Part shown: positions 1 to 64,000 of the stretch, in pieces
Numbering within the stretch: the first letter of the stretch is position 1
Layout of the letters: each line of letters starts with the position of its first letter
Virus record (IMG/VR): IMGVR_UViG_3300013126_000015
Location: 22,818 to 86,817 of that record
Source of the DNA: a virus
Taxonomy: Duplodnaviria; Heunggongvirae; Uroviricota; Caudoviricetes
Reading direction: 5' to 3' (one strand)
Length of the DNA: 64,000 bases
Position numbers and translations under genes: made by a program
Notes under the pieces: generated by a model
Told to the model about the DNA's origin: nothing
Databases searched by the model: none
The model's input: the letters and a program-made list of their open reading frames with translations, nothing else

Positions 1-22
1 TATTCTAGTATTAAATTTATCA

Positions 23-241
23 ATGAAACCAACTTATAAAGATTTAACAACACCGAGTAGATACAGAACAAAATTAGTAGACAAAGCTAAACACGTATTA
101 TGGGAATCTGATAACGACGTTTTTGAATTATCAGTAAAAATCTGGGATGCTATTCATGAATATGAAACCAGACAAACAATGCATGGATTAGGTGGATGTG
201 TTAAAAAAACATTTAAAGAATTGATTGACAATACAAAATAA
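23..241 (+). CDS. hypothetical early protein (72 aa)
   Basis: ATG ORF at window start; followed by consensus early promoter for next gene. Confidence 0.45.
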   Translation: MKPTYKDLTTPSRYRTKLVDKAKHVLWESDNDVFELSVKIWDAIHEYETRQTMHGLGGCVKKTFKELIDNTK

Positions 242-252
242 TCCTGTATACT
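225..252 (+). promoter_or_regulatory. sigma70-type early promoter (TTGACA 225-230, 16-nt spacer, TATACT 247-252)
   Basis: read directly; SD AGGAGA and ATG 282 downstream. Confidence 0.6.
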
Positions 253-281
253 ATCCCCATAATCAAATATAGGAGAACATT

Positions 282-524
282 ATGAAAGTTTCACAAAAAA
301 ATCTTAACGCATTAAGACAATTTCAAATGTATGATAATGTCTTATTGACATCCGAAGAATCTGAAGAATGTGGTTATATTAGCAACATTCTCATGAATAC
401 ACATGATGAAATCGTGTTTGAAGTAACAGTTCCTGTTTATTCCATAATAGTAGGTGAAAGTATTACAATAAAAAGAAAAGTTCATCCATATAGCAAATCG
501 TGTGAAATGACTAGATTAAGTTAG
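282..524 (+). CDS. hypothetical early protein (80 aa)
   Basis: ATG with AGGAGAA SD 8 nt upstream. Confidence 0.5.
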   Translation: MKVSQKNLNALRQFQMYDNVLLTSEESEECGYISNILMNTHDEIVFEVTVPVYSIIVGESITIKRKVHPYSKSCEMTRLS

Positions 525-533
525 GAGAACATC

Positions 534-695
534 ATGCACTTCATATTATTTTTAATCATGGTCTGGATGATCATTGATTATTGTGAAAAACATACAATTG
601 CTGATTTTGTTGGTGGTGTTTTTAAATTTATCATTTCAGCAATGGTCGGTGGTATTATGATTATATTCATATTAGCTGCATATGCCGGTCATTAA
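534..695 (+). CDS. small hydrophobic membrane peptide (53 aa, MHFILFLIMVWMII...)
   Basis: unlisted ORF; SD TTAGGAGAAC before ATG 534; stop TAA 693-695. Confidence 0.4.
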   Translation: MHFILFLIMVWMIIDYCEKHTIADFVGGVFKFIISAMVGGIMIIFILAAYAGH

Positions 696-700
696 AATAC

Positions 701-728
701 TTGACAAATCAAAATAATCCTGTATACT
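701..728 (+). promoter_or_regulatory. sigma70-type early promoter (TTGACA 701-706, TATACT 723-728)
   Basis: 16-nt spacer; shared motif atcctgTATACTat. Confidence 0.6.
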
Positions 729-759
729 ATACACCATCTTAAATCAATTGGAGAACAAC

Positions 760-1014
760 ATGAAAACCTTAACCTTCAAACAATTGATATTAATTTTGGT
801 GAATGCGTATGCCATTGAATTTGATTGTAACTTGGTATATCCATCTGTAAATGAAGATGAATCATTCGAAGTAACAATTGATGATTATGAATTGTATTTT
901 ACTGAAAATGATGTAAAATCAATTGAAGTATATGAAGCTGGTTATCGTATCAGATTCGAGGTAACATCTGGTGCAGTTTATGTTATTCAACCTTTGGATA
1001 TAATGAAATTTTAA
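760..1014 (+). CDS. hypothetical early protein (84 aa); ORF track start 748 is TTG, ATG at 760 preferred
   Basis: GGAGAA SD before ATG 760. Confidence 0.5.
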   Translation: MKTLTFKQLILILVNAYAIEFDCNLVYPSVNEDESFEVTIDDYELYFTENDVKSIEVYEAGYRIRFEVTSGAVYVIQPLDIMKF

Positions 1015-1042
1015 TTGACAAATCAAAATAAAGGTGTATACT
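1015..1042 (+). promoter_or_regulatory. sigma70-type early promoter (TTGACA 1015-1020, TATACT 1037-1042)
   Basis: 16-nt spacer, AGGAGAA SD then ATG 1076. Confidence 0.6.
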
Positions 1043-1075
1043 ATACACCATACAAAATCAATTAGGAGAACTGTC

Positions 1076-1482
1076 ATGGCATACATCAATCAAGAACAAA
1101 AAAAGTAATTGCCCCTAAAATTAAAGCATTATGCAAAGAATATGGGGTTAACGGTACATTGTCAATTGACCATCATTCCACCATTGTATTGACGATAGCA
1201 TCAGGTAAAATTGATTTTATCGGTAACTATAACAAAGTCGTTGGGGGAAAACATCATGAAAACTTTACCCCAGTAACGGATGATATGAGTATCAATCCAT
1301 ATTGGTTTCATGAACATTTCGACGGTGCTGCAAAAGAATTTCTAACCAAAGCAATTAAAGAATTAAAAGGTGAAGGATGGTTCGATAACTCTGACATCAT
1401 GACCGATTATTTCCATGTTAAACATTATGTTAATGTTAAAGTAGGTAAATGGAATCGTCCTTACGTCTTGACAAATAATTAA
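1076..1482 (+). CDS. hypothetical protein; ATG 1076 frame stops after 10 codons, 107-aa ORF continues in -1 frame (candidate -1 frameshift at A_AAA_AAG 1099-1105, or homopolymer indel)
   Basis: ATG 1076 with SD; the -1 frame (1159..1482) has no ATG or SD of its own. Confidence 0.35.
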
Positions 1483-1495
1483 AATCCTGTATACT
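1468..1495 (+). promoter_or_regulatory. sigma70-type early promoter (TTGACA 1468-1473, TATACT 1490-1495)
   Basis: 16-nt spacer. Confidence 0.6.
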
Positions 1496-1527
1496 ATTAC
1501 CATCAAATAAACAAAGTGGTGACCGAA

Positions 1528-1722
1528 ATGTTAAATCTATTATTAGTGTACATACTTGGTTTCATTATAATGTATATCTGGGTTAGTGTATTGGATTTAG
1601 CATTACTTGCAACCTCTGAAGGAACAATGCATATCCCACAAAGTAGCAGTGTTATATATGCAATGAGATGGCCTAAAATTACATTTAGATTGTTGCAAGT
1701 GTGGTTATCAATAGAATTTTAA
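1528..1722 (+). CDS. small hydrophobic membrane protein (64 aa); track start 1516 is GTG
   Basis: ATG 1528 with GGTGA SD; strongly hydrophobic N-terminal half. Confidence 0.45.
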   Translation: MLNLLLVYILGFIIMYIWVSVLDLALLATSEGTMHIPQSSSVIYAMRWPKITFRLLQVWLSIEF

Positions 1723-1723
1723 C

Positions 1724-1751
1724 TTGACATTTTCTAAATTTGTATTATAAT
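1724..1751 (+). promoter_or_regulatory. sigma70-type early promoter (TTGACA 1724-1729, TATAAT 1746-1751)
   Basis: 16-nt spacer. Confidence 0.55.
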
Positions 1752-1783
1752 AAACTCACTTTCAAACACACAGGACAAAAATC

Positions 1784-2032
1784 ATGAGAACCATAACCTT
1801 CGAAGAATTTGCAAAATTGGTTGATGATGCAACCGCTGTAATTATCGATCATAATGCAGTAGTTTATCCAGTCGTTGAAGATGATGAAGTAATCGTCGAA
1901 GATGATAACTTCTCAGTCACATTCGATGAAGATGCTGGATCATTCACAATTCTGGATGATGGCAGTATTGAAATTGTAATGGTTGATGAAACATTCAACA
2001 TTCAAGTTTTACAAGTTAAAGTATTAGAATAA
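1784..2032 (+). CDS. hypothetical acidic protein (82 aa)
   Basis: ATG ORF after promoter. Confidence 0.5.
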   Translation: MRTITFEEFAKLVDDATAVIIDHNAVVYPVVEDDEVIVEDDNFSVTFDEDAGSFTILDDGSIEIVMVDETFNIQVLQVKVLE

Positions 2033-2077
2033 ACTGAATTCCCCTATAATAAATATTATTTTATGGGGGAAATAAAA

Positions 2078-2230
2078 ATGCTAACAATATGGTCTCTAAT
2101 AACAATCGCAACAATTCTGTTTATTGTCCTTGGACATAAATTACATATGCAAGGATTTGTAACAATTGGATCAGTAATGATGCTGGTAGGATGTTTACAA
2201 ATAATAGCAGAATTTGCCGCACTACTATAA
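2078..2230 (+). CDS. small hydrophobic membrane peptide (50 aa)
   Basis: unlisted ORF MLTIWSLITIATILFIVLG...; GGGGGA SD. Confidence 0.35.
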   Translation: MLTIWSLITIATILFIVLGHKLHMQGFVTIGSVMMLVGCLQIIAEFAALL

Positions 2231-2241
2231 GGAATACAGTC

Positions 2242-2466
2242 ATGTTAAAAGATAAAAGAGTCACCATCCTGTACCAAGGTCATTATGCCACAGGTACAGT
2301 AGTGAAGTCAATTCATACTGAAACAATCGGTATTGAAGAAGATGTCGAAAAGGTTATTCTGCATAAAGTAAAACTTGACAAACCATTGCAAGTAATCTGG
2401 GATGATGTTCAAAAATTTGTAACCAGTGTTCTGGTTGATCATTCAAGAGTTGAAGTAATTTCTTGA
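2242..2466 (+). CDS. hypothetical protein (74 aa); track ORF 2191 trimmed to ATG 2242
   Basis: AAGGA SD before ATG 2242. Confidence 0.45.
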   Translation: MLKDKRVTILYQGHYATGTVVKSIHTETIGIEEDVEKVILHKVKLDKPLQVIWDDVQKFVTSVLVDHSRVEVIS

Positions 2467-2491
2467 CAAACTATCGGGGATAGGTTATACT
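2463..2491 (+). promoter_or_regulatory. sigma70-type early promoter (TTGACA 2463-2468, TATACT 2486-2491) with inverted repeat GGGGATAG/CTATCCCC flanking the -10
   Basis: 17-nt spacer; palindrome 2476-2498. Confidence 0.6.
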
Positions 2492-2515
2492 ATCCCCATA
2501 CTTTAGGAGAACATC

Positions 2516-2683
2516 ATGAAAACATTTGAAGTAAAAATGACAATAGTTCTAACAGATGATGCTAAACATCCAAGAACATGGTTTGCAGACGTTGTTAACG
2601 CAAATCTGTTTGATAAAGAAGGTGAACATATATTGGATTATGATGTTAACGAGGTAGAAAATAAAGTTGATGATACAAACTAG
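2516..2683 (+). CDS. hypothetical small protein (55 aa)
   Basis: unlisted ORF; TTAGGAGAACATC ATG. Confidence 0.4.
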   Translation: MKTFEVKMTIVLTDDAKHPRTWFADVVNANLFDKEGEHILDYDVNEVENKVDDTN

Positions 2684-2880
2684 GAGAATATCAATATAAT
2701 ATCAATGCCTGAATTTCTGGAGCAATACCAAAATGTTAAGTAATTATAATAAAATGGTATTAAGGTGTCAATATGAACCATTACCAAACATTCGTATAAA
2801 ATCATCCTATCCACATTACAGAATGATGGACAAAGGATACAAATCTAAAAAACATTCTAAACTAATAGTAAGGTACTAAT

Positions 2881-3147
2881 ATGAAATCGATTGATGTTGT
2901 AAATGCTATCCTGAACAATGGTTATTCAAATGATGAATTGAATAATATCGCAATGGCAATAAAACATGCCCGACACAATCAAGCCATTGTTAATAAGTTT
3001 ACTCTTAAAGTCGGTCAAAATGTACAATTCAATCATGCCGGTATTACCCGTCACGGTACAATCAAAAAAATCAATCGAACCACAATGACTGTTTCAACTG
3101 ATGCCGGATTGTGGAAAGTCCCAGCTAACATGCTAACATTGGTATAA
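2881..3147 (+). CDS. hypothetical protein (88 aa)
   Basis: ATG ORF with AAGG SD. Confidence 0.5.
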   Translation: MKSIDVVNAILNNGYSNDELNNIAMAIKHARHNQAIVNKFTLKVGQNVQFNHAGITRHGTIKKINRTTMTVSTDAGLWKVPANMLTLV

Positions 3148-3150
3148 ATC

Positions 3151-3555
3151 ATGTCTCCAATTCAAACAGCTCAAAATATCGCAATCAGATTGTTTTTTTC
3201 CAATGTAAATGGCGATGAAAATGATGCTTATAATCATTTATATGAATGTGATAATCCTTACACCACTTACATCGATGATCATTTCGTTGGTAAACCATTT
3301 CAACCTTGGCAACCATTCGAATTTCGTACCGTAGCCGATATTCAAGAATATGTCGAAAATCTGGTCAATGACATTTTCAGATCAACCAATGAACCAGATG
3401 ATGGTGAAGAAGTCGGTGAAAATGCCCCAGAATCATCCACCAGTGATGCGGTTGAATGTCCTGAATGTCATAGCACCACTATAACAAAGAAAGGTCGTGA
3501 TGGCAATCGTCAACGGTTTAAATGTAAAGATTGTGGAAAACATTTCTATCAATAA
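3151..3555 (+). CDS. hypothetical protein with C-terminal transposase-like zinc-ribbon (CPECHS...CKDCGKHF)
   Basis: C4 zinc-ribbon motif resembling IS1/IS1595 transposase N-terminal DNA-binding domains. Confidence 0.45.
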   Translation: MSPIQTAQNIAIRLFFSNVNGDENDAYNHLYECDNPYTTYIDDHFVGKPFQPWQPFEFRTVADIQEYVENLVNDIFRSTNEPDDGEEVGENAPESSTSDAVECPECHSTTITKKGRDGNRQRFKCKDCGKHFYQ

Positions 3556-3559
3556 TCTC

Positions 3560-3587
3560 TTGACATTCTGAAATAATCCTGTATCAT
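3560..3587 (+). promoter_or_regulatory. sigma70-type early promoter (TTGACA 3560-3565, TATCAT 3582-3587)
   Basis: 16-nt spacer. Confidence 0.5.
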
Positions 3588-3620
3588 ATAACCATCTTCA
3601 AACGATACAGGATTCAAATC

Positions 3621-3812
3621 ATGAACACCAAACAGGCATACACATTCATTGTATTCATTATCAATAATGGATACGTTCAATATCGAACTGATACCAATGC
3701 TACCGGTTCATCACCAACAACACATCATAACAAAACATCACAACAAGTGATCGATGAATATCTCGAATCATTTAGAAAATATTATCATGATGTAGAATAC
3801 GAAATCATATAG
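3621..3812 (+). CDS. hypothetical protein (63 aa)
   Basis: ATG ORF. Confidence 0.45.
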   Translation: MNTKQAYTFIVFIINNGYVQYRTDTNATGSSPTTHHNKTSQQVIDEYLESFRKYYHDVEYEII

Positions 3813-3942
3813 GGTTCCCGCTGCGCTATCTCTATATGATACCTGTATGGTCGAGGGTTCCCGCTGCGCTATCTAGCGATGCTCAATTGTGGTAGGTTCC
3901 CGCTGCGCTATCTAGCGATGCTCAATTGTGGTAGGTTCCCGC
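3811..3942. repeat. GC-rich tandem direct repeat: GGTTCCCGCTGCGCTATCT x3 plus partial 4th; two exact 39/40-bp units 3855-3894 and 3895-3933
   Basis: read directly; lies between stop of gene 3621..3812 and promoter at 3952. Confidence 0.8.
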
Positions 3943-3951
3943 AAATATCTC

Positions 3952-3979
3952 TTGACATTCTCAAATTTTCAGGTATCAT
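3952..3979 (+). promoter_or_regulatory. sigma70-type early promoter (TTGACA 3952-3957, TATCAT 3974-3979)
   Basis: 16-nt spacer. Confidence 0.5.
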
Positions 3980-4011
3980 ATACACATATTCAAATCAGAT
4001 GAGATTAGATC

Positions 4012-4269
4012 ATGTCTACTAAAAAATATATCGACCTAGCCGATCAAATCAAAAATCAACTCAACATTGCATTCAAACGTAGAGATGCTCCAATGTTCAT
4101 CTACTATCAACAAATGCAAAATGATCCTAATATCATTGCCTTCGCATCATATGAAACATTCAAGGGTTCATGGGCATATCAAGAATGGTATAAAAAGAAT
4201 AGACCAGCTATCGATGAATTTGTAAAGAATAATTATAACCGTTATCAAATTATATGGAGCGCAACATAA
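4012..4269 (+). CDS. hypothetical protein (85 aa)
   Basis: ATG ORF. Confidence 0.5.
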   Translation: MSTKKYIDLADQIKNQLNIAFKRRDAPMFIYYQQMQNDPNIIAFASYETFKGSWAYQEWYKKNRPAIDEFVKNNYNRYQIIWSAT

Positions 4270-4577
4270 TGAACTCTGTTAAACAATCTGATAATATTTG
4301 CACCGTTGGATATAGAAATATCTGGGGAAACTTTACACAATCTGAAATCAATCTATTGTGTAATGCGGTCAAAGAAGGTAGATTATGTTCAACTCAATAT
4401 ACAGAACGTTGGGATATAAATCACCCTGAACGTTTAGACAAATATATTCAATATCGCAAACGTCATAATCTATATGTAATGGACTTGTGGGGTTTCTATT
4501 TCGATTATCCCGCACATCTTAATGATAGAGTTTGGCAAATCATTAACACATGGATGCCCCTACTATCTAATCAATAG
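4269..4577 (+). CDS. hypothetical protein (102 aa), TAATG overlap with upstream gene
   Basis: ATG 4269 overlaps stop 4267-4269, in frame with track ORF 4254. Confidence 0.45.
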   Translation: MNSVKQSDNICTVGYRNIWGNFTQSEINLLCNAVKEGRLCSTQYTERWDINHPERLDKYIQYRKRHNLYVMDLWGFYFDYPAHLNDRVWQIINTWMPLLSNQ

Positions 4578-4688
4578 TTTCACATGATGTTTCACATGAT
4601 GAGCGCACCGCGCCATCACCGATCACATTATTAAAATTCTATCATATCATCTTATCAAAAATCTGCTGAATAGTTCACAATTTTAAAC

Positions 4689-4716
4689 TTGACATTCTAC
4701 CGGATTATGGTATCTT
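4689..4716 (+). promoter_or_regulatory. candidate early promoter (TTGACA 4689-4694, TATCTT 4711-4716); second TTGACA at 4744-4749
   Basis: read directly; weaker -10. Confidence 0.35.
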
Positions 4717-4805
4717 ATATCCAACGATTTAGGAAATGATTGCTTGACAATCTTTCTAAAATCTGAAATAATATACTCACTTTCAAAACATATAGGAAAA
4801 AAGCC

Positions 4806-5300
4806 ATGACTACCGAATCCAGAACCACTCTTCGCGATGTTGTTGATAGTCCATTGTTCGACGCTATTTTGGGGCGTAAAAAAGGACAATTCGCTACCGT
4901 ATCAACTGAACGTGAATGCAAAGTCAGAAAAGGTAAAGATCCGATTCAAAAACACTCTACCTTTACAATTCGGGTCGGTGTCAATTATGATAACCAAGCC
5001 GCAGTCGTCGAAAAAAGTGAAAACGGTGATTTGCCTAGTGAAAACAATGGTTTACCATGGGGCGAATGGGTCGATGGATATTTTCCATACTTGATCGAAC
5101 ATAAAGGATTATACTACGTCAGACTGACTCCAGTCTACGGAAACGATAACAACAAACAAACAGCATCATACTATCGCAATGGTGTGGAAATTTCACGCGA
5201 TGAAGCGCAAGCCGATTGTTTGGCAAGTGAATTTCCAAAAGAAAAAACAGAACATAATGCTATGACTGTCAAATTTGATAGCATTGTCACAGTAAAATAA
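4806..5300 (+). CDS. hypothetical protein (164 aa)
   Basis: ATG ORF. Confidence 0.5.
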   Translation: MTTESRTTLRDVVDSPLFDAILGRKKGQFATVSTERECKVRKGKDPIQKHSTFTIRVGVNYDNQAAVVEKSENGDLPSENNGLPWGEWVDGYFPYLIEHKGLYYVRLTPVYGNDNNKQTASYYRNGVEISRDEAQADCLASEFPKEKTEHNAMTVKFDSIVTVK

Positions 5301-5311
5301 CTTGACATTAT

Positions 5312-5337
5312 ACTGGGGTTATGAAACAATAACCCCA
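5312..5337. other. 9-bp inverted repeat CTGGGGTTA...TAACCCCAG (hairpin) right after gene stop and after a TTGACA (5302-5307)
   Basis: read directly. Confidence 0.5.
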
Positions 5338-5368
5338 GTCAATTAAACATCATATGAGGGTTGCCGCC

Positions 5369-5548
5369 ATGTTCACACAATCAATAGCAATACCAGTTGA
5401 CAATATCCACGTCAAATATATTGAATCAGATGATATTGAACGTTTGAAATCAATGGTAAAAGAAAGCGCTGTAATGATGATGTCAACCATTCTCAACGTC
5501 GATTTTGAATCAGCCGAACGATTCTATACTCTGATTTTTAAAAAATAA
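5369..5548 (+). CDS. hypothetical protein (59 aa)
   Basis: ATG 5369 with GAGGG SD; track start 5354. Confidence 0.4.
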   Translation: MFTQSIAIPVDNIHVKYIESDDIERLKSMVKESAVMMMSTILNVDFESAERFYTLIFKK

Positions 5549-5554
5549 AAGTAT

Positions 5555-5588
5555 GCGGATAATGTGAACAAAATCTCACATTATCCGC
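5555..5588 (+). terminator. 13-bp perfect inverted repeat GCGGATAATGTGA-N8-TCACATTATCCGC hairpin
   Basis: read directly, 3' of gene 5369..5548; followed by TTGACTTT. Confidence 0.45.
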
Positions 5589-5663
5589 TTGACTTTCCAT
5601 CCAAAGTTTGAAATAATATACGCACGTTCTGGATGAACAGAAGCCGCTATAAGCGGTGGCCCT

Positions 5664-6332
5664 TTAAAGGCTAGACCAGCTCGATCTTAAAAAAATAATA
5701 TGATTGTATAATGGATGATTAACTGATTCAGGTAATAACTTATCTGATTTTAATATATTATCTAATTTCCATAATGGTCTTAAATTAGAATAATGATTTA
5801 ATAATAGCAATTCATCATAATTATTGGCAAAAGATAATGGCACTATATGATCTATATCCCATAAGTTTCTATTATCCCATGTCATATTATATAAAAACAA
5901 TGATTCGATATGAAGTTTAAACGTATTATAGTCACACCCTAATATATTAGTGGTTAATGATAATTTAGTATAACCTGAACGCTTAATAGCTTTTTTAATC
6001 ATTCCTCTAATACTGGATTTTAATTTTAATAATGTTTCATCCTTTTTCTGTGTTGGTTTTTTATATTTAATACTGATACATTGTTTGCACCATGATTTAT
6101 ATCCTGTCTTAGTTGAGTTATCAGGATGAAAATCCTCAACAGAACGTACCACGTTGCATTTTGAGCATTGTTTGTGTGATATGGCATCATGTATAAGGGA
6201 TTGTCTAAAATCTTTGTCATACGCTTTACAGCATGCCTTACATGATGATTTATACCCGTCTTTAGTTTCTTTGCTTCGATAGTAGTCTGATAATGATTTA
6301 TCAATCAAACATTTTTTACATTGCTTTATCAT
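5664..6332 (-). CDS. HNH homing endonuclease (Mob-like) with two N-terminal CxxC...CxxC zinc-finger modules
   Basis: DIDHIVP HNH motif; GGAG SD; opposite orientation within early + strand cluster. Confidence 0.7.
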   Translation of the reverse strand: MIKQCKKCLIDKSLSDYYRSKETKDGYKSSCKACCKAYDKDFRQSLIHDAISHKQCSKCNVVRSVEDFHPDNSTKTGYKSWCKQCISIKYKKPTQKKDETLLKLKSSIRGMIKKAIKRSGYTKLSLTTNILGCDYNTFKLHIESLFLYNMTWDNRNLWDIDHIVPLSFANNYDELLLLNHYSNLRPLWKLDNILKSDKLLPESVNHPLYNHIIFLRSSWSSL

Positions 6333-6437
6333 AATAACTCCATGGTGTCAATAACTATTTATCTTTCCAAGGTAGGCTGTCTATAATTTATAAACGGTAC
6401 TAGTTCACAATTTTTTACATAATGATGAAAATAATTA

Positions 6438-6465
6438 TTGACAATCTAAAAAAAACAAGTAGAAT
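6438..6465 (+). promoter_or_regulatory. sigma70-type promoter (TTGACA 6438-6443, TAGAAT 6460-6465)
   Basis: 16-nt spacer. Confidence 0.45.
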
Positions 6466-6474
6466 AATATCCAT

Positions 6475-6516
6475 GTTCTGGAAGCGATAGTCGCATCCAG
6501 AACGGGCATTAAGCCC
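6475..6516 (+). other. two stem-loops in 5' leader of gene 6551 (GTTCTGGA...TCCAGAAC with inner GCGA/TCGC; GGGC-ATTAA-GCCC)
   Basis: read directly. Confidence 0.5.
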
Positions 6517-6550
6517 ACCCCAGCAATGGGAATAATTTTAGGTAATTATC

Positions 6551-7306
6551 ATGTTCGTATCAAAATTGTTAATCAGTGTTGGCGCAACAGCGGCATATTT
6601 CACATTGCGTGAAACATTTTTAGGACATAATGATCGGGTAATGTCGTTCCATCATTTTAACCTTAGTCAAGACGCAGATGTTGCATTCGAAAAAGCATTA
6701 GCATACAGCCATAACAATGGCATAGAGTTGGTAACTGACCGGGAAACAATGATAACTGAAATGCGTGAAATTCAACGGTCTAGTGCTGAACAATTAGCCG
6801 AACGTAAAGCCAAAATTGAAAGTGCTGATGCAGAACATCAAGCATACTTGAAAAAAGCGCATGATGAAAAAATAGAATTGATCGAGCAAGGTTTATATCC
6901 TTTTGGTCAATATTATAATAAACCTTTTGCTAGTGCTGCGGTGTCATACCTGCAATGGTTAATCAACACCGATTTTACTGATTGCAATGATGTTATCAAA
7001 TTATTGCAAATTAAAGTAACAGAGCAATGCAAACACCTTTTGCCGAATCCTGATGCTACTATTGGTACAGTTGGCAAACGTGAAACATTCAACGTTAAAA
7101 TTACCCGTTTAATACGGTGTGAAGGTTTCTATGGTGTATCCTATATCTGCACCATGGTAACACCTGACAATGTTGTCATGGTATCTAAAGGTGCGTTTGC
7201 TGCCGATGTTGGTGATACCCTTACCATCAAAGCAACTGTTAAGGAATATAGTCGATACAATGGTCAAATGCAAACCGTTATCCAACGTGTTGCAATAGTG
7301 AAATAA
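6551..7306 (+). CDS. hypothetical protein (251 aa)
   Basis: ATG with AGGT SD. Confidence 0.5.
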   Translation: MFVSKLLISVGATAAYFTLRETFLGHNDRVMSFHHFNLSQDADVAFEKALAYSHNNGIELVTDRETMITEMREIQRSSAEQLAERKAKIESADAEHQAYLKKAHDEKIELIEQGLYPFGQYYNKPFASAAVSYLQWLINTDFTDCNDVIKLLQIKVTEQCKHLLPNPDATIGTVGKRETFNVKITRLIRCEGFYGVSYICTMVTPDNVVMVSKGAFAADVGDTLTIKATVKEYSRYNGQMQTVIQRVAIVK

Positions 7307-7527
7307 GACAATCTGAAGCGATTGTAGCCTATCCTGTATCATGACTGCTATACTGGTGCAGGATAATGAATGGTCAGCCTTAAATCGAATTGTAGGGGGT
7401 TTTATGTTAAGCATCATACTAATGACAATTGTGATCATTGTCGCAATAACAATAAACATTATGGTTGACAAGTTAGCATAATCGTTTATAATATTATCTG
7501 TAATTTAACCAACACGGGAATAAGATC

Positions 7528-7704
7528 ATGACCACTCAATATAATACAATGTCAGATGATGAACTGGACACCATGGGCAATGGTAATGATAATCATATCA
7601 TTGACCTTGGGGATGATGATGACGATAATGATTACTATTCAGATGATAGTGATAGTGACATTGTATTCGCGAATGATTACTTCGAATGTGATAACGATTT
7701 CTAA
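7528..7704 (+). CDS. small highly acidic protein (58 aa, D-rich)
   Basis: unlisted ORF; followed by hairpin terminator. Confidence 0.35.
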   Translation: MTTQYNTMSDDELDTMGNGNDNHIIDLGDDDDDNDYYSDDSDSDIVFANDYFECDNDF

Positions 7705-7713
7705 GTAGCATAG

Positions 7714-7749
7714 ATCATGCCATGTTATGATGTATAGCATGGCATGATT
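7714..7749 (+). terminator. rho-independent terminator-like hairpin: 11-bp inverted repeat ATCATGCCATG-N14-CATGGCATGAT followed by T-rich tract
   Basis: read directly. Confidence 0.5.
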
Positions 7750-8030
7750 ATTATAAAATAATTTTAGATGCTTGGTATTATACTTGCATAAAATTATTTT
7801 TTTATTTTTTGAGAGCTTGGTGTATTATATTTAAAATAATACTTGCAAATTTTCAAACTACTTGCAAATTTTTCAAATAATTCTTTCCAAAAATAAATTC
7901 CAAAAATAAATTCTAAAATAACCCCCAAAATAAAACTTACCCCTGCCAGAAATGTCCTATACCAGAAAAATACCCCCCACCCTCAAAAATTGTCGAAGTA
8001 TATTTTTTGTATACATGCGGAAATTTAGTT
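7750..8030. repeat. non-coding AT-rich region with direct repeats (GCTTGGT..TATTATA x2; TACTTGCA(A/T)A x3; CCAAAAATAAATT x2) and C-rich G-poor tract
   Basis: read directly; lies between convergent genes. Confidence 0.6.
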
Positions 8031-8414
8031 TTATGTAAATGCCACTTTAAATATATTTTCAGCTAGTATAGATTTGATTATTTGATTAAAATTTTGTTCA
8101 GAGAAAGTAAAATCAAAGGTACGATTATTAAATGTTGCGTTTATTCTAGGATGATTATTAATAAAATAAATTTGCCAGCGAATATAAAATGAATATCTTT
8201 TTCCCATACTAGATGGATTAGAATAGAACTCATAGTTATGACTAATGCTACCATGTTCTGCATTGCAGGCAAATAGTACTAAATTATTACTTGATAATAA
8301 ATTATTCATATTGGCTAGTAATTCATCCATTTTATTATCGATTAGTAATTGAATGTTGGTAGAGTCTTTATTGGCTTTAGAAATTAAATATTCATTCATT
8401 GAGTTGGTTAGCAT
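8031..8414 (-). CDS. hypothetical protein (127 aa)
   Basis: ATG ORF; extended -10 TGCTATAAT at 8450-8458 upstream. Confidence 0.45.
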   Translation of the reverse strand: MLTNSMNEYLISKANKDSTNIQLLIDNKMDELLANMNNLLSSNNLVLFACNAEHGSISHNYEFYSNPSSMGKRYSFYIRWQIYFINNHPRINATFNNRTFDFTFSEQNFNQIIKSILAENIFKVAFT

Positions 8415-8449
8415 ATTGAATTACTCCGTTTTGTTTAAGGTATGATGTT

Positions 8450-8458
8450 ATTATAGCA
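8450..8458 (-). promoter_or_regulatory. extended -10 element TGCTATAAT for gene 8031..8414
   Basis: read directly on minus strand. Confidence 0.4.
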
Positions 8459-8574
8459 AGGTATCAGTCTAATGACAAGTAGTAAAATCATCCTGGAAAA
8501 TAGAAAAGGTAAAAAAGTATAAGTACCCGATAAAAAAATTATCGAGCTATATTTTTTGTATACATACGGAAAAT

Positions 8575-9159
8575 TTATTTATAGGTAAACAAACTACTGA
8601 AATAATTATCTTCTTTTTGTGGTGTTGAGAATGAGTAATCATACTCTAATCCATCTGCACAAACGATATTAATAAATTTAGTAGTATTTGATTTTAATTT
8701 GAACATTGCGATCAACCCTTTTTTGGAACGATGTGATCTTGAAAGTTCCATGATACCAAAATCTTTATTGCCGCTTTTTTTATAGATAATGATATCATCA
8801 TCATTAACCATATATAATCGTTTAATGGTTTCGATACAGTTATCGAACATTAGGTCAACGCCATAAATGGTTGATAGTGCGGTTTCATAATCTATCCCAT
8901 TTTCCATTTTCTTTATTAATATTTCAGATAGGAATTGACCATCACCGCATGTTGGATCGAGGAATGTTTTTTTAGGATTGGTGAATAGTTCAAGAGGTAA
9001 TTGATTTAGCATTTCTTGAACTAATTTAGTAGGGGTAAAAACTTCACCGGTAGATTTTATTCTAGTTTTTTCACGTTCGACACCTGACATATAATCACGA
9101 TTTCTAGCATGGTCTATGATATTGTTTAACATTGTCTTATCCATGTTTATTGAGTTCAT
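8575..9159 (-). CDS. N6-adenine methyltransferase-like protein, short paralog (motif X FTP + motif I DPTCGDGQFL, no NPPY)
   Basis: SAM-binding motif I; N-terminus paralogous to 9196..10377. Confidence 0.5.
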   Translation of the reverse strand: MNSINMDKTMLNNIIDHARNRDYMSGVEREKTRIKSTGEVFTPTKLVQEMLNQLPLELFTNPKKTFLDPTCGDGQFLSEILIKKMENGIDYETALSTIYGVDLMFDNCIETIKRLYMVNDDDIIIYKKSGNKDFGIMELSRSHRSKKGLIAMFKLKSNTTKFINIVCADGLEYDYSFSTPQKEDNYFSSLFTYK

Positions 9160-9165
9160 GATTAA

Positions 9166-9194
9166 AGTATATCAGGTATTTTATTGATTGTCAA
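9166..9194 (-). promoter_or_regulatory. sigma70-type promoter (minus strand TTGACA 9194-9189, TATACT 9171-9166)
   Basis: 17-nt spacer. Confidence 0.5.
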
Positions 9195-9195
9195 T

Positions 9196-10377
9196 TTATT
9201 TTACAGTTGATTCGATATAATCAATTTCTTTTTGTGTTAAGTTAAAGTGTTGGTAAAGTTCTTCATCAGTCCATGATTTTGTTAAATCAATATCAGGAAT
9301 TTGTTCAAATAATGATTTTGAGTTCGGGGTATTTGTTTTAACCGATTTAATCAATGTTTTAATGGTATTGGTTTCCAGATATTGTTTTAAATTTATAGAT
9401 TCAATTTCAGATGATGTTGTTAAGAACACTACAGAATACCCACCAACATGATTAACATCGGCAACCTTAACGGCACCAATATTATTAAATGCCCCCATGT
9501 TTGGCAACACCACTTTAAATAATCCCTTTCCAGTTATTTCATTACCAACTGTAATAATACTAGTATTATATTTTTCACCTTGTTTACCAACTCCTGTTAT
9601 AAAAACATCCCCAGTTGTTTGTTCATTAACTTTATTAAGGTTTAATTTGCCGCGCAACCATCTAGTACCTAAATTTTTTGTGGTGTCAAATTTTGTAATA
9701 AATTTAGTTTGAGTATTATTTTCAGATAATATCATTGAATCTGTTAAATTAAATAGTTCTGTGTTGTGGTTAATATCGGTGACCTTGCAATCATCATTGT
9801 CATTTTTTGTCAACAAAAAATGACAAGTTCTCATATTTACGTTGAACCACTTATCACCATGAAAGACTAAATTATTTAATTTAGCGTCATATAAAAATTT
9901 TTTCAATTTTGAAGGTGATGGTCCAGTCCATGCAGATGGTATGACCAATGAAACGATGTTATTAGATAGTTCTACTGATTTATATACAAATTCTGCGGCT
10001 AAATCAATGCTATTAGTTGAATTTCCTTCTTTTCCTTGATAAGGTGGGTTACCTAATACGACATCGAATTTCATGTTAATATCTCCTAAATCTTTAATTA
10101 CGTTCAACCCAATTTTATGAGCGACTACATCTTTAGCAAGGTTGTCTACATATATATGTATTCTGCTTGCTGGTATATTATAATTATACACCAAACTAAT
10201 GGCAAATTCAAGATTAAATAACACTAAAATTGAATTTTTATTTGGAAGGGATGGGATTTGCTCAATCATTTCATTGACTAATTCCAATGGTGTAAAGATT
10301 TCATGAGAACCGGCAAACATGCCTGCTTCTAATTGGATCTTATAACCACGAAACATATCTTCAACTCTAGTGCTCAT
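9196..10377 (-). CDS. gamma-class N6-adenine DNA methyltransferase-like (DVVLGNPPYQ motif IV, FTP motif X)
   Basis: NPPY catalytic motif; motif I degenerate (no glycines). Confidence 0.6.
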   Translation of the reverse strand: MSTRVEDMFRGYKIQLEAGMFAGSHEIFTPLELVNEMIEQIPSLPNKNSILVLFNLEFAISLVYNYNIPASRIHIYVDNLAKDVVAHKIGLNVIKDLGDINMKFDVVLGNPPYQGKEGNSTNSIDLAAEFVYKSVELSNNIVSLVIPSAWTGPSPSKLKKFLYDAKLNNLVFHGDKWFNVNMRTCHFLLTKNDNDDCKVTDINHNTELFNLTDSMILSENNTQTKFITKFDTTKNLGTRWLRGKLNLNKVNEQTTGDVFITGVGKQGEKYNTSIITVGNEITGKGLFKVVLPNMGAFNNIGAVKVADVNHVGGYSVVFLTTSSEIESINLKQYLETNTIKTLIKSVKTNTPNSKSLFEQIPDIDLTKSWTDEELYQHFNLTQKEIDYIESTVK

Positions 10378-10406
10378 ATTGTTCTCCTTATTTAAAGTAT
10401 AATTAA

Positions 10407-10435
10407 ATTATACCTCAATTATAGTAGATTGGCAA
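10407..10435 (-). promoter_or_regulatory. sigma70-type promoter (TTGCCA 10435-10430, TATAAT 10412-10407)
   Basis: 17-nt spacer, AAGGAG SD before ATG 10377. Confidence 0.5.
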
Positions 10436-10992
10436 GTTAATTCTTTTAAAAATAATTCCCAAAATGGTATATTCATATCCACTAGCTGTGCTAGTTGAGC
10501 ATATCCCAATACTTGTATTTTATTATGATACATATCATTTAATATATCTTGACGTAATTCTAATGCTGTGGTAAACAAAGTCATATTTACTGGTTGCATA
10601 TAATACATACACATTGACTTTGCGACAAAGTTACTGATATGATCTTCGTTGGCTGTCAATTGATACTTAACATCATTTCGGAATTTTATTTGCACAGTAT
10701 GATTGGTACTGTCGTGGCTTTTGCCAACACCATCAACCCCCATATCAGGACCATCAACTAAAGAATCCCATGGACAGTAATCGATGATATTGATACGTTT
10801 ATCGATTGGACTGCAGTTGATCAATACTTCAACCAATGCTTCAAATCCATCACCACGATATGTTTCTGGTTCCCACATATCTGGTTGTTGTAAACTTTGG
10901 GTTGTTATACGTTTCATGAAAGTACTTAATTTTGTACAACCATTTAACAATGCAACAGGATCATAACAGGTATTTTTGAATCTATGTTTCAT
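10408..10992 (-). CDS. Mrr-like restriction endonuclease domain protein (FEALV...GVDGVG...VQIK)
   Basis: Mrr_cat-like PD-(D/E)xK pattern. Confidence 0.4.
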   Translation of the reverse strand: MKHRFKNTCYDPVALLNGCTKLSTFMKRITTQSLQQPDMWEPETYRGDGFEALVEVLINCSPIDKRINIIDYCPWDSLVDGPDMGVDGVGKSHDSTNHTVQIKFRNDVKYQLTANEDHISNFVAKSMCMYYMQPVNMTLFTTALELRQDILNDMYHNKIQVLGYAQLAQLVDMNIPFWELFLKELTCQSTIIEV

Positions 10993-11016
10993 TATTATCT
11001 CCTAAAGTATAATTTT

Positions 11017-11044
11017 ATTATACCAGATAATTAAAACATGTCAA
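11017..11044 (-). promoter_or_regulatory. sigma70-type promoter (TTGACA 11044-11039, TATAAT 11022-11017)
   Basis: 16-nt spacer. Confidence 0.5.
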
Positions 11045-12566
11045 GAAAATTATCAAACGATGGTGTTATTGGATTTGTTGGTTCTGGTGCAATTTCATCG
11101 AATAGTGACAGAAACATATTAAATGCTTGAGTTTTTTTATGTGATGATAATTGTGCCATATCGTCAAAGAAATCATTTGTTTCAATTTCATGAAATATAT
11201 CTTGCAACCACCATAAACTTCTATTATCAGTATCGGTATGATATGCATCTTCGATTTGGTTTTGATCTTTGGCATGTAAAGATTTCCAATTGGTTTCTTT
11301 TACATTTTCGATATTGATAGGATACCCAGCTTTACGAATAGCATGTACATATTCCCGAACAATTTCACGACCATCAGTATCACCGTTGACAACTGATACT
11401 GATATCCATGCTTGTTTTTTCTTTGATGGGTCTGGTTTATATACCCGAACAGCTCTACCAATTGTTTGTATCATCTTAGCTAATCCCATATTACGTAGGA
11501 TGCAAACACCGGTAATACCATCAACGTCGATTCCTTCACTCAAAATATCATAGTGAAAGATTAAACAGTTACGACCATCAATTTTAATTTGATTCAAGAA
11601 ATCAGTTCTTGATCTGCATTGTACTCCATTGATACATTCTCCATGTTTACTAGTCACCGTACATATATCATGGTCAGGTAATATATCATGGATTTTATCA
11701 ATATTATCCATTACAGTTTTTACATCATTAGTACCATTCAATGCAAATAATATTTTGCTAAAACCTAATTCTGGCGCAGTTAATTTATGTTGTTCTGATG
11801 CGAGTGCTATTACTTTACTGACGATGGTTTGTTGTTCAACATCATCCCGTTCTTTACCTCGAACATCAGTAGTGTTCGGAATATCACTATACATGATATG
11901 TAATCTCGGAGCAACTATTATTCCACGGTCGATCAATACTGCCGGTTCAATCTCGTATATCCGTTCACCATAAACATTGGTATTATTAAGACCCCTACCG
12001 GTTTCACTTGCTGTAAATTTTTCAGTTGCAGTAAAGAATAATTTAACTCTACCATTCAATTCCACAATACTTTTGTGGAATTCTTCAGCTACACAATATT
12101 GACTTTCATCTGCAATGATAGTATCAAAATCAATACCTTTTAATTTATAACTGCTATGGTACGTGCTAAAGATAACCAAATCTTTACCCATGCGACTAGC
12201 ACGGGCAATTTCATCAATGACTACTTGTTCGCTAGTTGTTGATTTTTCACTCCATTTAACCTTAGTGTAATCTGGTTCATGTTTACCACTATGGAAAGCT
12301 AATCCAAGATATTCTCGTGATGTAATAAAACCACGAATATCTTTAGCTAATTGATTACTTAACATGATTCTAGGCGATATTACTAAAGTAACGCCATGTT
12401 TGCGATTTTTATTCATCTGATGTTCAATAATCATTGCTTCTATCAATGTTTTGCCACCACCAGTAGGGATAACGATGCGTCCAGTTGTTAATCCATGATT
12501 GCGCTTAATCGAAGATACCGTTGCATTGTATGCTTCTTGTTGATGCTGTCTAGGTATGATTTTCAT
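11031..12566 (-). CDS. SF2 DNA helicase, ResIII/restriction Res-subunit-like (PTGGGKT, DESQ, TAT, QTIGRAVR motifs)
   Basis: helicase motifs I, II, III, VI read from translation. Confidence 0.7.
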   Translation of the reverse strand: MKIIPRQHQQEAYNATVSSIKRNHGLTTGRIVIPTGGGKTLIEAMIIEHQMNKNRKHGVTLVISPRIMLSNQLAKDIRGFITSREYLGLAFHSGKHEPDYTKVKWSEKSTTSEQVVIDEIARASRMGKDLVIFSTYHSSYKLKGIDFDTIIADESQYCVAEEFHKSIVELNGRVKLFFTATEKFTASETGRGLNNTNVYGERIYEIEPAVLIDRGIIVAPRLHIMYSDIPNTTDVRGKERDDVEQQTIVSKVIALASEQHKLTAPELGFSKILFALNGTNDVKTVMDNIDKIHDILPDHDICTVTSKHGECINGVQCRSRTDFLNQIKIDGRNCLIFHYDILSEGIDVDGITGVCILRNMGLAKMIQTIGRAVRVYKPDPSKKKQAWISVSVVNGDTDGREIVREYVHAIRKAGYPINIENVKETNWKSLHAKDQNQIEDAYHTDTDNRSLWWLQDIFHEIETNDFFDDMAQLSSHKKTQAFNMFLSLFDEIAPEPTNPITPSFDNFLDMF

Positions 12567-12606
12567 ACTTGCTCCAATGGATTTATAGTATTTAAGATAT
12601 AATTAT

Positions 12607-12635
12607 AATATACCAAAACTTCATAACCATGTCAA
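12607..12635 (-). promoter_or_regulatory. sigma70-type promoter (TTGACA 12635-12630, TATATT 12612-12607)
   Basis: 17-nt spacer. Confidence 0.55.
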
Positions 12636-12718
12636 GAAGAAAATTCACTATAAAATAGAAAAGAATAATTTCATGGGTCCCATCCCCTAAAAAAAATTTC
12701 GCCGCCGATTTTTTTGTG

Positions 12719-13102
12719 TTATATAGGGGAAAAATTTTTAACTAATTTATTTGGATAGAAAGAAACGATATCTGCAGTATATATTGGAATATTATTTATG
12801 GTGAAGGTAGGTTGAGTATAAGGGTTATAGTAAATGATATTGTTGGAATTAATATTGATGAAAGAGAACAGGTAACCTTGAACACCTGCATGGACATTTT
12901 TTTTATTTTCTTTGATTACTCTTTGTCTACCTTTTTCGGATACTTTGAAAGTACAATTGGAAAGGGTTAGGTTTTGAGTATGGGCGATTACTTTATTTTT
13001 ATGTTTTATAGACCAGCAAGATTTGTGTATATTCCAGTATACGAATACTTTGGTACCATATAGAGAAGGAGGGATAGTATTATAGAAAGGGATGTTATTC
13101 AT
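12719..13102 (-). CDS. hypothetical protein (127 aa)
   Basis: ORF; ATGA overlap with next gene. Confidence 0.4.
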   Translation of the reverse strand: MNNIPFYNTIPPSLYGTKVFVYWNIHKSCWSIKHKNKVIAHTQNLTLSNCTFKVSEKGRQRVIKENKKNVHAGVQGYLFSFININSNNIIYYNPYTQPTFTINNIPIYTADIVSFYPNKLVKNFSPI

Positions 13103-13305
13103 AATGTTAAAAGGAACATGGTGATATGGTGTTCATCGCCTTCTAATACTCCCCAATATCCACTATCATGTTGAGTTTTGCATTCTGAATAAGACAGGTG
13201 GTATTGTTGCTGGATAATATTGTTCCACTCATGCAATCGTCGTTTACTATGACCTAACTTTTTCAATAATATATTCCATTGGTCTGATGATAGGTAATAT
13301 TTCAT
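13099..13305 (-). CDS. tandem paralog family I small protein (MKYYLS...EGDEHHITMFLLTL)
   Basis: conserved N- and C-terminal motifs shared with neighbours. Confidence 0.55.
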   Translation of the reverse strand: MKYYLSSDQWNILLKKLGHSKRRLHEWNNIIQQQYHLSYSECKTQHDSGYWGVLEGDEHHITMFLLTL

Positions 13306-13535
13306 AATTGTAGTAGGAACATAGTGATATGGTGTTCATCACCTTCTATTATGCTATAGTATCCTGAATCTGATTCATGATATGATAGTTTTGTGTGATA
13401 ATAATTAGAGTTCCAGTATTTTAATCTATCCTGGTATGATAGAGCTTGATAATATGCAGAATCCTGATCCCATTTATCAAGATCGGTGTTATCCCATAAT
13501 TTATTATATTGTTCATTAGACAGGTAATATTTCAT
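13302..13535 (-). CDS. tandem paralog family I small protein
   Basis: MKYYLSNEQYNKLW...EGDEHHITMFLLQL. Confidence 0.55.
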   Translation of the reverse strand: MKYYLSNEQYNKLWDNTDLDKWDQDSAYYQALSYQDRLKYWNSNYYHTKLSYHESDSGYYSIIEGDEHHITMFLLQL

Positions 13536-13550
13536 AAAAATATTTATTGA

Positions 13551-14096
13551 TTATGCAGTAGTCAAGTTATGTTTATGAATCCAGAATTGTAGTTTATCTA
13601 ATTCTATGTCATTGATCCAAAATTCTTCATATTCAATATTGCCATTATCGAAATATCTGGTTACTGCAGGGCCATTATCGTTATGTCTGTTGCCATTGAT
13701 CCAAAATCCTTCTTCAATGATATTGCCATTTTCGGAATAATAGATTGATGCAGGTCCATTCTCATTGTGTGTTTTGCCATTAATGGAATATCGTTCATAC
13801 CTGATATTACCATTTGGATGAAATTCAACAATTGCAGGACCATATTCGTTATGGTATCTACCGAGTATGAGGTATTGTTTAGATTCAATATTACCATTCT
13901 CCCAATAAGAAATATATGCAGGCTCGTTGATATTATGTCGTTGGCCATTCTCCCAATATTCTGTTGATGCTATAGTACCATTATCGTAATAAGTAATGAT
14001 TGGATTCGGCATAATATTGTGATTTATTTTATTAAGTGTAGATATATTATACCATGATATTGAGTGGATGTCAAGTGATAGATCATAATTCTGCAA
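13551..14096 (-). CDS. MORN-repeat protein (>=6 repeats YxENGxxxxxxYWxNG)
   Basis: repeat pattern in translation. Confidence 0.55.
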   Translation of the reverse strand: MQNYDLSLDIHSISWYNISTLNKINHNIMPNPIITYYDNGTIASTEYWENGQRHNINEPAYISYWENGNIESKQYLILGRYHNEYGPAIVEFHPNGNIRYERYSINGKTHNENGPASIYYSENGNIIEEGFWINGNRHNDNGPAVTRYFDNGNIEYEEFWINDIELDKLQFWIHKHNLTTA

Positions 14097-14361
14097 GGAT
14101 AAAGATTGTTATATGATTTTCATCACCAATTAATCTACCCCAGAATCCTGGATAGTCAGTAAGTTTGATAGATGGTGGGTGATCTTCTGATTCTATATAA
14201 TCTATGTTAAATTGATTTCTAAAAGTTTTTTTCCAATAATCATTTCTTTGTTTGACGGTAAGGACTTCATCATATTTTGGTTGATCACTATACTGATTCC
14301 ACCAGATTAAGTTCCATTGTTTGCGAGTTAGATCATATTTCATAATTGTAATAAGAACCAA
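14083..14361 (-). CDS. tandem paralog family I small protein
   Basis: ...GFWGRLIGDENHITIFILAEL. Confidence 0.5.
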   Translation of the reverse strand: MVLITIMKYDLTRKQWNLIWWNQYSDQPKYDEVLTVKQRNDYWKKTFRNQFNIDYIESEDHPPSIKLTDYPGFWGRLIGDENHITIFILAEL

Positions 14362-14567
14362 ATAATTTGTTTTTCTTCACCTTCTAACCATCCCCAGAAT
14401 CCTGGTTCTGATGGTGAATATGATAAGATTTCATCATATGATAAGTTAGTTGATGATTCCATATTATCTAACCAGTATCCAATTCGTCTTTCTATTTGTG
14501 TTATATCATATAGTCCTTTATCCCACCATATGCGTTTAAATTCATTTTCAGATAGGTAATATTTCAT
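14340..14567 (-). CDS. tandem paralog family I small protein
   Basis: MKYYLSENEFKRIW...EGEEKQIIWFLLQL. Confidence 0.55.
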   Translation of the reverse strand: MKYYLSENEFKRIWWDKGLYDITQIERRIGYWLDNMESSTNLSYDEILSYSPSEPGFWGWLEGEEKQIIWFLLQL

Positions 14568-14806
14568 AGTTGTAATAGAAGTATATTAATATATTTTTCA
14601 TCACCGTTGATAATAGCAACATGATCATTACATGAAGTATTGTATGTTTCCATATATGTAATATTTGGATATGTTTCATCCCAAAGTATATATCTACTCA
14701 TTTTACATTTGTATTCACCATCTAGTGGTTCAGTGATCCATTGAGATGGTTCAAATAGACAATACCATATAGTATTCCATTGATTATATGTAATATAATG
14801 AATCAT
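14564..14806 (-). CDS. tandem paralog family I small protein
   Basis: ...NGDEKYINILLLQL. Confidence 0.5.
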   Translation of the reverse strand: MIHYITYNQWNTIWYCLFEPSQWITEPLDGEYKCKMSRYILWDETYPNITYMETYNTSCNDHVAIINGDEKYINILLLQL

Positions 14807-15120
14807 ATATACTGGTGATCTTTACAAAATAATTTAATTGATTTTTCTAATTGTGATTTATCAATTAAATTATAACGTCTTCTTAATGTAGAGAGTGACA
14901 CAGATTTATTATTTTTTGCCCAAGAGCCATATAGTGGTATAGAATGCAAAGTAGTTGACCATGGGTATACATATGTCTCTATTTGATAAGTATATTCACC
15001 GACTATATCTTTTAAAATCAAGTTGATTCTTAGATAAGTTGATGGTTCTGAATAATAATGATTGGTGAATATAAATCCATATTTCAGGATTGACATTGTT
15101 TCGGTATTAGTTAAGTTCAT
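14803..15120 (-). CDS. hypothetical protein (105 aa)
   Basis: ORF in array, overlapping stop/start. Confidence 0.4.
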   Translation of the reverse strand: MNLTNTETMSILKYGFIFTNHYYSEPSTYLRINLILKDIVGEYTYQIETYVYPWSTTLHSIPLYGSWAKNNKSVSLSTLRRRYNLIDKSQLEKSIKLFCKDHQYI

Positions 15121-15180
15121 TGTTATGATATACCACGGTTATGTTAATAGTAGTATATCATAATTTTTGTATTATGTCAA

Positions 15181-16332
15181 CTATTGCCAATTGTATAGAT
15201 CGTCAAGATGTTTTTGCCATGCATGGATGGTGGGGTATTTTTGGAGGAATTGACCCTTTAATGGATTGTGACCCATATTTTTTAATCCAGCCTGATATGA
15301 TGTTTGTACCATTAATTTTTCCAATTCATCCATTGATTGTGTTGTTTTAAGTGCAGTTACCAAATGAGATTGATCATATGTTCTATTGTTGGCATATGTT
15401 TTTAATAATTCTTGTTTAGCTGGAGTATTTTTCATACGTTGAACCCAACCTGCAACTCTATACTCATCTAATGCAGAACCAATTTGTTGATTTTCATTAT
15501 CTGATAATTGAATTAATAGTTTAGATAATTGTTCTAGTGTTTTTGCAGAATTCAGTTGATGCAATGTCTCTTTCATGAATCTACCATGTTGTTGCATATC
15601 TTTTACACTATCTGGGGAATATTTGTTATTATAACGTTTTATATTAGTAATCGCATCTTTTGAGAAGAATACTGCCTGATTTCTTTCTGATGTATGTATG
15701 ATACCGATACCTGGATCATAAGCTCCATCGATGCCAATATATCTAAACAAATGATTCCACACAATATGAGTATTAGTACCTTGATCATTTGAGCGGGAAG
15801 TAGAAAGTTCTTGTGCTACTTTCATTGTCACGTACCATAATCTACCACCGGCATAACTATCGAATTTAGCTTTTCTATCTGATTGATTGATATAATGTTC
15901 AACTATATCAACTGCATCTTTCCATGGCATATTGGCATTTTTGGTAAAGTAGTCAGCGATTTTTTGGTAATATACTACTAAGTCTTGATTAGACAGGGTT
16001 TTAAGATTAATAATATTACCGTTAGCTTGGAATATATTAACAAATGCTTGATCGCCTGCAAATGGTAGATAATCCATTGCAGTATCAGTATTAGTTTGGT
16101 TAATAACGAATGATGCTGGGTAAGCATAGATACCGATTGGGGTATCCCATTCAGATTTAGGATTTATGCCTAATTTATCGACTGAAGTAAATGATACAAA
16201 GCAATTTACTTCATCTAAATTATCTAATGATGGTGCATTATGAAATGCATTAATAATAATATCATTAATGGATGTCTTAGGATTTTGTTTAGGATTTTTT
16301 CTTTTTTCAGTAATAAATTCATTTGCTCTCAT
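15181..16332 (-). CDS. putative packaged internal protein with T4-type capsid targeting sequence (MRANEFITE)
   Basis: N-terminus matches T4 IP CTS pattern xEF(I/L)xE; shared with 20245 and 20877 genes. Confidence 0.45.
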   Translation of the reverse strand: MRANEFITEKRKNPKQNPKTSINDIIINAFHNAPSLDNLDEVNCFVSFTSVDKLGINPKSEWDTPIGIYAYPASFVINQTNTDTAMDYLPFAGDQAFVNIFQANGNIINLKTLSNQDLVVYYQKIADYFTKNANMPWKDAVDIVEHYINQSDRKAKFDSYAGGRLWYVTMKVAQELSTSRSNDQGTNTHIVWNHLFRYIGIDGAYDPGIGIIHTSERNQAVFFSKDAITNIKRYNNKYSPDSVKDMQQHGRFMKETLHQLNSAKTLEQLSKLLIQLSDNENQQIGSALDEYRVAGWVQRMKNTPAKQELLKTYANNRTYDQSHLVTALKTTQSMDELEKLMVQTSYQAGLKNMGHNPLKGQFLQKYPTIHAWQKHLDDLYNWQ

Positions 16333-16381
16333 AGTAAGTATTTATCACTATAGATGCAATATAAACCAGTTAATTGATATC

Positions 16382-16669
16382 TCATATATTTAAAAGGAAC
16401 CAGTTAATTGATTTTTTAGATCCTGTTAGTATACCCCAGTATCCATCAAAATCATTATCATTATCTATAATAAGACCATAATGGTCTACCTGTGCTGGTA
16501 ACTCATTATAAGATAATTTATATTTATGTTTAAAATTATTCTTCCATATGGATTTTCTAACAAGAATAGCTTCGTAACAATTGGAGTTTGCATCAGATGT
16601 AACCTCGTTAACCCAATCAGTCCATATGGTCCAATATTGGTTTTCAGTTAGATAGTGTTTATATCTCAT
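16382..16669 (-). CDS. tandem paralog family I small protein
   Basis: ...GYWGILTGSKKSINWFLLNI. Confidence 0.5.
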   Translation of the reverse strand: MRYKHYLTENQYWTIWTDWVNEVTSDANSNCYEAILVRKSIWKNNFKHKYKLSYNELPAQVDHYGLIIDNDNDFDGYWGILTGSKKSINWFLLNI

Positions 16670-16905
16670 AATTGTAAAATAAAGAAGTTGATGTGTTTTT
16701 CATTGCCAAATATAATCCCATACCATCCATATGGTGTATCATCGTCGTCACTTATGTCGTTATTTTCGTAGTATCGTAATTTATACTTAGATTTAACATA
16801 CTGATTCCATTTAGATAATCTAATTGGGTAATATTCAACTGTGGGGGAAACATTATATTCCCCCCACAATCTACTATATTGTTCACCGGATAATTCGTAT
16901 CTCAT
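16666..16905 (-). CDS. tandem paralog family I small protein
   Basis: ...GIIFGNEKHINFFILQL. Confidence 0.5.
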   Translation of the reverse strand: MRYELSGEQYSRLWGEYNVSPTVEYYPIRLSKWNQYVKSKYKLRYYENNDISDDDDTPYGWYGIIFGNEKHINFFILQL

Positions 16906-17165
16906 AATTTAAGAAGCAGCATTATTATTCTATTTTTAGTACCATATAGAGAACCATAGTAAATATCTGATGATTCATCTTCTGAAGTATTATATCTTAT
17001 TTTATATTTTTGTTTAATAAATGGAATCCAATTAAATGGGTCTGTATGAGATAACCTATTGGATTTTTGGTGATCGTTGTATTCTGGATCATTACAAATT
17101 AAAGCATGTAGCGATTCAAATTGGGTGTCATTTAGTATAATGTTCATAGTTGTAATAATATCCAA
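16902..17165 (-). CDS. tandem paralog family I small protein
   Basis: ...GSLYGTKNRIIMLLLKL. Confidence 0.45.
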   Translation of the reverse strand: MDIITTMNIILNDTQFESLHALICNDPEYNDHQKSNRLSHTDPFNWIPFIKQKYKIRYNTSEDESSDIYYGSLYGTKNRIIMLLLKL

Positions 17166-17407
17166 TTAATATTACGTTCATCGCCTTCTAATACTCCCCA
17201 ATATCCTTCTGGTAAATCAATATCGTAGATATGGAGTTCTTCATAATATTTTACATTGGTGGCTGGGTATCTTTCCGTAAAAATACGGGCACGTTTATCA
17301 GCCGCAATAATAGATGATAGCCCAAAAAAATCAGACATATAGTTATCCCACAACTTATAAAATTGTTCGCTAGAAAGATAATATCTCATAGTTGTAATAA
17401 TAACCAA
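17144..17407 (-). CDS. tandem paralog family I small protein
   Basis: MRYYLSSEQFYKLW...GYWGVLEGDERNINWILLQL. Confidence 0.55.
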   Translation of the reverse strand: MVIITTMRYYLSSEQFYKLWDNYMSDFFGLSSIIAADKRARIFTERYPATNVKYYEELHIYDIDLPEGYWGVLEGDERNINWILLQL

Positions 17408-17601
17408 TTAATGTTTTTTTCACTGCCAGTTAACATCCCCCAGAATCCTGGTTCTGATAATCGCTCAGAATAGAGAACGTTATTTTTACTTAACCATTCT
17501 TTAACCTCCAGATCAGTAGGTTCATGATACCACAAATCATTATACTGTTCTTCTGATAGAAAATATGTTATATCATCATTCATATTTGTAATAATAACCA
17601 A
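17386..17601 (-). CDS. tandem paralog family I small protein
   Basis: ...GFWGMLTGSEKNINWLLLQL. Confidence 0.55.
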   Translation of the reverse strand: MVIITNMNDDITYFLSEEQYNDLWYHEPTDLEVKEWLSKNNVLYSERLSEPGFWGMLTGSEKNINWLLLQL

Positions 17602-17840
17602 TTGATATATTTTTCATCCCCTGATAATACTCCATAATATCCCTCTCCATAATATCCCTCTTCATATTCGTCACTATTTTCATAATAAATTATATTCAAA
17701 TGTGCATAACGAGTAGTCCACAATGATTTTCTATTTTCATATTCGATAGACATATCATACTGTGGATCTGCCCATTGTTCATCATTTATAACGGTGTACC
17801 ACAGGTTTGTCCATTGATTTGATGATAGATAGTATTTCAT
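17580..17840 (-). CDS. tandem paralog family I small protein
   Basis: MKYYLSSNQWTNLW...SGDEKYINWLLLQI. Confidence 0.55.
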   Translation of the reverse strand: MKYYLSSNQWTNLWYTVINDEQWADPQYDMSIEYENRKSLWTTRYAHLNIIYYENSDEYEEGYYGEGYYGVLSGDEKYINWLLLQI

Positions 17841-17848
17841 AATTTATC

Positions 17849-18127
17849 TTATCTACTCAATAAAAACATTATATAATGATGACCATCTTGTTTAATAAAT
17901 TGCTTAAATTTTTCAACATCAGCTTCATTATACAAAATTAAAGTCATCTCAAATCTATCTAGAATCTGCGCAAATGTGCCTGTAGTATGATATTTTGATT
18001 TATGTTGTAATGTTGCATTAAAGATGTCTTTACAAAACTTGGTCAATGGTATGTTAGTATCATAATAATCACGGCATTTCACCAATGTTTCATATTTGTC
18101 TTTATTAATTTTAATTTTGATGCTCAT
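17849..18127 (-). CDS. small protein with family II-like C-terminus (...HHYIMFLLSR)
   Basis: C-terminal motif. Confidence 0.45.
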   Translation of the reverse strand: MSIKIKINKDKYETLVKCRDYYDTNIPLTKFCKDIFNATLQHKSKYHTTGTFAQILDRFEMTLILYNEADVEKFKQFIKQDGHHYIMFLLSR

Positions 18128-18396
18128 GAGTATCTTAGTACAAACATGTTATAATCAGACAATGATTCAAATGTTATGATATCTTCATCAACTGTTTCTG
18201 GATTTGTGGCGCGATTTGCGCGAAATGTAATCATAAGGAATTTTTGTAATTCTTCTTCAATATATTGCACACTATCGTCATCATCTGAAAGATCGTCAAG
18301 ATATTGATTATAGTTATGTTGTAAATATAAGTCAAACTTATCTATAATGTCATCTACCGACGATGGTGGCAATTGTGTAAAATAAATGGTATACAT
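18124..18396 (-). CDS. small protein with family II-like C-terminus (...DYNMFVLRYS)
   Basis: C-terminal motif. Confidence 0.45.
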   Translation of the reverse strand: MYTIYFTQLPPSSVDDIIDKFDLYLQHNYNQYLDDLSDDDDSVQYIEEELQKFLMITFRANRATNPETVDEDIITFESLSDYNMFVLRYS

Positions 18397-18402
18397 ATTA
18401 AA

Positions 18403-18618
18403 CTATTCCAGTGTTAATAAGAACATGTTATAATGTCCTTCTGATTTGAATTGCAGATAATTAATACATGTTGGGTACTCAGTATAACTAACCTGAATAT
18501 CATATGATGATACATAACTTATCAATTTTTCTGGATCATCGATGTTATATACTAGTTTTTGCCACCATGATGGACATTGTTCAAGCGATGGTTGAAGAAG
18601 AACTCTATGTACACTCAT
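18403..18618 (-). CDS. small protein with family II-like C-terminus (...HYNMFLLTLE)
   Basis: C-terminal motif. Confidence 0.45.
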   Translation of the reverse strand: MSVHRVLLQPSLEQCPSWWQKLVYNIDDPEKLISYVSSYDIQVSYTEYPTCINYLQFKSEGHYNMFLLTLE

Positions 18619-18842
18619 AAATTTTTTAATATGAACAAATTAACGTGATTATCATCACCTGATATCATGCCATTATACTGATTATCATTTGCATCGTTTT
18701 CATAATATGAAATATGATATAATGGATAGACGTGTTCATTCCAGTAATTCATCCTTTCTACTGATGAGATAGATTTTGTACCGATTGTTCTGTTCCAAAA
18801 ACAATAATGTTGATTTTTTGACAATGTATAATTTTTAATCAT
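18615..18842 (-). CDS. first gene of tandem array, family I-like (...GDDNHVNLFILKNL)
   Basis: consensus promoter 8 nt upstream of ATG. Confidence 0.5.
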   Translation of the reverse strand: MIKNYTLSKNQHYCFWNRTIGTKSISSVERMNYWNEHVYPLYHISYYENDANDNQYNGMISGDDNHVNLFILKNL

Positions 18843-18848
18843 ATATAA

Positions 18849-18877
18849 ATTATACAGAATTTTTTTGATGATGTCAA
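18849..18877 (-). promoter_or_regulatory. consensus sigma70 promoter (TTGACA 18877-18872, 17-nt spacer, TATAAT 18854-18849) driving the 5.7-kb tandem array; ATG only 8 nt after -10
   Basis: read directly. Confidence 0.6.
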
Positions 18878-18882
18878 TAAAA

Positions 18883-18900
18883 AAGGTCCTTTCGGACCTT
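18883..18900 (-). terminator. rho-independent terminator hairpin AAGGTCC-TTTC-GGACCTT with U-run on minus strand
   Basis: perfect 7-bp GC-containing stem, A/T runs on both sides. Confidence 0.6.
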
Positions 18901-18911
18901 TAATGATGTTG

Positions 18912-20168
18912 TTAGCCTGGGATATGGTAGAATGTTTTATACTTTCCGCCAGGAATATGACCCTTTTTGTACCCTTGTGGTTTCAGTTCAGTATAGATGA
19001 TGGACAATAATTGTGAACATATTGGTCTACCTGGAAACAGTTCATTAGCCATTTCTTCCAGTACAACGAATCCATTTTTCATTCGATGCTCATCCGCAAG
19101 TTGACGTATTTTTTCTTTATTTCGTTCAGTTTTTAATGAACTGAGTGGTGGCAATTTTGTAGCAGAGGATGGCACCGGTTCTGCAGGCGTTAGAAATGTG
19201 ACCATGGGTTTATTAGGTGTTGTGTATTGTTGATACGGTTTCGATTCTATTCTACCATTAACCTTATAATGGCCAACATTTTTACTATCAACACATATAA
19301 TCGGTGCACTGATTATTTCGATAAGAGTAGGAATTAATGAATCATCATTAACATGAATGTAGGTATTATTAAAATGAGTCTCTATTTTGGTCAGTTGGGT
19401 CAGTAAATGATCACCATCTTTTGGTACTGCGATATAATAACAACCAATTTCAGCAGCAATATCCGAGAACAATTGTTTATTTTCAGATGGTAAGATGATC
19501 CCATGGCCGTTTAACAATGCTTTACCAACCTCAACATCCGTGAATGTGGATGTTATTTCATCTACTTCAGTTGGTTGTTCTTGTGGCGTTTGTTGAGATT
19601 GTTGAGATTGCTGTGCTGCTTTGGTATTAACCGATGCCATATTCAGTGTATTTTCTACAGATTGTTCAAATAGCGGAAATACTGTATTAATTCTTTCAAA
19701 TGATTTACTGAGTTTTGATAATTTAGCAACATGTGACTTTTTGCTGATAAATTCTACAGGTACCAGATGTATATGACTCATACGAACAAAGTACCCTAAC
19801 TCTGGAGTATAATGTGCTTTATATTGGCTTTTATATTTTTTAACTAATGGGTCATCAGTTAAAAATATCAGAATATCGCTATAAGCTCGTTCATTATCTA
19901 ATGCGTATTCCACTGGTGCTACATATTTACCAATATCCGCATCATAGTAACTACCTCTACTGACATGGTATTTACCAAGATCACAATGTTCACTTATAGA
20001 AGAATCGAGCAGATAATATTTTGGATTAGGTCCATATTGGATGTCAGCATATGGTAAGAATTGTGTGTTTGTGTTTAATGGGATAACAGGGTACTTATGT
20101 GTTGTCCCGGATTTTTTTGAAGTTGATTTTGTAGTTGATTTTGTAGTTGATTTTGTAGTTGTAGCCAT
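18912..20168 (-). CDS. hypothetical protein (418 aa) with N-terminal TTKS x3 repeat (12-bp DNA tandem repeat 20123-20166) and QQSQQS low-complexity linker
   Basis: ORF; repeats read directly. Confidence 0.5.
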   Translation of the reverse strand: MATTTKSTTKSTTKSTSKKSGTTHKYPVIPLNTNTQFLPYADIQYGPNPKYYLLDSSISEHCDLGKYHVSRGSYYDADIGKYVAPVEYALDNERAYSDILIFLTDDPLVKKYKSQYKAHYTPELGYFVRMSHIHLVPVEFISKKSHVAKLSKLSKSFERINTVFPLFEQSVENTLNMASVNTKAAQQSQQSQQTPQEQPTEVDEITSTFTDVEVGKALLNGHGIILPSENKQLFSDIAAEIGCYYIAVPKDGDHLLTQLTKIETHFNNTYIHVNDDSLIPTLIEIISAPIICVDSKNVGHYKVNGRIESKPYQQYTTPNKPMVTFLTPAEPVPSSATKLPPLSSLKTERNKEKIRQLADEHRMKNGFVVLEEMANELFPGRPICSQLLSIIYTELKPQGYKKGHIPGGKYKTFYHIPG

Positions 20169-20244
20169 GATTACTCTTCGTTGATGTTGAAAGGAAACGT
20201 GCTAAGTTATGCACCATCTATTATAGCAACTTGCGTTGATTATG

Positions 20245-20880
20245 TCAATAAATTAATGAATCAATTCTTTTGAATTTTATGTTAAATGCATGACAAACCA
20301 ATTCAATTTCTCGAAGACATTGATCACGACCACCACCCATCATATAAAATGGCTGAAGAGAATGAAGCAAGTGAATTGGCACCCAATCTTGAACGAATAT
20401 AGAATCACTATTATTTTCTAATACTTCTTGCGCATCATCTGATAATAATTCTGGATTAAGATCCCTGGAATCATTCTGTTTTTGATTGTACATTGCTCTG
20501 ATGATTTCAATTATGATATGGTTATCAACCCCAGAGTCCATGTAACCTCTCAAAAATCCAAATTCTTTCTGAATGAATTGTGCATTTTGTAATTTTTGTT
20601 CCAATGGTGTTTGTTCTGCTGGTATATAATCATCTTCCTCGTCATCATAAACATATCCATCATATTCTTCATCATGTCCTGCAAGATAATTCAGTACTTG
20701 GTCCGGTGTATCACCCCCACCAAAATCATTATATACTATTACAATTTTTCCATTTGCTTTTTGAATCATTTGTTGAACACCTGGAAGAATATTATTGGCA
20801 TAATTTTGATATTCAGGTTGAACATCAATAATTAATAAATTGGTATTGGATGATTCTGTTAAAAATTCTTTTGCTCTCAT
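20245..20880 (-). CDS. CTS-bearing (MRAKEFLTE) isochorismatase-family hydrolase-like protein (possible nicotinamidase)
   Basis: LLIIDVQPEY and GGGRDQCL resemble isochorismatase/PncA motifs; CTS-like N-terminus. Confidence 0.35.
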   Translation of the reverse strand: MRAKEFLTESSNTNLLIIDVQPEYQNYANNILPGVQQMIQKANGKIVIVYNDFGGGDTPDQVLNYLAGHDEEYDGYVYDDEEDDYIPAEQTPLEQKLQNAQFIQKEFGFLRGYMDSGVDNHIIIEIIRAMYNQKQNDSRDLNPELLSDDAQEVLENNSDSIFVQDWVPIHLLHSLQPFYMMGGGRDQCLREIELVCHAFNIKFKRIDSLIY

Positions 20881-22325
20881 AATGCTTCCTGTTCCTTATT
20901 TTTTATAACCAGTGCAATGGTGTTTAATGATATTTCTGGTGTCATTAATGCGTCATATGCCATTTTTCGTTTTTCAACAGGAACTTCGGTATCTATTGAA
21001 AAATACATATCAACTAATATTTTTCTAATTTCTTGTTCTGATAGACCATTAGTATTGATATTTTTAGATTGTAATAGATCCAATGCCCCTTTATTCTCAA
21101 ATTTAAATTTGATGGTATTAGTCATATATTTTAGATTTCTATGATCTTTTTCATATGCTATATTACAGATTTCTTCTGTTCTAAATTCAGTAGGAATTAA
21201 TCCCAAGAATTCTGTTGGCGATTTAATATTTGTTGCAAATTGAAGATATAGGTTATAATCTTTTAATTCGTCTGGAATATAATGTAATGGATTATTTTCT
21301 CTATATACTATCACAAATGGTTTTGTTAAATGTTCTAGCCATTTTCTATATTTAAGTCTGTTTATATCAGGCGTAATTTCAGATTGAGGTATATATTCCC
21401 ATACATCTGGGTTATTATGGGAAATGTCTTTATAAAAATCCAATGACTTTCCATGTATGGCTTTTAACGCTGGTGCAAAATTTTTCACTCCTATTCTTAA
21501 TATAGGATCAGGAATATCATTGATAACATCAGGGTTATATCTGAATAAGCTCATTATATATATTGCACAATATCCATTTTCTTTCGTTAGCATTAATGCT
21601 TTTTCAATTTGTCTATCACGATTTTTTATATTGTTATGCATATTAGCATTATCTAAAAAACTCATTGCACTTTTATACTTTTCTTTTGAGCTGCTAATAT
21701 CTGTTAAGTGTTTATTAATGATAGTTTGCTTAATTTGTTGAGCAGATAGTTTAGTAGCAGCAGTGAATTGTTGCTCTGACATTGAGTTATCTTGTTGATC
21801 AAATATTTCAATTTGTTCAATATCCTGATGAATGGCTAATGCCCACATAGTAGAAGATGGCCACGTAGTAGAAGATGCCATATCATTAGTGGGCTTTTTC
21901 TGTAAGCAGTATACCAATATTACACTTCTATCATAAAAGTATTCTTCAAAATAACTTTGTGTTGGTTTTGTTGTACACCAGCTTGACTCTTTACCATGAA
22001 AACATGATGCATCTTTATCTAATGGTATTACTATCAACCATTCATCATTTTCTTCTAAAGTAATGGATTGTCCTTTAGCTTTCTTACGTTTTATGTTTGT
22101 TTTGGTTTGTCCAGGATCAAATTCATCGACAAATGATTTAAATTCATCAAATGGCTGTTTACCCCAATAATCAATATTTTTTTGATTAATATCGGTTATT
22201 TGTTTTTTATCTACTAACTGTTTAAATTTGTTAATATACTGAGTAACTATAGTTTCATCATTTTTTTGTGAAAACTTTGATTTTACTTCTTTATATCCTT
22301 CTAATATAAATTCTTTTGCTCTCAT
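20877..22325 (-). CDS. putative internal protein with CTS (MRAKEFILE), 482 aa
   Basis: N-terminal 9 aa and upstream DNA conserved with 20245 and 15181 genes. Confidence 0.45.
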   Translation of the reverse strand: MRAKEFILEGYKEVKSKFSQKNDETIVTQYINKFKQLVDKKQITDINQKNIDYWGKQPFDEFKSFVDEFDPGQTKTNIKRKKAKGQSITLEENDEWLIVIPLDKDASCFHGKESSWCTTKPTQSYFEEYFYDRSVILVYCLQKKPTNDMASSTTWPSSTMWALAIHQDIEQIEIFDQQDNSMSEQQFTAATKLSAQQIKQTIINKHLTDISSSKEKYKSAMSFLDNANMHNNIKNRDRQIEKALMLTKENGYCAIYIMSLFRYNPDVINDIPDPILRIGVKNFAPALKAIHGKSLDFYKDISHNNPDVWEYIPQSEITPDINRLKYRKWLEHLTKPFVIVYRENNPLHYIPDELKDYNLYLQFATNIKSPTEFLGLIPTEFRTEEICNIAYEKDHRNLKYMTNTIKFKFENKGALDLLQSKNINTNGLSEQEIRKILVDMYFSIDTEVPVEKRKMAYDALMTPEISLNTIALVIKNKEQEAL

Positions 22326-23020
22326 TATTTTTCAAACCTTGTGGTAATTGGGTCAATTAATACTGCTTGCCCATTTTTTCTTCTCATGATATTATTAAAG
22401 TGCATATCAGGTTCAAATTGATTATTTCTGAATAATGGCTCTAATATTCTTAATGCTTGGGAAAATTGTTTATTTGTAGTTGAATGTCGAATTTTATTTC
22501 TGGTATTATCATCAAAAAATGCTTTCGAAAATTTAACATGGGCTGGGAATTTTCCACTAGGATCAGTCGAGTTGACAATATCCATTATTCCTAGATTATT
22601 ACACAATAATTCTACACCATTATTTGGATAGTCAAATAATCGTTCCATTACAATTAATAATTGATATTTTGCCTTTGATTGTTCTGGTTCCAAAAAGAAA
22701 TCATGTTGTTGTTCAAACCATTCCATATCATCATATGAAAATTTACTTATATCATATAATTTGAATTTAAGGATTTTTGGAAAGAATTGGTTTTCTGGAT
22801 GATTATGGCATACTCTTAAAAATTGATATGCTGGATCTGATGGACCACTTATTGCAACAAATTTAAGGATGATATTCGGGTTATTTTGAACAGCATATGC
22901 TATAGCTTGAATTCCATTTCCAAGATATGATAATTGTGGTTTATTAATTACACCAGATAATGGTTTTTTTGATGTGGGTATTTCTATTTTCTTTTCTAAG
23001 ATGAGTTCATGAATTTTCAT
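22325..23020 (-). CDS. kinase-like paralog with CTS-like N-terminus (MKIHELILE); degenerate catalytic motif
   Basis: C-terminus ...NGQAVLIDP paralogous to 23024 gene. Confidence 0.4.
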   Translation of the reverse strand: MKIHELILEKKIEIPTSKKPLSGVINKPQLSYLGNGIQAIAYAVQNNPNIILKFVAISGPSDPAYQFLRVCHNHPENQFFPKILKFKLYDISKFSYDDMEWFEQQHDFFLEPEQSKAKYQLLIVMERLFDYPNNGVELLCNNLGIMDIVNSTDPSGKFPAHVKFSKAFFDDNTRNKIRHSTTNKQFSQALRILEPLFRNNQFEPDMHFNNIMRRKNGQAVLIDPITTRFEK

Positions 23021-23023
23021 ATA

Positions 23024-23650
23024 TTAAACCATTGGGTCGATAACAACAAGGTCGCCATTTTCACGTTGCATAATGTTTCCGCGATGTAGGTCTAACACAT
23101 GGGATGGATATGTATTCATCAAGTCAACCATTAATTCAAATATTTTTGGATAATCATGGCGTAATGTTTGGATTCTGGACGGATCATTGTTCATAAACCA
23201 TTCTATATCACTTTTATCACCTATCGATGATATGATGCCAACTAACGAATTGTATTGGTCATTGCGCGAAATTCTATGTAATTTTTCAATTCTAACAACA
23301 AAAGTATTGTCGTTGATTTTAATGATATTGCCCTTAAACTTTGGAATTAAAGGATTATTTTGATGTTGTCTTGCATATTGTATGTAATCAAAATACGCTT
23401 TATCATGTGTGAATATTTTGAACACCCATGGGTAGTTAGGATGTTCAAATGCTGTTCCACCTTGCCCCGGTGAACCAACAGCATTAAATCCATTATCTAC
23501 CATATACTTTTGAAATTGTATTAATCGAGATATTCTATTATTAACCCCAGACAAATCCCCATGGAAAATTTCTTGGGATTTTTTGTAATGGTCGTTTTGT
23601 TTGTATCCAGTAAGTTCACGAATATGCATCTTGTATTTATGCTTATTCAT
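23024..23650 (-). CDS. protein kinase-like fold protein (APH/ChoK-like HxDLHRGNI ... VVIDP)
   Basis: catalytic-loop-like DLHRGNIM and IDP motif. Confidence 0.4.
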   Translation of the reverse strand: MNKHKYKMHIRELTGYKQNDHYKKSQEIFHGDLSGVNNRISRLIQFQKYMVDNGFNAVGSPGQGGTAFEHPNYPWVFKIFTHDKAYFDYIQYARQHQNNPLIPKFKGNIIKINDNTFVVRIEKLHRISRNDQYNSLVGIISSIGDKSDIEWFMNNDPSRIQTLRHDYPKIFELMVDLMNTYPSHVLDLHRGNIMQRENGDLVVIDPMV

Positions 23651-23658
23651 GCATTATA

Positions 23659-23877
23659 TTACTTAACTCTGATTGCCTTTTTTTTCACCCACTTAAATTC
23701 TTCTTCATCAAATTTATTATCGAATAGGTTCTTTACTATTTTCGCAGATTGTTTATATTCTTGCCAAACTTTATCAGAATCGTCAATTAAGTTTCTATTT
23801 TTACTTTTGGTATAAACAAATACTTTTTTATATTTTTTAAATGAGTTTGAATTGGGTGCTAATTGATAATATAGCAT
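23659..23877 (-). CDS. hypothetical protein (72 aa)
   Basis: ORF. Confidence 0.35.
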   Translation of the reverse strand: MLYYQLAPNSNSFKKYKKVFVYTKSKNRNLIDDSDKVWQEYKQSAKIVKNLFDNKFDEEEFKWVKKKAIRVK

Positions 23878-23878
23878 T

Positions 23879-24187
23879 CTACCCTTTGAATATTTTTTTT
23901 AATATCTTACGGTTGTTTGTGACATTGTGTTGACCAATATCAACGGCTCTCAATTTAATCCACCTGAATTCTTTAATATCTTCATCAGATATTTTACCAG
24001 TTTCTCCGGTTCGATTTTTAATAAGAAATACTTCTCCAGAAATATTGTTTTCTGCCCACACACGGTCACTTGATAATATTACTTTATACATTACCTTTTC
24101 CAATCGTACTACTGGTGGGTAATCCGATATATACGGATTAATTACAGCATAAATGGTCCAGTTGTTATCTAGTAAATTAATGTCCAT
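23879..24187 (-). CDS. hypothetical protein (102 aa)
   Basis: ORF. Confidence 0.4.
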   Translation of the reverse strand: MDINLLDNNWTIYAVINPYISDYPPVVRLEKVMYKVILSSDRVWAENNISGEVFLIKNRTGETGKISDEDIKEFRWIKLRAVDIGQHNVTNNRKILKKIFKG

Positions 24188-25064
24188 ATTTTTCTATTAT
24201 AGATTTGATGTCATTAATAATATTTTGATTTACATCAATTGAAATGGCGCTAGAAATAGAACCATAGTGCATTTCCAATGATTCAAATAATAATTTCTTA
24301 ATTGTATTTTCGTCTGGCGCATACCGCAAGGTTGATTCATGATACAATTTATCTAAATATTTTTCTTTTTCTGCAAACCATTCTTCATTTTTTTCAATTG
24401 GCCATTCACCATTTCTTACTGAACGTAGTAATGGTCCGTTGCATTCAAGATCTAAATCATGATGCTCCAATATCTGTTCACACTCAAGTCCAAGACGTAA
24501 AATATGATATAAAAACTTCGTATCATACCCAACTCTATCTATTGTTTCTTGCCGTTTTTTATTTGATCTATTAGCTCCATTTTTAAATTTAGATATTTGT
24601 GAAAACATGTATCCACGGAATTTATGGAATGAACCTTTATGTAGGAATAGTTTTCTATTTGTTCTAATATGCTCGTATATTCCAGTAGAATGTAGTACAC
24701 ATCGTCTAGGCAAAAACAGAACGTCAACCATATTTGGATTATTTTCCATTGCCAATTGAAAGAATTTAACAATATTATAGATTGTTAAATCTATTTCTTT
24801 ACGATGCTCTTTTAGTTCAATATGGTGTTGTTGAAATACATCAAATCGTTGTTGCTGAGAACCAAATCCTAAAATTTCACCGGCAAGATGCGGGAAAATA
24901 ATTTCTTTTGGTGGAATACAGAATCCTACAATATCCATATCAGATGCATCATCAGATGCTGCATATGCAATAGAGCCTGTCATCCCTTCAAACATGGTGT
25001 TATCAGGTAACCATTTTGGTGGAGTAATTAGATTTTTTTGTGAAAGAATTTTTGAATATTGCAT
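24177..25064 (-). CDS. Pol-beta superfamily nucleotidyltransferase (GS-x10-DMD motif) with C-terminal helical domain
   Basis: MTGSIAYAASDDASDMDIVGF and downstream VDVLF carboxylate. Confidence 0.45.
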   Translation of the reverse strand: MQYSKILSQKNLITPPKWLPDNTMFEGMTGSIAYAASDDASDMDIVGFCIPPKEIIFPHLAGEILGFGSQQQRFDVFQQHHIELKEHRKEIDLTIYNIVKFFQLAMENNPNMVDVLFLPRRCVLHSTGIYEHIRTNRKLFLHKGSFHKFRGYMFSQISKFKNGANRSNKKRQETIDRVGYDTKFLYHILRLGLECEQILEHHDLDLECNGPLLRSVRNGEWPIEKNEEWFAEKEKYLDKLYHESTLRYAPDENTIKKLLFESLEMHYGSISSAISIDVNQNIINDIKSIIEKYGH

Positions 25065-25121
25065 TAGGATTCTCCGTGACTGATATATTATTATATCATA
25101 TCACGGAGACAATGCAACTAA

Positions 25122-27626
25122 TTATTTACCGTTATCAACGATAATACTTGTTGAATATGTGATACCACCTAAAACATAACCTTTAGTTGAATCAGCATCA
25201 AAACCAATTCCGAAAGATTTAGCGGTACCTTTCCAAGATATTTTAGCACAATCAAGGACGGTTACCTGTTTAGTACCAATTGTAACAACATTACCATTTA
25301 CCGCAGTGATCTTAGCATGAATATCACTTGCTGATTTAGCACCAGCTGGTGTTACACAACTTCCAGCAGGAACTGGGGTTGGTGCTAATGTAGGCACTGG
25401 GGTGCTAGTTGGTGCAGCAGTTGGGACCGGTGTAGCAGTAGGTGCAACTGTTGGTACAGGTGTTGAAGTAGGAATTGCTGTTGGCACTGGAGTGCTAGTA
25501 GGCAATGGGGTACTTGTAGGTACAGCTGTAGGCACCGGTGTAGCTGTAGGAGCAACAGTTGGAACCGGAGTAGCAGTTGCAACGACTGGAGCTGGATCTA
25601 ACGTAATAGTAGTGGCTTCACAGAATACACCAGTTTGATCTTTAACACCAGCATATGTTGCTAATGATCCAGCAGCAAACGTACCTGTCCCGCCAACTAC
25701 GACACCAGTATAATGGACCATTGCGTTTGCCGTAGTAAATGCAGGGTTTGCACCTCTTAATTGAGTGAAACCGGTAATCGGTTCTTGAACACCAGAACAC
25801 GCAGGAGTATTAATAGTCAAATCCAATGTTTCAGATGCAGCAGTTCCAGCAGAATCGGTCAAATCAAATTGAATCGGATAAACACCACTGGTTCCTTGTG
25901 TACCATTAGTATTATCTGGAGCGGCTGGTGTGCCGTACAATTGAATACCATCAAATAACAAACCATTTGGAAGTGGTAAACTAACTGCATTAATAGCAAT
26001 GGTATAAGGAGCGATGCCACCAGTTACACTAATCGGTGTATTAGGCATTGCAACACCTTCAGTCAACACTGGAAGACCTAGAGTAGTAAATGCTAATGCT
26101 GGAACAGGAACAACTACTGGAGCTGGTTGACCATTAGCTAACAATACTTGAACTGTATAAGCTTTAGTAGAAACATTACCATCAGTATCAGTTACATTGA
26201 TAGAAAAGTCATATTTACCAGGAACAGTTGGAGTACCTTCAACAATACCACTATCCAACCCAACAGTCAACCCATCAGGAACTTGACCAGTTGTAGTGAT
26301 TTTATATGGAGAATTACCACCATAAACTGTAGATAATGGAGCCATTTTAGTGTTAACTTTAATATCAGCAATTGCTTCAGCTTGAGTCAATGGCATAACG
26401 TCATTGAAACCAACCATGTTTTCAGAGATAAAGTCACCTACAACAACTACAGCAGAACAATCATAAGAATAACTATCACCTTGCGTATCAGTAATAGTTA
26501 CTGCATTTAATGATGCCGCACCATGTTTACCATCTGGACCAACAGTATCACACATTTGTTCATGTGTTTCACCATCAAATGACCCAGTTGTAGCTGAACC
26601 AGTTGCAGCATTTACGCCAGATGTTAGAGCAGGATCACCATTACCAAATCTGAAGTAGGTATATTTGCGAGTAATAACTTCATCATTAGCTACTTTTTCA
26701 GCAGCACCTACATGTTCTTCTTTAGGTTGTGGTTTACAGACTTTTGGATCTGGATCAACGCAAGCTTTAGCTTTAGGTGGCTTTTGAATCAAATACCATT
26801 CAGATTCAACTTGATTAGGTTCACCATTTTGCCAATCAGGAAGACCATCACCATTTTTATCTTCATTAACTAATGCTTTAACCAATTGGTCAGCACCACC
26901 AGCAACTTTTTTACCATGTACTGACGTTTTTTCAACTCTCAACCAAACAGGTTCACCCCATTGAGCAGGAGCTGGTTCAACTTTTTCTTTAGGAGCTTGC
27001 TGAACAGGGACTACGTTAACTACCGCAGGTTGAAGAGGAATCGGTTGAGCTGGGGCTGGTTGTACTGGAGGTGGAGCTACGAACGTTGGAATTGCCATAG
27101 TAACACCAGGAGCAGATCCACCCAAACTAGCACCACGAACAAGACCAGAGCCTTGTTGATTCAACCAATAAAATCCAACGGATTTAGGAGTACCCATTGC
27201 ACCAGTTGCGAAATGTTCACATCCTGTATCAGCAGCAGATACACAAGAATGTCCACCGGTTGACCATGTTGAAGTGTCTGCAGCAATCGTACCACGAGGA
27301 CGAACACCATTTGCATCAGGTTTCAACTCGTAATGTACGATAGCATGAATTACACCAGCAGCATCAGTATATTCACCCACAGTTGGTGCACCATAACGTG
27401 CTGAATACCATGTATAGCCAATTTGAGCAGAATGCAAACCTTCAAAGTCTTGCTCAAAACCGTATGCCATTTGACCTGTATCATTCGCGACATCAAAGTT
27501 ACCAACAGATACGGCTTGTGCACCAATACCTACACCACATTTACCAAATCCATCACATATAGTGAATGCTTCTGCAGTCGTAATAAAAAATCCCAATAAT
27601 GCCGGGATGTACTTAATATATTTCAT
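25122..27626 (-). CDS. secreted protein with signal peptide, Ig-like (He_PIG-type) domains and ~70-aa Pro/Thr-rich linker; track start 27638, ATG 27626 preferred
   Basis: MKYIKYIPALLGFFITTAEA signal; TPVPT repeats; GGAGA SD before ATG 27626; GC-richer codon usage. Confidence 0.55.
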   Translation of the reverse strand: MKYIKYIPALLGFFITTAEAFTICDGFGKCGVGIGAQAVSVGNFDVANDTGQMAYGFEQDFEGLHSAQIGYTWYSARYGAPTVGEYTDAAGVIHAIVHYELKPDANGVRPRGTIAADTSTWSTGGHSCVSAADTGCEHFATGAMGTPKSVGFYWLNQQGSGLVRGASLGGSAPGVTMAIPTFVAPPPVQPAPAQPIPLQPAVVNVVPVQQAPKEKVEPAPAQWGEPVWLRVEKTSVHGKKVAGGADQLVKALVNEDKNGDGLPDWQNGEPNQVESEWYLIQKPPKAKACVDPDPKVCKPQPKEEHVGAAEKVANDEVITRKYTYFRFGNGDPALTSGVNAATGSATTGSFDGETHEQMCDTVGPDGKHGAASLNAVTITDTQGDSYSYDCSAVVVVGDFISENMVGFNDVMPLTQAEAIADIKVNTKMAPLSTVYGGNSPYKITTTGQVPDGLTVGLDSGIVEGTPTVPGKYDFSINVTDTDGNVSTKAYTVQVLLANGQPAPVVVPVPALAFTTLGLPVLTEGVAMPNTPISVTGGIAPYTIAINAVSLPLPNGLLFDGIQLYGTPAAPDNTNGTQGTSGVYPIQFDLTDSAGTAASETLDLTINTPACSGVQEPITGFTQLRGANPAFTTANAMVHYTGVVVGGTGTFAAGSLATYAGVKDQTGVFCEATTITLDPAPVVATATPVPTVAPTATPVPTAVPTSTPLPTSTPVPTAIPTSTPVPTVAPTATPVPTAAPTSTPVPTLAPTPVPAGSCVTPAGAKSASDIHAKITAVNGNVVTIGTKQVTVLDCAKISWKGTAKSFGIGFDADSTKGYVLGGITYSTSIIVDNGK

Positions 27627-27736
27627 TAATTTCTCCATAAAAATTTAAATTGTCAGCGTCAATATTATCAGACACTAATATATATTTATGGTAATGCTAC
27701 CATAAATTCTGTGTGTTATATCAAAGATTTATAATT

Positions 27737-28015
27737 TTAATGTTGATCTAATAATTTATTAATATCTTGAAATAAAGTATCAGGTAACAGGTTGAAATCT
27801 TGTTCTTCGATGAGAAAGCATCGCCATTGATCATTATAATGGATTGATAGTATCAATGCTCCATCTGGGTCGAATGTGAAATTGCATCTATATTCATCAG
27901 TATTATATCTGACAGAAAATAGATGCAATAACGCATATAGGTTTTGAAAGGTAGGGAAAGTCAAATTATCTGCAGGAGAACAGGTAGTATGACCATGTGC
28001 AAATGGTCCTGGCAT
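27737..28015 (-). CDS. hypothetical protein (92 aa)
   Basis: ORF. Confidence 0.4.
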   Translation of the reverse strand: MPGPFAHGHTTCSPADNLTFPTFQNLYALLHLFSVRYNTDEYRCNFTFDPDGALILSIHYNDQWRCFLIEEQDFNLLPDTLFQDINKLLDQH

Positions 28016-28023
28016 GATTAGTC

Positions 28024-28162
28024 CTTATCTGTTTACTATCCAGTTAAAAAGTTGAATAACACCAACAACAATCAGCATACCACCTATTCCCATTATAATT
28101 TCAATAAATTGTTTAATGTTAGCTGAATTTTCAGTAATGATCTGATTGAAAATATTTAACAT
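28024..28162 (-). CDS. small membrane peptide (45 aa) overlapping upstream stop (ATGTTAA)
   Basis: unlisted ORF MLNIFNQIITENSANIKQFIEIIMGIGGMLIVVGVIQLF... Confidence 0.3.
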
Positions 28163-28407
28163 GATTTTACTCCAAATTTTTCTCTAATTTCAAAACAAAA
28201 TTGATGTGGTGGGGACATTTCAGACAAACCATTTTCTGTTTGTATTTTAGATGTTTCCACGATGGTTTTAATACATTCTTCAATGATCATTGAAGAAAAT
28301 ATATTTAAAAATTGAGTATCATCATCTAATGCACCCCATATAGGATCACCGTATCCATCGAAATTAAGTCCGGCAGTTTTAGCAATTTCTTTAATTTTCT
28401 CGTTCAT
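28156..28407 (-). CDS. hypothetical protein (83 aa)
   Basis: ORF. Confidence 0.45.
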   Translation of the reverse strand: MNEKIKEIAKTAGLNFDGYGDPIWGALDDDTQFLNIFSSMIIEECIKTIVETSKIQTENGLSEMSPPHQFCFEIREKFGVKSC

Positions 28408-28687
28408 TTATGTTACACAATTGGTTGAAAGTTGGAATACATTTTTTACACTGCACCCCAACTTGTAATATTTCTCTTATTTGTTCAATTGGGGTGCCAG
28501 TTATCAATAATTTTATTATATCACGATCTGATACCTTTTTGCAAACACAAATTATCATTTTTTCAACTTATTGATCGCTTCAATGATATAAATGCCAGTG
28601 AAAGATATGTATCCTGCGACATAATATAGTACATCATTCGTAAAAAATAGATTAATAATAGCAATAGCAGTTAAGAAGTATAACATA

Positions 28688-29761
28688 TTAGGTACCAGCT
28701 CTTGTACGATTCAATTTACCAATAGTAAATCCTAAATTAATATAATAATGTAATTTAATATCATCATTGTATGAAATTCTTTTTTCTGAAATACCATCTG
28801 TCAAATATATTTTTTTAATTCTACCTTTCACCCAACCGCTGGATTCATATTTTTCCAGATCATCTATTGAAATTCGTTTTTCTGTGTGTTCATTGTATAC
28901 ATATATTTTACCAGATGTTGGATTACCACGAGTCCATCCATCATTAATATATGCATTTACTTCTTCAAGTGGAACCCGTTTATATGAATTTTCACGTTTT
29001 ATATAAATCAAATCAGCTACAGTACTCGACAATTCATACCCACAATCCAAATACTCAGCAAGTTTAATAGATGGAACTTTTTTTAGTTTACCGTCCTTTT
29101 TAATAACTTTATAATCTTGCTGATTATGGTGGTATTCCCATCCATCAGAGATGTATTGTTCCAGCAGGGATTTTTTTATATATGATAGTTTACCATTTTT
29201 CTTTACAAAAATACAATCTTTAGCTGAAGAATTTCCTAGTATCCATCCACTAGCTAAATAAGAATCTACGTGATCTGGAAGAACCATTTTATTTTGGATG
29301 CCATCTGTAATATATACTCTCTTAATTCCTTTTTGTTGCCATCCTTGCTCAAGATAATAATCTACCATTTTAGGATTCACCATTTTAAATGTATGACCCT
29401 TGGATATTATAATATACCCACTTACGTCTGGAACATGTCCGCAGTTGCAATTCAAACACAAAGGAGCGTCAAAAACCTTTTTTATTTGTAATATATTTTT
29501 TTCGATTTGTATAGCAGATTCTGCATCACTTAAATAAAATAAAACTGATCTCTGATATGGAGTCCCACATTCTTTTAATTTAAGAGCTAGTTTACCAGAA
29601 CAAAAATATCGATCATTATCTAAGCATGAAGTTGAATGTTTTCCGATATAATAGTGACCTGAATCAAATTCAATATAGTACACAGTATGGTACCTTCCAT
29701 CTGTTCCAACTGTTTGGTTCGTTTGAACATTTTTAAATTTGTTAATTATATAATTTTTCAT
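28688..29761 (-). CDS. GIY-YIG homing endonuclease (Seg-like) with six C-terminal ~30-aa repeats (I(Y/F)V..DG..KRI....L..Y..SGW..G)
   Basis: YYIEF...GHYYIGK GIY-YIG motif; tandem repeats visible in translation. Confidence 0.65.
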   Translation of the reverse strand: MKNYIINKFKNVQTNQTVGTDGRYHTVYYIEFDSGHYYIGKHSTSCLDNDRYFCSGKLALKLKECGTPYQRSVLFYLSDAESAIQIEKNILQIKKVFDAPLCLNCNCGHVPDVSGYIIISKGHTFKMVNPKMVDYYLEQGWQQKGIKRVYITDGIQNKMVLPDHVDSYLASGWILGNSSAKDCIFVKKNGKLSYIKKSLLEQYISDGWEYHHNQQDYKVIKKDGKLKKVPSIKLAEYLDCGYELSSTVADLIYIKRENSYKRVPLEEVNAYINDGWTRGNPTSGKIYVYNEHTEKRISIDDLEKYESSGWVKGRIKKIYLTDGISEKRISYNDDIKLHYYINLGFTIGKLNRTRAGT

Positions 29762-29821
29762 AAGTCTCCATAATTATCACGATAAAATATTTATCAAAAT
29801 TATGGAGACATTGACGTTTAA

Positions 29822-31282
29822 CTATGCTCTAGCTCGTGATTTTACTTCGTCCCACGACTGCCGGTATTCTCTAAACCCGTCTTTGTACCACAATCTCCAT
29901 CCAGCCGCTGGAGTCAAAAAATTAAAGATATTTCCTTCTGATATAGCGTCATATACTTCAATGTCACCATTTTCATTCTCTCTGCAGCGAACTAATCCTT
30001 TTAATGATTTTTTTCCAGAATCAGTAATAGGATCTTTAATAGTAGCAACCCATTTTCCATATCTAAAATTTGCAGTTGATTTGAAACTGAAACCAAAATC
30101 ATCACGCGAACCAAAATGGGTGATACCTGCTCCAGAACCTAAGCAAAAGTTGTCCATAGCAAAGCCAGCATCAACCCACCCTTGACAAATTTCTCGAACT
30201 GTATTTACTTTTACACCATCTCCCTGTATTACACCAGTTGATGGGTGTAATACCTTGTACCCTTTATTATTAATAGTTACCCCAAAGGTAGCTTCCCAAT
30301 CTTTGCCTACTAATCCTGGTTCGATTGTCATATCTCCGGTATCTGGTCTAGCAATCATGCGCCCACCAGATGCCAAAATTCTATCTTTTAATCTAGTACC
30401 AAGATATTCTCTCACAAATCTTCTTGAATCATATGTATCAATCACTGCTGACATAAATGGTAAACCAATGCCGCGTTTATGTCTTTCCACTGCCTCAAAT
30501 AATCTATCTACTACCATAACAGCTGCACCGAAATCATCTTTATTTTCCGCATCTGAATGAGCACATGATACACTATGTTCACTCGCTTCAATAGATGAAG
30601 TTGATGGTTTATATGTTCCATACAAGCGTTTAATATACCCATTTGCTCTAATACAGTCTGACCCATCAAATAGTGCGGCATGTGCAATACCAGAGATTAC
30701 TGCTGCTTCATCTGGACTATCAGCACTTCTGTCGCCAAACTCATGCATCATGTAGTTAACATTGGTGGTGTCAGTTCCGGTAAGTTCACAGAATTCTATA
30801 AGAGTCAACCTCATTGCTCTGCAAACAGATGCAACAGTAGACATTTTCCAAATCAATGCTTGTGAAAATGTTTCAAAATAGGTTACTAACCACGCAAAAT
30901 TAGACACAGTATTAATAATACCAACTATTGGCGTTTGTGGTGCAACTATTCGGCCTTCTTCTACTCCATAAATTGCTAATGGTATTTTTCCATCAAGTTC
31001 TCGTACAATACGTTCCCATCCTTCTCTATTGAAGTGGTATCCTTGTTCAGTAACTTCAACTTCTGCTTCATCAATCATTTCCATTGTGATTCTAGTAGCT
31101 GCAAAAATTGAAGATAATAGGGTAATACCCATTGAAACAATATGGGTAGAATATGAACTTGACTTTCGTGGAACCATATTTGCATAACCATATTCGTCGC
31201 CAGTAGGTGCTTCTAGCCAGTGATTAATTTTATACCCATCTGCACACAAAATTATATTAAATGGTTTTAAATGTTCTAACAT
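29822..31282 (-). CDS. nadV: nicotinamide phosphoribosyltransferase
   Basis: full-length NAMPT-like translation; GAGGA SD. Confidence 0.75.
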   Translation of the reverse strand: MLEHLKPFNIILCADGYKINHWLEAPTGDEYGYANMVPRKSSSYSTHIVSMGITLLSSIFAATRITMEMIDEAEVEVTEQGYHFNREGWERIVRELDGKIPLAIYGVEEGRIVAPQTPIVGIINTVSNFAWLVTYFETFSQALIWKMSTVASVCRAMRLTLIEFCELTGTDTTNVNYMMHEFGDRSADSPDEAAVISGIAHAALFDGSDCIRANGYIKRLYGTYKPSTSSIEASEHSVSCAHSDAENKDDFGAAVMVVDRLFEAVERHKRGIGLPFMSAVIDTYDSRRFVREYLGTRLKDRILASGGRMIARPDTGDMTIEPGLVGKDWEATFGVTINNKGYKVLHPSTGVIQGDGVKVNTVREICQGWVDAGFAMDNFCLGSGAGITHFGSRDDFGFSFKSTANFRYGKWVATIKDPITDSGKKSLKGLVRCRENENGDIEVYDAISEGNIFNFLTPAAGWRLWYKDGFREYRQSWDEVKSRARA

Positions 31283-31376
31283 AATGAAATCCTCATTGTT
31301 TTTATAAAAATTGGTGGAAGGTCTATCCCTCCACCATAAAATTATATTATATCATAATAATATAATTAGTCAACTA

Positions 31377-32618
31377 TTATTTACCTTTTAGTGCACTTGC
31401 CAATTGACCGAACCAATCTGAAATCTTATCAGATGAAATCATCCATTGTGGGAGTGCTGGCAGTTTACCATCCCATTTTTTATACGGTTCCGCTTGTGCT
31501 ACCATGATAGAGGTTTCAGCTTCATAGCGATCAGCTTTTAATGTTTCTAATCGGTTGACAGAAGAATCTCTTGCATATTGGCTTACTACTAAATCGGTAA
31601 TACTCTTTTGTAAAGATGGGTCCAGTCTCATATCAGATGAAATCCCAATATACTCAATGGTGATTCCCATTTTTTTGTATTCGGTGATCATTTGTTTTTC
31701 AACTGACTGCAAAATTTCACTTTTCTTTGCCAGCATTTCCTTGAATGGGAACTTAGCAAATTCAGAAAAATAGGCAGACTTGATTCGAGCATGTACCCTA
31801 GTGTTCATTACATTATTGAGTGATTTGCCTTGCAAAACAGATGGGAAATTTCGTTCATCGTCCGTCCCACCGGTTGCTGCTTCAACACCAAACCAATAAA
31901 GGTATTTTGCTGCATCTTCTTCTAGAACATTTGCACCAATTGATACATCAAAGCATGCTGAAATAGAATCTTCTGATTCAACACACACTTCTTGGTTAGT
32001 AGGTGATTCTGGTGTATTGGTTTTAGTCCAGTTAACAACATATGGAGTCCGATCTAGTAATACTAAAATTGCACCCGGAACATAATAATCAATTGCACCT
32101 GAGTTTTTCAAAACAACGTGTGGAATTTGGATACGTTTTGCACCAACTTTTTTGTCATTCAAAAATGCTTCTGATTCAAATTGTTTCTGGCTATCTTTTG
32201 TTTCACCGGTTGCTGGGATCAAGAATGCAGAATGGTTAGGGAGAACGTTTACATTTTCAGCCCAATCTTGTCTTGAATAATATGCGTTAGCATCTTTGAC
32301 TACAAAATTGGTCACCAAGACCATCATTCCTAGTACAACCAATGTTTTGGATGATTTATCAAATAATGATTTAATATTGTTCCACCATAGCCCAATTATG
32401 GCAAGCAATAGCACCCCAGATGATAGACCACCGGACATGCTTTTAAAAAATTCCATTCCGGTCATGCTTTTTGCATAACTAGCGATGCTATCATCAAATT
32501 GACTTACCGCAATAGCACCAGCTTCTGCAGTACCAACCGCAGCAGTATAGATACCCAAATACTTCCATCCAGTAATGGCAAGTAGTGTCAAACAAAGTTT
32601 AAAAATTATAGTCTTCAT
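31377..32618 (-). CDS. SPFH/band-7 (prohibitin-like) membrane protein
   Basis: N-terminal TM segments; C-terminal A/E-rich SPFH-like region. Confidence 0.4.
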   Translation of the reverse strand: MKTIIFKLCLTLLAITGWKYLGIYTAAVGTAEAGAIAVSQFDDSIASYAKSMTGMEFFKSMSGGLSSGVLLLAIIGLWWNNIKSLFDKSSKTLVVLGMMVLVTNFVVKDANAYYSRQDWAENVNVLPNHSAFLIPATGETKDSQKQFESEAFLNDKKVGAKRIQIPHVVLKNSGAIDYYVPGAILVLLDRTPYVVNWTKTNTPESPTNQEVCVESEDSISACFDVSIGANVLEEDAAKYLYWFGVEAATGGTDDERNFPSVLQGKSLNNVMNTRVHARIKSAYFSEFAKFPFKEMLAKKSEILQSVEKQMITEYKKMGITIEYIGISSDMRLDPSLQKSITDLVVSQYARDSSVNRLETLKADRYEAETSIMVAQAEPYKKWDGKLPALPQWMISSDKISDWFGQLASALKGK

Positions 32619-32684
32619 TGTTTACCTTATGTTATATTAAAAAATTGTGTTACACCGTAAGTATAGCATGTTTATAAAAAAGTG

Positions 32685-33050
32685 TCAATAGTCTCTATCA
32701 AAATAGTGTTTAAAACATGCTTCATCTTTATAATGTTCCTTTACATAATCGATGTACTCCGGTGGTGGTTTTATGATACCTATTTTACCATTTGCAGGAT
32801 CATATACAACCCATCGTTCTCCAGTTTTTAATGGGTACGGTTGTTTATTCAAGAATAATAGGAATGCCTTGTGTTTTGCGAATTCTTCTAATTCTTGATA
32901 TATAGTTGGATGATTTGCATAGTTTTTTGGATTTTTTTGAATCCAATTTATACAGTTTACTAAATGTCCAATAGCCATATCTTTTATCAATGTTGCTCTA
33001 CCGTCTGCTGAACCCCATTGTATATTACCTATTTCTTCAATACTTTTCAT
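32685..33050 (-). CDS. hypothetical protein (121 aa); start trimmed to ATG 33050 (GGTGA SD)
   Basis: ORF between nadV and natV. Confidence 0.4.
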   Translation of the reverse strand: MKSIEEIGNIQWGSADGRATLIKDMAIGHLVNCINWIQKNPKNYANHPTIYQELEEFAKHKAFLLFLNKQPYPLKTGERWVVYDPANGKIGIIKPPPEYIDYVKEHYKDEACFKHYFDRDY

Positions 33051-33054
33051 TTTA

Positions 33055-34089
33055 TCACCTGCATATTGAAACACCCCAAGTAATTATCGAAAGATGGTCC
33101 TCGAACAAATATTCCTCCATATCTAATACATCATCAATTGGAAACCACTTGGCAAATCTAGCATCATCAGATCCTTTAACTTTAGACAACGGTCCAGATG
33201 GTAATTCTATTGCATAAGCATGTGTGATAGTTCGTCCTCGCAATGATCGTGACGGTTTATCGAACACCTGCGTTCCTTTTATAGAACCTCTTAATACTGG
33301 CTCTGGTATTTTGATTTTAGTTTCTTCCCTTAACTCTCTTATAACACCATCAATCAAATATTCGGACTGGTTTACAAATCCCCCAGGAAGTGCCCATAAT
33401 CCTTTTCCAGGACTCGCTTTACGTTGCACCAATAGGACATGACCTGATTGAATCACAACAGCGTCAGTGGTCACAAAAGTGGGTGGGTATGGAGCATTGT
33501 CCCAGGATTTTTTATAACCTTGAATATGATTAAACTCATCAACCAGATTTTTATAATCATCACTTTTTGTCCACTCTCTTAAATCGTTCTGCAGTTGGGA
33601 ATCAATTAACGGTCTATCTTTCCAATTAAATATTGCTCCAGTAAATAATTGTTCCCGGACAGTGGTTGCATCAATATCAATGATATGATCGGTATTAATA
33701 AAATCCCATTGTGGGAAATAATCAATATAATAGGAAGTAGAATCTTTTTTGCAGCCCACGATACCAATTTTTGGATCGGTAATGCCACATGTTTCTTTTT
33801 TGACTATTCGTTGAACTTGTTGAATCCACTCTTGATCAACTCGGAAATCACGGATACCATGACAACTAATTCTGGATGAATCTTGTTTTGGTAGTTGATT
33901 CAGTAACATTGCAGCACGTTCATACCACTTCCACGGGTTTTTAATCGTTCGTGGTTGAAAGCTGGAGCCGAATAATACTATTACTTTATTTGAACGTTCT
34001 AATGCTGTAGTTACATTATGAACATGTGCGTGAGTTGGTGGTTGCATTCTGCCAATGTATACAATGGCATCATATTTTTGTTTTGTCAT
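33055..34089 (-). CDS. natV: bifunctional NMN adenylyltransferase / Nudix ADP-ribose pyrophosphatase
   Basis: N-terminal HxxH nucleotidyltransferase motif (PPTHAHVH) plus Nudix box (GGFVNQSEYLIDGVIRELREETK). Confidence 0.7.
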   Translation of the reverse strand: MTKQKYDAIVYIGRMQPPTHAHVHNVTTALERSNKVIVLFGSSFQPRTIKNPWKWYERAAMLLNQLPKQDSSRISCHGIRDFRVDQEWIQQVQRIVKKETCGITDPKIGIVGCKKDSTSYYIDYFPQWDFINTDHIIDIDATTVREQLFTGAIFNWKDRPLIDSQLQNDLREWTKSDDYKNLVDEFNHIQGYKKSWDNAPYPPTFVTTDAVVIQSGHVLLVQRKASPGKGLWALPGGFVNQSEYLIDGVIRELREETKIKIPEPVLRGSIKGTQVFDKPSRSLRGRTITHAYAIELPSGPLSKVKGSDDARFAKWFPIDDVLDMEEYLFEDHLSIITWGVSICR

Positions 34090-34139
34090 AAGGAATCCCC
34101 TTAAAGTTAAAAGTCGCTGTCTATCAGCTGTAAGTATTT

Positions 34140-34168
34140 ATTATATTATCAAATTAACCTAATGTCAA
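34140..34168 (-). promoter_or_regulatory. consensus sigma70 promoter for natV (TTGACA 34168-34163, 17 nt, TATAAT 34145-34140)
   Basis: read directly. Confidence 0.6.
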
Positions 34169-34410
34169 GAATATTTTAATACAAACGCATTAAAATATTT
34201 TTCAGAATCAAATGTAATTCCAGTTTCGTTGTTGTATGTCCATAATACTGCATGGCAATTGTATAGGTAAAACATTGAGTTTATAAAATTTATACGAATA
34301 GATTCTGGCATATCATAATAAAATTCGTATTCATCCCTAAATTGGTTAAAAAAGTTATTATACCCAATGTCATAATGTGATTTTAAAATATGTGTATATT
34401 TCATGCCCAT
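34165..34410 (-). CDS. tandem paralog family II small protein (...YFNAFVLKYS)
   Basis: C-terminal motif. Confidence 0.5.
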   Translation of the reverse strand: MGMKYTHILKSHYDIGYNNFFNQFRDEYEFYYDMPESIRINFINSMFYLYNCHAVLWTYNNETGITFDSEKYFNAFVLKYS

Positions 34411-34727
34411 TTCAACAAGAATAATGTTCTATCTTTTTCATATTTAAAATAAAAATAATTATTTATTACAGTATATCTATCACTACAGTGCTTCCGTAAA
34501 TAATCATGAAAATTAAATATTGCATGAACATCAAACTCATGGGCATCCACTATAAACTGATCATGTGCTTCATGACATGTGAATTTAGGTTTTTTAAATG
34601 CAGCATCTCCTGCTAGGACCCAATTAGTGCCATCAAACTTCATCATAGTATTCGTTTGGGTGTTATAATAAACTGTACCAACCGCTGGAGCAGCCGTTGT
34701 GTAAGTAAATGCTATATTATGAACCAT
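34401..34727 (-). CDS. family II small protein (...DRTLFLLKWA)
   Basis: C-terminal motif. Confidence 0.5.
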   Translation of the reverse strand: MVHNIAFTYTTAAPAVGTVYYNTQTNTMMKFDGTNWVLAGDAAFKKPKFTCHEAHDQFIVDAHEFDVHAIFNFHDYLRKHCSDRYTVINNYFYFKYEKDRTLFLLKWA

Positions 34728-34986
34728 ATTTTAATAAAAACATTGTAAATTTTGCTTCATCATGGACTATTATATCATCTAGTATCGCTCCATCAATATA
34801 TACCATTTCGATCTTATACTCTTTTTTCATAGTATTCACCATCTGGGTTTCCGTAATAGGATAATCGCCGCTATTCCACCAATTATTTATTGCTGTTTTT
34901 GCTCTATTAATTCTTTCCCGTTTATCAGTTAGAGATTGTGCATACTTTCTAGTATGTTCGGCTACAGTGGTAATATTTTGTTTCAT
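34717..34986 (-). CDS. family II small protein (...KFTMFLLKYGS)
   Basis: C-terminal motif. Confidence 0.5.
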   Translation of the reverse strand: MKQNITTVAEHTRKYAQSLTDKRERINRAKTAINNWWNSGDYPITETQMVNTMKKEYKIEMVYIDGAILDDIIVHDEAKFTMFLLKYGS

Positions 34987-35216
34987 GATAAATACATTAT
35001 GTCTAGAATAAATCCACCGGCAGGTTATGCAAATTGGAATACATACATTGAAGCAATGGCTGATGCTAGTTCTGATCAGAGCATCACTAATCGTCGTAAG
35101 ATAAAACGTGATATTAAATTAGGAATGATCGCTGCAATTGAACGTTCCACCAATAGAATTAATCATACCTATAATAGTCCAGGAACAGTTGCACCAGCTC
35201 CACATCATCCGTGGGA

Positions 35217-35738
35217 TTAAGCCCACCAACTATCATGGTCATGATTGGAATCATATATAATTAATTCTGGTCTGTATTCACCATTATATTGTTTTACATC
35301 TTCTGCAACAATTGCCAATAATGTTGAAATCGCTCCTGTATAATATCTACGATTAATGAAACTTTTATCACTAACTTTTGGATTAAAACTCCATACCCAG
35401 TAGTTATCAGGGGACAATTTGAAAGGATAACTTGTTTCTGCATGGATTTCTAAATAATTTCCAGATGGGATTATCGCTGGAAAGTTTGATTCTTGTTCAA
35501 TTTTGACACGTATAATTTCATAATCCTTTAATGGTAAAAACATTACCTGAGAAAGAATCATTTCAATAAATGATAAATGATTATCGATCATAAAATGTTT
35601 TGTTAACATTTTATCAGTTTGCCATCTACCATTATTGTACAACTTTATTGTAGTTTGCTTCCATCCTTTTGGTGTTATTTCAGGAAAGTTTGTTACTGTC
35701 ACATGAACATGTAAATGTGTTTTATTTGTTGATTTCAT
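35217..35738 (-). CDS. hypothetical protein (173 aa)
   Basis: ORF. Confidence 0.45.
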   Translation of the reverse strand: MKSTNKTHLHVHVTVTNFPEITPKGWKQTTIKLYNNGRWQTDKMLTKHFMIDNHLSFIEMILSQVMFLPLKDYEIIRVKIEQESNFPAIIPSGNYLEIHAETSYPFKLSPDNYWVWSFNPKVSDKSFINRRYYTGAISTLLAIVAEDVKQYNGEYRPELIIYDSNHDHDSWWA

Positions 35739-35750
35739 AAAGATACCAGA

Positions 35751-35990
35751 TTATGTATGTAGTATAAAGTACATCATATCACGTTCTGACTTGAATGTCA
35801 ACTCATAAACCGGGGAGTATTTAGCTTTTTCACATGAGCAATTGAAATGTGATATGAATTCTTCATGTATACCACCAGTTGGCTTATCATATTTTGTTCT
35901 TATAAATTTAGCGGAATTTATTAATGCTGTTCCATTTATTTTAACATAAACTGATAATCCATCATACTTCAAATTTTCTACCATGTTCAT
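35751..35990 (-). CDS. family II-like small protein (...RDMMYFILHT)
   Basis: C-terminal motif. Confidence 0.45.
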   Translation of the reverse strand: MNMVENLKYDGLSVYVKINGTALINSAKFIRTKYDKPTGGIHEEFISHFNCSCEKAKYSPVYELTFKSERDMMYFILHT

Positions 35991-36444
35991 CGATATATTT
36001 TTTTGCAGATATTAATGAGTCTGGAACATACCCAGGATTATATGATATTCTAGTATCATTTTGTTTAAAAAATCTATAAACCAATAACTCATCAACTGCT
36101 GAAAACCAGTGAATGACATTTGGTTCGAGTTTTATTAGTTCCAATTCTTTACAATCGACAATATATAAGAAATCATCACTGTATATGTAAAAAGTGGCAG
36201 TACCTTTCATAATAAATCGCAATTCTTCCCCATCATGGTAATGGATATCTGAATCTACTACTCCAGAGCGATTAAAAAATGTGTCGAATTTTGTATAACC
36301 ATACTTGATAACATCCAAATCTGATTTATCAACTTTCTCATATGGAGTTATGGAAAAAACACCATATAAATCGAATTGTTCACTAGTGCGTAAAACTTGA
36401 TCTATTTTTAATTCAATTGGGTTTATTTTATAAATGATAGCCAT
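35962..36444 (-). CDS. hypothetical protein (160 aa)
   Basis: ORF. Confidence 0.45.
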   Translation of the reverse strand: MAIIYKINPIELKIDQVLRTSEQFDLYGVFSITPYEKVDKSDLDVIKYGYTKFDTFFNRSGVVDSDIHYHDGEELRFIMKGTATFYIYSDDFLYIVDCKELELIKLEPNVIHWFSAVDELLVYRFFKQNDTRISYNPGYVPDSLISAKKYIDEHGRKFEV

Positions 36445-36472
36445 TATTATTCTCCGAATGTACTATTTACTA

Positions 36473-36718
36473 TTATAACCATTTTAATATGAATAATGTT
36501 CTATCAGCTTCATTACGAAAAGAAAATATATCATTGTTTGGCCAACTTCTTGAATACCGTCGCCATCTTTCATCATTATTACCAAAACTAAATTCACACC
36601 ATATTGTCATTTCTTTTAATGCATATTCATTATAGCCGAGATCATGTTTTTCAATAATCTCGGTCATTGATTGCCAATCCAATTCAACAGTGTATTCAGT
36701 ATATACTTTCATGACCAT
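36473..36718 (-). CDS. family II small protein (...ADRTLFILKWL)
   Basis: C-terminal motif. Confidence 0.5.
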   Translation of the reverse strand: MVMKVYTEYTVELDWQSMTEIIEKHDLGYNEYALKEMTIWCEFSFGNNDERWRRYSRSWPNNDIFSFRNEADRTLFILKWL

Positions 36719-36951
36719 TTTATAAAAAATAAGGTTTTGTATTTTTCATTATCAAATATTAATTTAAAATAAGTAATTTCATCAGTAATATATATTGCTT
36801 TATATGGTCTTAACTCAATATCAAGATAATATCTATATGAATTATATTCTTTAAGTTTATCTGGATATGTTTCATACAAATGTGAAATAAAATTATCCCA
36901 TACCGGTATTCTGTTACCATTTCGTCCAACATCAACTGTTACATAAGTCAT
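36709..36951 (-). CDS. family II small protein (...KYKTLFFIKWS)
   Basis: C-terminal motif. Confidence 0.5.
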   Translation of the reverse strand: MTYVTVDVGRNGNRIPVWDNFISHLYETYPDKLKEYNSYRYYLDIELRPYKAIYITDEITYFKLIFDNEKYKTLFFIKWS

Positions 36952-37157
36952 AAGAATTTTAATAAAAATATGGTGTAATGTTTTTCAGAATCAAACGTGA
37001 CAGTGTTATCTCTTCGATTGTATGTAGCATTACACAGTTTTATGAATTCTTCGAACACATTAATACTTTTTCCACTGTTTAAATCAACCAAATTTATAAT
37101 CTTAATTCTAGCATTTTCTGGAATGTCAGCCCAATAAATGGTGTAACTCATCCCCAT
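36948..37157 (-). CDS. family II small protein (...KHYTIFLLKFL)
   Basis: C-terminal motif. Confidence 0.5.
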   Translation of the reverse strand: MGMSYTIYWADIPENARIKIINLVDLNSGKSINVFEEFIKLCNATYNRRDNTVTFDSEKHYTIFLLKFL

Positions 37158-37387
37158 TTCAATACAAATAAATTATAACATGCTTCTGACTGAAATGCAA
37201 TAGCATCCCATTGTCCTTGATCATCTAAAATCATCCACATATTATGCTCTTTCATTTTTCCAAGTAGAAGGTTATCGAAATTAACACTAGCAGAAGGACT
37301 AGCTAAATCGTGGGCATTAAATATAAATCTTTTCCACCATGATGGTATTTCCTCAAAAGACTTATGAGCGAGTTCAACAATATACAT
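37148..37387 (-). CDS. family II small protein (...ACYNLFVLKWG)
   Basis: C-terminal motif. Confidence 0.5.
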   Translation of the reverse strand: MYIVELAHKSFEEIPSWWKRFIFNAHDLASPSASVNFDNLLLGKMKEHNMWMILDDQGQWDAIAFQSEACYNLFVLKWG

Positions 37388-37961
37388 ATTTTAATTGGTC
37401 CAACCGGTGTATCGTTTTCCAAACATCAGTATGATGAACTCCTATACCACCTGCTTCAACCCATTCTCTAATGTTTTCTGAATGATCATCAATTAAAATA
37501 TCATCAGGACTATAAACATATTTGTGTTTTAAGTGTCTACCTAATGTACAATGGACTGGATAATTTGAACCCAATTTGTCTCTAACCCATCTTTCTTTAT
37601 CGATGGCAGAGGATAACAAATATCCAGTTGGGTCTGGGATCGCTGTTAAAAAGAAGATATCATGCGTTTCTTCAAAATGTTTTATTTCATCAAGTAAATA
37701 ATTAACATTTGGTAATACTTCAAACTGATAAAAAATATTTGGTATCTCTTTTGTCAAATGTTTCCAAACATAATCACCACCTAATTCTCGATATGGTTGC
37801 CCAAAATGCTCGATTATGAATTTCTCACAATTTGCCACAACCCCATCACAATCAATCGCCAATCGTGGTCTAATATTATTTTCCATATTGTAATAAAAAT
37901 AGTAGTTTGTCAGATTCTTTTTCAAAAAGAATGCGTTTGAGACCATAGAATACTCTGACAT
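37374..37961 (-). CDS. HAD-family 5'(3')-deoxyribonucleotidase (LAIDCDGVVAN); start uncertain
   Basis: DxDGV HAD motif I. Confidence 0.5.
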   Translation of the reverse strand: MSEYSMVSNAFFLKKNLTNYYFYYNMENNIRPRLAIDCDGVVANCEKFIIEHFGQPYRELGGDYVWKHLTKEIPNIFYQFEVLPNVNYLLDEIKHFEETHDIFFLTAIPDPTGYLLSSAIDKERWVRDKLGSNYPVHCTLGRHLKHKYVYSPDDILIDDHSENIREWVEAGGIGVHHTDVWKTIHRLDQLKYVYC

Positions 37962-38169
37962 ATCCTTTGTGATCTTTCATTGCATACCTCATTAATAATT
38001 TTGTATCATAATCCTCTGATAATTCAAGAGAATACAATTCTGGAAATCTTTCTAGAATCATATTATAGAATGTATCAATAGTTATAAAAGATGCTTCATG
38101 ACTTTCAAATAATGCAGCTTCTATGTTTTTAACAGTGTTATGGTAATCTACCATCGTAAAATAAACCAA
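37876..38169 (-). CDS. family II small protein (...DKLLFLLQYGK)
   Basis: C-terminal motif. Confidence 0.45.
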   Translation of the reverse strand: MVYFTMVDYHNTVKNIEAALFESHEASFITIDTFYNMILERFPELYSLELSEDYDTKLLMRYAMKDHKGYVRVFYGLKRILFEKESDKLLFLLQYGK

Positions 38170-38495
38170 TTATAATCATTGTCATCTCTAAATAAAAACG
38201 TTGAATTTATTTTTTTCCATTCATTTTTTGCATAGTTACTACACCATTCTATACCTTCATCAATTTGGTCTCGTCGCAATGTATGACATTTCCAACCAGA
38301 TTGAACATAAAGTGATACAATTATTTCATTGTCTATTTCTTCCTGCATAGACTTTATAATTTCTTGTTCAATTGAATCATTCAATTCTGGTTCCAAATTT
38401 TTCCAAGTAGTAGACAACATTGTCTGATTCGTAGCGTGGATAGGTTGGTGAACCGGTGTCTTTGAACAATGGGTCTCGTTTGTTGATTCGTCCAT
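38148..38495 (-). CDS. family II small protein (...DYNWFILRW); true start probably internal ATG (38420 or 38348)
   Basis: overlaps next ORF; C-terminal motif. Confidence 0.4.
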   Translation of the reverse strand: MDESTNETHCSKTPVHQPIHATNQTMLSTTWKNLEPELNDSIEQEIIKSMQEEIDNEIIVSLYVQSGWKCHTLRRDQIDEGIEWCSNYAKNEWKKINSTFLFRDDNDYNWFILRW

Positions 38496-38673
38496 GTAGT
38501 AAATACCCTGATTTGAAAGTATGATGATAATTTCTTGCTAATTCTGGATCTTTATAAGTATATTCACCTGATCCATATGATAACCATTTTTTTAATGATT
38601 TTTCACTGGTGAATTTTTTAATGATGGTGTTTTTGCATCGCATGTCAGTGCTTTGTGAGATTCCGTAATACAT
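38377..38673 (-). CDS. hypothetical protein (98 aa) with GGAGA SD
   Basis: ATG 38673, SD 7 nt upstream. Confidence 0.45.
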   Translation of the reverse strand: MYYGISQSTDMRCKNTIIKKFTSEKSLKKWLSYGSGEYTYKDPELARNYHHTFKSGYLLHGRINKRDPLFKDTGSPTYPRYESDNVVYYLEKFGTRIE

Positions 38674-38960
38674 AGTTTGTTCTCCGGCAATGTTTGTATT
38701 TTATATAATAGTTCAACAACTTCTTCTGTAGTTAAATACCCGATAACATCATCTGTTATCGGGGTAGAATAATCTATCTCATAATTGAATTCATCATTCC
38801 AACGTAATACTGCAACTTCATATAATCCTACTGGACCACCATATGTATATTGTCCCTTTATTACGGATGCACCGTACTCATTTTGAAATTTAAATACTAC
38901 CCTGGTTCCTAGACTATCTGTGTGCACTGAATGTCTATATTTTTTTAATATAGTAATCAT
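38592..38960 (-). CDS. hypothetical protein (122 aa); 82-nt out-of-frame overlap with 38377..38673
   Basis: ATGA overlap with upstream gene at 38957-38960. Confidence 0.4.
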   Translation of the reverse strand: MITILKKYRHSVHTDSLGTRVVFKFQNEYGASVIKGQYTYGGPVGLYEVAVLRWNDEFNYEIDYSTPITDDVIGYLTTEEVVELLYKIQTLPENKLCITESHKALTCDAKTPSLKNSPVKNH

Positions 38961-39700
38961 TTTAAGTCCATGAATGCCAATAATCCCAATGCTTTTATTT
39001 CTTCATTGGTTAATTTTGCCATAGCAGATTCAATCAGATTCTTTGAATCACTAGGCAATTCTTTTATCATTTTTTTAGCATTGCTTTTAGTGATAGTTTT
39101 TATATTTACTACAGGAATAGGATTAGGCGTTTTATCATTCATGTAAATATAACAATAATAAACCTTCTTACCATATTTAACTGATTCTTCTATATCCATA
39201 ATACGTTCAAATGGATTCTGTTTATAGAATGATAACGCTTTATTTTTTGACCTGAAACTAACACGATAACCAAAATCAGTGCGTTCGAAACAATCAAACG
39301 GTTCCACCTTTATGTCATTCTTTATCATTGCATCTTTCAGATTGAATAATCCTATATCATATAATTCATCTGTCGTATCAGATACAGAAAAAGTTACCGG
39401 TTGATAAGGTTTATTACTCTCTGTAATAAACAGTGCATATGTTACGTCATCATTATTAAAAGTCAATCCATTATAATATCTAGTCTTCCATGACCAAGAT
39501 GTACCAAACTCCCCTTGCAACTTATATTTTTTTAATATAGATTCTATCTTATCAACATTTTCACGTAAAATGGTTCTATCAGAATCAAAATAAATTCTAA
39601 TCCAAGATGCGTCTTTATAATAATCTATTTTCCAACCATTACGTTGATTCCAGTTATAAGTATTGGTCAATTCAATTGCAAAGTCAGTTACATTAGTCAC
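38957..39700 (-). CDS. hypothetical protein (247 aa)
   Basis: ORF. Confidence 0.5.
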   Translation of the reverse strand: MTNVTDFAIELTNTYNWNQRNGWKIDYYKDASWIRIYFDSDRTILRENVDKIESILKKYKLQGEFGTSWSWKTRYYNGLTFNNDDVTYALFITESNKPYQPVTFSVSDTTDELYDIGLFNLKDAMIKNDIKVEPFDCFERTDFGYRVSFRSKNKALSFYKQNPFERIMDIEESVKYGKKVYYCYIYMNDKTPNPIPVVNIKTITKSNAKKMIKELPSDSKNLIESAMAKLTNEEIKALGLLAFMDLK

Positions 39701-39920
39701 GTGTTATCGTTTCCAAGAAGTTTACATCATCAGTTGCGAATCGTACTGCTTTATGTGGTATAGGTGACCCATATGCAGTAGTTGGATCATCGGTCATTTT
39801 AACAAGCACGGTTCGTTCTGTTAATTCAACAATAGTTACTGCACAAACCTCATCGCGCCCAGGAAGTAATGCATAATATGTAGATCCGACAGTTTTTAAA
39901 ATATTATCTCGTCTGGCCAT
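39693..39920 (-). CDS. hypothetical protein (75 aa)
   Basis: ORF. Confidence 0.4.
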   Translation of the reverse strand: MARRDNILKTVGSTYYALLPGRDEVCAVTIVELTERTVLVKMTDDPTTAYGSPIPHKAVRFATDDVNFLETITRD

Positions 39921-40092
39921 CGTCTTCTACCCATTTAATTGATACATCAAATGTTCCTTTTTGAAATCCATGTCGATCTTGGGGAATTTTGTCGATCAGA
40001 TTGTTGTATCGTGAATCAATCGCTTCTGCAACATCCCGGTATATATCCACGATTGATTCGCCATCATATGTTTTATCAAATAAGGTTAACAT
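39904..40092 (-). CDS. hypothetical protein (62 aa)
   Basis: ORF. Confidence 0.35.
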   Translation of the reverse strand: MLTLFDKTYDGESIVDIYRDVAEAIDSRYNNLIDKIPQDRHGFQKGTFDVSIKWVEDDGQTR

Positions 40093-40409
40093 ACATCATC
40101 CTCGTTATCATTCATATCAAAGTCAACTTCACCGTCTTCTGGATCATAGTAGTCTAATGGATTATATCCAGAAATGGTACCATCACCAAAAACTTCGATA
40201 CATTTTGCAATGAAGTATTGATCTTCGGATTTGATTGTTAAATCACTGTCTTCTAATACACCGTATATTTCAGAATGTTTTCCTAAAATTTCACCAAAGT
40301 AAATCTTTTTCCCGATTACTTTTGCAACGTTTTCTTTGTCAGCGATGAAAACACCGTATACATCGCCCATTCTTTTACAGTCCCAGTGGAACTCATATAT
40401 TGCTTTCAT
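40086..40409 (-). CDS. hypothetical acidic protein (107 aa)
   Basis: ORF. Confidence 0.45.
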   Translation of the reverse strand: MKAIYEFHWDCKRMGDVYGVFIADKENVAKVIGKKIYFGEILGKHSEIYGVLEDSDLTIKSEDQYFIAKCIEVFGDGTISGYNPLDYYDPEDGEVDFDMNDNEDDVC

Positions 40410-40600
40410 GGCCAGTCCTCGTAATGCTCTCGTATGATTTTCATAAGATTTTTTAAATCTTTCCTATATTGATGTATGATTGGATATGGTGAGGTCAAGC
40501 AATGTAAATTATGAGAATTACTAAATTCTTTTACACGCTGTTGTTCGGCATCTAACAAATCGTACAACTGTTTTGCTTCTTCTACATTAAATGATTTCAT
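40406..40600 (-). CDS. hypothetical protein (64 aa)
   Basis: ORF. Confidence 0.4.
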   Translation of the reverse strand: MKSFNVEEAKQLYDLLDAEQQRVKEFSNSHNLHCLTSPYPIIHQYRKDLKNLMKIIREHYEDWP

Positions 40601-40662
40601 CTTTAGTCACTCTCTTTAATTTAAATTCGTTACTTATAACATACCATAATAATATCATATTG

Positions 40663-40929
40663 TCAATCTTTATTTGCAAACCATTCATCTACTGTAAAAA
40701 TATCAGGTGCTAGAAATTTTTTTCCAGAAAAGAAATCACTAGCTTCCCATTGATTACCACCTAGCTCAAAAAATGCAAAATTAGGCCATTTATTTTCGAT
40801 CAAGGCTTTTTTTGCAGCACTTTCGAAATCTACTAAAAAAGCTTCAGGAGATTCATAAACCACCGGATATGATTCTGTATAACTATAAGTACAATCATCT
40901 GTGCAATGAATATTAACTATAAGTCTCAA
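40663..40929 (-). CDS. hypothetical protein (88 aa)
   Basis: ORF. Confidence 0.45.
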   Translation of the reverse strand: MRLIVNIHCTDDCTYSYTESYPVVYESPEAFLVDFESAAKKALIENKWPNFAFFELGGNQWEASDFFSGKKFLAPDIFTVDEWFANKD

Positions 40930-40930
40930 A

Positions 40931-41140
40931 TTATCCCCATCTTAATAAAAATAAATTCGCATGAGCATCGTCTTTAAAATAAAATTCATCGAGTATATTA
41001 TGATTGGAGTCATATGACCAAATTGAGTAATCATCACCAAACGTCCGTTTACACCATTGCCATATCTTTTTTCTATCATTGGTAGGATACACTGAAATAT
41101 CAATCCTAATTACGTATGGTAATCTATAATCTACGTTCAT
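40931..41140 (-). CDS. family II small protein (...HANLFLLRWG)
   Basis: C-terminal motif. Confidence 0.5.
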   Translation of the reverse strand: MNVDYRLPYVIRIDISVYPTNDRKKIWQWCKRTFGDDYSIWSYDSNHNILDEFYFKDDAHANLFLLRWG

Positions 41141-41146
41141 CGCGTG

Positions 41147-41425
41147 TTACCAACGAATGTTCTTCCAGTTCAATTTATTACTTGGAGTATTAAATGCCAT
41201 TATTGCTTTAGACACCCATTCTACTCTAAATATTGCGGCAAATATTACCAATGGTAAAAATAATAACATTGACCACCAAACTCTATTTTCTCCATACCAT
41301 GGTTTTTCAAACACAAAATATGGGTGTATCGCCAAAATACAATCTAATACTACCAAAGCAGTTATAATATATTCATTCATACTATTTTCCTTTCTAATCA
41401 ACGTTTCCACTTTAATAGAAACCAA
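41147..41425 (-). CDS. small membrane protein (92 aa, 2 TM)
   Basis: hydrophobic segments. Confidence 0.45.
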   Translation of the reverse strand: MVSIKVETLIRKENSMNEYIITALVVLDCILAIHPYFVFEKPWYGENRVWWSMLLFLPLVIFAAIFRVEWVSKAIMAFNTPSNKLNWKNIRW

Positions 41426-41592
41426 TTATAATCTTTTTCATCGGTGAACTCGAACCATGAATGTCCAAATAATGAACTAAATCCCCACTTTTCATTTATA
41501 GGACCATAGGTATCTGTACACCACTTTATTATATCATGTTGAACATGATAATAATCTCTATTTAACATGATTTCTAACTTCATGTCGCCCAT
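41398..41592 (-). CDS. family II small protein (...DYNWFLLKWKR)
   Basis: C-terminal motif. Confidence 0.5.
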   Translation of the reverse strand: MGDMKLEIMLNRDYYHVQHDIIKWCTDTYGPINEKWGFSSLFGHSWFEFTDEKDYNWFLLKWKR

Positions 41593-41837
41593 TTTAATAA
41601 AAATAAATTCAACATTTTTTCATTATCACTCCAAACATATATTCCTGGGCACATGACATGTGGAATAGGCACATATGTTATTGGGTGTATTACTGGGTGT
41701 ATTGGGTGGTACCAAATGGTGGAGTCATTGGTTTGGCCACTACACCATTCTTCCATATCCTGTATATCCTGTGGTGTCGCAGTTGGTAATGAATAATGCA
41801 TTCGGTCCATCCCATGAATCATCCATTTGAATAGCAT
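41580..41837 (-). CDS. family II small protein (...MLNLFLLKWAT)
   Basis: C-terminal motif. Confidence 0.5.
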   Translation of the reverse strand: MLFKWMIHGMDRMHYSLPTATPQDIQDMEEWCSGQTNDSTIWYHPIHPVIHPITYVPIPHVMCPGIYVWSDNEKMLNLFLLKWAT

Positions 41838-41840
41838 ACA

Positions 41841-42209
41841 TTATCTATAATGTGTAAATGCATGAACAGAGCAAACAATATTTTCAAAACCCAAAAATTC
41901 TTTTATTTTGTCAGACACATATGATTCTGTTTTAATATCTGTACTTCGGTAATCATTTAGAGAACCATAATTTTTACTTTTTTGTAACACATATCCAACA
42001 TATACATATTCACCATTATACCCATCACTTAAAATACATAAATCATTATGGTGATGAATCCCGTCAAATGCACTATCATGACATTTTCCCTCAAACTCTT
42101 CATATATGTCATCTGGTTCAATATTATGCAACGATGATAATTTCTCATAAAAATCGTCATAGTCAAATTTATGGCCGATCATTACGTAATGATTTTCTTG
42201 TACGCTCAT
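41841..42209 (-). CDS. hypothetical protein (122 aa)
   Basis: ORF. Confidence 0.45.
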   Translation of the reverse strand: MSVQENHYVMIGHKFDYDDFYEKLSSLHNIEPDDIYEEFEGKCHDSAFDGIHHHNDLCILSDGYNGEYVYVGYVLQKSKNYGSLNDYRSTDIKTESYVSDKIKEFLGFENIVCSVHAFTHYR

Positions 42210-42223
42210 GTGTTTGTCCTATA

Positions 42224-42751
42224 TTACCAATTAACTATTACTGGTTTTTTACAGTTTTTAAATGCCCAATTAACCCAGAATTCTAACCATAATAATCTGG
42301 CATAATTTGCATCATATTTGTCTTCATCTGGGGTAATATAATTACCAATTAATGGATCAAATATTGGGAACCCGTCGAATCCTGGTTGGCGAACTGTATT
42401 TTTTTTGTATTTGGTTACTGCATTATTAATTGCATCTACAACATCTTGTGTGATATCAAAATACCCAGGATGGCCACCACGCACGTACTTACCATCATAG
42501 AATACATCAATTATTCCAGTACTATCACAAAATCCAGACCATGCACTATATGATGGATGTCTCGCATTACTCTGGCCTGTTAATCCATCATTTGGGAATA
42601 TAGGTGCTTCATCTAATACCACCGAGTCCGTATCATATGATTCGTATTCTTCAACCTCGGTTACACCTGTTTCATCATCGGTATATTCTTCCCGGAGTTT
42701 CTCTACTTTTAAATTTCCAATCTTAAATGTGTATCCCATATTAAAATGCAC
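42224..42751 (-). CDS. hypothetical protein (175 aa)
   Basis: ORF. Confidence 0.45.
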   Translation of the reverse strand: MHFNMGYTFKIGNLKVEKLREEYTDDETGVTEVEEYESYDTDSVVLDEAPIFPNDGLTGQSNARHPSYSAWSGFCDSTGIIDVFYDGKYVRGGHPGYFDITQDVVDAINNAVTKYKKNTVRQPGFDGFPIFDPLIGNYITPDEDKYDANYARLLWLEFWVNWAFKNCKKPVIVNW

Positions 42752-43805
42752 CCCAATAATTGTAAGTTTTTTCTCTTTTTCTTACTAATGTCAATTTATG
42801 ATTCGAATCATTAACAAATACAAACTTATCTTCACCTGGATTCAGTTCTTTTAAATCATTTGGAGAGTAAGTCGTTTCAATCCACTCACTGTCTTCGTCA
42901 CCTGGATTTTCCATTAGATAATCAATACTAAGATGCCCAGTTAATGGATTACCATGCCAAATGTCAGGTGAAGCATTATCACCTTTGTAAGTTGTACCAT
43001 TAACCGTTAATTCAACGGTATATTGACTTCTGTTGTCAAATTCAGGTTTTGCGTTTAACAATTCAAGTGCTTCTTGCGGAGTTTCATCATATCTATTCAT
43101 TTCTTCAACGATTGCTTTTAACATATCAAAATTGAATTCTACAAACAATGAAGATAATTTTTTCAACGTTTGAATATGTTCTTTATTTTTCAGATTGTCA
43201 TCACAATACTCTTCGATAAATTCTGGTGAAATACCGTTGAATTCGATCATGTAATAAATTCTTCCTGGACGATTTTTCATATGGCTGTCAATACGAAATT
43301 TGTCATTACAGGTAAGAATGAATAATTTTTTTGTTGGGTAAACCCCATCAAGCAAGGTTAGTACGGCTGATTGTTCCTGACTGTTGTATACTTTTTCGAA
43401 TTCATCAAAAATGATGATACATTCCTGCTCAATCATTTGAATAAATTGATTAAAGTCTTCACCACACCATGCCTCATTGACCACAATAGTTGGGATATTA
43501 TTTTCATATCCTTTGATAGATAGACTTTTTGCAAGCAGACTCTTTCCTGAACCTTTTTCACCAGCAAATAAAGCACCAGTTGAAACAGTTCGTGATAAAA
43601 ATGTTGAGAAAATTCGGTCAGTATTGCGGATATTATCCCCATAGCGTTTTCCAGGGAATGAAAAATCATCAATAGTTTCCAGGTAAAAATTACCAAACAT
43701 ATCTTTTTTTACAGTATATGTTCCAACTGGTAAAGTATAATGAAGGTCTACTGCAGCTTCAGCCGATGGTTTATATGTATTACCGGATTTTAAAAAATAT
43801 GTCAT
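42741..43805 (-). CDS. AAA+ family ATPase (Walker A GEKGSGKS, Walker B IIIFDEFE)
   Basis: motifs in translation. Confidence 0.55.
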   Translation of the reverse strand: MTYFLKSGNTYKPSAEAAVDLHYTLPVGTYTVKKDMFGNFYLETIDDFSFPGKRYGDNIRNTDRIFSTFLSRTVSTGALFAGEKGSGKSLLAKSLSIKGYENNIPTIVVNEAWCGEDFNQFIQMIEQECIIIFDEFEKVYNSQEQSAVLTLLDGVYPTKKLFILTCNDKFRIDSHMKNRPGRIYYMIEFNGISPEFIEEYCDDNLKNKEHIQTLKKLSSLFVEFNFDMLKAIVEEMNRYDETPQEALELLNAKPEFDNRSQYTVELTVNGTTYKGDNASPDIWHGNPLTGHLSIDYLMENPGDEDSEWIETTYSPNDLKELNPGEDKFVFVNDSNHKLTLVRKREKTYNYWGAF

Positions 43806-43836
43806 TGTTAGTTCTCAAAAGAATAGTGTAGATTTA

Positions 43837-43865
43837 ATAATACCATAGTCTAGCAACGATGTCAA
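43837..43865 (-). promoter_or_regulatory. sigma70 promoter (TTGACA 43865-43860, 17 nt, TATTAT 43842-43837)
   Basis: read directly. Confidence 0.5.
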
Positions 43866-44783
43866 CTATTCATCTTCATCCCATCGTTTTCGTTCATTCG
43901 CGAGTGCGTCAGTCATTGCAGAAATAAGGACATTATATCCATCATGATCTTGTGATTGACTACCTTGATGTGCCCCTGGTAACCAAGATTTCCTGGTGCT
44001 ATCCATAAAACATGCTACATATCTTGCTTTTAAATGATCTTCTATGATTTTAGTGGCATACTCTATATCATCTTGAATTACTGCTTCATATATTAATCGT
44101 TCGATATAGACCAATCTGCTGAATCGATGGCTGTCACCTTGTATATATTTTGAAACTTTATTTTCATCATCCCAGCCAAAGATAGATGAAAAACTATCAA
44201 AAAATTCAATCTTTACAACGACATCAGATTCTTTTTTATGATAGGCTTGTATTCTTGAAATAAATGTTGGTATATCACCTAAAATGTCAGAAAATTTATA
44301 TTTAATATATGAATTATCATATCCACTGGTTCCTTTTTCGCTGCCAACATAATCAGATTGAACCCAATTTTCAATAATGTGGTCGATGATATCTTTTCTC
44401 ATCATTACCATATTAATGTTGGTATTACCATAATATCCTTTAACAAACAATCTATTTTCATGAATTGATTCAAAAAACAATTCTTCATTAAAGTCTTCAC
44501 GTGTCACTGCAATATCATGATATTGGTTGTCGCCAACTTCTAACTCCACCAAGCTTTTCTTAATAATATCCATTATAAGTGGCAATGCTACACCAGTACA
44601 ATCATAACCAGCACCATAGTCATTATACTTTGCATAGAATGGTAACATTAATGGTTTATAAAATGCAGTAGAGTAACATAAACTGTCAGGGTTTTTTACT
44701 TTTTCCAAGACAAAAACATATACTTCATCATTTTCTTTAATGTGTAGATTTGATATTCCGCAAGTGGCATTCCAACATCCCAT
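43866..44783 (-). CDS. hypothetical protein (305 aa), N-terminal MGCWNATCG
   Basis: ORF. Confidence 0.45.
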   Translation of the reverse strand: MGCWNATCGISNLHIKENDEVYVFVLEKVKNPDSLCYSTAFYKPLMLPFYAKYNDYGAGYDCTGVALPLIMDIIKKSLVELEVGDNQYHDIAVTREDFNEELFFESIHENRLFVKGYYGNTNINMVMMRKDIIDHIIENWVQSDYVGSEKGTSGYDNSYIKYKFSDILGDIPTFISRIQAYHKKESDVVVKIEFFDSFSSIFGWDDENKVSKYIQGDSHRFSRLVYIERLIYEAVIQDDIEYATKIIEDHLKARYVACFMDSTRKSWLPGAHQGSQSQDHDGYNVLISAMTDALANERKRWDEDE

Positions 44784-44801
44784 TATATTTTCCTCGTTTG
44801 T

Positions 44802-45464
44802 TTAGTTTTGTGTGATTGGATTATTTTTGATAAATTCCAGCATTTCTAAATCACGTTGTGCAGTATTTTCATCATACCACATAAAAGTATGATCCATTTT
44901 AAATTTGGTGGATTTCAATAGTTCAAATGTTTGTTTCTGTTCAACCATTTTAGCAATTAATGGCCAATCATCAATATAAAATCTATAATCCCACGAATAA
45001 ATAACAGGTTCATTGAATGGTTGATTATTTTTGTTACGTTTTCTAGCACCATAATATGTGTAGTATTCTTTTGCAATATGACTCCATGGTCCACCCTCTG
45101 TGGCTCCACCACTTCCAGTATGTCCCAAATATTTTTCTATCCCTTCCGAACCCCACATATCTAAGTGTTTTTCATATCTAACCCAAATTCTACCTGAAAA
45201 TCCTGGGTATCCACGTGGTTTGTCATTTTCACATTGCCAGTTGGTTACTCCTGATAATGGGCAATTATGGGTGTTGGACACATTATGATTGTATGAAACT
45301 TGCCACCTGAGTCCAACAACATTGAGTCCATGGTAGATTTTCCTATCGAATCGTGATGAGAACGTGTTAGTGTTTAAGAACTTGATCAACGAGTTGCCGA
45401 GTTCATCTAATGTTGCAGGTTCACTTCCAATCACATCTAGGATTTTTTGTTTTGTTGGGTGCAT
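44802..45464 (-). CDS. hypothetical protein (220 aa)
   Basis: ORF with consensus promoter upstream. Confidence 0.45.
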   Translation of the reverse strand: MHPTKQKILDVIGSEPATLDELGNSLIKFLNTNTFSSRFDRKIYHGLNVVGLRWQVSYNHNVSNTHNCPLSGVTNWQCENDKPRGYPGFSGRIWVRYEKHLDMWGSEGIEKYLGHTGSGGATEGGPWSHIAKEYYTYYGARKRNKNNQPFNEPVIYSWDYRFYIDDWPLIAKMVEQKQTFELLKSTKFKMDHTFMWYDENTAQRDLEMLEFIKNNPITQN

Positions 45465-45495
45465 TACTATGATCCATGTTATCTAAATTATCTCT

Positions 45496-45524
45496 AGTAT
45501 ATCATGGATTTGGTGTTATGTCAA
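45496..45524 (-). promoter_or_regulatory. consensus sigma70 promoter (TTGACA 45524-45519, 17 nt, TATACT 45501-45496)
   Basis: read directly. Confidence 0.55.
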
Positions 45525-45527
45525 CTA

Positions 45528-45968
45528 CTATTCTATGGTAACAGCAGATGAACCAGCTTTTTTTAGATTTTCTAATTCCATTTTAAGACGTTCGATTTCT
45601 AAACTATACAACGATGTACAATCCAATCTATCAGGTTCTTCACCCAATGGGACAACAATTCTAGCATAAACACCAATGTCTCCACCTGTACCAGAATTGG
45701 TGGAGTTTTGCTGTGTCCCATTATAATAATTATTGACTATGTTTGGTTGGGAACTATTCATACTATTAGTATTTTGTGTCCCAGTAACCCCAAAATCTAA
45801 AGTTGGACCTAAGTGTGTTCCTTGAGTACATGTAGTACCATCACGCGCACGTACAGAATCTCCACCAATGGAGTTTTGCGGAGTGGTCGGTAACACCATT
45901 ATTGCTGATACCGACTGGCAATATAGCAATAATATTATTGAGTAACTTTTGTGGTTATTGAAGAACAT
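45528..45968 (-). CDS. secreted protein with signal peptide (146 aa), Gly/Thr/Asn-rich
   Basis: hydrophobic N-terminus; GC-richer codons. Confidence 0.4.
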   Translation of the reverse strand: MFFNNHKSYSIILLLYCQSVSAIMVLPTTPQNSIGGDSVRARDGTTCTQGTHLGPTLDFGVTGTQNTNSMNSSQPNIVNNYYNGTQQNSTNSGTGGDIGVYARIVVPLGEEPDRLDCTSLYSLEIERLKMELENLKKAGSSAVTIE

Positions 45969-46318
45969 GTACGTAATCTCATTGATTGGGAATCTTTAAG
46001 TACTGCACATATATAATAATGGGCATCTTCCTTGACTACAATATCAACTGGAATTATTCGTTCTTGTTCTTTGCCAAGTGCAAATTCGGTAATAATTTTA
46101 TCTTCATTTTTTTGAAGATCTATAGCTTTTACAAATTCTATATTAGCATTTTCAAAATGCCCATATATTTTAAATTGTATAGCTGATTTTGTACCTACTG
46201 CACCAGCTGCAGTTACTTTATTAGGAAATATGCTGACTGCATTGGCAGATGACATGGAGAATAATAATGCGATTATAATAGATATTTTTTTCATAGTGGT
46301 CCTTATTGAGGGGTCCAA
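45935..46318 (-). CDS. secreted periplasmic protein (signal MKKISIIIALLFSMSSANA), possible pilus-chaperone-like N-domain
   Basis: signal peptide; beta-rich. Confidence 0.35.
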   Translation of the reverse strand: MDPSIRTTMKKISIIIALLFSMSSANAVSIFPNKVTAAGAVGTKSAIQFKIYGHFENANIEFVKAIDLQKNEDKIITEFALGKEQERIIPVDIVVKEDAHYYICAVLKDSQSMRLRTCSSITTKVTQ

Positions 46319-46383
46319 ATAAGTGAGAGAAATACTGGACCAATATTGTTCGGGCTGCAGACCCTATCTCTCACTAAACTAAA

Positions 46384-46908
46384 TTACAGTGTGCAGCTTA
46401 CTGGAATATGTAATGTATATGCGCCAGCAGGGAATGCTGAACCATCTGCACGAGTTACTGCTGCATTAACAGAGAAATTATATGAACCACCATTGAAATA
46501 GAAAGTATTATTAGCAGCACTTGGACCAAATTGGCTTACTGCAACACCTAATAAATCGGTACCGTTACCAACGGCATCAGTTGAAACAACAGCATCGGTT
46601 AAGATACCATTAGGACCAACGATTTGCGCAGCACCTAATGGCAATGTATAACCATCAATGTTAGCTCTTAAATCGACGGATGCTGGTGATCCACCTGCAT
46701 TTAAAGATGATAATTGAGTTTGATCACCATTAGCGGTAATTGTACCATCAATAAAATTGCCCAAGTTACAACTTGGTAAGACTGTACCATTGAATTTCAA
46801 TTCACCGGAAGTTACACCACCAGTTAATGGTGCGAAGATAGCAGCATAAGATGCTGATGTTAACACTGTAAACAACAATGTACTTGCAAAAAAAGATTTA
46901 TTAAACAT
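46384..46908 (-). CDS. secreted SCPU (spore coat U / Csu-type pilin)-like protein
   Basis: signal peptide, Cys near N-term (PSCNLG) and C-terminal Cys (PVSCTL), Gly/Ala/Thr-rich beta pattern; GGAGAA SD. Confidence 0.4.
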   Translation of the reverse strand: MFNKSFFASTLLFTVLTSASYAAIFAPLTGGVTSGELKFNGTVLPSCNLGNFIDGTITANGDQTQLSSLNAGGSPASVDLRANIDGYTLPLGAAQIVGPNGILTDAVVSTDAVGNGTDLLGVAVSQFGPSAANNTFYFNGGSYNFSVNAAVTRADGSAFPAGAYTLHIPVSCTL

Positions 46909-46934
46909 TTATTATTCTCCTGAAAAATGCAAAG

Positions 46935-46950
46935 TGTGATTCATATCACA
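46935..46950. promoter_or_regulatory. palindromic CRP/FNR-like site TGTGA-N6-TCACA
   Basis: exact TGTGAttcataTCACA, 27-42 nt upstream of ATG 46908. Confidence 0.4.
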
Positions 46951-46976
46951 TTAGTATTTATTACAAATTGCAAAAA

Positions 46977-47004
46977 AATAGAAAAATACTAGGTTTTTTC
47001 TATT
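46977..47004 (-). terminator. hairpin AATAGAAAAA-N8-TTTTTCTATT with U-run on minus strand
   Basis: 10-bp perfect inverted repeat. Confidence 0.45.
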
Positions 47005-47076
47005 TTGAAAATGGAAAAAATGGAAGATAATATGTGTTAGATTTATGTAGCGGTTATTGGTGTGTTGGTTGCTATA

Positions 47077-47265
47077 TCATGCCCTTCGTAATGATGGTTT
47101 ATATGGCTTAGGATTATCTGCATCATCATCTGTTATTATGATAACTCCATCATCTTCTGATATACTAATCTCTTTGATGTGAAATCTATTAAACCCAGCT
47201 TGAATGTATACATCATCATTTAAATCATAATTACGTAAATGTTCTATTAATTTTGAAATTTTCAT
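47077..47265 (-). CDS. hypothetical small protein (62 aa)
   Basis: ORF. Confidence 0.3.
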   Translation of the reverse strand: MKISKLIEHLRNYDLNDDVYIQAGFNRFHIKEISISEDDGVIIITDDDADNPKPYKPSLRRA

Positions 47266-47335
47266 TGCAGTACCAAATATGTTTGACGTTTTTCACTTCG
47301 TTTTTTATAACAGTTCCCACCAGAACGGTATCGTG

Positions 47336-47551
47336 TTACAATGCCTTTTTTATAAGATATTTTAAATCTGGATCTTTATCATTCATTCTACCAACACCAT
47401 TAATTGGAATTCTATTCCAGGGTTGTTCAGTAGTTTTTAAATATTCCAGCAATAAATCTCTACGGAATTTTCCATATGGTATATGCATTATATGATGAAG
47501 TGTTAATGTCATGGCAGCCCCCGTTAAGTCATGTGCCGTGTATGATAGCAT
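47336..47551 (-). CDS. hypothetical small protein (71 aa)
   Basis: ORF. Confidence 0.3.
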   Translation of the reverse strand: MLSYTAHDLTGAAMTLTLHHIMHIPYGKFRRDLLLEYLKTTEQPWNRIPINGVGRMNDKDPDLKYLIKKAL

Positions 47552-47563
47552 GCTAGTGAAAAA

Positions 47564-47592
47564 TTGCCAAACGTGATAAATACACGTAGTAA
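47564..47592 (+). promoter_or_regulatory. sigma70-type promoter (TTGCCA 47564-47569, 17 nt, TAGTAA 47587-47592)
   Basis: read directly. Confidence 0.4.
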
Positions 47593-47608
47593 ATTAAGGA
47601 ATCTTATT

Positions 47609-48040
47609 ATGCTTCGTAATAATTGGGATGGTATAGACAGACGTAATCAATGGGATGGTAGTGATCGTAGACGGGCTAATCGATATGATGAACTGGATTC
47701 ACCTGTTATTGAACGTGAACGTATTATCGAAGTGGCACAGTCTCAATCGCAATCACCACAATCGTCGCAACCTAAATGGTTATCGCCAGGGATAACAATG
47801 CCTATCATATTTTCATTACTAATGTCAATCGGTGGTTTTGTATTTACATTGTATAATAAAGTGGCATCGTTAGAATACAAACAATCGACCATATTTGAAA
47901 AAATGGATGATTTAAAACAGACAGATCTTGAACTAAAAGGAATGTTCAAAGATCAAGAAATAGTTAAACAAAAACTATTGGATAGAATTTCTAGCATTGA
48001 AGAAACTGTAATGGAGTCATTAAGACATAAGCAACAATGA
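47609..48040 (+). CDS. membrane-anchored coiled-coil protein with WDG(I/S)DRR repeats (143 aa); track start 47564 is TTG
   Basis: AAGGA SD before ATG 47609; one TM segment. Confidence 0.45.
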   Translation: MLRNNWDGIDRRNQWDGSDRRRANRYDELDSPVIERERIIEVAQSQSQSPQSSQPKWLSPGITMPIIFSLLMSIGGFVFTLYNKVASLEYKQSTIFEKMDDLKQTDLELKGMFKDQEIVKQKLLDRISSIEETVMESLRHKQQ

Positions 48041-48477
48041 AAATTTTAATGTCATATATTTTCGTAATAGTGACGTTTATTTCCACTAAGATTTCTGCAG
48101 AACCAACCACAGTTGTATCACATCCATGGGTCTATGAAACTAATTTATCAAGATATGATTTAGTTCGGATATTTACTAGGAAAGATAATAGATGGAAAGA
48201 CGGTCATAAAATAACGGTGTTTATCAAGGGACAGGATTCACTTGAACATCGCATTTTTGTTATGGATATATTACAGTTAACCCCTTATAAATACCATTCT
48301 ATAGTTGATAGTGTAGTATATTCTGGTGAAACAACACCACCGATAGAAGTAGCAACCGATAGCGAGATGATCGATACTCTATCAAAAACTCCATATTCAA
48401 TTGGATATCTAAATTATACCGTACTAATCAGTGATGACAAAAAAATATCAAAAATTACTATTCTAAATTATGATTAA
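48037..48477 (+). CDS. secreted protein with signal peptide (146 aa)
   Basis: hydrophobic N-terminus, ATGA overlap. Confidence 0.45.
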   Translation: MKILMSYIFVIVTFISTKISAEPTTVVSHPWVYETNLSRYDLVRIFTRKDNRWKDGHKITVFIKGQDSLEHRIFVMDILQLTPYKYHSIVDSVVYSGETTPPIEVATDSEMIDTLSKTPYSIGYLNYTVLISDDKKISKITILNYD

Positions 48478-49576
48478 AATATTATCAGTTATATTGTGCA
48501 TTATATCGTATAATGCACTTGCAGTTATGACCGAATTTGCTGGGATGAAATTATACACAAACGGGTATGTTGGTTATAAATATGTTACCTCATCAGTCAA
48601 AAATACTACAATTCCAAGTGCACCAGAATTAGGATTAGAGTTATCACTTGATATCAACGAACATTGGTCAGCTTACACACAATTCGCATATGATTCAAAT
48701 GCATATAATTCTCTTGTGTATAGTTTTCTGTCATATGAACATGTATTATATGACGATCTTACAGTGAGAATAAATGCCGGAAAATTGCGACATAATACTG
48801 GGTTATATAATAATACTCGTATAAATCCACGGGCTAGACCAGGAGTGATAGTACCACAGTCAATATACTGGGATTCACTTAGCCATATCCTCACTAGCGG
48901 AGAAGGTGTTAATTTAACATTAAAATACAAGAATTTGGAACTTGGATATACAATAGATAATCCGGTGGTGACCGATCCAGTAACCGAAGCTACTATATGG
49001 ACTGGTCCATTACTTCGGTCAATTAATGCATCATTTGGTTCTCACCAAATGGCAACAATTAAGTACTCATTTGATTCTATACCACTAGAGTTAAAATCAT
49101 CATGGACGAAAATAGATTTAGGGAATGACAATTCACCTATGCTTGCATACATATTACCATCATATGCCAATAGTAATCAAGGGGTACAATTCATCACTAC
49201 TGGTGGAATTTATACCCATAAGGACTGGACGTTTTCTGCAGAACATCTATATTTAAAACCATTTTATACTAATTGGTTTACTGACTATAATTCACAGGGG
49301 TTATCATTTACTATTAGGAAAGAAATAACAGAACATGTCTCATTGTATACAAATTATAACCAATATACCACGAAACCACTAGTTTCAACTCCATATCATG
49401 AATATTCAAAAGATATTAATATTGGAGTAAATTATCATCAAAAGAATTGGATGATTGGGGCAGAAGTTCATCACATAAATGGTAGCAGATGGATGAATCC
49501 TGCTGATTATGTTAATAATAATTCTGATTACAAAGAATGGTGGATGGTTGGGTTAAACGCCGTTTATTTCTTTTAG
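48470..49576 (+). CDS. outer-membrane beta-barrel-like protein (signal peptide; C-terminal ...NAVYFF)
   Basis: alternating amphipathic pattern, aromatic girdle, terminal Phe. Confidence 0.45.
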   Translation: MIKILSVILCIISYNALAVMTEFAGMKLYTNGYVGYKYVTSSVKNTTIPSAPELGLELSLDINEHWSAYTQFAYDSNAYNSLVYSFLSYEHVLYDDLTVRINAGKLRHNTGLYNNTRINPRARPGVIVPQSIYWDSLSHILTSGEGVNLTLKYKNLELGYTIDNPVVTDPVTEATIWTGPLLRSINASFGSHQMATIKYSFDSIPLELKSSWTKIDLGNDNSPMLAYILPSYANSNQGVQFITTGGIYTHKDWTFSAEHLYLKPFYTNWFTDYNSQGLSFTIRKEITEHVSLYTNYNQYTTKPLVSTPYHEYSKDINIGVNYHQKNWMIGAEVHHINGSRWMNPADYVNNNSDYKEWWMVGLNAVYFF

Positions 49577-49860
49577 TTATTGCATATATATTGTATATGA
49601 TCAATTTCAGCTGAATATTCCGAATTCAATGTATCTAGTATTGTTCTTTTATCTAGTCCAAAAAATCTAAATAATTCATGATTCATTGCCATATTACATA
49701 TTCGGTAAGAAATGTCATTTCTTCCCCATAATACTTTATGAACTGAAAGCTCAGATTCTAGTTGACTAAATGCCTCCAATATAATTTCATGTATAACAAT
49801 ATCATCTAAGTATAATGATTGTGCGGCTGATTTGGGAGTAATATTTGACATGTTGATCAT
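49573..49860 (-). CDS. hypothetical protein (95 aa)
   Basis: ORF. Confidence 0.4.
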   Translation of the reverse strand: MINMSNITPKSAAQSLYLDDIVIHEIILEAFSQLESELSVHKVLWGRNDISYRICNMAMNHELFRFFGLDKRTILDTLNSEYSAEIDHIQYICNN

Positions 49861-49876
49861 TTAAAAATAGTATTTA

Positions 49877-50083
49877 TCAATCCATCCAGTCTTTTCTGGA
49901 TCTTTTATTCCAATCTGAAACTGCTTCTTCAGCGGTTCCACCAAGAACAGCAGCAGTACAGATCACACAACCACATTGCCATACAGTTCGTTCACGATTG
50001 ATAGGATAGATTGCATCATCCAAATCATTTGCTGTGAATTTATGTTCACAAAATGGACAATCCTTTAATTCTACAGTAGACAT
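49877..50083 (-). CDS. Lar-family restriction-alleviation-like zinc-ribbon protein
   Basis: CPFC...C.C four-Cys pattern, ~68 aa. Confidence 0.4.
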   Translation of the reverse strand: MSTVELKDCPFCEHKFTANDLDDAIYPINRERTVWQCGCVICTAAVLGGTAEEAVSDWNKRSRKDWMD

Positions 50084-50319
50084 TATTTATATTTTAAATC
50101 ATAGTAATATTCAGTCGGAAACTCACCTTTTCTAATAGATCCACCATTTTTGTCCCATTTCATAATATGCTCAAATATAATACCATTTTGCAACGTCACA
50201 TATACTGTGCCATTTATATATGGTGATGAGTTATCCCATGAATGTAATTTCACAGGATACCCACACCTTGTTGTAAAAGTTGCGCTATGAAAATCAAATT
50301 CTGTTATTAATTTATTCAT
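50083..50319 (-). CDS. hypothetical protein (78 aa)
   Basis: ORF. Confidence 0.4.
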   Translation of the reverse strand: MNKLITEFDFHSATFTTRCGYPVKLHSWDNSSPYINGTVYVTLQNGIIFEHIMKWDKNGGSIRKGEFPTEYYYDLKYK

Positions 50320-50857
50320 GATGTGTTTTTTCCGGTAATGGTATATTTAACATTTCCATAATTAACGCATCCAAATTATAAACTCTACAGTTGTTAGTAT
50401 CCATTCCAACATCTTTGATTCTACCAGTTGTGTTCGTTTTGTTGCCATGCATATGCCCGTGCAGGTGCAATGACCCATGATGCTTACCATTCCAATATTC
50501 TATCGGATAATGAAACAGTACAATTTTATGTCCATGCATTTTCAGCTCTTTGTAATCATGTATCGACTCGAAACATTCTCTGAATGCTCTTTTTTCTAAT
50601 GGCGAATCATCATGATTTCCAACTATTAGGATTTTTCTGCCATTCAATCGATGCAAAAAATCAATGGTTGGGTTGATTTTACCAAAAGTAATATCACCTA
50701 GAATATAGGTTAAATCATTTGGACCTACATCTTGATTCCAATTTGTTTCGATTGTATTATTCATTTCATCCACATCTGCAAATGGTCTGCTTGTTGAGCA
50801 GAATTGCATGATTTTTTTGTGGTATATGTGGATATCCGATGTGATAAATGTGTTCAT
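50312..50857 (-). CDS. calcineurin-like metallophosphoesterase (GDxxxG, GNHD, GHxH motifs)
   Basis: ILGDITFG, IVGNHDD, GHMHG. Confidence 0.6.
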   Translation of the reverse strand: MNTFITSDIHIYHKKIMQFCSTSRPFADVDEMNNTIETNWNQDVGPNDLTYILGDITFGKINPTIDFLHRLNGRKILIVGNHDDSPLEKRAFRECFESIHDYKELKMHGHKIVLFHYPIEYWNGKHHGSLHLHGHMHGNKTNTTGRIKDVGMDTNNCRVYNLDALIMEMLNIPLPEKTHHE

Positions 50858-50858
50858 A

Positions 50859-51719
50859 TTAAGTGTCTAAAAAGTCTTGGACTATTTCCAGTCGATCTTG
50901 TTCAGAAGTTTCTAAAAATTGCTCTTTAGTAAAGTTCAAATGAATGAACTCTATCAACTCATGAAAATCTTCGTCAAATTTTTGTTTATAATTAGTTGAA
51001 AAAATTTCTTCCATTTTTTTGGTACGTGCTAAAAACTTACTTACCAAATAATAAGGTGATTTCATTTTCAACACTGTTGGTGATTCTAAATCATAAACTA
51101 ACCATCCTTCATGGTTGCATTTTTTAGTTTCTTCTACTAAATCACTGAAACGTATTTCTTTATGTTCAGGACGTTTTACATCCCACAATTTTGCCACAGA
51201 ATCCAAAAAAAGTTCAGGGTATAACTCTGAATTTAAATATTTAGTACGTGCACCAATTAAATATGCACCGAATTCTTCTGTGATTATATGTGGATCACGC
51301 TCGTCACATATTTCAAACATAAAAGTACTATTATGGTACTGCTTCAATAATGAACTCATTTTATCCAATGGTAAATTGTCTTTGGCCATTTGAACGAAAT
51401 CACTATCTAATGATCCAGTGGTAGATACCAATATTTCACCATTATACCATGATACTGCTGCAAAAAATCCATTTATTTTTCGAACAGCACGAACCATGTG
51501 GTTTCGATTAATGACTGTTCCATTTTCATGGAAATTGAATATTTTGGTGAAACCATATTGAACCACATTACCTGCAGCATCGTACACTGTTCCACGAGCA
51601 TTAACCAAGTTTGGATCTTCATCCCAACGATTGTTGTAAAAAACTTTGCGATGGTATTTATGGATTTCTAAACCATTGTCATATTTTTTTACTTTTACTA
51701 ATTCGTCATACTTGCTCAC
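50859..51719 (-). CDS. RNA ligase-family nucleotidyltransferase (Rnl2-like; KINGF motif I, FEICDE motif III, EGWLV motif IV, LKMKSP motif V)
   Basis: motifs in translation. Confidence 0.5.
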   Translation of the reverse strand: MSKYDELVKVKKYDNGLEIHKYHRKVFYNNRWDEDPNLVNARGTVYDAAGNVVQYGFTKIFNFHENGTVINRNHMVRAVRKINGFFAAVSWYNGEILVSTTGSLDSDFVQMAKDNLPLDKMSSLLKQYHNSTFMFEICDERDPHIITEEFGAYLIGARTKYLNSELYPELFLDSVAKLWDVKRPEHKEIRFSDLVEETKKCNHEGWLVYDLESPTVLKMKSPYYLVSKFLARTKKMEEIFSTNYKQKFDEDFHELIEFIHLNFTKEQFLETSEQDRLEIVQDFLDT

Positions 51720-51731
51720 GGTGTTCTCCTA

Positions 51732-51968
51732 TTAGAATAGTTTAAGTTTACACCATTTTAAGAGTCGTGTCAACCAATTTTCATTATTTAATTTTTTCCA
51801 ATTAGTTATCCTAATATCACACTGATACTCGGTTTCCATTATAGATATTTCTGCTTGAATTCCGTTAACTGTATCCATGTCATTAGGTGTTTTTCTAATA
51901 ACCCAAGAAAAATAACTAGTAGTCAATTTTGCAAAATGTTTTTCAAATACAATATAATAGGTATTCAT
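51732..51968 (-). CDS. hypothetical protein (78 aa)
   Basis: ORF. Confidence 0.4.
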   Translation of the reverse strand: MNTYYIVFEKHFAKLTTSYFSWVIRKTPNDMDTVNGIQAEISIMETEYQCDIRITNWKKLNNENWLTRLLKWCKLKLF

Positions 51969-52024
51969 GTTGTTCTCAATGCTGTCAATATATAATTATA
52001 TATTACACTATATAATCAGTGATG

Positions 52025-52231
52025 TCAACTTATTTGCTGTCGTAACAGTTGTATGTGTTCCGGTACTTCAGCATATCTATATGCTTTCTGCCGCTGTTCC
52101 AGTTTAAAGTCATTATCCCATTGTATTATTTTATATCCTTTAATATACTCTATACCAAAATATTCATGGTATTCTACCAGATATTCTTTGGATTCAGATG
52201 GTTTATTATTAATTGATATCCAGTTTATCAT
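52025..52231 (-). CDS. hypothetical protein (68 aa)
   Basis: ORF. Confidence 0.35.
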   Translation of the reverse strand: MINWISINNKPSESKEYLVEYHEYFGIEYIKGYKIIQWDNDFKLEQRQKAYRYAEVPEHIQLLRQQIS

Positions 52232-52533
52232 ATCGATAATCCGGTAATAATGTTATAATTATCAATTGCAGCTAGTGCTTTATCTGCACATAGTTTTTCA
52301 GATGCGTTTAATTGTTTATGGATAATATCATCAAATCTAATATCTGTCCAATATTTTACGTTACACCATGAATTACTATAAAGTGACTCTGTGAAATTGC
52401 TGTCACGCTTGTCAAAATAAAAATATTTAATTTCATTATAATCATCACCAAATGATATATCCTTGAATCCAAGATACCATCCAGATTCATCGGGTAATTT
52501 TTCACTAATATGAAACCACGTAGTAAATATCAT
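52228..52533 (-). CDS. hypothetical protein (101 aa)
   Basis: ORF. Confidence 0.4.
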   Translation of the reverse strand: MIFTTWFHISEKLPDESGWYLGFKDISFGDDYNEIKYFYFDKRDSNFTESLYSNSWCNVKYWTDIRFDDIIHKQLNASEKLCADKALAAIDNYNIITGLSI

Positions 52534-52982
52534 TAAGATTTCTCAATATATTGATTTTCTGACAAAATTATACCTTTATCACATGCCCATTTAAAATAGT
52601 CTGGATAATTGGTGAAAATAGTTTTTAATAGTAACCCTCTATACCTTCCAATATGCATTGATTGTAACAAGTATTCATGTTTATATTCAAATCTTTTTTC
52701 TGCTTTTGTTTTTCCGTAGGTGTGATGTTTTGGGATATCTCCCCTAATAAACTCATACAATGGTTCTTTAGGGAAGTCTTTCACTTGTTTGTTGAACCAT
52801 ACAGAACCAAACACCTGATACACACGTACCCATTTTGCATTATTCTCTGGTGATCCTGAATAACAACTCTCAAAACTATAATAATCACTATGGCCACCAT
52901 TCATAGACACGATCTGTAACGGTCTACACCAATCGGTGAGAAATACAACATCTGTATCTTCTAATATATCAATAGTCTTCAT
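52533..52982 (-). CDS. hypothetical protein (149 aa)
   Basis: ORF. Confidence 0.45.
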   Translation of the reverse strand: MKTIDILEDTDVVFLTDWCRPLQIVSMNGGHSDYYSFESCYSGSPENNAKWVRVYQVFGSVWFNKQVKDFPKEPLYEFIRGDIPKHHTYGKTKAEKRFEYKHEYLLQSMHIGRYRGLLLKTIFTNYPDYFKWACDKGIILSENQYIEKS

Positions 52983-53236
52983 GAGTATTTTATTTTCCAG
53001 AGTAATTCTTTATGTTCGTTGTTGAATACGATATTAATATCATTGTTAACAAGTATTAAGGTATAGTCACCTGGACATTTCTGTTGCATAATATTATACA
53101 CGGTATCTAACATATTGTCATCAAGTAATGCTCTGGCGAGGATTACATGAGATCTTAATGTTTGTTCCCATTTTGGTAGTTTATGAAACCTATCAAATAC
53201 ATCGAATGGATTCATAGGAAGTTTATAATCAATCAT
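52979..53236 (-). CDS. hypothetical protein (85 aa)
   Basis: ORF. Confidence 0.4.
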   Translation of the reverse strand: MIDYKLPMNPFDVFDRFHKLPKWEQTLRSHVILARALLDDNMLDTVYNIMQQKCPGDYTLILVNNDINIVFNNEHKELLWKIKYS

Positions 53237-53480
53237 ATTTTAGATGCCACCAATTCGCATATTTTTCATTTTCAAAGAATGGGTGTAATTCCATTGTCCA
53301 TGTTTGAGTATTAACTTTCCAATCTAATCTATAATTACCAGGATATATTTTTTGAAAATCTTCAGTGATTTTCATTATTTTAAGTTCTGTACTTTCTGCA
53401 GAACTGAATATTCTGTTGATTTCATAACAATGACGTAATGTATTAAGATATTGTTTCCATGGACTCATTATATCCCCCAT
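53229..53480 (-). CDS. family II-like small protein (...ANWWHLKYD)
   Basis: C-terminal motif. Confidence 0.4.
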   Translation of the reverse strand: MGDIMSPWKQYLNTLRHCYEINRIFSSAESTELKIMKITEDFQKIYPGNYRLDWKVNTQTWTMELHPFFENEKYANWWHLKYD

Positions 53481-53651
53481 TTTAATATGAACATTGTATA
53501 ATATCGTTCGTCATAGAATTGTATTTTTGCTAATTGTCGTAATCGCCACGTTGAGTCAGTTGATGGACCAAAAGTTTTATTACAATAAGCCAGCATTTCA
53601 AAACATTTGTGTCGATCTTTTCTATATTCAAGTTCTATTATCATTATTTAA

Positions 53652-54068
53652 TTATGGTATTATGTTGTGTGATAATATAAACCAATTATAATCTTTTTCA
53701 TTGACAAATGCGAACACCATAAAATCTATGCCTGTTAATGCATTTATTTCATCATATACGTCAACCACAGAAGAACCAGTATCACCCCATGAACGAAATG
53801 ACCGATGCCAATCAGTTCTCCATCTATTTTTACAATGTAGTTTACACCAATCACCTAATTGATCCACTGATAGATTATAATTTTTTGACATGTACACAAT
53901 TGCAATATATGGATAACCATGATAAAATTCCTTAATGGTATTAGACCTACGATTTATAAGTGGATCAACTGTTCTGTTATAATCATTGATTGTATTATAA
54001 CAGAATTTTTTTAATATTCGAAAAACTTTCCATTTATCAATTAATTTTTTTACGTATGATATTACCAT
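53652..54068 (-). CDS. family II-like protein (...DYNWFILSHNIIP)
   Basis: C-terminal motif. Confidence 0.45.
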   Translation of the reverse strand: MVISYVKKLIDKWKVFRILKKFCYNTINDYNRTVDPLINRRSNTIKEFYHGYPYIAIVYMSKNYNLSVDQLGDWCKLHCKNRWRTDWHRSFRSWGDTGSSVVDVYDEINALTGIDFMVFAFVNEKDYNWFILSHNIIP

Positions 54069-54325
54069 GGATCATCTTTATATCTTTCTAAGTGGTTGAA
54101 TGGGTTTGCTATTACATCAAATGATGTACCATATTGTATTTTATCAATAACAGGGTTTCCGGTATGGGTAAAATTAAAAACAACCCGGATATTTCTTTTG
54201 TAGATCCATTTCATCCATATAGTTTTTCCTGATATCGTTGTTCTAGGGAATATTGTGAAATGATTCCGCCAATTATAACAACGAGGGGAATCTAAACATA
54301 TGAATCTAATATCTTTAATTTTCAT
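54062..54325 (-). CDS. hypothetical protein (87 aa)
   Basis: ORF. Confidence 0.4.
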   Translation of the reverse strand: MKIKDIRFICLDSPRCYNWRNHFTIFPRTTISGKTIWMKWIYKRNIRVVFNFTHTGNPVIDKIQYGTSFDVIANPFNHLERYKDDPW

Positions 54326-54552
54326 TGAATAAGTGCCTCTATTGGGAATATTGCATCATCTGGATTGCATATGACATGAAAAATATCACCACGCTCTATT
54401 TCACTAAAAAACCCAGCCGAGTCAACACCGACAATTGCCCTATAAAAATAAGTATCAAACCATATCCATCTACCACTAGCTAATTTTCGTGGGATAATAG
54501 CATACGATTCTCGCCATCCAGTTGACGTTACCACTAATTTATAATCAGCCAT
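54322..54552 (-). CDS. hypothetical protein (76 aa)
   Basis: ORF. Confidence 0.4.
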   Translation of the reverse strand: MADYKLVVTSTGWRESYAIIPRKLASGRWIWFDTYFYRAIVGVDSAGFFSEIERGDIFHVICNPDDAIFPIEALIQ

Positions 54553-54554
54553 TA

Positions 54555-54791
54555 TTAAAATCTATTTGGATGGTGTTTTAACAGTTTGGTTTCAATCTTA
54601 TGCCATTTTCCAACAACATATGAATGTGACCCAAGGTAGTGCAATTTTGCAAAAATTCTATCGATTATGTTTGGGATATTACGTCGAACATTAAAGTTAT
54701 AATCATAGTTAGCAGTCCCGCGTAATCTGTCGCGGATTTTATATTTTAACGGATATACTACCGGTGCAAATTGTTTCATGGTCAACACCAT
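54555..54791 (-). CDS. hypothetical protein (78 aa)
   Basis: ORF. Confidence 0.4.
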   Translation of the reverse strand: MVLTMKQFAPVVYPLKYKIRDRLRGTANYDYNFNVRRNIPNIIDRIFAKLHYLGSHSYVVGKWHKIETKLLKHHPNRF

Positions 54792-54970
54792 CTTAAAATA
54801 AAGTAAGTGTAATCTCGCTGGTTATCAAATTGTATCACATCTTTTAGAATTTTGCAATGGAATTCTTTTTCGAATTCTTTAGTAGATGGTTCGGTGCCAT
54901 GTGTATTTTCATACCATTCATAGGCACTGAACACTTCATTACTTCTGAATAGTAACTCATGTTTTTTCAT
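54782..54970 (-). CDS. family II small protein (...DYTYFILRWC)
   Basis: C-terminal motif. Confidence 0.45.
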   Translation of the reverse strand: MKKHELLFRSNEVFSAYEWYENTHGTEPSTKEFEKEFHCKILKDVIQFDNQRDYTYFILRWC

Positions 54971-55266
54971 TATTCACCAAATTTTAACACAAATAATGTT
55001 CTATCCTGTTCTTTTTTAAAGTAAAAACGAAAATATCCATCCTCATCAATGCCATGATAGAATCTATCTTTAAATGATTCTTCGCACCATAAGATTGATT
55101 CTACCAATTGATCATGTGAGTCATGCATACTTGTAAAATTTGATCTTACGTAATAAATGAATGCTGTTTCGTGAGTGTTATCTAGTTGGCCAACTGATTT
55201 CACTATTACCGGAGTCCAGTCATATCTATTTCTCATTGAAAAAATCGATGCTGATGGGATTGACAT
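54970..55266 (-). CDS. family II small protein (...DRTLFVLKFGE); track ORF trimmed to internal ATG 55266
   Basis: AT-rich low-complexity N-terminal extension in track ORF is implausible. Confidence 0.4.
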   Translation of the reverse strand: MSIPSASIFSMRNRYDWTPVIVKSVGQLDNTHETAFIYYVRSNFTSMHDSHDQLVESILWCEESFKDRFYHGIDEDGYFRFYFKKEQDRTLFVLKFGE

Positions 55267-55330
55267 AGGTTGTACACCCACGATGTCATTGGCAATTGAT
55301 TGTGGTATTATCTTTCTTAATAATGGTATA

Positions 55331-55516
55331 TTAATCTCTGTCACGGTGCTCATGATGGTGATGTCGGTTATGATGCTGATTATGATGGTATTGGTATTGT
55401 GGATAATACCTTGGGTAATATACAGGTTGAACTGGGTAATAATAGCTGTCGTATCCACGGTAATTGTGGGCACATCCAACTAAAAATAATAACGATAATA
55501 CTAATAATTTATTCAT
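55331..55516 (-). CDS. His/Tyr/Pro-rich lipoprotein (61 aa; lipobox LVGC)
   Basis: MNKLLVLSLLFLVGCA then YYYPVQPVYYPRYYP...HHNRHHHHEH. Confidence 0.5.
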   Translation of the reverse strand: MNKLLVLSLLFLVGCAHNYRGYDSYYYPVQPVYYPRYYPQYQYHHNQHHNRHHHHEHRDRD

Positions 55517-56459
55517 AAATTGTAACACAGTTTTTTCCATTGTTTTTGGCTTTATACAAAGCAATATCAGATCGTTTATAAGTATCGATCCATGATGAAT
55601 CGGTGTATTTATCACACATTGCCGCGCCTATACTTATAGTAATTGGTTGTTCTAACTTTAACATAGGTTGGCTATTCTGTACTATTACTCTAATTTTTTC
55701 ACACAATGATGGTAATTTGTGAGGTTTAGTATCACTGCAGATGATGACGAATTCTTCTCCACCAAATCTGCAAACTACATCCGTAATTCTTACGGCATTT
55801 TTGATAACATTAGCGACATGTTTTAATACTATATCACCTACATCATGCCCAAAAGTATCATTAATTATTTTAAAATCATCTAAATCAATGCTTATGATAG
55901 AGAATGGTATTGATGATCTATATGAGTTATTCCATAACCGTACCAATTTGTCTTCTGCATAACGTCTATTATATAACCCAGTAAGTACATCTGTTATTAA
56001 TTGGTGATATAAATTGTTAGCATGCTCTTCCAAATATACATTATGTTTAGACAAATTATCATTTTCTAATTTGATTGAATATATCTGATTAACAATATAC
56101 ATGGCATTTATTAATCTACCATGAAGTTCAGTAGTGTTTATTGGTTTTTTTATAAAATCATTTGCACCAGCTTTGAATGCTAATTGTAATACGGACATAT
56201 CTGTTTCGACTGTCATCATAATTATATAATACCATTTATGATGTTGTCTAAGTATTTTACATAATTCAATACCATCGATTGAATTTAAATGACAGTCGGC
56301 AATTATTACATCGGGGTTATGTAATGGGATATTTAATATGGCAGATTCTATTGAGTGTTCACAATATACATTAAACTGCATTGATGACAAATAAGAACTC
56401 AATATAATAAGATTGATTTCATCATCATCAATCAATAATATATTAAATCCTCTATTCAT
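55509..56459 (-). CDS. response-regulator receiver + GGDEF diguanylate cyclase (GGEEF active site)
   Basis: N-terminal REC (LLIDDDE...D), C-terminal RFGGEEF. Confidence 0.7.
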   Translation of the reverse strand: MNRGFNILLIDDDEINLIILSSYLSSMQFNVYCEHSIESAILNIPLHNPDVIIADCHLNSIDGIELCKILRQHHKWYYIIMMTVETDMSVLQLAFKAGANDFIKKPINTTELHGRLINAMYIVNQIYSIKLENDNLSKHNVYLEEHANNLYHQLITDVLTGLYNRRYAEDKLVRLWNNSYRSSIPFSIISIDLDDFKIINDTFGHDVGDIVLKHVANVIKNAVRITDVVCRFGGEEFVIICSDTKPHKLPSLCEKIRVIVQNSQPMLKLEQPITISIGAAMCDKYTDSSWIDTYKRSDIALYKAKNNGKNCVTIYE

Positions 56460-56467
56460 GGATCACT

Positions 56468-56740
56468 TTATTTTTTGTTAGGGGTGAATTTAGTGAATTT
56501 ACCTTTATCACCTCTAATAGACGGTCCTATTAGGTTTTTACCTTGTGATCTTTGCGTTGCATTTATATTGCATCCGTTTTTAAATGACTGACTACTACCA
56601 TTACATTGGCTTGCATTTTTGTTATGCTTCCTAGCCCAATACCATCCAGCACGATGTCCGGCACAGTTTTTTGTGCACTGGCTTCCATGGAATGTCAATT
56701 CATTGATGATTTCATAAACTTTCATAAATTTATTTATCAT
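56468..56740 (-). CDS. Cys-rich small protein (90 aa)
   Basis: ORF; late-promoter-like TATAAATG upstream. Confidence 0.4.
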   Translation of the reverse strand: MINKFMKVYEIINELTFHGSQCTKNCAGHRAGWYWARKHNKNASQCNGSSQSFKNGCNINATQRSQGKNLIGPSIRGDKGKFTKFTPNKK

Positions 56741-56772
56741 TTATAAATATAATATAGTCATGGAGAATTACT

Positions 56773-56880
56773 ATGCTTGCTAATATGAGTACGATGAAAT
56801 TCTTTTTCCTTATTTCAGCATTATTATCAATACCATTAGTTATGTATGCTGTTGTTATATATTGGTGTTTTTATTAGATG
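56773..56880 (+). CDS. small hydrophobic peptide (35 aa) on + strand
   Basis: GGAGAA SD 7 nt before ATG 56773. Confidence 0.3.
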
Positions 56881-57109
56881 CCCACCCTGATAACCATTTT
56901 ATTTTTTTATCAGTATCTCTATAGACCAGGATAGGATAATTCCACATTAAGCAAAACAGTATTGCTAACACCCACCACGGAATTTGTGTAAAAAATTCTG
57001 GTACATCATCTCTATATACTAGAACACTAGCGATAAAACCAACTATTCCTTCAAATTCAGTAACCCTAGAAATGGTCGTCGTCGCTTTCAATGATGTCAT
57101 ATTTTCCAA
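56855..57109 (-). CDS. small membrane protein (84 aa)
   Basis: TM segment WWVLAILFCLMW. Confidence 0.4.
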   Translation of the reverse strand: MENMTSLKATTTISRVTEFEGIVGFIASVLVYRDDVPEFFTQIPWWVLAILFCLMWNYPILVYRDTDKKIKWLSGWASNKNTNI

Positions 57110-58544
57110 CTGTTGCCGCCTTTACTGCCGGTTGTTCAGTATTATTTCTTGAAAATGTCATTTGTCTAAGTTTAGCGGTGTTCATTTCAACTTTAGATGG
57201 TTTTATAAATGTTTGTTCTTCGACATTTGGTGTCACTTCTGATGATTTGGTAAGATTGTTTAAGTATAGTTGCGACGTTGAAATAACTGGTGCATCATCA
57301 TCGTCATCATCAGAATCATCATCTGTTATTCTCATTGTACTAACATCATACTTCAATGTCAAGTTTTTTCCGACACCGCTTGAATTTCTGGTTTTTAACA
57401 ACTGTAATTGATACTTACCATGATCTTTTAATGCATGTGATGAATTAATGGCGAACACGTTGTCAGCAGTTTGTATCTTTGATATACCACCGGAAATGTG
57501 AGCATGATTAAACACTACTTCATCAATTGAACTTCTGTTTAACTGGGATGCAGTGATTACCACACATTTCTTTTCTGCCGCTAATACACGTAATTCTTCA
57601 CTTACGTATTTGTCTTTAATAAATAAATTTTCTGCAGATATTTTTGCACGTACTGGATGTAACAAATCTAAGTAATCTACTGCCAAGATGTCTACTTTTT
57701 TCCCATACCTAACTTCATATTCTTTTAAATATGATCGCAAATCATTACATGTTTTTCCACTAGGAATGTACTTTATCTGTAAAGACCCATTTTTTTTACC
57801 ATGCATGACAACTTGTAACTCAACATCATCTATATTTTTAAATATGTTTTTGGTTTCTACTCCGGTTATCATGGCATCCATTCTCATTGCTACCAAATCT
57901 TCGGCTAGTTCCAATGAAACATAGACAACATTTAATCCTTGAAATGACCAATTTAATGCCAAGTTAGCTAGAAATAAAGATTTACCACCACCAGATTGTG
58001 CACAGAATATAGATAACTCACCACGATTCATGCCACCATATAAATATTTGTCAAGTTTTGTCCATCCAGTTGACATCTGACCATTAGTATCTCTAATTCG
58101 CATCAACCGTGTACGCGGATCTTGATAATAATTTAGTCCTAAGTCTCTATTTAACCCTATTTGAACTGCAGTTTTAATTTTATCTTCAACTAATCCATAC
58201 TCACCAGACTCCAGTAATTCAGCAGATTCAATAATTGCTTTTTCTAATGATTTATGTCTAGTAAATATTTCGAATTGTTCTATCACCCAATCAAAATATG
58301 CTTGTTTAATATCAGATAATGGTTCTAGGTTAGAACCTGTCGCTGCATTAACTATTTCAAACGTTGGAATAGTTGAATGGTCATTTACAAAATTATAAAT
58401 GAACTCTGCCGGAGCTTGTAATTTTTTATCAAATAACGTGTGATCAAATATTGATTGGCATATAACGAATGTTTCTGCATCAGATAAAAACAATTCCAAG
58501 TATATTTGCTGTACTTCTAATCCATATGTTGCTGGTAATGTCAT
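57066..58544 (-). CDS. 41: DnaB-family replicative DNA helicase (T4 gp41-like)
   Basis: Walker A CAQSGGGKS, RecA-like C-terminal domain, adjacent primase. Confidence 0.75.
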   Translation of the reverse strand: MTLPATYGLEVQQIYLELFLSDAETFVICQSIFDHTLFDKKLQAPAEFIYNFVNDHSTIPTFEIVNAATGSNLEPLSDIKQAYFDWVIEQFEIFTRHKSLEKAIIESAELLESGEYGLVEDKIKTAVQIGLNRDLGLNYYQDPRTRLMRIRDTNGQMSTGWTKLDKYLYGGMNRGELSIFCAQSGGGKSLFLANLALNWSFQGLNVVYVSLELAEDLVAMRMDAMITGVETKNIFKNIDDVELQVVMHGKKNGSLQIKYIPSGKTCNDLRSYLKEYEVRYGKKVDILAVDYLDLLHPVRAKISAENLFIKDKYVSEELRVLAAEKKCVVITASQLNRSSIDEVVFNHAHISGGISKIQTADNVFAINSSHALKDHGKYQLQLLKTRNSSGVGKNLTLKYDVSTMRITDDDSDDDDDDAPVISTSQLYLNNLTKSSEVTPNVEEQTFIKPSKVEMNTAKLRQMTFSRNNTEQPAVKAATVGKYDIIESDDDHF

Positions 58545-59533
58545 ATATTAAACCATAATGTTTGTTTTACTCGTATCAAAGTAGATGATGATACTCTATT
58601 TTTTATAATACTATATAATGTATATAATCTACCATATCGTTTTACTGCATCATTTACGTCTTTAATGTCATTGTCCCAATCTGGAAAACTAACACTCCAA
58701 TTATATTCAATTGCTGCATCTATTAATTTACTTCCAGCCTCATCCCTGTCAGGGACAATAATAACCTCTTTTTCTAAATTATTAATTATTGCATGTTGAA
58801 CGTTACTAATTTTACTTCCGAGAACCGATACGGCATCAATACACACAGCGTCAATTGGTCCTTCTACAATAATAACGAACTTTCTGTCATCAAGTTGGTT
58901 GTCTATATTAAATACATATCCAACAGGTTGTTCACTAAGATATCGATACTTAGTATCTTCTTTAATAGTTCGACATGTGTATCCTACTATAGTATTTCTA
59001 AACTTAAATGGTATTATAAATTTATCATTATATTTAGAATCTGCTGTCCAGTACCATTCACAATCGTCGATATATAATCCTCTGTTATGCATGTATGACA
59101 AAACATTTACTAATTCGGTAGGTATATTTGATTTATTGATCCATTCTTTTATAGGTTTTGCATCTTCTGGTAAATTAATTGGTGCAAATGATGGTATAAT
59201 CGTATTAGTAGGTGATGAAATATCATCAGTTCGGTGTTGTAATCCTTCTCTGATGCATACTAATATAGCGTCATTAGGTACATTTAGCCACCCAAGAAGT
59301 TTTTTGAATTTATTACTAAGTGGTTTACCGTTAGCCCAACTTGCTTTAAACCCACAATTGAAACACGAGTATGAAATACTATCAGTACTAACGTGAACTC
59401 CTGCACGTTTCCTGGTGTCTGGACTTGTTCCGATGTGTCTACATGCGACACAATCAAACGAAATCCATCCACTTGGTGTTTTCTTTTGTTTGAATGGTAA
59501 GTGTGCCAATACGGTATCAATAATGATACTCAT
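58541..59533 (-). CDS. 61: DNA primase (T4 gp61-like; N-terminal zinc ribbon + Toprim)
   Basis: CVACRH...CFNCGF zinc motif; ATGA overlap with helicase. Confidence 0.7.
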   Translation of the reverse strand: MSIIIDTVLAHLPFKQKKTPSGWISFDCVACRHIGTSPDTRKRAGVHVSTDSISYSCFNCGFKASWANGKPLSNKFKKLLGWLNVPNDAILVCIREGLQHRTDDISSPTNTIIPSFAPINLPEDAKPIKEWINKSNIPTELVNVLSYMHNRGLYIDDCEWYWTADSKYNDKFIIPFKFRNTIVGYTCRTIKEDTKYRYLSEQPVGYVFNIDNQLDDRKFVIIVEGPIDAVCIDAVSVLGSKISNVQHAIINNLEKEVIIVPDRDEAGSKLIDAAIEYNWSVSFPDWDNDIKDVNDAVKRYGRLYTLYSIIKNRVSSSTLIRVKQTLWFNI

Positions 59534-59542
59534 ATAAGAATT

Positions 59543-60358
59543 TTATAATTTGATTGATACTTGTTTAATTTTTCCAACGTTGCCATTACGTGGAGTATAT
59601 TTAACTCGCATCCAACCGACATTATTTGAATAATCAATAATTTCATTATATTGTTTTAATACTATAGTGGTTGAAGGAGATATAGAAAAAGTTTCAATAG
59701 TTGTCCAAGCTGTTGCAGTACTTACGACAGCATAATTTGTTATTTGTATGGAAACATCTGCATCCAAATTTTCGGCAATGAACTCTAAGTTTATATATGG
59801 CTTAGTAATAGCATCATTTGGTGGATTAATTTCCACAGCTTCGCTGAAATAATTATATGTCATTGTCGGAAAAGCAGTATCATCTGGTAGAAATGTAAAT
59901 GTGTTTATGATGATTGGTGGCAATTCTTCTGGAACTACCCCATCCCATAAACGTAATTTTCCACCCATACCATATTGCACATCACCATAAATTGGTGACT
60001 TTGTTCCATTACTATTTAAAACATACAATGAATACTTCAATAATTGAGGCTTTATTGATGATAGCGAAGATGATGGGATTGTGCAACTTGCAAGACCTTT
60101 AGTATTTGGTACAGGGATAACGGCAACGGTGCATAATTCTTGGTTTAATTCATCCAGTATAACCATTTTCATAGTTAAACCTGATACATCTAATCGGCGT
60201 TGATCACCATTTTTTATATCAAACTCAATGGTGTTTTCAATGCCTTGGTATATGTTGATTGTTCGTTGAAACACTATTCTCCACTCCGTTGGCAAATATC
60301 CAGCATCACTTACAATCTGGATTCTATTCTTATAAATGTAACTTGATATTTTTTGCAT
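59543..60358 (-). CDS. hypothetical protein (271 aa); track ORF trimmed to ATG 60358
   Basis: N-terminal 49 aa of track ORF are low-complexity AT translation. Confidence 0.4.
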   Translation of the reverse strand: MQKISSYIYKNRIQIVSDAGYLPTEWRIVFQRTINIYQGIENTIEFDIKNGDQRRLDVSGLTMKMVILDELNQELCTVAVIPVPNTKGLASCTIPSSSLSSIKPQLLKYSLYVLNSNGTKSPIYGDVQYGMGGKLRLWDGVVPEELPPIIINTFTFLPDDTAFPTMTYNYFSEAVEINPPNDAITKPYINLEFIAENLDADVSIQITNYAVVSTATAWTTIETFSISPSTTIVLKQYNEIIDYSNNVGWMRVKYTPRNGNVGKIKQVSIKL

Positions 60359-60409
60359 TACAGTATTTATCTCAAAACATAAATATCTTATATTTATTTT
60401 GGACACATC

Positions 60410-60787
60410 ATGATCAATTTGAGAGACACTATTGCAGACAAGTTCCCGTTTATTTCCGTAATTCAATATGGTAGTAATGAATATGTTGGTATAATAATAA
60501 ACCAAGATTCATTTGTAACTAGTTTTTACGATCTTAACTTAGTAAAATATCAGAATCAATTACCAGAGATTTTAGAATTAGGAGATATATGGTGGTGGGA
60601 ATCAAATCATAAAATACCAATTAATATATTTTTACGAAATGAAATGAATGCATTTAAATACTCTATAAAAACATTTACCAATAAAGATATACAGGTGTTA
60701 ATGGGACCAATAGTAAATATGTCACAACTAGCAGTAAAGAGACAAAAAACAAAATCAGTTCAACTTATTAGAATACCTAAAAATTAA
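60410..60787 (+). CDS. hypothetical protein (125 aa) on + strand
   Basis: ORF between minus-strand genes; no clear SD. Confidence 0.3.
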   Translation: MINLRDTIADKFPFISVIQYGSNEYVGIIINQDSFVTSFYDLNLVKYQNQLPEILELGDIWWWESNHKIPINIFLRNEMNAFKYSIKTFTNKDIQVLMGPIVNMSQLAVKRQKTKSVQLIRIPKN

Positions 60788-61328
60788 GATTTAACTGTAC
60801 AATTATTAACATTGCGTAGGAAAAACTATGGCTTTTTTTAAAGGTGTATCCATCATCACTTTTTAACCAAACTTCTTCCATTATTTCATCCCATGATTTA
60901 TTAATCAGGTGTTTTTTTCCTGGTCTAATAATTGCCAATACCGCTGCCAACTGTTCAATCGAACGTGGTTTTAATTTGACTAGCGTTTCAAAATGATTTG
61001 ACACTTGAAATAATTTTCCAACAACATCCAAATCTAATAATAGATCCCAATCTGGTTCCTTATTACATAGTTCTAATAAATGCTGCTCAGATGTAACGCC
61101 ATTGTATGCAGACACATTTAAAAAATCCATCTTAAAATACCCACGATTCTCTGCTTCTTTATAATCAACAGTTGCCATACCAGTGAATGGATTATGTGGG
61201 ATATTATGAAAATACACCCCAGTATTATGGGGAGCGAATCCATCATCTGTTTTTCTAACTGCTTTTACATGCGGCAACACATCAAGCGCATCCAACCGAT
61301 TTATAAAATCAATAACAATATCAGGCAT
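60777..61328 (-). CDS. hypothetical protein (183 aa)
   Basis: ORF. Confidence 0.45.
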   Translation of the reverse strand: MPDIVIDFINRLDALDVLPHVKAVRKTDDGFAPHNTGVYFHNIPHNPFTGMATVDYKEAENRGYFKMDFLNVSAYNGVTSEQHLLELCNKEPDWDLLLDLDVVGKLFQVSNHFETLVKLKPRSIEQLAAVLAIIRPGKKHLINKSWDEIMEEVWLKSDDGYTFKKSHSFSYAMLIIVQLNLNF

Positions 61329-61558
61329 TACTGGACTATCTCTGTTTTATATAACAACAGTGGAAGATATGTAGCTAAAAATTCAGAATAATCAATTACA
61401 TCATCAAAATCACCAAATCCTGACATTTTTATATGGACAGAATGATCATCTTCTATGGCAGCAATTTCTATTTTTACATTAGTAGACAATGGGGCTAAAT
61501 TAGTATACCCTGGTTTGGTATATTTTATTTTATGTTTTTTATGCTTCTTTTTACTCAT
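61328..61558 (-). CDS. hypothetical protein (76 aa)
   Basis: ORF. Confidence 0.4.
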   Translation of the reverse strand: MSKKKHKKHKIKYTKPGYTNLAPLSTNVKIEIAAIEDDHSVHIKMSGFGDFDDVIDYSEFLATYLPLLLYKTEIVQ

Positions 61559-62229
61559 AAGTTTGCAGCCTCAACTATATTATTAACAAATTCAACATCA
61601 TCAGGTTTGCTATTAAATATATTAACCCATTTATCAGCATCCAATACCGTGTTAATAGTATTTAATTGATCGTCACGAAACCTTGATAACAATCGCATAC
61701 CACCTGCTGCATTTATGAGCAACCATGGACTAATTTTTCCATCTTTTATATGATAATAAGCCACGTTTAAATTAACATCATCGAAATATTTATTCCACTC
61801 AGATCCATTTTCATCGGCCCATTTTTGCATAGTCATTACACTACGCTCAAGGGCAGTTTGAACAGATTCAGTATAAATTAAAGAAATTACATACTTATCA
61901 TACACCGAATCTTTACACCATTTATCTAAATGTATAGAATTCTTAATTAAATAATCAATATATTTTTCTGGGTACAATGGTTTGATGTTATTGACAAAAC
62001 TACCAAATTTTATAAACCCATTATAATATGGACTTTTAACAAAATCATCAAATGTTTTTTTACCGGATGACAATGGTGAACTTAATTCATAAAATTTTAC
62101 AAATGCATTCAATGCAATAACACTATGTTTTTCATTTCTTGCATTATGTCTTCGTTTTTGTTCGCAAACATGTGATGACAGTGTGCTATCACGTAAGAAC
62201 TCTTTATTGCAAAATTTACAAATGCCCAT
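61555..62229 (-). CDS. hypothetical protein with N-terminal C2H2-like zinc finger (CKFCNKEF...HVCEQK)
   Basis: motif in translation. Confidence 0.45.
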   Translation of the reverse strand: MGICKFCNKEFLRDSTLSSHVCEQKRRHNARNEKHSVIALNAFVKFYELSSPLSSGKKTFDDFVKSPYYNGFIKFGSFVNNIKPLYPEKYIDYLIKNSIHLDKWCKDSVYDKYVISLIYTESVQTALERSVMTMQKWADENGSEWNKYFDDVNLNVAYYHIKDGKISPWLLINAAGGMRLLSRFRDDQLNTINTVLDADKWVNIFNSKPDDVEFVNNIVEAANL

Positions 62230-62699
62230 TACTTAAATATTGCCTTTATTTGTTTATTGGTATACCCATGATGTGCTGCCAATGTTTTCAGCTCATCTAC
62301 TGGGGTTATTTTAGCCAATAGTGTTAATTCATCGCTCTTCATCAGTGGATACATTTCTTCTAAGAATTTTACTACAGGATTCTTCTTTGTTCGTTTGTAA
62401 CCAATCCATTCATGAAATAATGTATTGTTAACAGGGGAGCATATGCATAATAGTCTCCATAACAGACCAGGATGCGATTGTAGCGCATTCCAGTGTTTAT
62501 TGTAGTACTCGTTCACCGTTCTCACTAGATGCGCCTGTAGCTCATTGTCGTTGGTTTTTATGCTACTTATGTATCTGTTCAGCGTATAAAATGTTTTCTT
62601 TAATTCTTTTTGTTGGTTTTCATCTAATGATTCCCATATATTTAATTCATGACGATCAATGAGTTTTAATACTTCTGCCAATTCTAGTGGGTCGCTCAT
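62229..62699 (-). CDS. hypothetical protein (156 aa)
   Basis: ORF. Confidence 0.45.
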   Translation of the reverse strand: MSDPLELAEVLKLIDRHELNIWESLDENQQKELKKTFYTLNRYISSIKTNDNELQAHLVRTVNEYYNKHWNALQSHPGLLWRLLCICSPVNNTLFHEWIGYKRTKKNPVVKFLEEMYPLMKSDELTLLAKITPVDELKTLAAHHGYTNKQIKAIFK

Positions 62700-63202
62700 A
62701 ACAGTTTATGTAAATCAATAATTTCATTTTGTCGAGAAAAATCTTTAATAATAAAAACACACAATGATTCATCATTAGTGGTTATTGGGTATGCTAATAA
62801 ATTATTTTGTTTCAGGTGTGGGAAGTACCACTTTACATCATTATAAAAATTTGTTATGGTTACTGGTTTATATTCTACCCTGAAGCTAGTCAATGGATTA
62901 TAGCAGAATGCTTCGAATCCTCTATCATTCAGAGATGTTAACGGTATTATTTCCACATCACTACCAGATAAACTATCACCAACGGCAAGACTCCAATCGA
63001 CTGGTACCGTGATTTCATGTTCACCTATCTTCAACACTATGGCTGGACTATTAAATATATCTATGATCACCAATGGATGGAAGAAAAAATCAGGTGAACT
63101 AGGCACACTATTGTTTAGTATAGCATATCTTATGTCTTCATCCAATTCATCCGGTAAATGCGTTAAATCGTAAATTTTATTTTCGACTGTCAAAATTCTC
63201 AT
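62696..63202 (-). CDS. hypothetical protein (168 aa)
   Basis: ORF. Confidence 0.45.
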   Translation of the reverse strand: MRILTVENKIYDLTHLPDELDEDIRYAILNNSVPSSPDFFFHPLVIIDIFNSPAIVLKIGEHEITVPVDWSLAVGDSLSGSDVEIIPLTSLNDRGFEAFCYNPLTSFRVEYKPVTITNFYNDVKWYFPHLKQNNLLAYPITTNDESLCVFIIKDFSRQNEIIDLHKLL

Positions 63203-63203
63203 A

Positions 63204-64000
63204 TCAATTCCATTCTATTTTTTTAACGGTATAATTATACAAAGCATCTTTGTAATATCGTTTTCGTTCAGTTAAGTGCCGTTTAGCAAATTTACAGGTT
63301 GATGTGATGTCCCAAATGTCTACATGTTCTTTGCCAAATCCTTTGCGTAACCCTCTACCAATAGACTGTATCACTCTCACAAATGATTTTCCAGGTTCTA
63401 TCATGACTAAATTATATAAAGACACAATGTTAATTCCAACTGCCGCAACTCCTGCAGTTGCTATTAGTATTTTACTATTTTCAGTCTTAAATGTGTCGTA
63501 TTCATCCTTGCGATCTTTAGTTTTTACTGCACCTGATACGAATACTGATCCCGGAATCAATGATTGTAGCATTTCTCCTGTATCAATGCGAGTCACCAGT
63601 ACTAAGGTATTTCCAGATTCAGCAATGGATGTAATCATTTTTGCCATAAATTCAACTCTTTTTTTGTCGGTAACCAAATATTTTACTTCATCTGGGTATT
63701 TTTTAAATCCCATGAAATCAATTAATTGCATAATATGAATGTGACAGGTTGATAATATTCCCTGCTCTTGCAATTCTGATGCTTTCACTTCATTGACTAC
63801 TGGGCCTAAACTGGTTAGCAATGACTGATAATTAAAATCTTCTTTTGGTATTGTTCCGGTTAGTCCCCACCTGATGGGGACATCTCTTAAATTCTGTGTT
63901 AATAATTGCCGCAGGACATTTGCTTTTGCTTGGTGTACTTCATCAACTATTACTGCATTAACTCCATCCAAAAATTTTTCTAAAGTAAGGGAATCATTAT
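63204..64000 (-). CDS. uvsW: UvsW-like SF2 DNA helicase, C-terminal part (DEVH box); N-terminus beyond window
   Basis: VDEVHQAK motif II, TGT motif III, QSIGRGLR motif VI; reading frame open to window edge. Confidence 0.65.
   Translation of the reverse strand, partial: NDSLTLEKFLDGVNAVIVDEVHQAKANVLRQLLTQNLRDVPIRWGLTGTIPKEDFNYQSLLTSLGPVVNEVKASELQEQGILSTCHIHIMQLIDFMGFKKYPDEVKYLVTDKKRVEFMAKMITSIAESGNTLVLVTRIDTGEMLQSLIPGSVFVSGAVKTKDRKDEYDTFKTENSKILIATAGVAAVGINIVSLYNLVMIEPGKSFVRVIQSIGRGLRKGFGKEHVDIWDITSTCKFAKRHLTERKRYYKDALYNYTVKKIEWN

Follow-up and report, generated by a model that had tools for sequence, protein, structure and literature searches.

Does the group of minus-strand genes carried by this uncultured jumbo phage form a restriction-modification-like machine, and if so, to which known system is it related? 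From motifs within the 64,000-nucleotide stretch analysed here (the window), a preliminary description had read these genes as a helicase, an Mrr-like nuclease and two N6-adenine methyltransferase paralogs. All five open reading frames were recovered at its coordinates, together with every motif that it quoted for the helicase, nuclease and methylase proteins. Our results make it probable that the cassette is a four-subunit, split, phage-specific Type ISP-like restriction-modification machine expressed early. The features of the locus are as follows.

8031-8414, minus strand: 127-aa ORF, outside the functional unit
8525-8572, minus strand: terminator-like element closing the four-gene unit, with a hairpin and T-run at 8525-8547
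8575-9159, minus strand: 'small' half-methylase subunit, 194 aa when counted from the first ATG
9166-9194, minus strand: sigma-70-like promoter of the small methylase gene, TTGACA-17-TATACT with TG extension, 11/12 consensus
9196-10377, minus strand: 'large' Eco57I/CamA-like adenine methylase subunit, 393 aa
10407-10435, minus strand: sigma-70-like promoter of the large methylase gene, TTGCCA-17-TATAAT, 11/12, with an AGGAG ribosome-binding site
10408-10992, minus strand: Mrr_cat_2-type PD-(D/E)xK nuclease subunit, 194 aa
11017-11044, minus strand: sigma-70-like promoter of the nuclease gene, TTGACA-16-TATAAT with TG extension, 12/12, with an AGGAG ribosome-binding site
11031-12566, minus strand: SF2 (ResIII-type) helicase-like ATPase, the motor subunit, 511 aa
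12607-12635, minus strand: sigma-70-like promoter of the helicase gene, TTGACA-17-TATATT with TG extension, 11/12

Gene membership and transcription signals

The functional unit consists of four genes (helicase, nuclease, large methylase and small half-methylase) and not five. The spacing of 30-40 bp first given for all five genes holds for these four (30-38 bp), but not for the 127-aa gene, which lies a further 160 bp away, beyond the terminator-like hairpin, and shows no conserved association with the four. The hairpin is preceded by a 25-nt repeat, TTTCCGYATGTATACAAAAAATATA, whose two copies (7999-8023 and 8548-8572) are the only ones in the window (chance expectation 0). The G+C content of the cassette is that of the remaining window.

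Each of the five genes is closely preceded, on its own strand, by a sigma-70-like site matching at least 11 of 12 consensus positions; the form TTGACA-N16/17-TATAAT, originally described before every gene, is perfect (12/12) at one only. Across the whole window 35 such sites were found, versus 7.9 +/- 2.7 in shuffles, and one promoter per gene is a general trait of the early region of this phage rather than specific to the cassette. The -10 hexamer of the helicase promoter ends 40 nt ahead of the ATG, with a GGAG ribosome-binding site present, while the nuclease promoter overlaps the final helicase codons and the large methylase promoter the end of the nuclease gene. At the small methylase gene the -10 hexamer ends just 6 nt before the first ATG, which implies a leaderless mRNA or else translation from a later ATG (M6 or M10); the JGI gene call (P0389, 189 aa) begins at M6. 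Since these strong host-type promoters belong to a lytic jumbo phage, early action of the cassette during infection is probable. Early expression of the nuclease, from promoters of the type that also drives its methylase, would be harmless only where incoming phage DNA already carries the modification.

Motor and nuclease subunits

Profile searches recovered ResIII, Eco57I and N6_Mtase directly, and the nuclease through its family (Mrr_cat_2), in line with the domains first proposed. The SF2/ResIII identity of the helicase is borne out by its matches (Pfam ResIII 1.9e-16, DEAD 2.2e-10; PHROG phrog_16 1.8e-40) and by its motif set, PTGGGKT, DESQ, TAT and QTIGRAVR in the window protein, with HQ as well as PTGGGKT, DExx, TAT and QTIGRxxR (motifs I, II, III and VI) invariant among 9 homologs. 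Most cyanomyoviruses carry a helicase homolog alone, as a core gene, and the C-terminal extension of the window protein (residues ~390-511) is absent from the stand-alone cyanophage homologs. The best PDB matches of the family profile are LlaGI (5ffj, 2e-14) and LlaBIII (4xqk, 3.2e-13), the LlaGI match spanning the first RecA domain only, and the repair helicases XPB/Rad25, UvrB and UvsW come below them.

In the Pfam search, the nuclease of the window gave no match by itself; 16 of 27 family members match Mrr_cat_2 (PF13156, best E 4.2e-07), and the protein itself matches phrog_7683 (4.5e-27) and contains FEALV, GVDGVG and VQIK. Residues E51, E55, D83, D87, Q101 and K103 are invariant across 33 sequences, and E51, E55, D87, Q101 and K103 are the predicted catalytic residues conserved among them. 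A Foldseek search with the AF2 model (pLDDT 90.6) returned PD-(D/E)xK nucleases only (EcoO109I, Card1, MspJI and LlaBIII, prob 1.0), the model resembling the LlaBIII nuclease domain. Family matches and fold support the Mrr-like assignment. The close Mrr-like family is essentially phage-only: a scan of 185,579 species genomes gave a single match, which lies on a phage-like contig.

The conserved active site bears on another explanation. Phage P1 DarB has both methylase and helicase domains, and a DarB-like anti-restriction role had been suggested for the cassette: a helicase-driven processive adenine methylase would rapidly modify incoming or replicating phage DNA and so evade host restriction, the Mrr-like protein having an accessory, non-restriction role. 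Early host-type promoters and the frequency of orphan methylases in phages are compatible with such a role, and the helicase weakly matches the long PHROG helicase family phrog_62 (6.4e-05). This match is the one link found, and the cassette proteins gave no specific profile or structural match to DarB. Moreover, a PD-(D/E)xK active site is needless for methylation alone, yet its E, D and QxK residues are invariant in the family and the domain is retained in fused forms. We therefore regard a DarB-type role as improbable.

A modification-dependent Type IV, Mrr-like nuclease-motor attacking modified host or rival-phage DNA, with the methylase pair either serving a separate role or making the target mark, appears very improbable. 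Classical Mrr and MspJI are modification-dependent (PMC2938202), and MspJI is among the structural matches of the nuclease model. However, the nuclease family falls under Mrr_cat_2 in Pfam, and in Type ISP enzymes, the nearest in architecture, the Mrr domain cuts non-specifically and is directed by the methylase/TRD. Profile searches with the four proteins detected no reader domain for modified bases, such as SRA or YTH.

A methylase probably divided between two genes

The large subunit matches Pfam Eco57I (1e-12) and has a gamma-order Eco57I/CamA/TaqI-like fold, with the catalytic NPPY at residues 110-113, a variable target-recognition domain (TRD, ~160-320) that includes the least conserved stretch (residues 161-300), and a conserved C-terminal helix, WTDEELYQHFNLTQKEIDYIE. 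Its family profile matches CamA at 1.6e-11, and its AF2 model (pLDDT 92.3; complete Rossmann fold plus TRD) has CamA and M.TaqI as top Foldseek matches, superposed over the full length with a TM of about 0.6. The gamma-class assignment first made for this protein is supported by the Eco57I match, FTP and NPPY, but canonical motif I is missing: it is absent from the large subunits of all 14 cassette homologs (14/14), where a conserved ILVLFNxEF stands in its place. NPP[YF] is retained in 13 of the 14, and the motif II/III acidic residues are not conserved.

The small subunit matches phrog_4376 (2.1e-22) and, through its N-terminal part, positions 21-85 only of the Pfam N6_Mtase profile (4.6e-05). 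It carries motifs X (EVFTP), I (DPTCGDGQF; DPTCGDGQFL in the window), II (IYGVDL) and III (NIVCADGLEYDY), and ends at a degenerate motif IV (SFSTP). Canonical motif I is present in 16/16 small homologs examined and NPPY in none. FTP and DPTCGDGQFL are thus as originally described, although the protein is a half-methylase and not a full paralog. To judge from these motifs, the two genes are complementary, the large one bringing NPPY and the TRD and the small one the SAM motifs, rather than redundant. The small protein is probably the SAM-binding half, supplied in trans, because some large genes begin at NPPY and because a fused, permuted form exists in Aeromonas phage Aeh1.

The large-plus-small pair is a widespread phage two-gene module, much wider than the cassette. 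The small-methylase module is found in 495 IMG/VR contigs, and a large methylase-like gene lies within 6 kb of the small gene in 76 of 79 sampled loci. In at least nine loci the large gene begins at motif IV (MKFDVVVGNPPY...) and the small gene directly follows or overlaps it, whereas Aeh1p090 of Aeh1 is a fused, circularly permuted single chain with the order IV..TRD-X-I-II-III; elsewhere one small gene is common to arrays of 3-5 large paralogs. In locus L008 the large subunit has a canonical motif I and the small gene still adjoins it, and therefore complementation of a defect is not the whole story. The series from a canonical N-half large subunit with small gene, through degenerate N-half and N-less forms with small gene, to fused permuted Aeh1p090 looks like the duplication-truncation route to circular permutation that was reportedly proposed for methylases by Jeltsch in 1999 and by Peisajovich and colleagues in 2006.

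The cassette methylase shares NPPY and a superposable fold with CamA and M.TaqI, within a group of gamma-class orphan or Type II adenine methylases that also includes M.BseCI and the Eco57I family, and it shares both NPPY and the C-terminal 'WTDEELY..LT.EEI..IE' helix with ~505-aa bacterial Eco57I-family methylases. It differs from the CamA/M.TaqI/Eco57I group in lacking the (D/E)PxxGxG SAM loop in the large subunit and in having a separate X-I-II-III half-protein. A catalytic domain divided between two chains is known from M.AquI and M.EcoHK31I (PMC2836561, PMC3404938). Those enzymes are C5-cytosine methylases, whereas the cassette pair is of the N6-adenine type, one phage small subunit apparently serves several large paralogs, and some loci combine the phage pair with a nuclease-motor.

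Linkage, fused relatives and known systems

The four genes occur together at 13 or more distinct phage loci, which between them show four gene orders. The order of the window recurs in L003, an ENA 313-kb contig, L006, L009/L010, L019-L023, L027, L030 and L082; cyanophages ACG-2014f, S-CAM7 and Bellamy, as well as L099, have other orders. Single-chain relatives comprise Mrr-helicase fusions (P0265, P0299, P0316), Mrr-helicase-N6_Mtase/Eco57I fusions of about 1250 aa (P0331, P0333), and Mrr-helicase-methylase fusions with the same degenerate motif I as the cassette (P0344, P0370). The window helicase and the helicase portion of P0370 share 41% identity across 447 aa, and P0370 has a small-subunit gene directly after it in the sense of gene order. 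In every fused relative whose domains were checked, Mrr is N-terminal to the helicase and the methylase comes after. In a second lineage, methylases of this kind are fused to another nuclease-like domain, with weak Pfam T5orf172 matches, and to a helicase region that resembles the ResIII type only weakly; here too the small gene follows.

These data bear on the possibility that two independent modules are merely neighbours, an orphan split adenine methylase that shields the phage from host restriction or serves in regulation, and a helicase-nuclease pair for phage DNA replication, recombination or repair, or for sequence-independent degradation of host DNA, with no methylation-sensitive targeting. 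Neither helicase nor Mrr accompanies the methylase pair in 65 of the 79 loci, the helicase family stands alone in most cyanomyoviruses, and therefore the two halves can work independently; the repair helicases in the profile search and the separate promoters point the same way. Nevertheless, independence is unlikely given the fusions P0331, P0333, P0344 and P0370, the retention of all four genes across at least four gene orders, the T5orf172-type lineage, and the fact that cassette-associated large subunits form their own subfamily, with conserved LVLFNxEF replacing motif I.

By sequence and architecture, the cassette is closer to Type ISP enzymes (LlaGI/LlaBIII) than to any other known system, Type III and classical Type I included. 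The parts and the restriction-modification-like reading of the preliminary description are strengthened by synteny and fusions, whereas its Type III or Type I-like class gives way to Type ISP. The cassette shares with Type ISP an Mrr-family nuclease, an SF2 helicase-like ATPase, an N6-adenine methylase and a TRD, and its fused relatives share the documented nuclease-helicase-methylase domain order (PMC2790903, PMC4666363). It differs in being four separate polypeptides, with the gene order helicase-nuclease-methylase; in a methylase of the Eco57I/CamA/TaqI group without its own SAM motif, plus a half-methylase gene; and in residing on lytic phages rather than bacterial plasmids or chromosomes. 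No coupler domain of the Type ISP kind was identified in the cassette. Because the large methylase is nearest to CamA, TaqI and Eco57I and not to the LlaGI methylase domain, the likeness to Type ISP rests on nuclease, motor and architecture.

Type I systems (HsdR/HsdM/HsdS) are likewise multi-subunit, HsdR having an N-terminal PD-(D/E)xK nuclease followed by an SF2 motor, and the cassette has weak NCBIfam and PADLOC matches to Type I R subunits. However, its nuclease and motor are separate genes, its methylase is not of the HsdM type, and it has no HsdS-like specificity subunit because the TRD belongs to the methylase subunit. Type III systems (Mod/Res) also join a ResIII-type helicase to a PD-(D/E)xK nuclease. 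The beta-class order IV..TRD-X-I-III of the Malone-Blumenthal-Cheng classes is typical of Type III Mod and is obtained when the cassette large and small subunits are read together; the Aeh1 homolog carries a Type III-like annotation. In contrast, the Res nuclease is C-terminal to the helicase but N-terminal in the checked fused relatives, and profile searches with the cassette proteins gave no match to Mod.

The preferred reading, a split Type ISP-like machine, draws on the domain identities, the conserved catalytic residues, the four-gene linkage and the fused single-chain homologs. Weighing against it are the affinity of the large methylase to CamA, TaqI and Eco57I, the restriction of the LlaGI match to the first RecA domain, the stand-alone helicases and methylase pairs, L008, the need for incoming phage DNA to be modified beforehand, and the AF2 monomer, in which the N-terminal half of the large subunit is predicted to complete the Rossmann sheet by itself.

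In such a machine, the parts of single-chain LlaGI/LlaBIII would be separate proteins: motor, nuclease, and a methylase/TRD module itself split in two. From the large subunit would come the catalytic half with NPPY, the TRD that reads the sequence and a conserved N-terminal half-domain without SAM motif, and from the small subunit motifs X and I-III as SAM-binding half. The four would form a complex in which large and small subunits jointly recognise a short asymmetric sequence and methylate the adenine within it, so that phage DNA is labelled as self. Where such a site is unmethylated, the complex would recruit or activate the helicase, which would translocate on dsDNA with ATP, and the Mrr nuclease would cut at a distance, for example upon motor collision. 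The target may be unmethylated host DNA or co-infecting rival phages, and the offensive nuclease and the defence against competing phages that had been suggested are both possible. A bacterial restriction enzyme type known as a single chain would here be taken apart into subunits, and lytic phages would probably themselves turn restriction against the DNA of hosts or rivals.

Phage P1 (EcoP1I) and chloroviruses likewise carry a nuclease together with its cognate methylase, and the chlorovirus restriction-modification enzymes probably degrade the DNA of the host, that of the virus being methylated. EcoP1I is a Type III system of a temperate phage and the chlorovirus enzymes are Type II, whereas the cassette appears to be ATP-dependent, Type ISP-like and four-subunit, and its carriers are lytic jumbo phages and T4-like cyanophages.

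Gene layout and expression signals

The window is AT-rich throughout (G+C of about 32%), and the composition of the cassette is native to it. Its DnaB-like helicase shares 45-50% identity with the helicases of the jumbo phages PA5oct and Atu_ph07, and NAMPT and a clamp-loader-like ATPase are also encoded, which together mark the window as part of an uncultured jumbo phage. This contig also turned up at 102 kb in a JGI metagenome and at 75.6 kb in a Logan assembly. A DNA search of the cassette region against 50,697 phage records gave no match, and a close cultured relative is therefore absent among them. Five minus-strand ORFs were recovered at the following coordinates, together with all the motifs quoted for them in the preliminary description.

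Features of the cassette region
11031-12566, minus strand: helicase, 511 aa
10408-10992, minus strand: Mrr-like nuclease, 194 aa
9196-10377, minus strand: large methylase, 393 aa
8575-9159, minus strand: small half-methylase, 194 aa
8031-8414, minus strand: fifth gene, 127 aa, separated from the other four by a 25-nt repeat and then a terminator-like hairpin
7999-8023 and 8548-8572, minus strand: the 25-nt repeat TTTCCGYATGTATACAAAAAATATA, exactly two copies in the window, none expected by chance

The first four ORFs are separate genes: all have start codons of their own, and the first three also have individual ribosome-binding sites. The spacing of 30-40 bp attributed earlier to all five genes holds for these four (gaps of 38, 30 and 36 bp) but not for the fifth, which lies 160 bp away. 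This 127-aa ORF had no match in Pfam, PADLOC or NCBIfam and marginal matches only among PHROGs, and it was left out of the unit because none of the related cassettes with inspected gene tables has it. Both copies of TTTCCGYATGTATACAAAAAATATA lie immediately past a stop codon and are followed by a hairpin, an arrangement suggestive of a terminator or RNA-processing element common to both.

A sigma-70-like site (at least 11/12) precedes all five genes, as had been proposed, but such promoters are not peculiar to the cassette: the window contains 35 of them, against 7.9 +/- 2.7 in shuffles, and most lie 24-41 nt upstream of an ATG, so that a promoter per gene belongs to the general build of the early region. 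Between positions 1 and 57400, plus-strand sites occupy the part left of about 7500 and minus-strand sites the part right of about 8000. This layout points to a divergent early region in which there is about one host-type promoter to each gene, and early lytic expression of the cassette is to be expected from its native composition and host-type promoters. The promoter of the small methylase gene (9159-9194, minus strand) has a -10 element that ends just 6 nt before the first ATG, and no Shine-Dalgarno sequence is found there. Either the mRNA is leaderless, or the real start is at M6, as in the JGI gene call (189 aa), or at M10, from about which the homologs align.

Nuclease, motor and their linkage to a methylase

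The window nuclease has no Pfam match of its own at E < 0.1. Among its aligned homologs, however, 16 of 27 match PF13156 (Mrr_cat_2; best E 4.2e-07), and all 33 sequences compared share residues E51, E55, D83, D87, Q101 and K103. A fold search with the AF2 model (pLDDT 90.6) matched PD-(D/E)xK nucleases only, including MspJI and the nuclease domain of the Type ISP enzyme LlaBIII. The Mrr-type catalytic pattern first noticed in the 194-aa protein is thus upheld by homologs, invariant E/D/QxK residues and predicted fold. The Type ISP link of the nuclease comes from the Pfam scans of homologs and the fold search; a Mrr-family profile run against PDB sequences did not match LlaGI, the other Type ISP enzyme considered here.

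An invariant nuclease active site speaks against the idea that the cassette is a DarB-like, methylation-only anti-restriction device. In DarB-type systems, a single, very large virion protein unites methylase and helicase, and there is no restriction nuclease, whereas the cassette proteins are separate and small and the conserved nuclease is always present. The sole link to DarB is a weak match to a long helicase PHROG, and we consider this suggestion of the preliminary description improbable. That the cassette is a modification-dependent, Type IV-like nuclease seems to us more improbable still.

The helicase has Pfam ResIII/DEAD and phrog_16 matches, and its homologs show no variation in SF2 motifs I, II, III and VI. 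Single-sequence PDB searches with the helicase and the large methylase yielded nothing useful, and family profiles were required. The best solved structures for the helicase profile were LlaGI (5ffj, 2e-14) and LlaBIII (4xqk, 3.2e-13), matched over the RecA1 domain only, and XPB/Rad25, UvsW and UvrB ranked behind them.

A shorter helicase homolog (about 410 aa, with DEAH instead of DESQ) occurs in 419 cyanophage records and is labelled 'T4-like GC 36' in that of Synechococcus phage S-SM1. In S-SM1 and P-RSM1, no Mrr-like gene lies directly upstream of this short helicase and no annotated methylase lies near it; the genes that do lie upstream were considered as Mrr-like candidates and found not to be. 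Proteins 079 and 077 of P-SSM5 were likewise set aside as Mrr-like or methylase-like candidates, since hhalign gave no match and a local HMM related 079 weakly to the motif-IV region. The cyanophages ACG-2014f, S-CAM7 and Bellamy carry both the short helicase and a cassette copy.

The order helicase-Mrr-large-small was found again in many metagenomic phage contigs, and reshuffled orders occur in ACG-2014f (small-Mrr-large-helicase), S-CAM7 (Mrr-large-helicase-small) and Bellamy (helicase-large-Mrr-small). That the four genes stay linked through these rearrangements implies that they are functionally connected. When the nuclease-family profile was searched exhaustively, fused proteins of three kinds also came up: Mrr plus helicase (716-752 aa); Mrr, helicase and a complete N6_Mtase/Eco57I methylase (about 1250 aa; P0331 and P0333); and Mrr, helicase and a methylase whose motif I is degenerate in the same way as in the window (958-1002 aa). 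In all ten fused relatives checked with Pfam, the Mrr-like domain is N-terminal to the helicase. One fusion of the third kind, P0370, shares 41% identity with the window helicase across 447 residues and aligns to the N-terminal part of the large subunit, including the degenerate motif, and a small-subunit gene comes next. We consider these fusions decisive 'Rosetta stone' evidence, at the level of sequence, for predicting that the components act as one unit. An alternative is that two independent neighbouring modules are involved, as each half often occurs separately; given the fusions and the existence of a cassette-specific large-subunit subfamily, we regard it as unlikely, though less so than the DarB-like device.

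The cassette appears to be phage-specific, since a pattern-based scan of 185,579 bacterial and archaeal species, one genome for each, brought up the close Mrr-like family just once, and there the contig was phage-like and had been binned with a Fischerella MAG. One related locus (L003:10332-13069) carries, directly after the cassette, an RmlD/epimerase, a CTP_transf_like protein, a PfkB kinase and a second epimerase, a sugar-nucleotide set that resembles ADP-heptose synthesis.

A probable methylase in two parts

Gamma-class N6-adenine methyltransferases combine motif IV, (N/D)PP(Y/F), and motif I, (D/E)xxxGxG, in one Rossmann domain, with the order X-I-II-III-IV...TRD. The large methylase has a Pfam Eco57I match, its family profile reaches CamA at 1.6e-11, and its AF2 model (pLDDT 92.3) shows a complete Rossmann domain and a TRD and can be superposed on those of CamA and M.TaqI. 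It has the gamma order, NPPY and a TRD-like C-terminal domain, and NPP(Y/F) is retained in 13 of 14 cassette large homologs. None of the 14, however, has the SAM loop of motif I, whose place is taken by a conserved ILVLFNxEF, and in the window a canonical motif I is found in the separate small subunit only. The least conserved stretch of the large protein is residues 161-300, as for a specificity domain; its N-terminal half, being better conserved than this stretch, is not simply decaying.

The small protein contains motifs X, I (DPTCGDGQF), II and III, stops at a degenerate motif IV and has no NPPY; by these motifs it is recognisable as the N-terminal half of an Eco57I/CamA-type methylase. 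Its single-sequence PDB search returned only M.BseCI (0.0015). The two genes had been described as methyltransferase paralogs, and both are indeed methylase-related, but neither is a complete member of the gamma class as represented by Eco57I, TaqI and CamA: the large protein has its order, fold and NPPY without motif I, and the small one is a half with X and I-III but no NPPY.

The small-subunit family is far wider than the cassette (2607 clusters; 495 IMG/VR contigs). In a census of 79 small-gene loci, carried out with local HMMs on 6-kb flanks, at least one large methylase-like gene was found in 76, mostly directly adjoining the small gene. Large and small genes alone, with no helicase or Mrr match, account for 65/79 loci, and a helicase and/or Mrr gene is added in about 8-11 of the 79. 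At about 11 further loci (L035, L042, L055, L068, L074, L076, L080, L087, L091, L097 and L108), proteins of 1140-1290 aa are followed by the small gene. Pfam scans of this second lineage (L035, L068, L097) revealed an Eco57I-type methylase, with weak ResIII in L068 and weak T5orf172 in L097. Locus L008 represents its unfused form, with the T5orf172-helicase part as a gene of its own; the 696-aa T5orf172+ResIII product was rejected as a homolog of the window helicase (BLASTP, no significant similarity) and belongs to this second, parallel lineage.

Three observations bear on the role of the small protein. At no fewer than nine loci, the large protein (245-300 aa) opens with motif IV itself (MKFDVVVGNPPY...), and the small gene comes after its gene or overlaps it; as these large proteins have no Rossmann beta1-beta3, they would be unable to bind SAM alone. 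In Aeromonas phage Aeh1, gp090 (L015:3149-4396) is a single chain with NPPY at residue 9, a TRD and the C-terminal helix of the family, followed by X-I-II-III, and its motif order identifies it as a putative beta-class-like, circularly permuted adenine methylase. Finally, four loci (L036, L048, L094, L101) have 3-5 tandem large paralogs with different TRDs and one small gene, which suggests a multi-specificity methylase system with a common cofactor-binding subunit. From the large genes that have no N-half, the Aeh1 permutation and the paralog arrays, the small protein is most simply read as a putative shared SAM-binding half supplied in trans. In its record, Aeh1 gp090 is called a hypothetical protein with similarity to a 'type III restriction system endonuclease'.

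A stricter rule, by which the small gene would occur only where the large motif I is degenerate, is broken by the canonical large plus small genes of L008 and by L036, where four large paralogs with canonical motif I accompany a small gene. In the only cassette whose large subunit has lost NPPY as well (NTPY in L028), no small gene was found, a single case that fits trans-complementation. In the AF2 monomer model of the window large subunit, its own N-half is already in place, a caveat on the geometry of any heteromer.

Proposed action of the cassette and neighbouring genes

Type I systems have a separate HsdS specificity subunit with two TRDs, and in Type III Res proteins the helicase is N-terminal and the PD-(D/E)xK nuclease C-terminal. 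The parts list of Type III or Type I-like systems recognised in the preliminary description is present, but no HsdS-like gene was found in or adjoining the cassette, whose TRD lies inside the large methylase, and the Type III nuclease position is opposite to the N-terminal one of the fused relatives, while the window has separate genes. Type ISP enzymes carry nuclease, helicase, methylase and TRD on one chain (PMC2790903, PMC4666363), and LlaGI translocates from an asymmetric site with ATP, cleaves upon head-to-head collision and methylates a single strand (PMC2790903). The cassette shares with them an Mrr-family PD-(D/E)xK nuclease and an SF2 helicase-like ATPase whose motifs are intact and whose relation to the LlaGI/LlaBIII motor is seen over RecA1 only. 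It differs in being divided into four ORFs, although single chains exist elsewhere (P0331, P0333), and in its methylase, which is of another lineage and split. On the available sequences, the cassette would work most like Type ISP; the C-terminal extension of the helicase (about 390-511) and the degenerate N-half of the large subunit are, by position only, candidates for the coupler that in Type ISP enzymes lies between motor and methylase.

Judging from their conservation, the four catalytic signatures are under purifying selection, and we think it probable that the cassette is an R-M-like, methylation-guided nuclease-motor. In such a four-subunit, Type ISP-like machine, the large and small proteins would recognise an asymmetric site and methylate there; at unmodified sites, the SF2 motor would translocate with ATP, after which the Mrr nuclease would cut DNA, presumably that of the host or of rival phages. 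A fuller scenario, which we offer tentatively and hold to be considerably less certain, is that of a modular, split and circularly permutable phage N6-adenine methylase, in which a conserved small SAM half acts in trans on one or several interchangeable catalytic/TRD subunits, some without an N-half, and which in some lytic phages (this jumbo phage, some T4-like cyanophages) would target and self-mark for a four-subunit Type ISP-like translocating nuclease used offensively, early, against unmethylated host or rival-phage DNA.

Restriction-modification is usually viewed as a means by which bacteria defend themselves from phages. A complete ATP-dependent R-M-like machine that is conserved in strictly lytic jumbo phages and T4-like cyanophages and near-absent from cells points to a viral use of restriction, which would recycle host DNA or exclude competitors. 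As a Type ISP enzyme disassembled, with coexisting fused and unfused forms, the cassette may also serve as a natural system for the coupling of motor, nuclease and methylase. The shared-subunit split methylase is the more novel component. The natural split DNA methylases that the literature search brought up, M.AquI and M.EcoHK31I, are C5 enzymes, whereas the large and small pair is of the N6-adenine type and would be a natural split N6-adenine DNA methylase with a shared cofactor subunit; no description of the cassette or of a split adenine methylase was found in the literature searched. For protein evolution, the pair offers a visible intermediate series for methylase circular permutation, and it is also relevant to the engineering of split, targetable methylases. 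Because the cultured phages ACG-2014f, S-CAM7, Bellamy and Aeh1 carry these genes, the hypothesis is directly testable.

Several other genes of the window deserve mention. Directly upstream of the cassette is a 127-aa Phage_L5_gp82 protein (12719-13102, minus strand; Pfam 3e-33; phrog_586), and just beyond (13099-14806, minus strand) lie five tandem small paralogous ORFs of 68-92 aa, an expanded family with a near-identical C-terminus '...GDE(H/K)HIT(M/I)FLL(Q/T)L'. A 181-aa ORF (13551-14096, minus strand) consists of MORN-like repeats ('YWENGN...', 'G..HN..GPA'). On the other side, a 222-aa Cys-rich protein (5664-6332, minus strand) has repeated CxxC...YK(S)xCKxC units and an HNH-like 'DIDHIVPLS' motif, and a 58-aa ORF (7528-7704, plus strand) is extremely Asp-rich.

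Follow-up and report, generated by a model that had tools for sequence, protein, structure and literature searches.

Two adjacent genes in a 64,000-nucleotide stretch of Caudoviricetes DNA (IMG/VR record IMGVR_UViG_3300013126_000015; the whole stretch is referred to here as the window) probably specify an N6-adenine DNA methyltransferase built from two components. The large gene (9196..10377; 393 aa) encodes a protein with an M.TaqI/CamA-like N6-adenine methyltransferase fold and a C-terminal target-recognition domain (TRD), and the small gene (8575..9159; 194 aa), located 36 nt downstream, encodes a predicted stand-alone SAM-binding half of a gamma-type N6-adenine methyltransferase; these and all other features described below lie on the minus strand. 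A sequence-only reading of this region had described adjacent methyltransferase paralogs with complementary motif loss, and had offered as explanations sub-functionalisation after duplication, a heterodimeric enzyme, or a catalytically dead regulatory paralog. The complementarity was borne out by sequence and model, neither protein possessing the full complement of cofactor-binding and catalytic motifs. Based on operon linkage, partners lacking an N-terminal half (N-half), and natural fusions, a heterodimeric enzyme with divided functions is the best fit of the three, while the recent duplication attached to it is not upheld. Near-identical DNA was absent from the phage collection, and an 838-aa open reading frame of the same phage had no phage match either.

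The small protein as a candidate SAM-binding half

The small protein carries motif X (GEVFTP), a canonical motif I (FLDPTCGDGQFL; residues 66-77, read from the sequence at 8929..8964), motif II (YGVDL) and motif III (NIVCADGL), and stops just short of the position expected for motif IV, with motifs IV-VIII and the TRD absent. Pfam N6_Mtase aligned to it only at profile positions 21-85 of 311, corresponding to the N-terminal part of the profile, and its AF2 model comprises half of a Rossmann fold, limited to strands b1-b3 (pLDDT 84). Sequence, Pfam and model therefore all agree with the earlier description of a protein with canonical motif I but neither NPPY nor a target-recognition region. Similarity was also found to the N-terminal half of HsdM-, PglX- and CamA-type enzymes. 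The true start of the gene may be M6 or M10; inspection of the sequence revealed no SD before it, and a sigma-70-like promoter match with an extended TG (TTGACA-17-TATACT; 9166..9194) ends 7 nt before the ATG.

The protein belongs to PHROG family phrog_4376 (E = 2e-22) and shares the traits of that type, with motifs X, I, II and III kept and a length class of ~130-200 aa (alignments A5 and A7). We identified 2607 homologues at E <= 1e-5; among the 120 matches listed, these are 49-74% identical to the query and mostly 148-210 aa long. At E <= 1e-30, 126 clusters (50% identity) were recovered among 1.84 billion representatives, nearly all of them short, stand-alone proteins. Residues C71, G72, D73, G74, Q75, F76 and L77 are invariant across 77 homologues, and in the family alignment T42, P43, C71-L77 and D102 are invariant, with D68 and D169 present in at least 90% of sequences. 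Exact-pattern scans indicate that the family is essentially phage-restricted, with 219 confirmed viral stretches compared to 10 occurrences in the genomes of 185,579 species. Judged by this conservation, the small protein is a real, constrained member of a large phage family, and is most likely a trans-acting half of a DNA adenine methyltransferase that would bind SAM.

These findings leave next to no probability that a tandem duplication left the small gene behind as a pseudogene remnant, an outcome against which the sequence-only reading had cautioned. The superficial picture of a truncated methyltransferase-like reading frame beside a full-length one invites such a view, but the family is very large and under strong purifying selection with its SAM-binding motifs invariant, the AF2 fold is confident, and gene length, end point and operon structure are conserved across distant phages; the conservation data already refute it. 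We also rejected a frameshifted N-terminus of a neighbouring methyltransferase, given that the small gene lies downstream of a complete gene and is followed by an unrelated reading frame and a terminator-like hairpin. The hairpin (8525..8547; a pattern match only), located just past the stop codon, possibly marks the end of transcripts of the gene module described below.

A complete methyltransferase fold with a glycine-less motif I

The large protein matched Pfam Eco57I at 48.9 bits (cut-off 25.3), and its AF2 model (pLDDT 94.3, pTM 0.87) comprises a seven-stranded Rossmann-like catalytic domain followed by the C-terminal TRD. Foldseek aligned this model over its full length with CamA (E = 1e-14) and M.TaqI (E = 1e-11, TM 0.58-0.60), and LlaBIII was also among the fold matches (E = 1e-5). 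Catalytic motif IV, NPPY, occupies residues 110-113 (10039..10050); N110, P111 and P112 are invariant in an alignment of 28 sequences (A4), and in one of 45 sequences (A6) N110 and P112 remain invariant with P111 present in at least 90%. Fold and NPPY together suggest a gamma-class (TaqI/Eco57I-type) N6-adenine methyltransferase, with methyl transfer as its putative activity.

The (D/E)-P-x-x-G-x-G-x-F loop of motif I is missing from this protein, and the sequence found in its place is ILVLFNLEFAISL. From clade consensus and model, the glycine-less "motif I" was delimited as SILVLFNLEFAISL (residues 49-62; 10192..10233). The AF2 model places strand b1 at residues 50-53 and helix aA at 56-64, so that only F54-N55 fill the site of the glycine-rich loop. 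Sequence alignments and the model revealed no conventional motif I elsewhere in the 393 residues. The combination of an intact NPPY and a glycine-less motif I, as previously proposed, was therefore confirmed by sequence, alignment A4 and model. The clade consensus of the motif is ILVLFNVEFVISLVY (ILVLFNxEFVISL), with E57 nearly invariant; going by its conservation across the clade, the apparent loss is not random decay.

Homology between the N-termini of the two proteins is real but short, with a single BLASTP comparison returning 14/40 identities (E = 3e-5). A reading of the two as recent adjacent paralogs did not hold, since the similarity is confined to ~40 residues and the small family is of ancient origin, with much stronger conservation than its partners show. 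A recent tandem duplication was rejected on the same grounds, given that identity within the large-protein clade in A4 is 25-51%, compared to the range given above for the listed small homologues.

Unlike the small protein, which was modelled as half a fold, the large protein was modelled as a complete, well-packed TaqI-like domain in which its own strands b1-b3 reach pLDDT 94-98. Its pseudo-N-half retains motif X residues T29-P30 and motif II acid D78, and because the latter is kept, residual cofactor binding is possible. These retained residues and the complete, confidently predicted fold would suit a methyltransferase that works by itself through an unusual SAM pocket without glycines, with the small protein as an accessory (stimulator, dimerisation partner or regulator), as would the many partners described below that have a canonical motif I and should work alone. 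We consider this reading unlikely: the b1-aA loop, which wraps the methionine part of SAM, has only two residues, with bulky N and E replacing GxG, and partners that start at motif IV, natural fusions, and an SD enrichment specific to degenerate N-halves would all go unexplained.

Linkage, partner types and fusions across phages

An NPPY methyltransferase gene directly precedes the small gene, on the same strand and with its end no more than 200 nt upstream, in 68 of 75 evaluable viral loci, and the two genes overlap in 60 of these 68 (median gap -20 nt). For the glycine-less large type, the small gene was present in every locus examined (~14). Because the pair recurs in many unrelated phage contigs, the motif split is not a chance pattern. 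A different arrangement was found for gut-phage methyltransferases of ~505 aa, for which a small-like gene lies upstream, not downstream.

Across these loci the N-half of the partner ranges from canonical through degenerate to absent, with the small protein constant throughout. Motif I of the partner is apparently canonical in 22 of 58 unique pairs, where the small protein would not obviously be needed; as such partners should be active alone, something besides complementation must keep the small gene there. At the opposite extreme, one locus (L140) comprises five tandem N-half-less catalytic genes (269-295 aa) followed by one small gene. MKFDVV.GN opens four of the five products, motif IV is found at residue 8 of the fifth, and GNIPF replaces NPPY in two of them. 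Partners starting at motif IV were also identified at four other loci (L144, L123, L079 and L090) and in Prochlorococcus phage P-SSM2, where gp036 (MKFTLAIGNPPY, 193 aa) overlaps gp037, a homologue of the small protein. These N-half-less partners are devoid of any SAM-binding motif, leaving the small protein of the same operon as the sole candidate for donating a SAM-binding half.

The two halves also occur as one polypeptide. ORF084c of Aeromonas phage Aeh1 is a single-chain fusion in the order [IV–TRD]–[X–I–III] that starts MHFDYMIANPPY and carries motif X (FFTPIELV), motif I (FFEPSCGDGNIL), and motifs II and III at its C-terminal end; it had no match among sequences of solved structures. 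Three further proteins (P0251, P0283 and P0383) share this order and end in a bona fide small-family C-terminus, and in all four fusions motif IV is located at residue 1-9, followed by the TRD and the small-family portion. The known fusions involve N-half-less catalytic halves, not the full-length large type of the window.

Resemblance to the N-terminal half of HsdM, PglX and CamA, phage restriction of the family, and the location of the small gene in a run of small genes, each after a strong sigma-70-like promoter match, might alternatively suggest an anti-defence decoy or SAM sponge that poisons host Type I or BREX complexes or sequesters SAM. Such a role appears very improbable, as it explains neither the near-obligate location of the small gene immediately after a phage NPPY gene, with overlap, nor its fusion to catalytic halves, nor the existence of N-half-less partners that would otherwise be useless.

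A putative internal start at the motif IV methionine

Within the large gene of the window, an SD-like AGGAG (10083-10087) is separated by eight nucleotides from the ATG of M102 (10072-10074), constituting a candidate internal start (10072..10087). M102 opens MKFDVVLGNPPY and is the residue at which N-half-less homologues begin. A sigma-70-like promoter match within the gene (TTGCCA-17-TATAAT, 11/12; 10177..10205) lies ~100 nt upstream of this site, and the other five matches of at least 11/12 returned for the region by the same consensus scan all precede gene starts; the internal match is weak evidence because the DNA is AT-rich (30% GC).

Among 114 genes with an N-terminal extension, the motif IV methionine codon is ATG in 103. 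An SD-like core precedes this methionine in 51%, compared to 3% for other in-frame internal ATGs and 39% for annotated starts. In total, 53 such cores were observed against 21.7 expected from synonymous resampling, and the enrichment persists by 40%-identity clusters (17/32 against 7.4 expected, P about 5e-5). The signal is associated with degenerate N-halves, where the site occurs in 78% against 21% expected, as opposed to 31% against 27% for canonical N-halves. The sequences tested are mutually related and the enrichment could reflect something other than initiation; for the window, these features suggest that translation may initiate at M102.

Taken together, these findings are consistent with the following model of a two-component enzyme. 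The small protein would act as a free-standing SAM-binding half (b1-b3; motifs X, I, II and III), and the large gene would provide the catalytic half (b4-b7 with NPPY) together with the TRD. An active site would form when the small protein docks, through its b1 edge, against the b4 edge presented by the catalytic half, rebuilding the seven-stranded fold at the natural switch point between b1 and b4. The large protein is complete in its AF2 model, and the small protein therefore could not dock on the full-length form without displacing the N-half. Since that form keeps a folded, conserved pseudo-N-half, the shorter product started internally at M102, which would begin just as natural N-half-less homologues do and combine with the small protein, represents the most likely active route. 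Physical pairing, methylation, and the manner in which the parts combine in the window are what we infer from these comparisons and predictions. The full-length form would probably serve a second role together with the neighbouring helicase and Mrr-like nuclease.

A four-gene module with helicase and probable nuclease genes

The large and small genes are the last two of a four-gene module that begins with an SF2 helicase-like ATPase (511 aa; 11031..12566; ResIII / DEAD / Helicase_C by Pfam, and phrog_16), followed by a phrog_7683 protein (194 aa; 10408..10992; E = 4.5e-27) that is probably an Mrr-type PD-(D/E)xK nuclease. The helicase matched Pfam ResIII (E = 1.9e-16) and DEAD (E = 2.2e-10), with Helicase_C at 22.4 bits falling just under its cut-off of 23.5. 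The Mrr-like assignment of the phrog_7683 protein was made by eye from the pattern GD..E...E, DxGxD, QxK, of which G47, D48, E51, E55, D83, G85, D87, Q101 and K103 are invariant across seven homologues; searches against Pfam, NCBIfam, PADLOC and PDB sequences returned no match. Assignment of the module to defence systems or NCBI families yielded generic methyltransferase and helicase matches only.

The same four genes were identified in Synechococcus phage ACG-2014f (gp051-gp054) and at four viral loci (L004, L005, L029 and L070). In the window, in ACG-2014f, at these four loci and at L120, large genes of the glycine-less type are accompanied by an SF2 helicase and usually by an Mrr-like protein as well. 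Relatives carry a helicase domain and the methyltransferase joined in single polypeptides of 1140-1290 aa, and the helicase of the window weakly matches models of Type I and Type IIG restriction enzymes, one Type IIG profile being 1646 residues long. Such associations would be expected if the full-length large protein were an inert sequence-reading, base-flipping module for a restriction-like helicase and nuclease, with the small protein having other partners or an independent SAM-linked role. We regard this as doubtful, because NPPY and its flanking FD show the full or near-full invariance to be expected of a catalytic site, because no other N-half-less methyltransferase gene that might partner the small protein was found in the 64-kb window, and because the small gene is kept beside the glycine-less type in every locus examined; moreover, an inert full-length form is compatible with a methylating short isoform and does not exclude it. 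Accordingly, the catalytically dead regulatory paralog of the sequence-only reading is not favoured for the small protein, although the full-length large protein may be one.

A further and tentative possibility extends the two-component model. Here, the full-length large protein would be a SAM-blind, sequence-reading subunit of a helicase-nuclease machine, and residues M102-393 with the small protein would form the matching protective methyltransferase, such that one recognition domain serves both cutting and protection. The family would then represent a modular methylation system of phages, with interchangeable catalytic/recognition subunits served by a single conserved SAM-binding subunit, and every intermediate of a gamma-to-beta circular permutation would be extant.

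Comparison with known methyltransferase systems

The large protein shares the fold of M.TaqI, CamA and Eco57I-type enzymes over its full length, with motif order X-I-...-IV-...-TRD and an intact NPPY, and the small protein equals their N-terminal half. Those enzymes, however, are single polypeptides with a glycine-rich motif I, whereas here the loop is gone from the large protein and the SAM-binding half resides in a second gene. By its components, the module also resembles Type ISP (LlaGI/LlaBIII) and Type III systems, which likewise combine an SF2 helicase-like ATPase, here with a probable Mrr-type nuclease, and a gamma methyltransferase with TRD; relatives of the window genes fuse helicase and methyltransferase. 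The parts in the window are nevertheless four separate phage genes rather than one Type ISP polypeptide, occur in a different order, and include an additional small SAM-binding protein.

METTL3-METTL14 is a heteromeric methyltransferase with one degenerate subunit. Trm6-Trm61 is another such enzyme (PMC2175304). As in the window, each comprises two homologous Rossmann-type proteins, one of which is without cofactor binding and handles substrate. Their SAM-binding subunit is also the catalytic one and both subunits are complete domains, however, while here the SAM-binding protein lacks the catalytic half.

Multispecific C5 methyltransferases of Bacillus phages SPR, phi3T and rho11s carry tandem TRDs inside one enzyme. 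The economy of one core serving several recognition modules, which evades many host restriction systems, is the same, but those TRDs belong to one protein, whereas in the present family separate catalytic/TRD proteins would share one SAM-binding subunit.

Natural two-polypeptide enzymes are known among C5-cytosine methyltransferases (M.AquI and M.EcoHK31I), and fragment complementation has been achieved in the laboratory for M.HhaI, M.BspRI, M.BsuRI and M.SssI (PMC3404938). In these, too, one catalytic domain is distributed over two polypeptides that must assemble, and the genes are adjacent or nested. The C5 enzymes are single cases rather than a family and are cut near the variable region and motifs IX-X; the split considered here would cut an amino-methyltransferase between b3 and b4, setting SAM binding apart from catalysis. 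Further, up to five different catalytic/TRD genes can precede the gene for the SAM-binding piece, a conserved subunit common to them, and the large subunit of the window keeps a pseudo-half, unlike the split C5 enzymes. A full-text literature search found no description of such a division into SAM-binding and catalytic halves, which is no proof of novelty. One paper (PMC4335053) mentions "split DNA methyltransferases", citing a Helicobacter pylori methylome study (PMC3936762); no description of a comparable split was found in that study, where "split" refers to frameshifted genes or a genome region.

Methyltransferases that remain functional after circular permutation have been documented (PMC7544214), and the same source covers a model of methyltransferase evolution through duplication and circular permutation (Jeltsch 1999, cited there). 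The topological switch point of the fold lies between b1 and b4. With [motif IV-TRD] encoded ahead of [motif X-I-III], the gene pair follows the beta-class order IV-TRD-I, as do the Aeh1-type fusions, although by sequence and fold the window proteins belong to the gamma (TaqI/Eco57I) lineage and not to the N6_N4_Mtase beta families. Whatever the direction of evolution, all stages expected of a permutation by duplication are represented in the family, in which the N-half is complete with an extra copy, degenerate, lost, or re-fused.

Implications for phage DNA modification

If correct, the two-component model would identify widespread phage "hypothetical proteins", including P-SSM2 gp037, ACG-2014f gp051, S-SKS1 SWZG_00214 and Lak megaphage matches without any annotation, as the cofactor-binding subunit held in common by a modular methyltransferase system, and would account for NPPY proteins of seemingly truncated or dead form. 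It would represent the first natural amino-methyltransferase split between SAM-binding and catalytic halves in the literature searched, a division of practical interest for split-enzyme targeting tools, and would offer a natural, testable series for the duplication and circular-permutation model of methyltransferase classes. The linkage of the glycine-less type to genes for a helicase and a probable nuclease is a hint that phages may carry restriction-like machines. Finally, many methylation specificities could be maintained by a phage at low cost, as with five catalytic/recognition genes and one SAM-binding gene, which would bear on how phages evade restriction.

Genomic context of the methyltransferase gene pair

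The region lies in an AT-rich phage contig (about 29-39% GC), carries no tRNA genes and, within the phage collection, lacks close relatives. Four co-oriented genes on the minus strand encode an SF2 helicase-like protein (11031..12566; 511 aa; Pfam ResIII and DEAD), a 194-aa protein of PHROG 7683 (10408..10992), the large protein (9196..10377; 393 aa; Pfam Eco57I, 48.9 bits) and the small protein (8575..9159; 194 aa; Pfam N6_Mtase, profile positions 21-85 of 311 only), with a 36-nt gap between the last two. The PHROG 7683 protein possesses the invariant blocks GD..E...E, DxGxD and QxK, a pattern typical of Mrr-type nucleases, making it a candidate of that type; because it returned no database hit, the assignment is a lead only.

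Near-consensus sigma-70-like promoter matches (11-12 of 12, the majority with an extended TG; window 7800-13200, minus strand) precede the helicase gene (12635->12607), the PHROG 7683 gene (11044->11017), the large gene (10435->10407), the small gene (9194->9166) and the gene following it (8478->8450). Together these genes look like an individually promoted block for the host sigma-70 RNA polymerase, possibly representing early genes. The promoter-like -10 of the small gene ends 7 nt 5' of its ATG (window 9159-9194), which lacks a Shine-Dalgarno (SD) sequence; either its transcript could be leaderless, or translation could really begin at M6 or M10. The JGI call gives a product of 189 aa.

Elsewhere in the window, two minus-strand genes of NAD salvage, of a sort known from large marine and Vibrio myoviruses, encode a nicotinamide phosphoribosyltransferase (NAMPT; PHROG 448, E = 6e-110) and a NadR-like cytidylyltransferase/NUDIX protein (PHROG 395, E = 6e-71), at 29822-31282 and 33055-34089. 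Adjoining the NAMPT gene is a 357-aa ORF (28688-29761, minus strand) with weak matches to homing-endonuclease-family PHROGs. For an 838-aa ORF (25122-27638, minus strand), within a slightly GC-richer stretch (37-39% GC), tblastn against 50,697 phage records gave nothing, and the PHROG match was weak, to a family of unknown function. Also identified was a 58-aa aspartate-rich, extremely acidic ORF (DDDDDNDYYSDDSDSD; 7528-7704, plus strand), either a chance ORF or possibly a candidate anti-restriction protein of the DNA-mimic kind.

Conservation of the small and large proteins

Consistent with the lack of NPPY described in the sequence-only reading, the small protein carries GEVFTP, FLDPTCGDGQFL, YGVDL and NIVCADGL and ends just ahead of the motif IV position. 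AlphaFold2 (AF2) modelled it as half a Rossmann fold (pLDDT 84) ordered as motif X helix, b1-aA-b2-aB, beta-hairpin insertion, b3 and a flexible tail; this fold weakly resembles N-terminal portions of CamA, PglX/BrxX and BsaXI. Searches recovered 2607 homologues at E <= 1e-5, mostly of 148-210 aa and 49-74% identical among the 120 matches listed, and 126 clusters at E <= 1e-30, almost all short stand-alone proteins, emerged when 1.84 billion cluster representatives were searched with a profile. T42, P43, C71-L77 and D102 are invariant, and D68 and D169 nearly so; by analogy with M.TaqI, these residues presumably contact SAM. The family is essentially phage-borne: exact-pattern scans confirmed 219 stretches in viral contigs and 10 in a set of one genome for each of 185,579 species. 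Every cultured example, including P-SSM2 gp037, ACG-2014f gp051, S-SKS1 SWZG_00214 and members from Bellamy, S-CAM7 and Lak megaphages, is 'hypothetical' or lacks annotation.

The proposed N-terminal homology of the two proteins was borne out over about 40 residues (BLASTP E = 3e-5), as was the presence of NPPY and absence of glycines at the motif I position in the large protein. With family alignments, AF2 produced a confident full-length model of the latter (pLDDT 94.3, pTM 0.87), matching CamA (E = 1e-14) and M.TaqI (E = 1e-11) over the whole chain by Foldseek. Its own N-terminal half is folded (b1 50-53, aA 56-64, b2 73-76, b3 92-94, b4 104-109); whereas the b1-aA loop of CamA/M.TaqI-type enzymes is the glycine-rich SAM loop, here it comprises F54-N55 only. 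On sequence grounds this motif is not the product of decay, since its glycine-less form is conserved among about 45 homologues of roughly 390 aa sharing the consensus GSHxIHTPxxLVxEIL ... ILVLFNVEFVISLVY ... ITFYSDHxNK ... MKFDVVVGNPPY, with E57 nearly invariant. Sister groups are 40-48% identical over the C-terminal three quarters and differ at the N-terminus, some possessing a canonical motif I (TFLDPAMGGGQFV) and others a shortened N-terminus.

Gene neighbourhoods and natural fusions

ORFs were called in 160 fetched loci and scanned with HMMs for the small family and for the N- and C-parts of the large family, as well as with the helicase and 194-aa protein of the window. Among the 75 of 80 small genes with enough upstream sequence to evaluate, 68 follow an NPPY methyltransferase gene ending <200 nt upstream on the same strand, overlapping it in 60 of these 68 cases (median gap -20 nt); in three further cases such a gene lies 0.4-1.6 kb upstream. 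For 58 unique pairs, the N-terminal half of the partner was canonical in 22, otherwise non-canonical or shortened in 13, part of a 1140-1290-aa helicase-methyltransferase fusion in nine, absent in six, of the window's glycine-less type in four and unclassified in four. More loci of the glycine-less type were found among those fetched with the large protein. This type is accompanied by a helicase gene, and usually by the 194-aa protein also (e.g. the window, ACG-2014f gp051-gp054, L004, L005, L029, L070 and L120).

Some partners start exactly at motif IV, without any SAM-binding motif. At locus L140, an AT-rich intergenic region is followed by five tandem, diverged genes (269-295 aa) and then a single small gene; four of the five products begin MKFDVV.GN, and in the remaining one motif IV lies at residue 8. 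Loci L144, L123, L079 and L090 resemble it. P-SSM2 gp036 (MKFTLAIGNPPY, 193 aa) is another such partner, its gene overlapping that of gp037. Two of the five L140 genes encode GNIPF (8009-9700), and a variant tetrad, GNYPY, occurs in S-SKS1 SWZG_00215 (L164 3150-4529); such partners may modify a different target atom or be inactive.

The two halves were also found fused. ORF084c of Aeromonas phage Aeh1 (415 aa) begins with MHFDYMIANPPY, continues into a recognition domain and then the C-terminal helix typical of the family (WTDDELFEKF), and closes with FFTPIELV, FFEPSCGDGNIL and motifs II and III, retaining the order of the separate genes. Profile-search proteins P0251, P0283 and P0383 are Aeh1-like fusions with an unmistakably small-family C-terminus. 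Small-protein matches occurred in 31 Aeromonas and 2 Vibrio phage records; the architecture was confirmed in the two examples examined, Aeh1 (fusion) and P-SSM2 (split form), and most other records matched only query motifs X-II. Motif IV and the target-recognition domain followed by motifs X-I-III represents the beta order, within a TaqI-like lineage; the fold has its switch point between strands b1 and b4, and methyltransferases can keep their function when circularly permuted (PMC7544214). Given partners that begin at motif IV, fusions preserving gene order and this permissive switch point, the small protein is likely, family-wide, the SAM-binding half of an enzyme, acting in trans.

Many small genes sit 3' of methyltransferases with a canonical motif I. 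Gut-phage contigs (L088, L091-L094, L102-L106, L001) encode canonical methyltransferases of about 505-540 aa with a small-like, 215-260-aa half-methyltransferase gene immediately upstream and overlapping their start, a mirror image of the window's arrangement; among gut-phage enzymes of about 505 aa, that of phage NatCom_35866 is arranged in this way. At both kinds of locus, supplying a missing half can be only part of the explanation.

A putative internal start at motif IV

The opening Met of proteins lacking the N-terminal half is conserved inside longer ones, as ATG in 103 of 114. An SD-like core, defined as four or more nt of AGGAGG with a spacer of 4-12 nt, precedes 51% of motif-IV Met codons, 3% of other in-frame internal ATGs and 39% of annotated starts. 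Resampling synonymous codons by each locus's own usage, with the peptide kept, gave 21.7 expected cores at this Met versus 53 observed; for clusters at 40% identity, 17 of 32 carried one versus 7.4 expected (P about 5e-5). The excess was found for degenerate (78% versus 21% expected; 9 clusters) and other non-canonical N-terminal halves (60% versus 20%), and was absent for canonical ones (31% versus 27%; 13 clusters). In the window, AGGAG (10083-10087, minus strand) lies 8 nt from the ATG (10072-10074) of M102, the Met before motif IV; a sigma-70-like match ranking among the region's six best falls ~100 nt upstream, inside the large gene, and the other five all precede gene starts. The pattern is suggestive of an internal start, with few clusters behind it; SD-like sequences may arise for other reasons, and AT-rich DNA often yields promoter-like matches. 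We regard initiation at M102 as a tentative possibility.

Implications for phage methyltransferases

Known two-polypeptide DNA methyltransferases, M.AquI and M.EcoHK31I, are C5 enzymes, and monomeric C5 enzymes can be reconstituted from complementing fragments (PMC3404938); in contrast, the window's pair is of the amino-methyltransferase type. The classes related by circular permutation, like the duplication model, belong to textbook knowledge (PMC7544214). The full-text literature searched, whose coverage is incomplete, yielded no account of a natural split of an amino-methyltransferase into SAM-binding and catalytic parts, nor of the small family, its arrays or its fusions.

In the AF2 model of the full-length large protein, the folded, glycine-less N-terminal half occupies the place where the small protein would be expected to dock. 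A short product from M102 pairing with the small protein would be the simplest way out; alternatively, the glycine-less half would be displaced. On balance, the two window genes together probably make an active methyltransferase. Conservation of the glycine-less half and its linkage to genes for a helicase and a putative nuclease suggest that the full-length protein has a second role. Viral contigs L009 / L118 and L021 carry four to five tandem ~380-aa methyltransferase paralogs, with canonical N-terminal halves, followed by one small gene; phages seem to stack specificities before a single small subunit, even where the N-terminal halves look intact.

Follow-up and report, generated by a model that had tools for sequence, protein, structure and literature searches.

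Genes with a common N-terminal leader

The window, a stretch of 64,000 nucleotides from a virus of the Caudoviricetes (IMG/VR record IMGVR_UViG_3300013126_000015, positions 22,818 to 86,817), encodes several proteins that begin with the same short peptide (Table 1). The four ORFs whose N-termini were quoted in the initial annotation were all found in place on the minus strand and the leader common to them was borne out, while a fifth member, starting at position 56725, had been overlooked. The pattern M[RK]xxE[FIL][IL]xE heads these five ORFs, in each case at the initiator methionine and 1 to 5 codons from an upstream in-frame stop.

Table 1. Leader-bearing ORFs of the window and features discussed with them.
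ORF	Coordinates	Strand	Length (aa)	N-terminus or signature	Leader coordinates	Remarks
p383	15181..16332	-	383	MRANEFITE	16306..16332	Leader is codons 1-9
p211	20245..20880	-	211	MRAKEFLTE	20854..20880	
p482	20877..22325	-	482	MRAKEFILE	22299..22325	
p231	22325..23020	-	231	MKIHELILE	22994..23020	
p208	23024..23650	-		MNKHKYKMHIRELTGY		Leaderless kinase-like paralogue
Possible sixth member	52533..52982	-	149	MKTIDILED		Loose motif only
gp23-like small ORF	54970..55479	-		IANDIVGVQPM		
p85	56468..56725	-	85	MKVYEIINE	56699..56725	Fifth member, Cys-rich

Genes p208, p231, p482 and p211 form a tightly packed run, in that order, with neighbours lying 3 bases apart or overlapping by 1 and 4 bases; p208 is a natural contrast to the leader-bearing members of the run. 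After the leader, the conserved core of p383 begins KRKNPKQNPK, that of p211 SSNTNLLIIDVQPEY and that of p482 GYKEV, the last including the motif DASCFHGKxSxWCT. Homologues of p85 with the same leader are encoded on other contigs (MRVHEFITELSFHGRKCTQDC in L150 and MKIEELLNELTFHGSQCTKDC in L163). The start of p85 in public gene calls is placed five codons further upstream. In the 149-aa ORF starting at 52982 the last leader position is Asp, not Glu. The leader genes of the window are located among early-looking small genes, and no enrichment of the T4 late-promoter motif TATAAATA was observed in the window (6 found against 18 expected). Conservation of the first 20 or so nucleotides of coding sequence, described initially as ATGAGAGCAAA(A/T)GAATTT in all four genes, holds for the first three but not for the fourth, which reads ATGAAAATTCATGAACTC.

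Enrichment of the leader and level of selection

When the residues of the six-frame ORFs of the window were permuted over 200 rounds, the strict leader appeared at ORF starts with a mean of 0.01 and a maximum of 1, against 5 observed. A scan of IMG/VR with MRAKEF[ILMF]xE yielded at least 120 loci, compared with 2 for a permuted control pattern of equal composition, and all 132 of the matches listed were at ORF starts. The leader tops dozens of protein families, several of them enzyme-like, across hundreds of uncultured phages. A literature text search for the string MRAKEF returned no paper containing it.

Synonymous variation was present at every leader codon across 123 distinct genes while the amino acids remained fixed: Arg was encoded by AGA (100), CGA (13) and others (10), Ala by GCA (78), GCC (22) and GCT (21), and Ile by ATA (38), ATT (29) and ATC (29). 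Since synonymous codons differ at every position, selection acts on the leader peptide and not on the DNA. No sequence common to the leader genes was found upstream of the ATG, where conservation ends.

Position of the putative cleavage site

Of 266 homologues from three mutually unrelated families of the window, 262 (98%) had Glu directly before the conserved core (P1) and 231 (87%) had Leu or Ile at P3; for the 116 p482 homologues scored, the respective counts were 116 and 108. The leader was 3 to 30 residues long, in most cases 8-11, and (L/I)xE stayed at the core border whatever the length, with insertions placed between the MRxxEF part and (L/I)xE. Read from these alignments, the (L/I)xE that ends the leader is the predicted site of a T4 gp21-type protease. 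In AlphaFold2 models the leader precedes the first confidently modelled fold element and was of low confidence (below 50 for residues 1-9 of p211 and about 52 for residues 1-20 of p383), whereas the adjacent folds were well predicted.

Cargo families

Once stripped of the leader, 131 proteins from among the IMG/VR matches listed resolved into at least 31 clusters unrelated by BLAST. These include ADP-ribosyltransferases of PF03496 (the fold family of T4 Alt), GH19 lysozymes (GH19+LysM), amidoligases, kinase-like proteins and a cluster with a weak match to HAD phosphatases. No Pfam or PHROG family is common to the cargo families of the window except for a kinase profile that p231 and p208 have in common. 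On the strength of these sequence comparisons, the leader is a modular N-terminal element on mutually unrelated cargo. For p211, which gave no Pfam hit and no Foldseek hit, a putative isochorismatase/cysteine-hydrolase-like fold is suggested by a remote likeness. The folds of p482, which has 256 homologues, and p383 gave no clear enzyme match. An uncultured phage of 735 kb encodes a leaderless protein of 737 aa that also contains the p383 core, and this cargo can therefore do without the leader.

The profile common to p231 and p208 is phrog_15752, the T7 gp0.7 family, matched by p208 over residues 41-207 (E=2.6e-12) and weakly by p231 over only about 50 residues (174-227; E=1.4e-5). A Pfam search for a kinase domain in the two proteins found none, and they have in common only a C-terminal HxxNIMxRxNGxxVxIDP. 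The putative kinase-like label of p231, which rests on this remote PHROG match, is accordingly a weak one. An N-terminal M[KL]LxEIL is common among the 210 relatives of p231; the first seven residues are kept in this family, yet M[RK]xx[ED][FILMV][FILMV]xE is complete in only 15 of 150 relatives and the terminal Glu of the leader is frequently absent. Relatives in IMG/VR that start with MKIKELLSE adjoin p482 homologues. T7 gp0.7, which is expressed intracellularly, is not known as a virion protein and starts with the vaguely leader-like MNITDIM; in the p231 family the N-terminus may simply be part of the domain.

Phage lineage and head genes

The window derives from a jumbo phage belonging to the T4-like PA5oct/RaK2/Atu_ph07 clade and has a G+C content of approximately 31%. 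Its DnaB helicase is 50% identical to that of PA5oct, the terminase of locus L017 is 49-51% identical to those of PA5oct and Phosso, and the capsid protein of the head-module loci that encode a p482-family gene (L152-154, L157 and L158) is 69% identical to that of PA5oct. These capsid and terminase proteins fall in the clade to which the DnaB helicase of the window also belongs. The small gp23-like ORF, in which IANDIVGVQPM is the T4 gp23 signature, was aligned with the capsid proteins of T4, PA5oct and L154; it matched T4 gp23 (phmmer, 7.6e-6) and phrog_138, ‘major head protein’ (1.6e-11), and carries a precomputed assignment to PF07068; it ties the phage to T4-type capsids and stands outside the leader system. 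A T4 RnlA-like ligase and an endonuclease VII are also encoded in the window.

Neither the window nor the adjoining 8 kb examined contains a head module or a protease gene. Of the 120 short IMG/VR loci listed, 35 also encode homologues of T4 gp17, gp18, gp13, gp20, gp21 or gp23, a linkage of the leader with T4-type head genes. Homologues of gp21, scaffold, gp20 and gp23 adjoin leader genes in L073, L138, L152-154, L157, L158, PA5oct and CBB. In locus L073 six leader genes in a row come after gp20-gp21-scaffold-gp23, and in L152-154, L157 and L158 the portal and gp21 prohead protease genes flank a p482-family gene, in the position of gp67 and gp68 in T4. A prohead protease of the gp21 type (S77) is thus encoded in the clade, whose major capsid proteins possess an LxE site in register with E65 of T4 gp23: FLTE65/A of T4 aligns with FLVE/N in PA5oct, GLTE/S in L154, HLME/A in L073 and MLRE/S in CBB (slashes mark the site).

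The RefSeq record of the cultured relative PA5oct marks two leader-bearing proteins as ‘structural protein; ESI-MS/MS’, taken as detection in purified virions by mass spectrometry, these annotation notes being the source of the virion evidence. PQE65_gp333 (MKINDIITE/GYY) adjoins the portal and PQE65_gp279 (MKLFEVFTLYE/DK) adjoins the terminase. The latter matches leader proteins of L122 (4e-22) and L026 (1.4e-12) and is a remote homologue of p482 by profile comparison (hhalign probability 80%, E 1.5e-5). Only one strict leader ORF was present in the approximately 184 of 287 kb of PA5oct scanned, which indicates that the leader repertoire is lineage-specific.

Proposed role of the leader and alternative explanations

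The leader, M-(R/K)-x-x-(E/D)-(F/I/L)-(I/L)-x-E, is probably a T4-type capsid-targeting sequence operating in a clade of T4-related jumbo phages. The initial annotation had suggested such a sequence, and this is supported by every property that could be checked in the sequences, the leader being N-terminal, modular, conserved as a peptide and provided with (L/I)xE at the core border. It would bind the scaffolding core while the prohead forms, so that the capsid shell would close around the attached protein; cutting after (L/I)-x-E by the gp21-type prohead protease would then free the mature protein inside the head. Enzyme-like cargo would exit together with the DNA in the following infection, acting ahead of any phage gene expression. 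Some family members, especially the p482 relatives between portal and protease, may instead have a role in head assembly.

That last role could be extended to the whole system, with the leader targeting the prohead core and the tagged proteins acting as assembly factors (scaffold or core accessories such as T4 gp67 and gp68) that are degraded or left behind, not injected. The gp67/gp68 slot is precisely where the p482-family genes and the gene for a 70-aa leader protein are found, T4 gp22, gp67, gp68, gp24 and gp21 likewise have short N-termini ending in (L/I)xE, and the folds of p482 and p383, with no clear enzyme match, are consistent with such a function. As a general explanation it is nevertheless unlikely, since a large share of the cargo is enzymatic, of types for which host-directed precedents exist (ADP-ribosyltransferase, kinase, GH19 lysozyme, amidoligase and the cysteine-hydrolase-like fold), the window copies are far from any head gene and present as several paralogues, and both PA5oct proteins are annotated in mature virions. 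It may apply to certain families and not to others.

Functions that do not involve the capsid were also considered. Synonymous variation under fixed amino acids, the absence of conservation upstream of the ATG, the differing DNA of the fourth and fifth window members, which keep the peptide pattern, and the constancy of (L/I)xE at the core boundary despite changes in leader length make it extremely improbable that the leader is a nucleic-acid element with a functionless peptide, whether for translation initiation (a downstream box), as the site of an RNA-binding regulator or as a recombination joint for shuffling cassettes. Such an element would be compatible with the 18 identical bases that follow the ATG in three window genes and with the A-richness of leader DNA, a feature that is common directly after the start codons of well-translated genes. 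Very unlikely, too, is a tag that has nothing to do with the capsid and serves degradation or localisation, for example an N-terminal degron limiting early effectors or a signal for another compartment. Short N-terminal tags can serve as degrons, and the window genes occupy an early-like region in which late promoters were not detected, but the leader and T4-type head genes specifically occur together, and the leader is also encoded within head modules, ends in the gp21 cleavage motif and is borne by PA5oct proteins annotated as virion components. For a membrane or secretion signal the leader is too short and too polar.

There is perhaps an even chance that T4-related jumbo phages use the leader as a shared ‘address label’ for a large set of packaged effectors that has gone unrecognised, comprising dozens of families (kinases, ADP-ribosyltransferases, cysteine hydrolases, amidoligases, lysozymes and many of unknown fold) that are preloaded and delivered with the DNA. 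The packaged, possibly injected, proteins of uncultured phages would in that case be readable from M[RK]xxE[FIL][IL]xE at ORF starts, giving a catalogue of candidate proteins for first-minute host takeover and anti-defence, and a ready-made tag would be available to load foreign proteins into jumbo-phage heads. As the leader is present on dozens of families, it could therefore be used to predict the capsid contents of such phages.

Comparison with known packaged-protein systems

The capsid-targeting sequence carried by T4 internal proteins IPI, IPII, IPIII and by Alt is said to go back to Mullaney and Black in 1996. The QEFIAE form attributed to these N-termini in the initial annotation was compared with the T4 genome, where IPII and IPIII start with MKTYQEFIAE; IPI starts with MKTFKEFTSTTTPVSTITE. 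According to the reviews of these sequences (PMC9026906, PMC3012670, PMC5694885), Alt is processed at ITE-6 (PMC5694885), residues 4 and 7 are the main determinants of targeting and residues 8 and 10 those of processing, and Asp at the last position allows targeting but blocks processing; packaging and infection experiments with leader fusion proteins have been carried out in T4 (PMC9026906). With a shift of one residue, T4 positions 6, 7, 8 and 10 correspond to the best-conserved leader positions 5, 6, 7 and 9. E-F-I-x-E is identical in MKTYQEFIAE and MRAKEFIxE, both begin with Met and a basic residue, and in each the last residues are (L/I)xE, the gp21 protease site. In both systems a short N-terminal propeptide is carried by otherwise unrelated, fast-evolving proteins with an ADP-ribosyltransferase among them, encoded by genes that are scattered or arrayed beside head genes, and the lineage is itself T4-related, with homologues of gp20, gp21, gp22 and gp23. 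The leader described here differs in having 9 residues, not 10, and M-R-A-K in place of M-K-T-Y-Q at its start, and in occurring in the PA5oct/RaK2/Atu_ph07-like jumbo-phage clade and not in the T-evens. Its cargo is much wider (at least 31 clusters among the matches listed) and many of the proteins are large (200-630 aa), whereas those of T4 are small and basic. The leader is known from sequence, and its targeting, cleavage and injection are predicted.

Propeptide-dependent packaging of ejection proteins has been described for phiKZ-like giant phages, with phiKZ gp175 and SPN3US gp245 as the proteases (PMC5694885, PMC10052503). These phages likewise load many head proteins that are processed by a T4-related prohead protease cutting after Glu; the motif there is (S/A/G)-x-E or A-x-E, compared with (L/I)-x-E here, and the propeptides, often longer than 100 residues, have no shared short leader, in contrast to the single common 9-residue tag found here. 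The Dar (defence against restriction) proteins of P1 are packaged in the head (PMC9024508, PMC12810830). They are anti-defence proteins built into the capsid at assembly and delivered with the DNA, and their incorporation is described as needing other Dar and head proteins, not a universal cleavable 9-mer. The Dar and leader systems have no sequence similarity to one another.

Leader-bearing genes in the window

The four ORFs that the initial annotation credited with a common capsid-targeting N-terminus are all present as annotated, on the minus strand. They share a nine-residue leader, MRAKEF(I/L)xE or, more loosely, M(R/K)xxE(F/I/L)(I/L)xE, the rest of each protein being termed its cargo; window proteins are named by length in residues. 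A six-frame scan of the window gave five matches to the strict motif, all at ORF starts, against an average of 0.01 over 200 shuffles, and added p85 as a fifth member and a looser sixth. Of the start DNA said to be conserved, ATGAGAGCAAA(A/T)GAATTT, the claim holds for three of the four ORFs, whereas the fourth keeps the peptide pattern with different DNA; alignment of the start regions of the window leader genes revealed no conservation upstream of the ATG. Three of the genes form a tight run headed by a leaderless kinase-like paralogue, p208 (p208-p231-p482-p211), with a 3-base gap or overlaps of 1 and 4 bases between neighbours.

Features of the window and of reference sequences (↓, leader-cargo junction)
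Feature	Location	Strand	Description
p383	16332..15181	-	383 aa, N-terminus MRANEFITE
p211	20880..20245	-	211 aa, N-terminus MRAKEFLTE
p482	22325..20877	-	482 aa, N-terminus MRAKEFILE
p231	23020..22325	-	231 aa, N-terminus MKIHELILE
p85	56725..56468	-	85 aa, MKVYEIINE
Looser sixth member	52982		MKTIDILED
Restriction-alleviation/nuclease protein	5664..6332	-	222 aa; Lar-like (phrog_5558, 2e-17) and endonuclease VII/HNH (phrog_1035, 5e-29)
Tandem small genes	13099..18842	-	about 15 genes, 68-95 aa
MORN-repeat protein	13551..14096	-	PF07661
RlaP-type nucleotidyltransferase	24177..25064	-	PF10127, 2e-17; phrog_388, 5e-47
Repeat-rich protein	25122..27638	-	838 aa
Nicotinamide phosphoribosyltransferase, near NMNAT/Nudix protein	29822..31282 and 33055..34089	-	phrog_448, 6e-110; NMNAT/Nudix phrog_395, 6e-71
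gp23-like ORF	54970..55479	-	127-169 aa
Receiver-GGDEF protein	55509..56459	-	316 aa; PF00072 and PF00990 (precomputed Pfam)
PQE65_gp333	PA5oct, directly after portal		73 aa, MKINDIITE↓GYY...
PQE65_gp279	PA5oct, directly after terminase		482 aa, MKLFEVFTLYE↓DK...
PQE65_gp281	PA5oct NC_071039.1 127321..128817 (region L172 31321..32817)		longer N-terminal form
Leaderless protein with p383 core	LR756501.1 (region L125 19554..21767)		737 aa

AlphaFold2 models of p211 (pLDDT 87) and p383 (pLDDT 88) place low-confidence residues, 1-9 and 1-20 respectively, ahead of a well-predicted fold. By tblastn, p211 had no match among cultured phages, and the sole match of p383 was an internal, leaderless domain in the 735-kb uncultured phage LR756501.1. 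There the conserved p383 core lies inside a longer protein, so the cargo domain circulates outside the leader system too. The conserved N-terminal domain of p482 has no assigned function, and DUF4116 repeats are frequent in its relatives. Matches to the T7 gp0.7 kinase PHROG were obtained for p231 (1.4e-5) and p208 (2.6e-12). More distant members of this kinase family commonly share the first seven residues, M-K/L-L-x-E-I-L, but only 15 of 150 relatives carry the full strict motif, which makes p231 the least secure leader member.

The leader-gene cluster is flanked by the RlaP-type nucleotidyltransferase and, on the other side, by the MORN-repeat protein. The gap between p383 and the p211-p208 cluster is filled by the tandem small genes, a single paralogous family of unassigned function whose products mostly begin MKYYLS or MRYxLS and end ...GDE(K/H)(H/Y)I(N/T)(W/M/F)(L/F)LLQL. 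Directly downstream of p85 lies a gene, unusual for a phage, encoding a response-regulator receiver with a GGDEF (diguanylate cyclase) domain. The 838-aa protein combines an N-terminal hydrophobic stretch resembling a signal peptide with long Pro/Thr/Val-rich repeats (TPVPTAxPT...) and has only a weak PHROG match; its gene occupies a stretch of higher GC content (0.37-0.39 against ~0.31).

Genome and affiliation

The window has a G+C content of ~31% and no tRNAs, and encodes a DnaB-type helicase, a primase, other helicases, a nicotinamide phosphoribosyltransferase (NAMPT), an NMNAT/Nudix protein, a T4 RnlA-like RNA ligase and endonuclease VII. NAMPT and the nearby NMNAT/Nudix protein, a bifunctional cytidylyl/adenylyltransferase with a Nudix domain, look like an NAD+ salvage pair. 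Phages use such pairs against NAD-depleting defences, and the nicotinamidase-like fold of p211 may, speculatively, be related to this one.

The DnaB-type helicase shares 50% identity with its counterpart in the cultured Pseudomonas jumbo phage PA5oct and 40-47% with the helicases of Atu_ph07, Phosso, Vibrio 2.275.O, XaC1, RsoM2USA and Salicola SCTP-2. No phage record matched the region by megablast; there is thus no close cultured relative at the DNA level. PA5oct has been assigned to the T4-related jumbo phages, and its portal, prohead protease and capsid protein are T4-like (PMC7318152). No structural genes or head module were found in the window or the 8-kb flank beyond it, and TATAAATA, the late promoter of T4, occurs in the window less often than expected. 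A small gp23-like ORF keeps only the N-arm IANDIVGVQPM of the T4 gp23-type major capsid protein (the GVQPM signature) and then diverges; it lies far from any head module and may represent a decoy or a truncated paralogue of the capsid protein.

Distribution and cargo of the leader

Homologues in a metagenome protein collection numbered 256 for p482, 211 for p383 and 34 for p211, and nearly all start M-(R/K)-x-x-(E/D)-(F/I/L)-(I/L/F), after which come (L/I)-x-E and the family core. A degenerate 27-base pattern for MRAKEF[ILMF]xE found at least 132 matches in at least 120 IMG/VR loci, against 2 loci for a permuted pattern of identical composition, and the leader is therefore recognisable by sequence alone with almost no background. 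Among the matches listed, every one begins an ORF, usually 0-20 in-frame codons from the upstream stop, and 131 proteins stripped of the leader fall into at least 31 clusters that BLAST cannot link. Their cargo includes ADP-ribosyltransferase (PF03496), GH19 with LysM, amidoligase, kinase-like proteins and a weak HAD-phosphatase match.

Among the matches listed, 83 of 131 proteins carry the commonest cargo, a ~125-aa family marked by the motif Y(R/L)(F/L)G(V/I)A(L/I)AG, whose C-terminus is basic (...KGYKRK); in size and charge it recalls the small basic internal proteins of T4. Its members are often tandem paralogues near the terminase, loci such as L017, L076, L035, L040 and L077 carrying 1-3 copies ~1 kb from the gp17 terminase gene; tblastn against cultured phages gave no homologue. 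For p482, a single-sequence scan of IMG/VR yielded no match, whereas an alignment-based profile of the family identified 41 loci, 26 of which hold 61 strict-leader ORFs, as many as nine of them within 21 kb. A subset of the p482 family (P0036, P0072, P0090, P0108, P0113, P0116 and P0120) and PQE65_gp281 (MFNINDILRLAGVQAVKESE), a PA5oct structural protein detected by MS, have in common a second and longer N-terminal form, M..I..L(F/L)E(L/M)AG(V/I)..., which may represent an extended or alternative leader.

Putative cleavage-site pattern

When 266 homologues of p482, p383 and p211 were anchored at the start of the conserved core and residues counted backwards, P1, the residue immediately before the putative cleavage point, was Glu in 262 and P3 was Leu or Ile in 231, the remainder being mostly Val, Phe or Met. 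Leaders range from 3 to 30 residues, mostly 8-11, with additional residues falling between the MRxxEF part and (L/I)xE, as at the junctions MRATEFTNVLLE↓GYKE, MKIREILAEQHTLIE↓SSNTNLL and MRISEISEISEINE↓ARKNPE. The T4 protease cleaves after Glu, its known sites including ITE-6 and LTE-619 in Alt and the end of the 65-residue gp23 propeptide (PMC5694885, PMC9026906).

The resemblance to T4 internal proteins proposed in the initial annotation was borne out against the T4 genome, where IPII and IPIII begin MKTYQEFIAE, IPI MKTFKEFTSTTTPVSTITE, gp24 MAKINELLRE and the scaffold protein gp22 MLKEQLIAE. Genetic mapping of the T4 capsid-targeting sequence (CTS) assigned residues 4 and 7 to targeting and 8 and 10 to processing (PMC9026906), and these align with conserved leader positions after a one-residue shift. 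The T4 gp23 site FLTE65↓AE aligns with FLVE↓NA in PA5oct, GLTE↓SA in L154, HLME↓AA in L073 and MLRE↓SA in CBB; such in-register LxE-type sites in capsid proteins argue, at the level of sequence, for conservation of protease specificity across the clade.

Linkage to head-assembly genes and virion evidence

When T4 structural proteins served as phmmer queries against ORFs from the 120 IMG/VR leader loci listed, each of at most 15 kb, 35 loci yielded homologues, mostly gp17 terminase and more rarely gp18, gp13, gp20, gp21 and gp23. In L073 the genes for gp20, gp21, scaffold protein and gp23 are followed by six consecutive leader genes (MKIKDILAE, MRAHEFIIE, MRAIEFIIE, MRIAEFITE, MRFLEFINE and MRAKEFINE). 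Five loci (L152, L153, L154, L157 and L158) share the order portal (gp20), 70-aa leader protein (MKSREFLKE), p482 homologue (MRFIEFGLFE↓GYKE), acidic protein, gp21 protease, scaffold and gp23, so that two leader genes and the acidic protein take the slot of gp67/gp68 in T4. Their capsid protein is 69% identical to that of PA5oct, and the terminase of L017 (from a 524-kb contig), adjoining leader genes, shares 49-51% identity with the PA5oct and Phosso proteins. On this evidence, the window and the contigs that carry the leader fall within one broad clade.

Two leader-bearing PA5oct proteins, PQE65_gp333 and PQE65_gp279, carry the note 'ESI-MS/MS' in the RefSeq record, whose locus tags differ from the gp numbers of the PA5oct paper, and are called structural proteins. 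The former is the counterpart of the 70-aa leader protein; the latter matches leader proteins of L122 (4e-22) and L026 (1.4e-12) and aligns with the p482 core ...DAxxFxGKxxxWCT... (hhalign probability 80%, E 1.5e-5). These annotations favour a virion location for leader proteins, as support and not proof, and have no bearing on cleavage. PA5oct has few leader proteins, with one strict match in the ~184 kb scanned (the genome outside ~50-70, 146-186, 216-228 and 256-287 kb).

Interpretation

The leader is probably a T4-type capsid-targeting leader. The data themselves extend to its sequence-level properties, its linkage in the genome and the annotated presence of relatives in virions; the further steps are borrowed from T4: the leader would bind the scaffold core as the prohead assembles, a gp21-type protease would remove it after (L/I)xE, the mature protein would be retained in the head, and enzyme-like cargo would be delivered along with the DNA. 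Under the main rival, which is considered unlikely, targeting occurs but the leader proteins, or certain families among them (p482, for example), act in assembly or as part of the core and are not injected as effectors.

Much less credence is given to a degron or other localisation tag, which would leave both the head-module linkage and the virion detection unexplained. Least probable is a nucleic-acid-level element: codons within the leader vary synonymously at every position, so that selection acts on the leader peptide and not on DNA or RNA, and the DNA-level explanation was rejected on this ground.

As a capsid-targeting leader, the tag would represent a near-invariant relative of the T4 signal spanning an entire clade of jumbo phages, most of them uncultured, and a plausible short tag for engineered protein delivery by them. 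Metagenomes can now be queried for what the capsids of giant phages contain in addition to DNA, and p383, p482, p211 and the ~125-aa family are nominated as candidate packaged proteins with possible roles in host takeover or anti-defence.

The capsid-targeting principle has been known in T4 since the 1990s, but most work on it has concerned T-even phages and a few small internal proteins; the concept is reportedly that of Mullaney and Black. The string MRAKEF occurs in no paper of the searchable literature, and a literature search gave no description of CTS-type leaders in RaK2-like or PA5oct-like jumbo phages. The consensus MRAKEF(I/L)xE, the use of such a leader in the PA5oct/RaK2-like clade and many uncultured relatives, and the breadth of its cargo all appear to be new. 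Reviews describe T-even relatives as encoding diverse internal proteins with the CTS as their only shared part (PMC3012670, PMC9026906). The leader described here is carried by a far wider, enzyme-rich set of proteins than the signal of T4.
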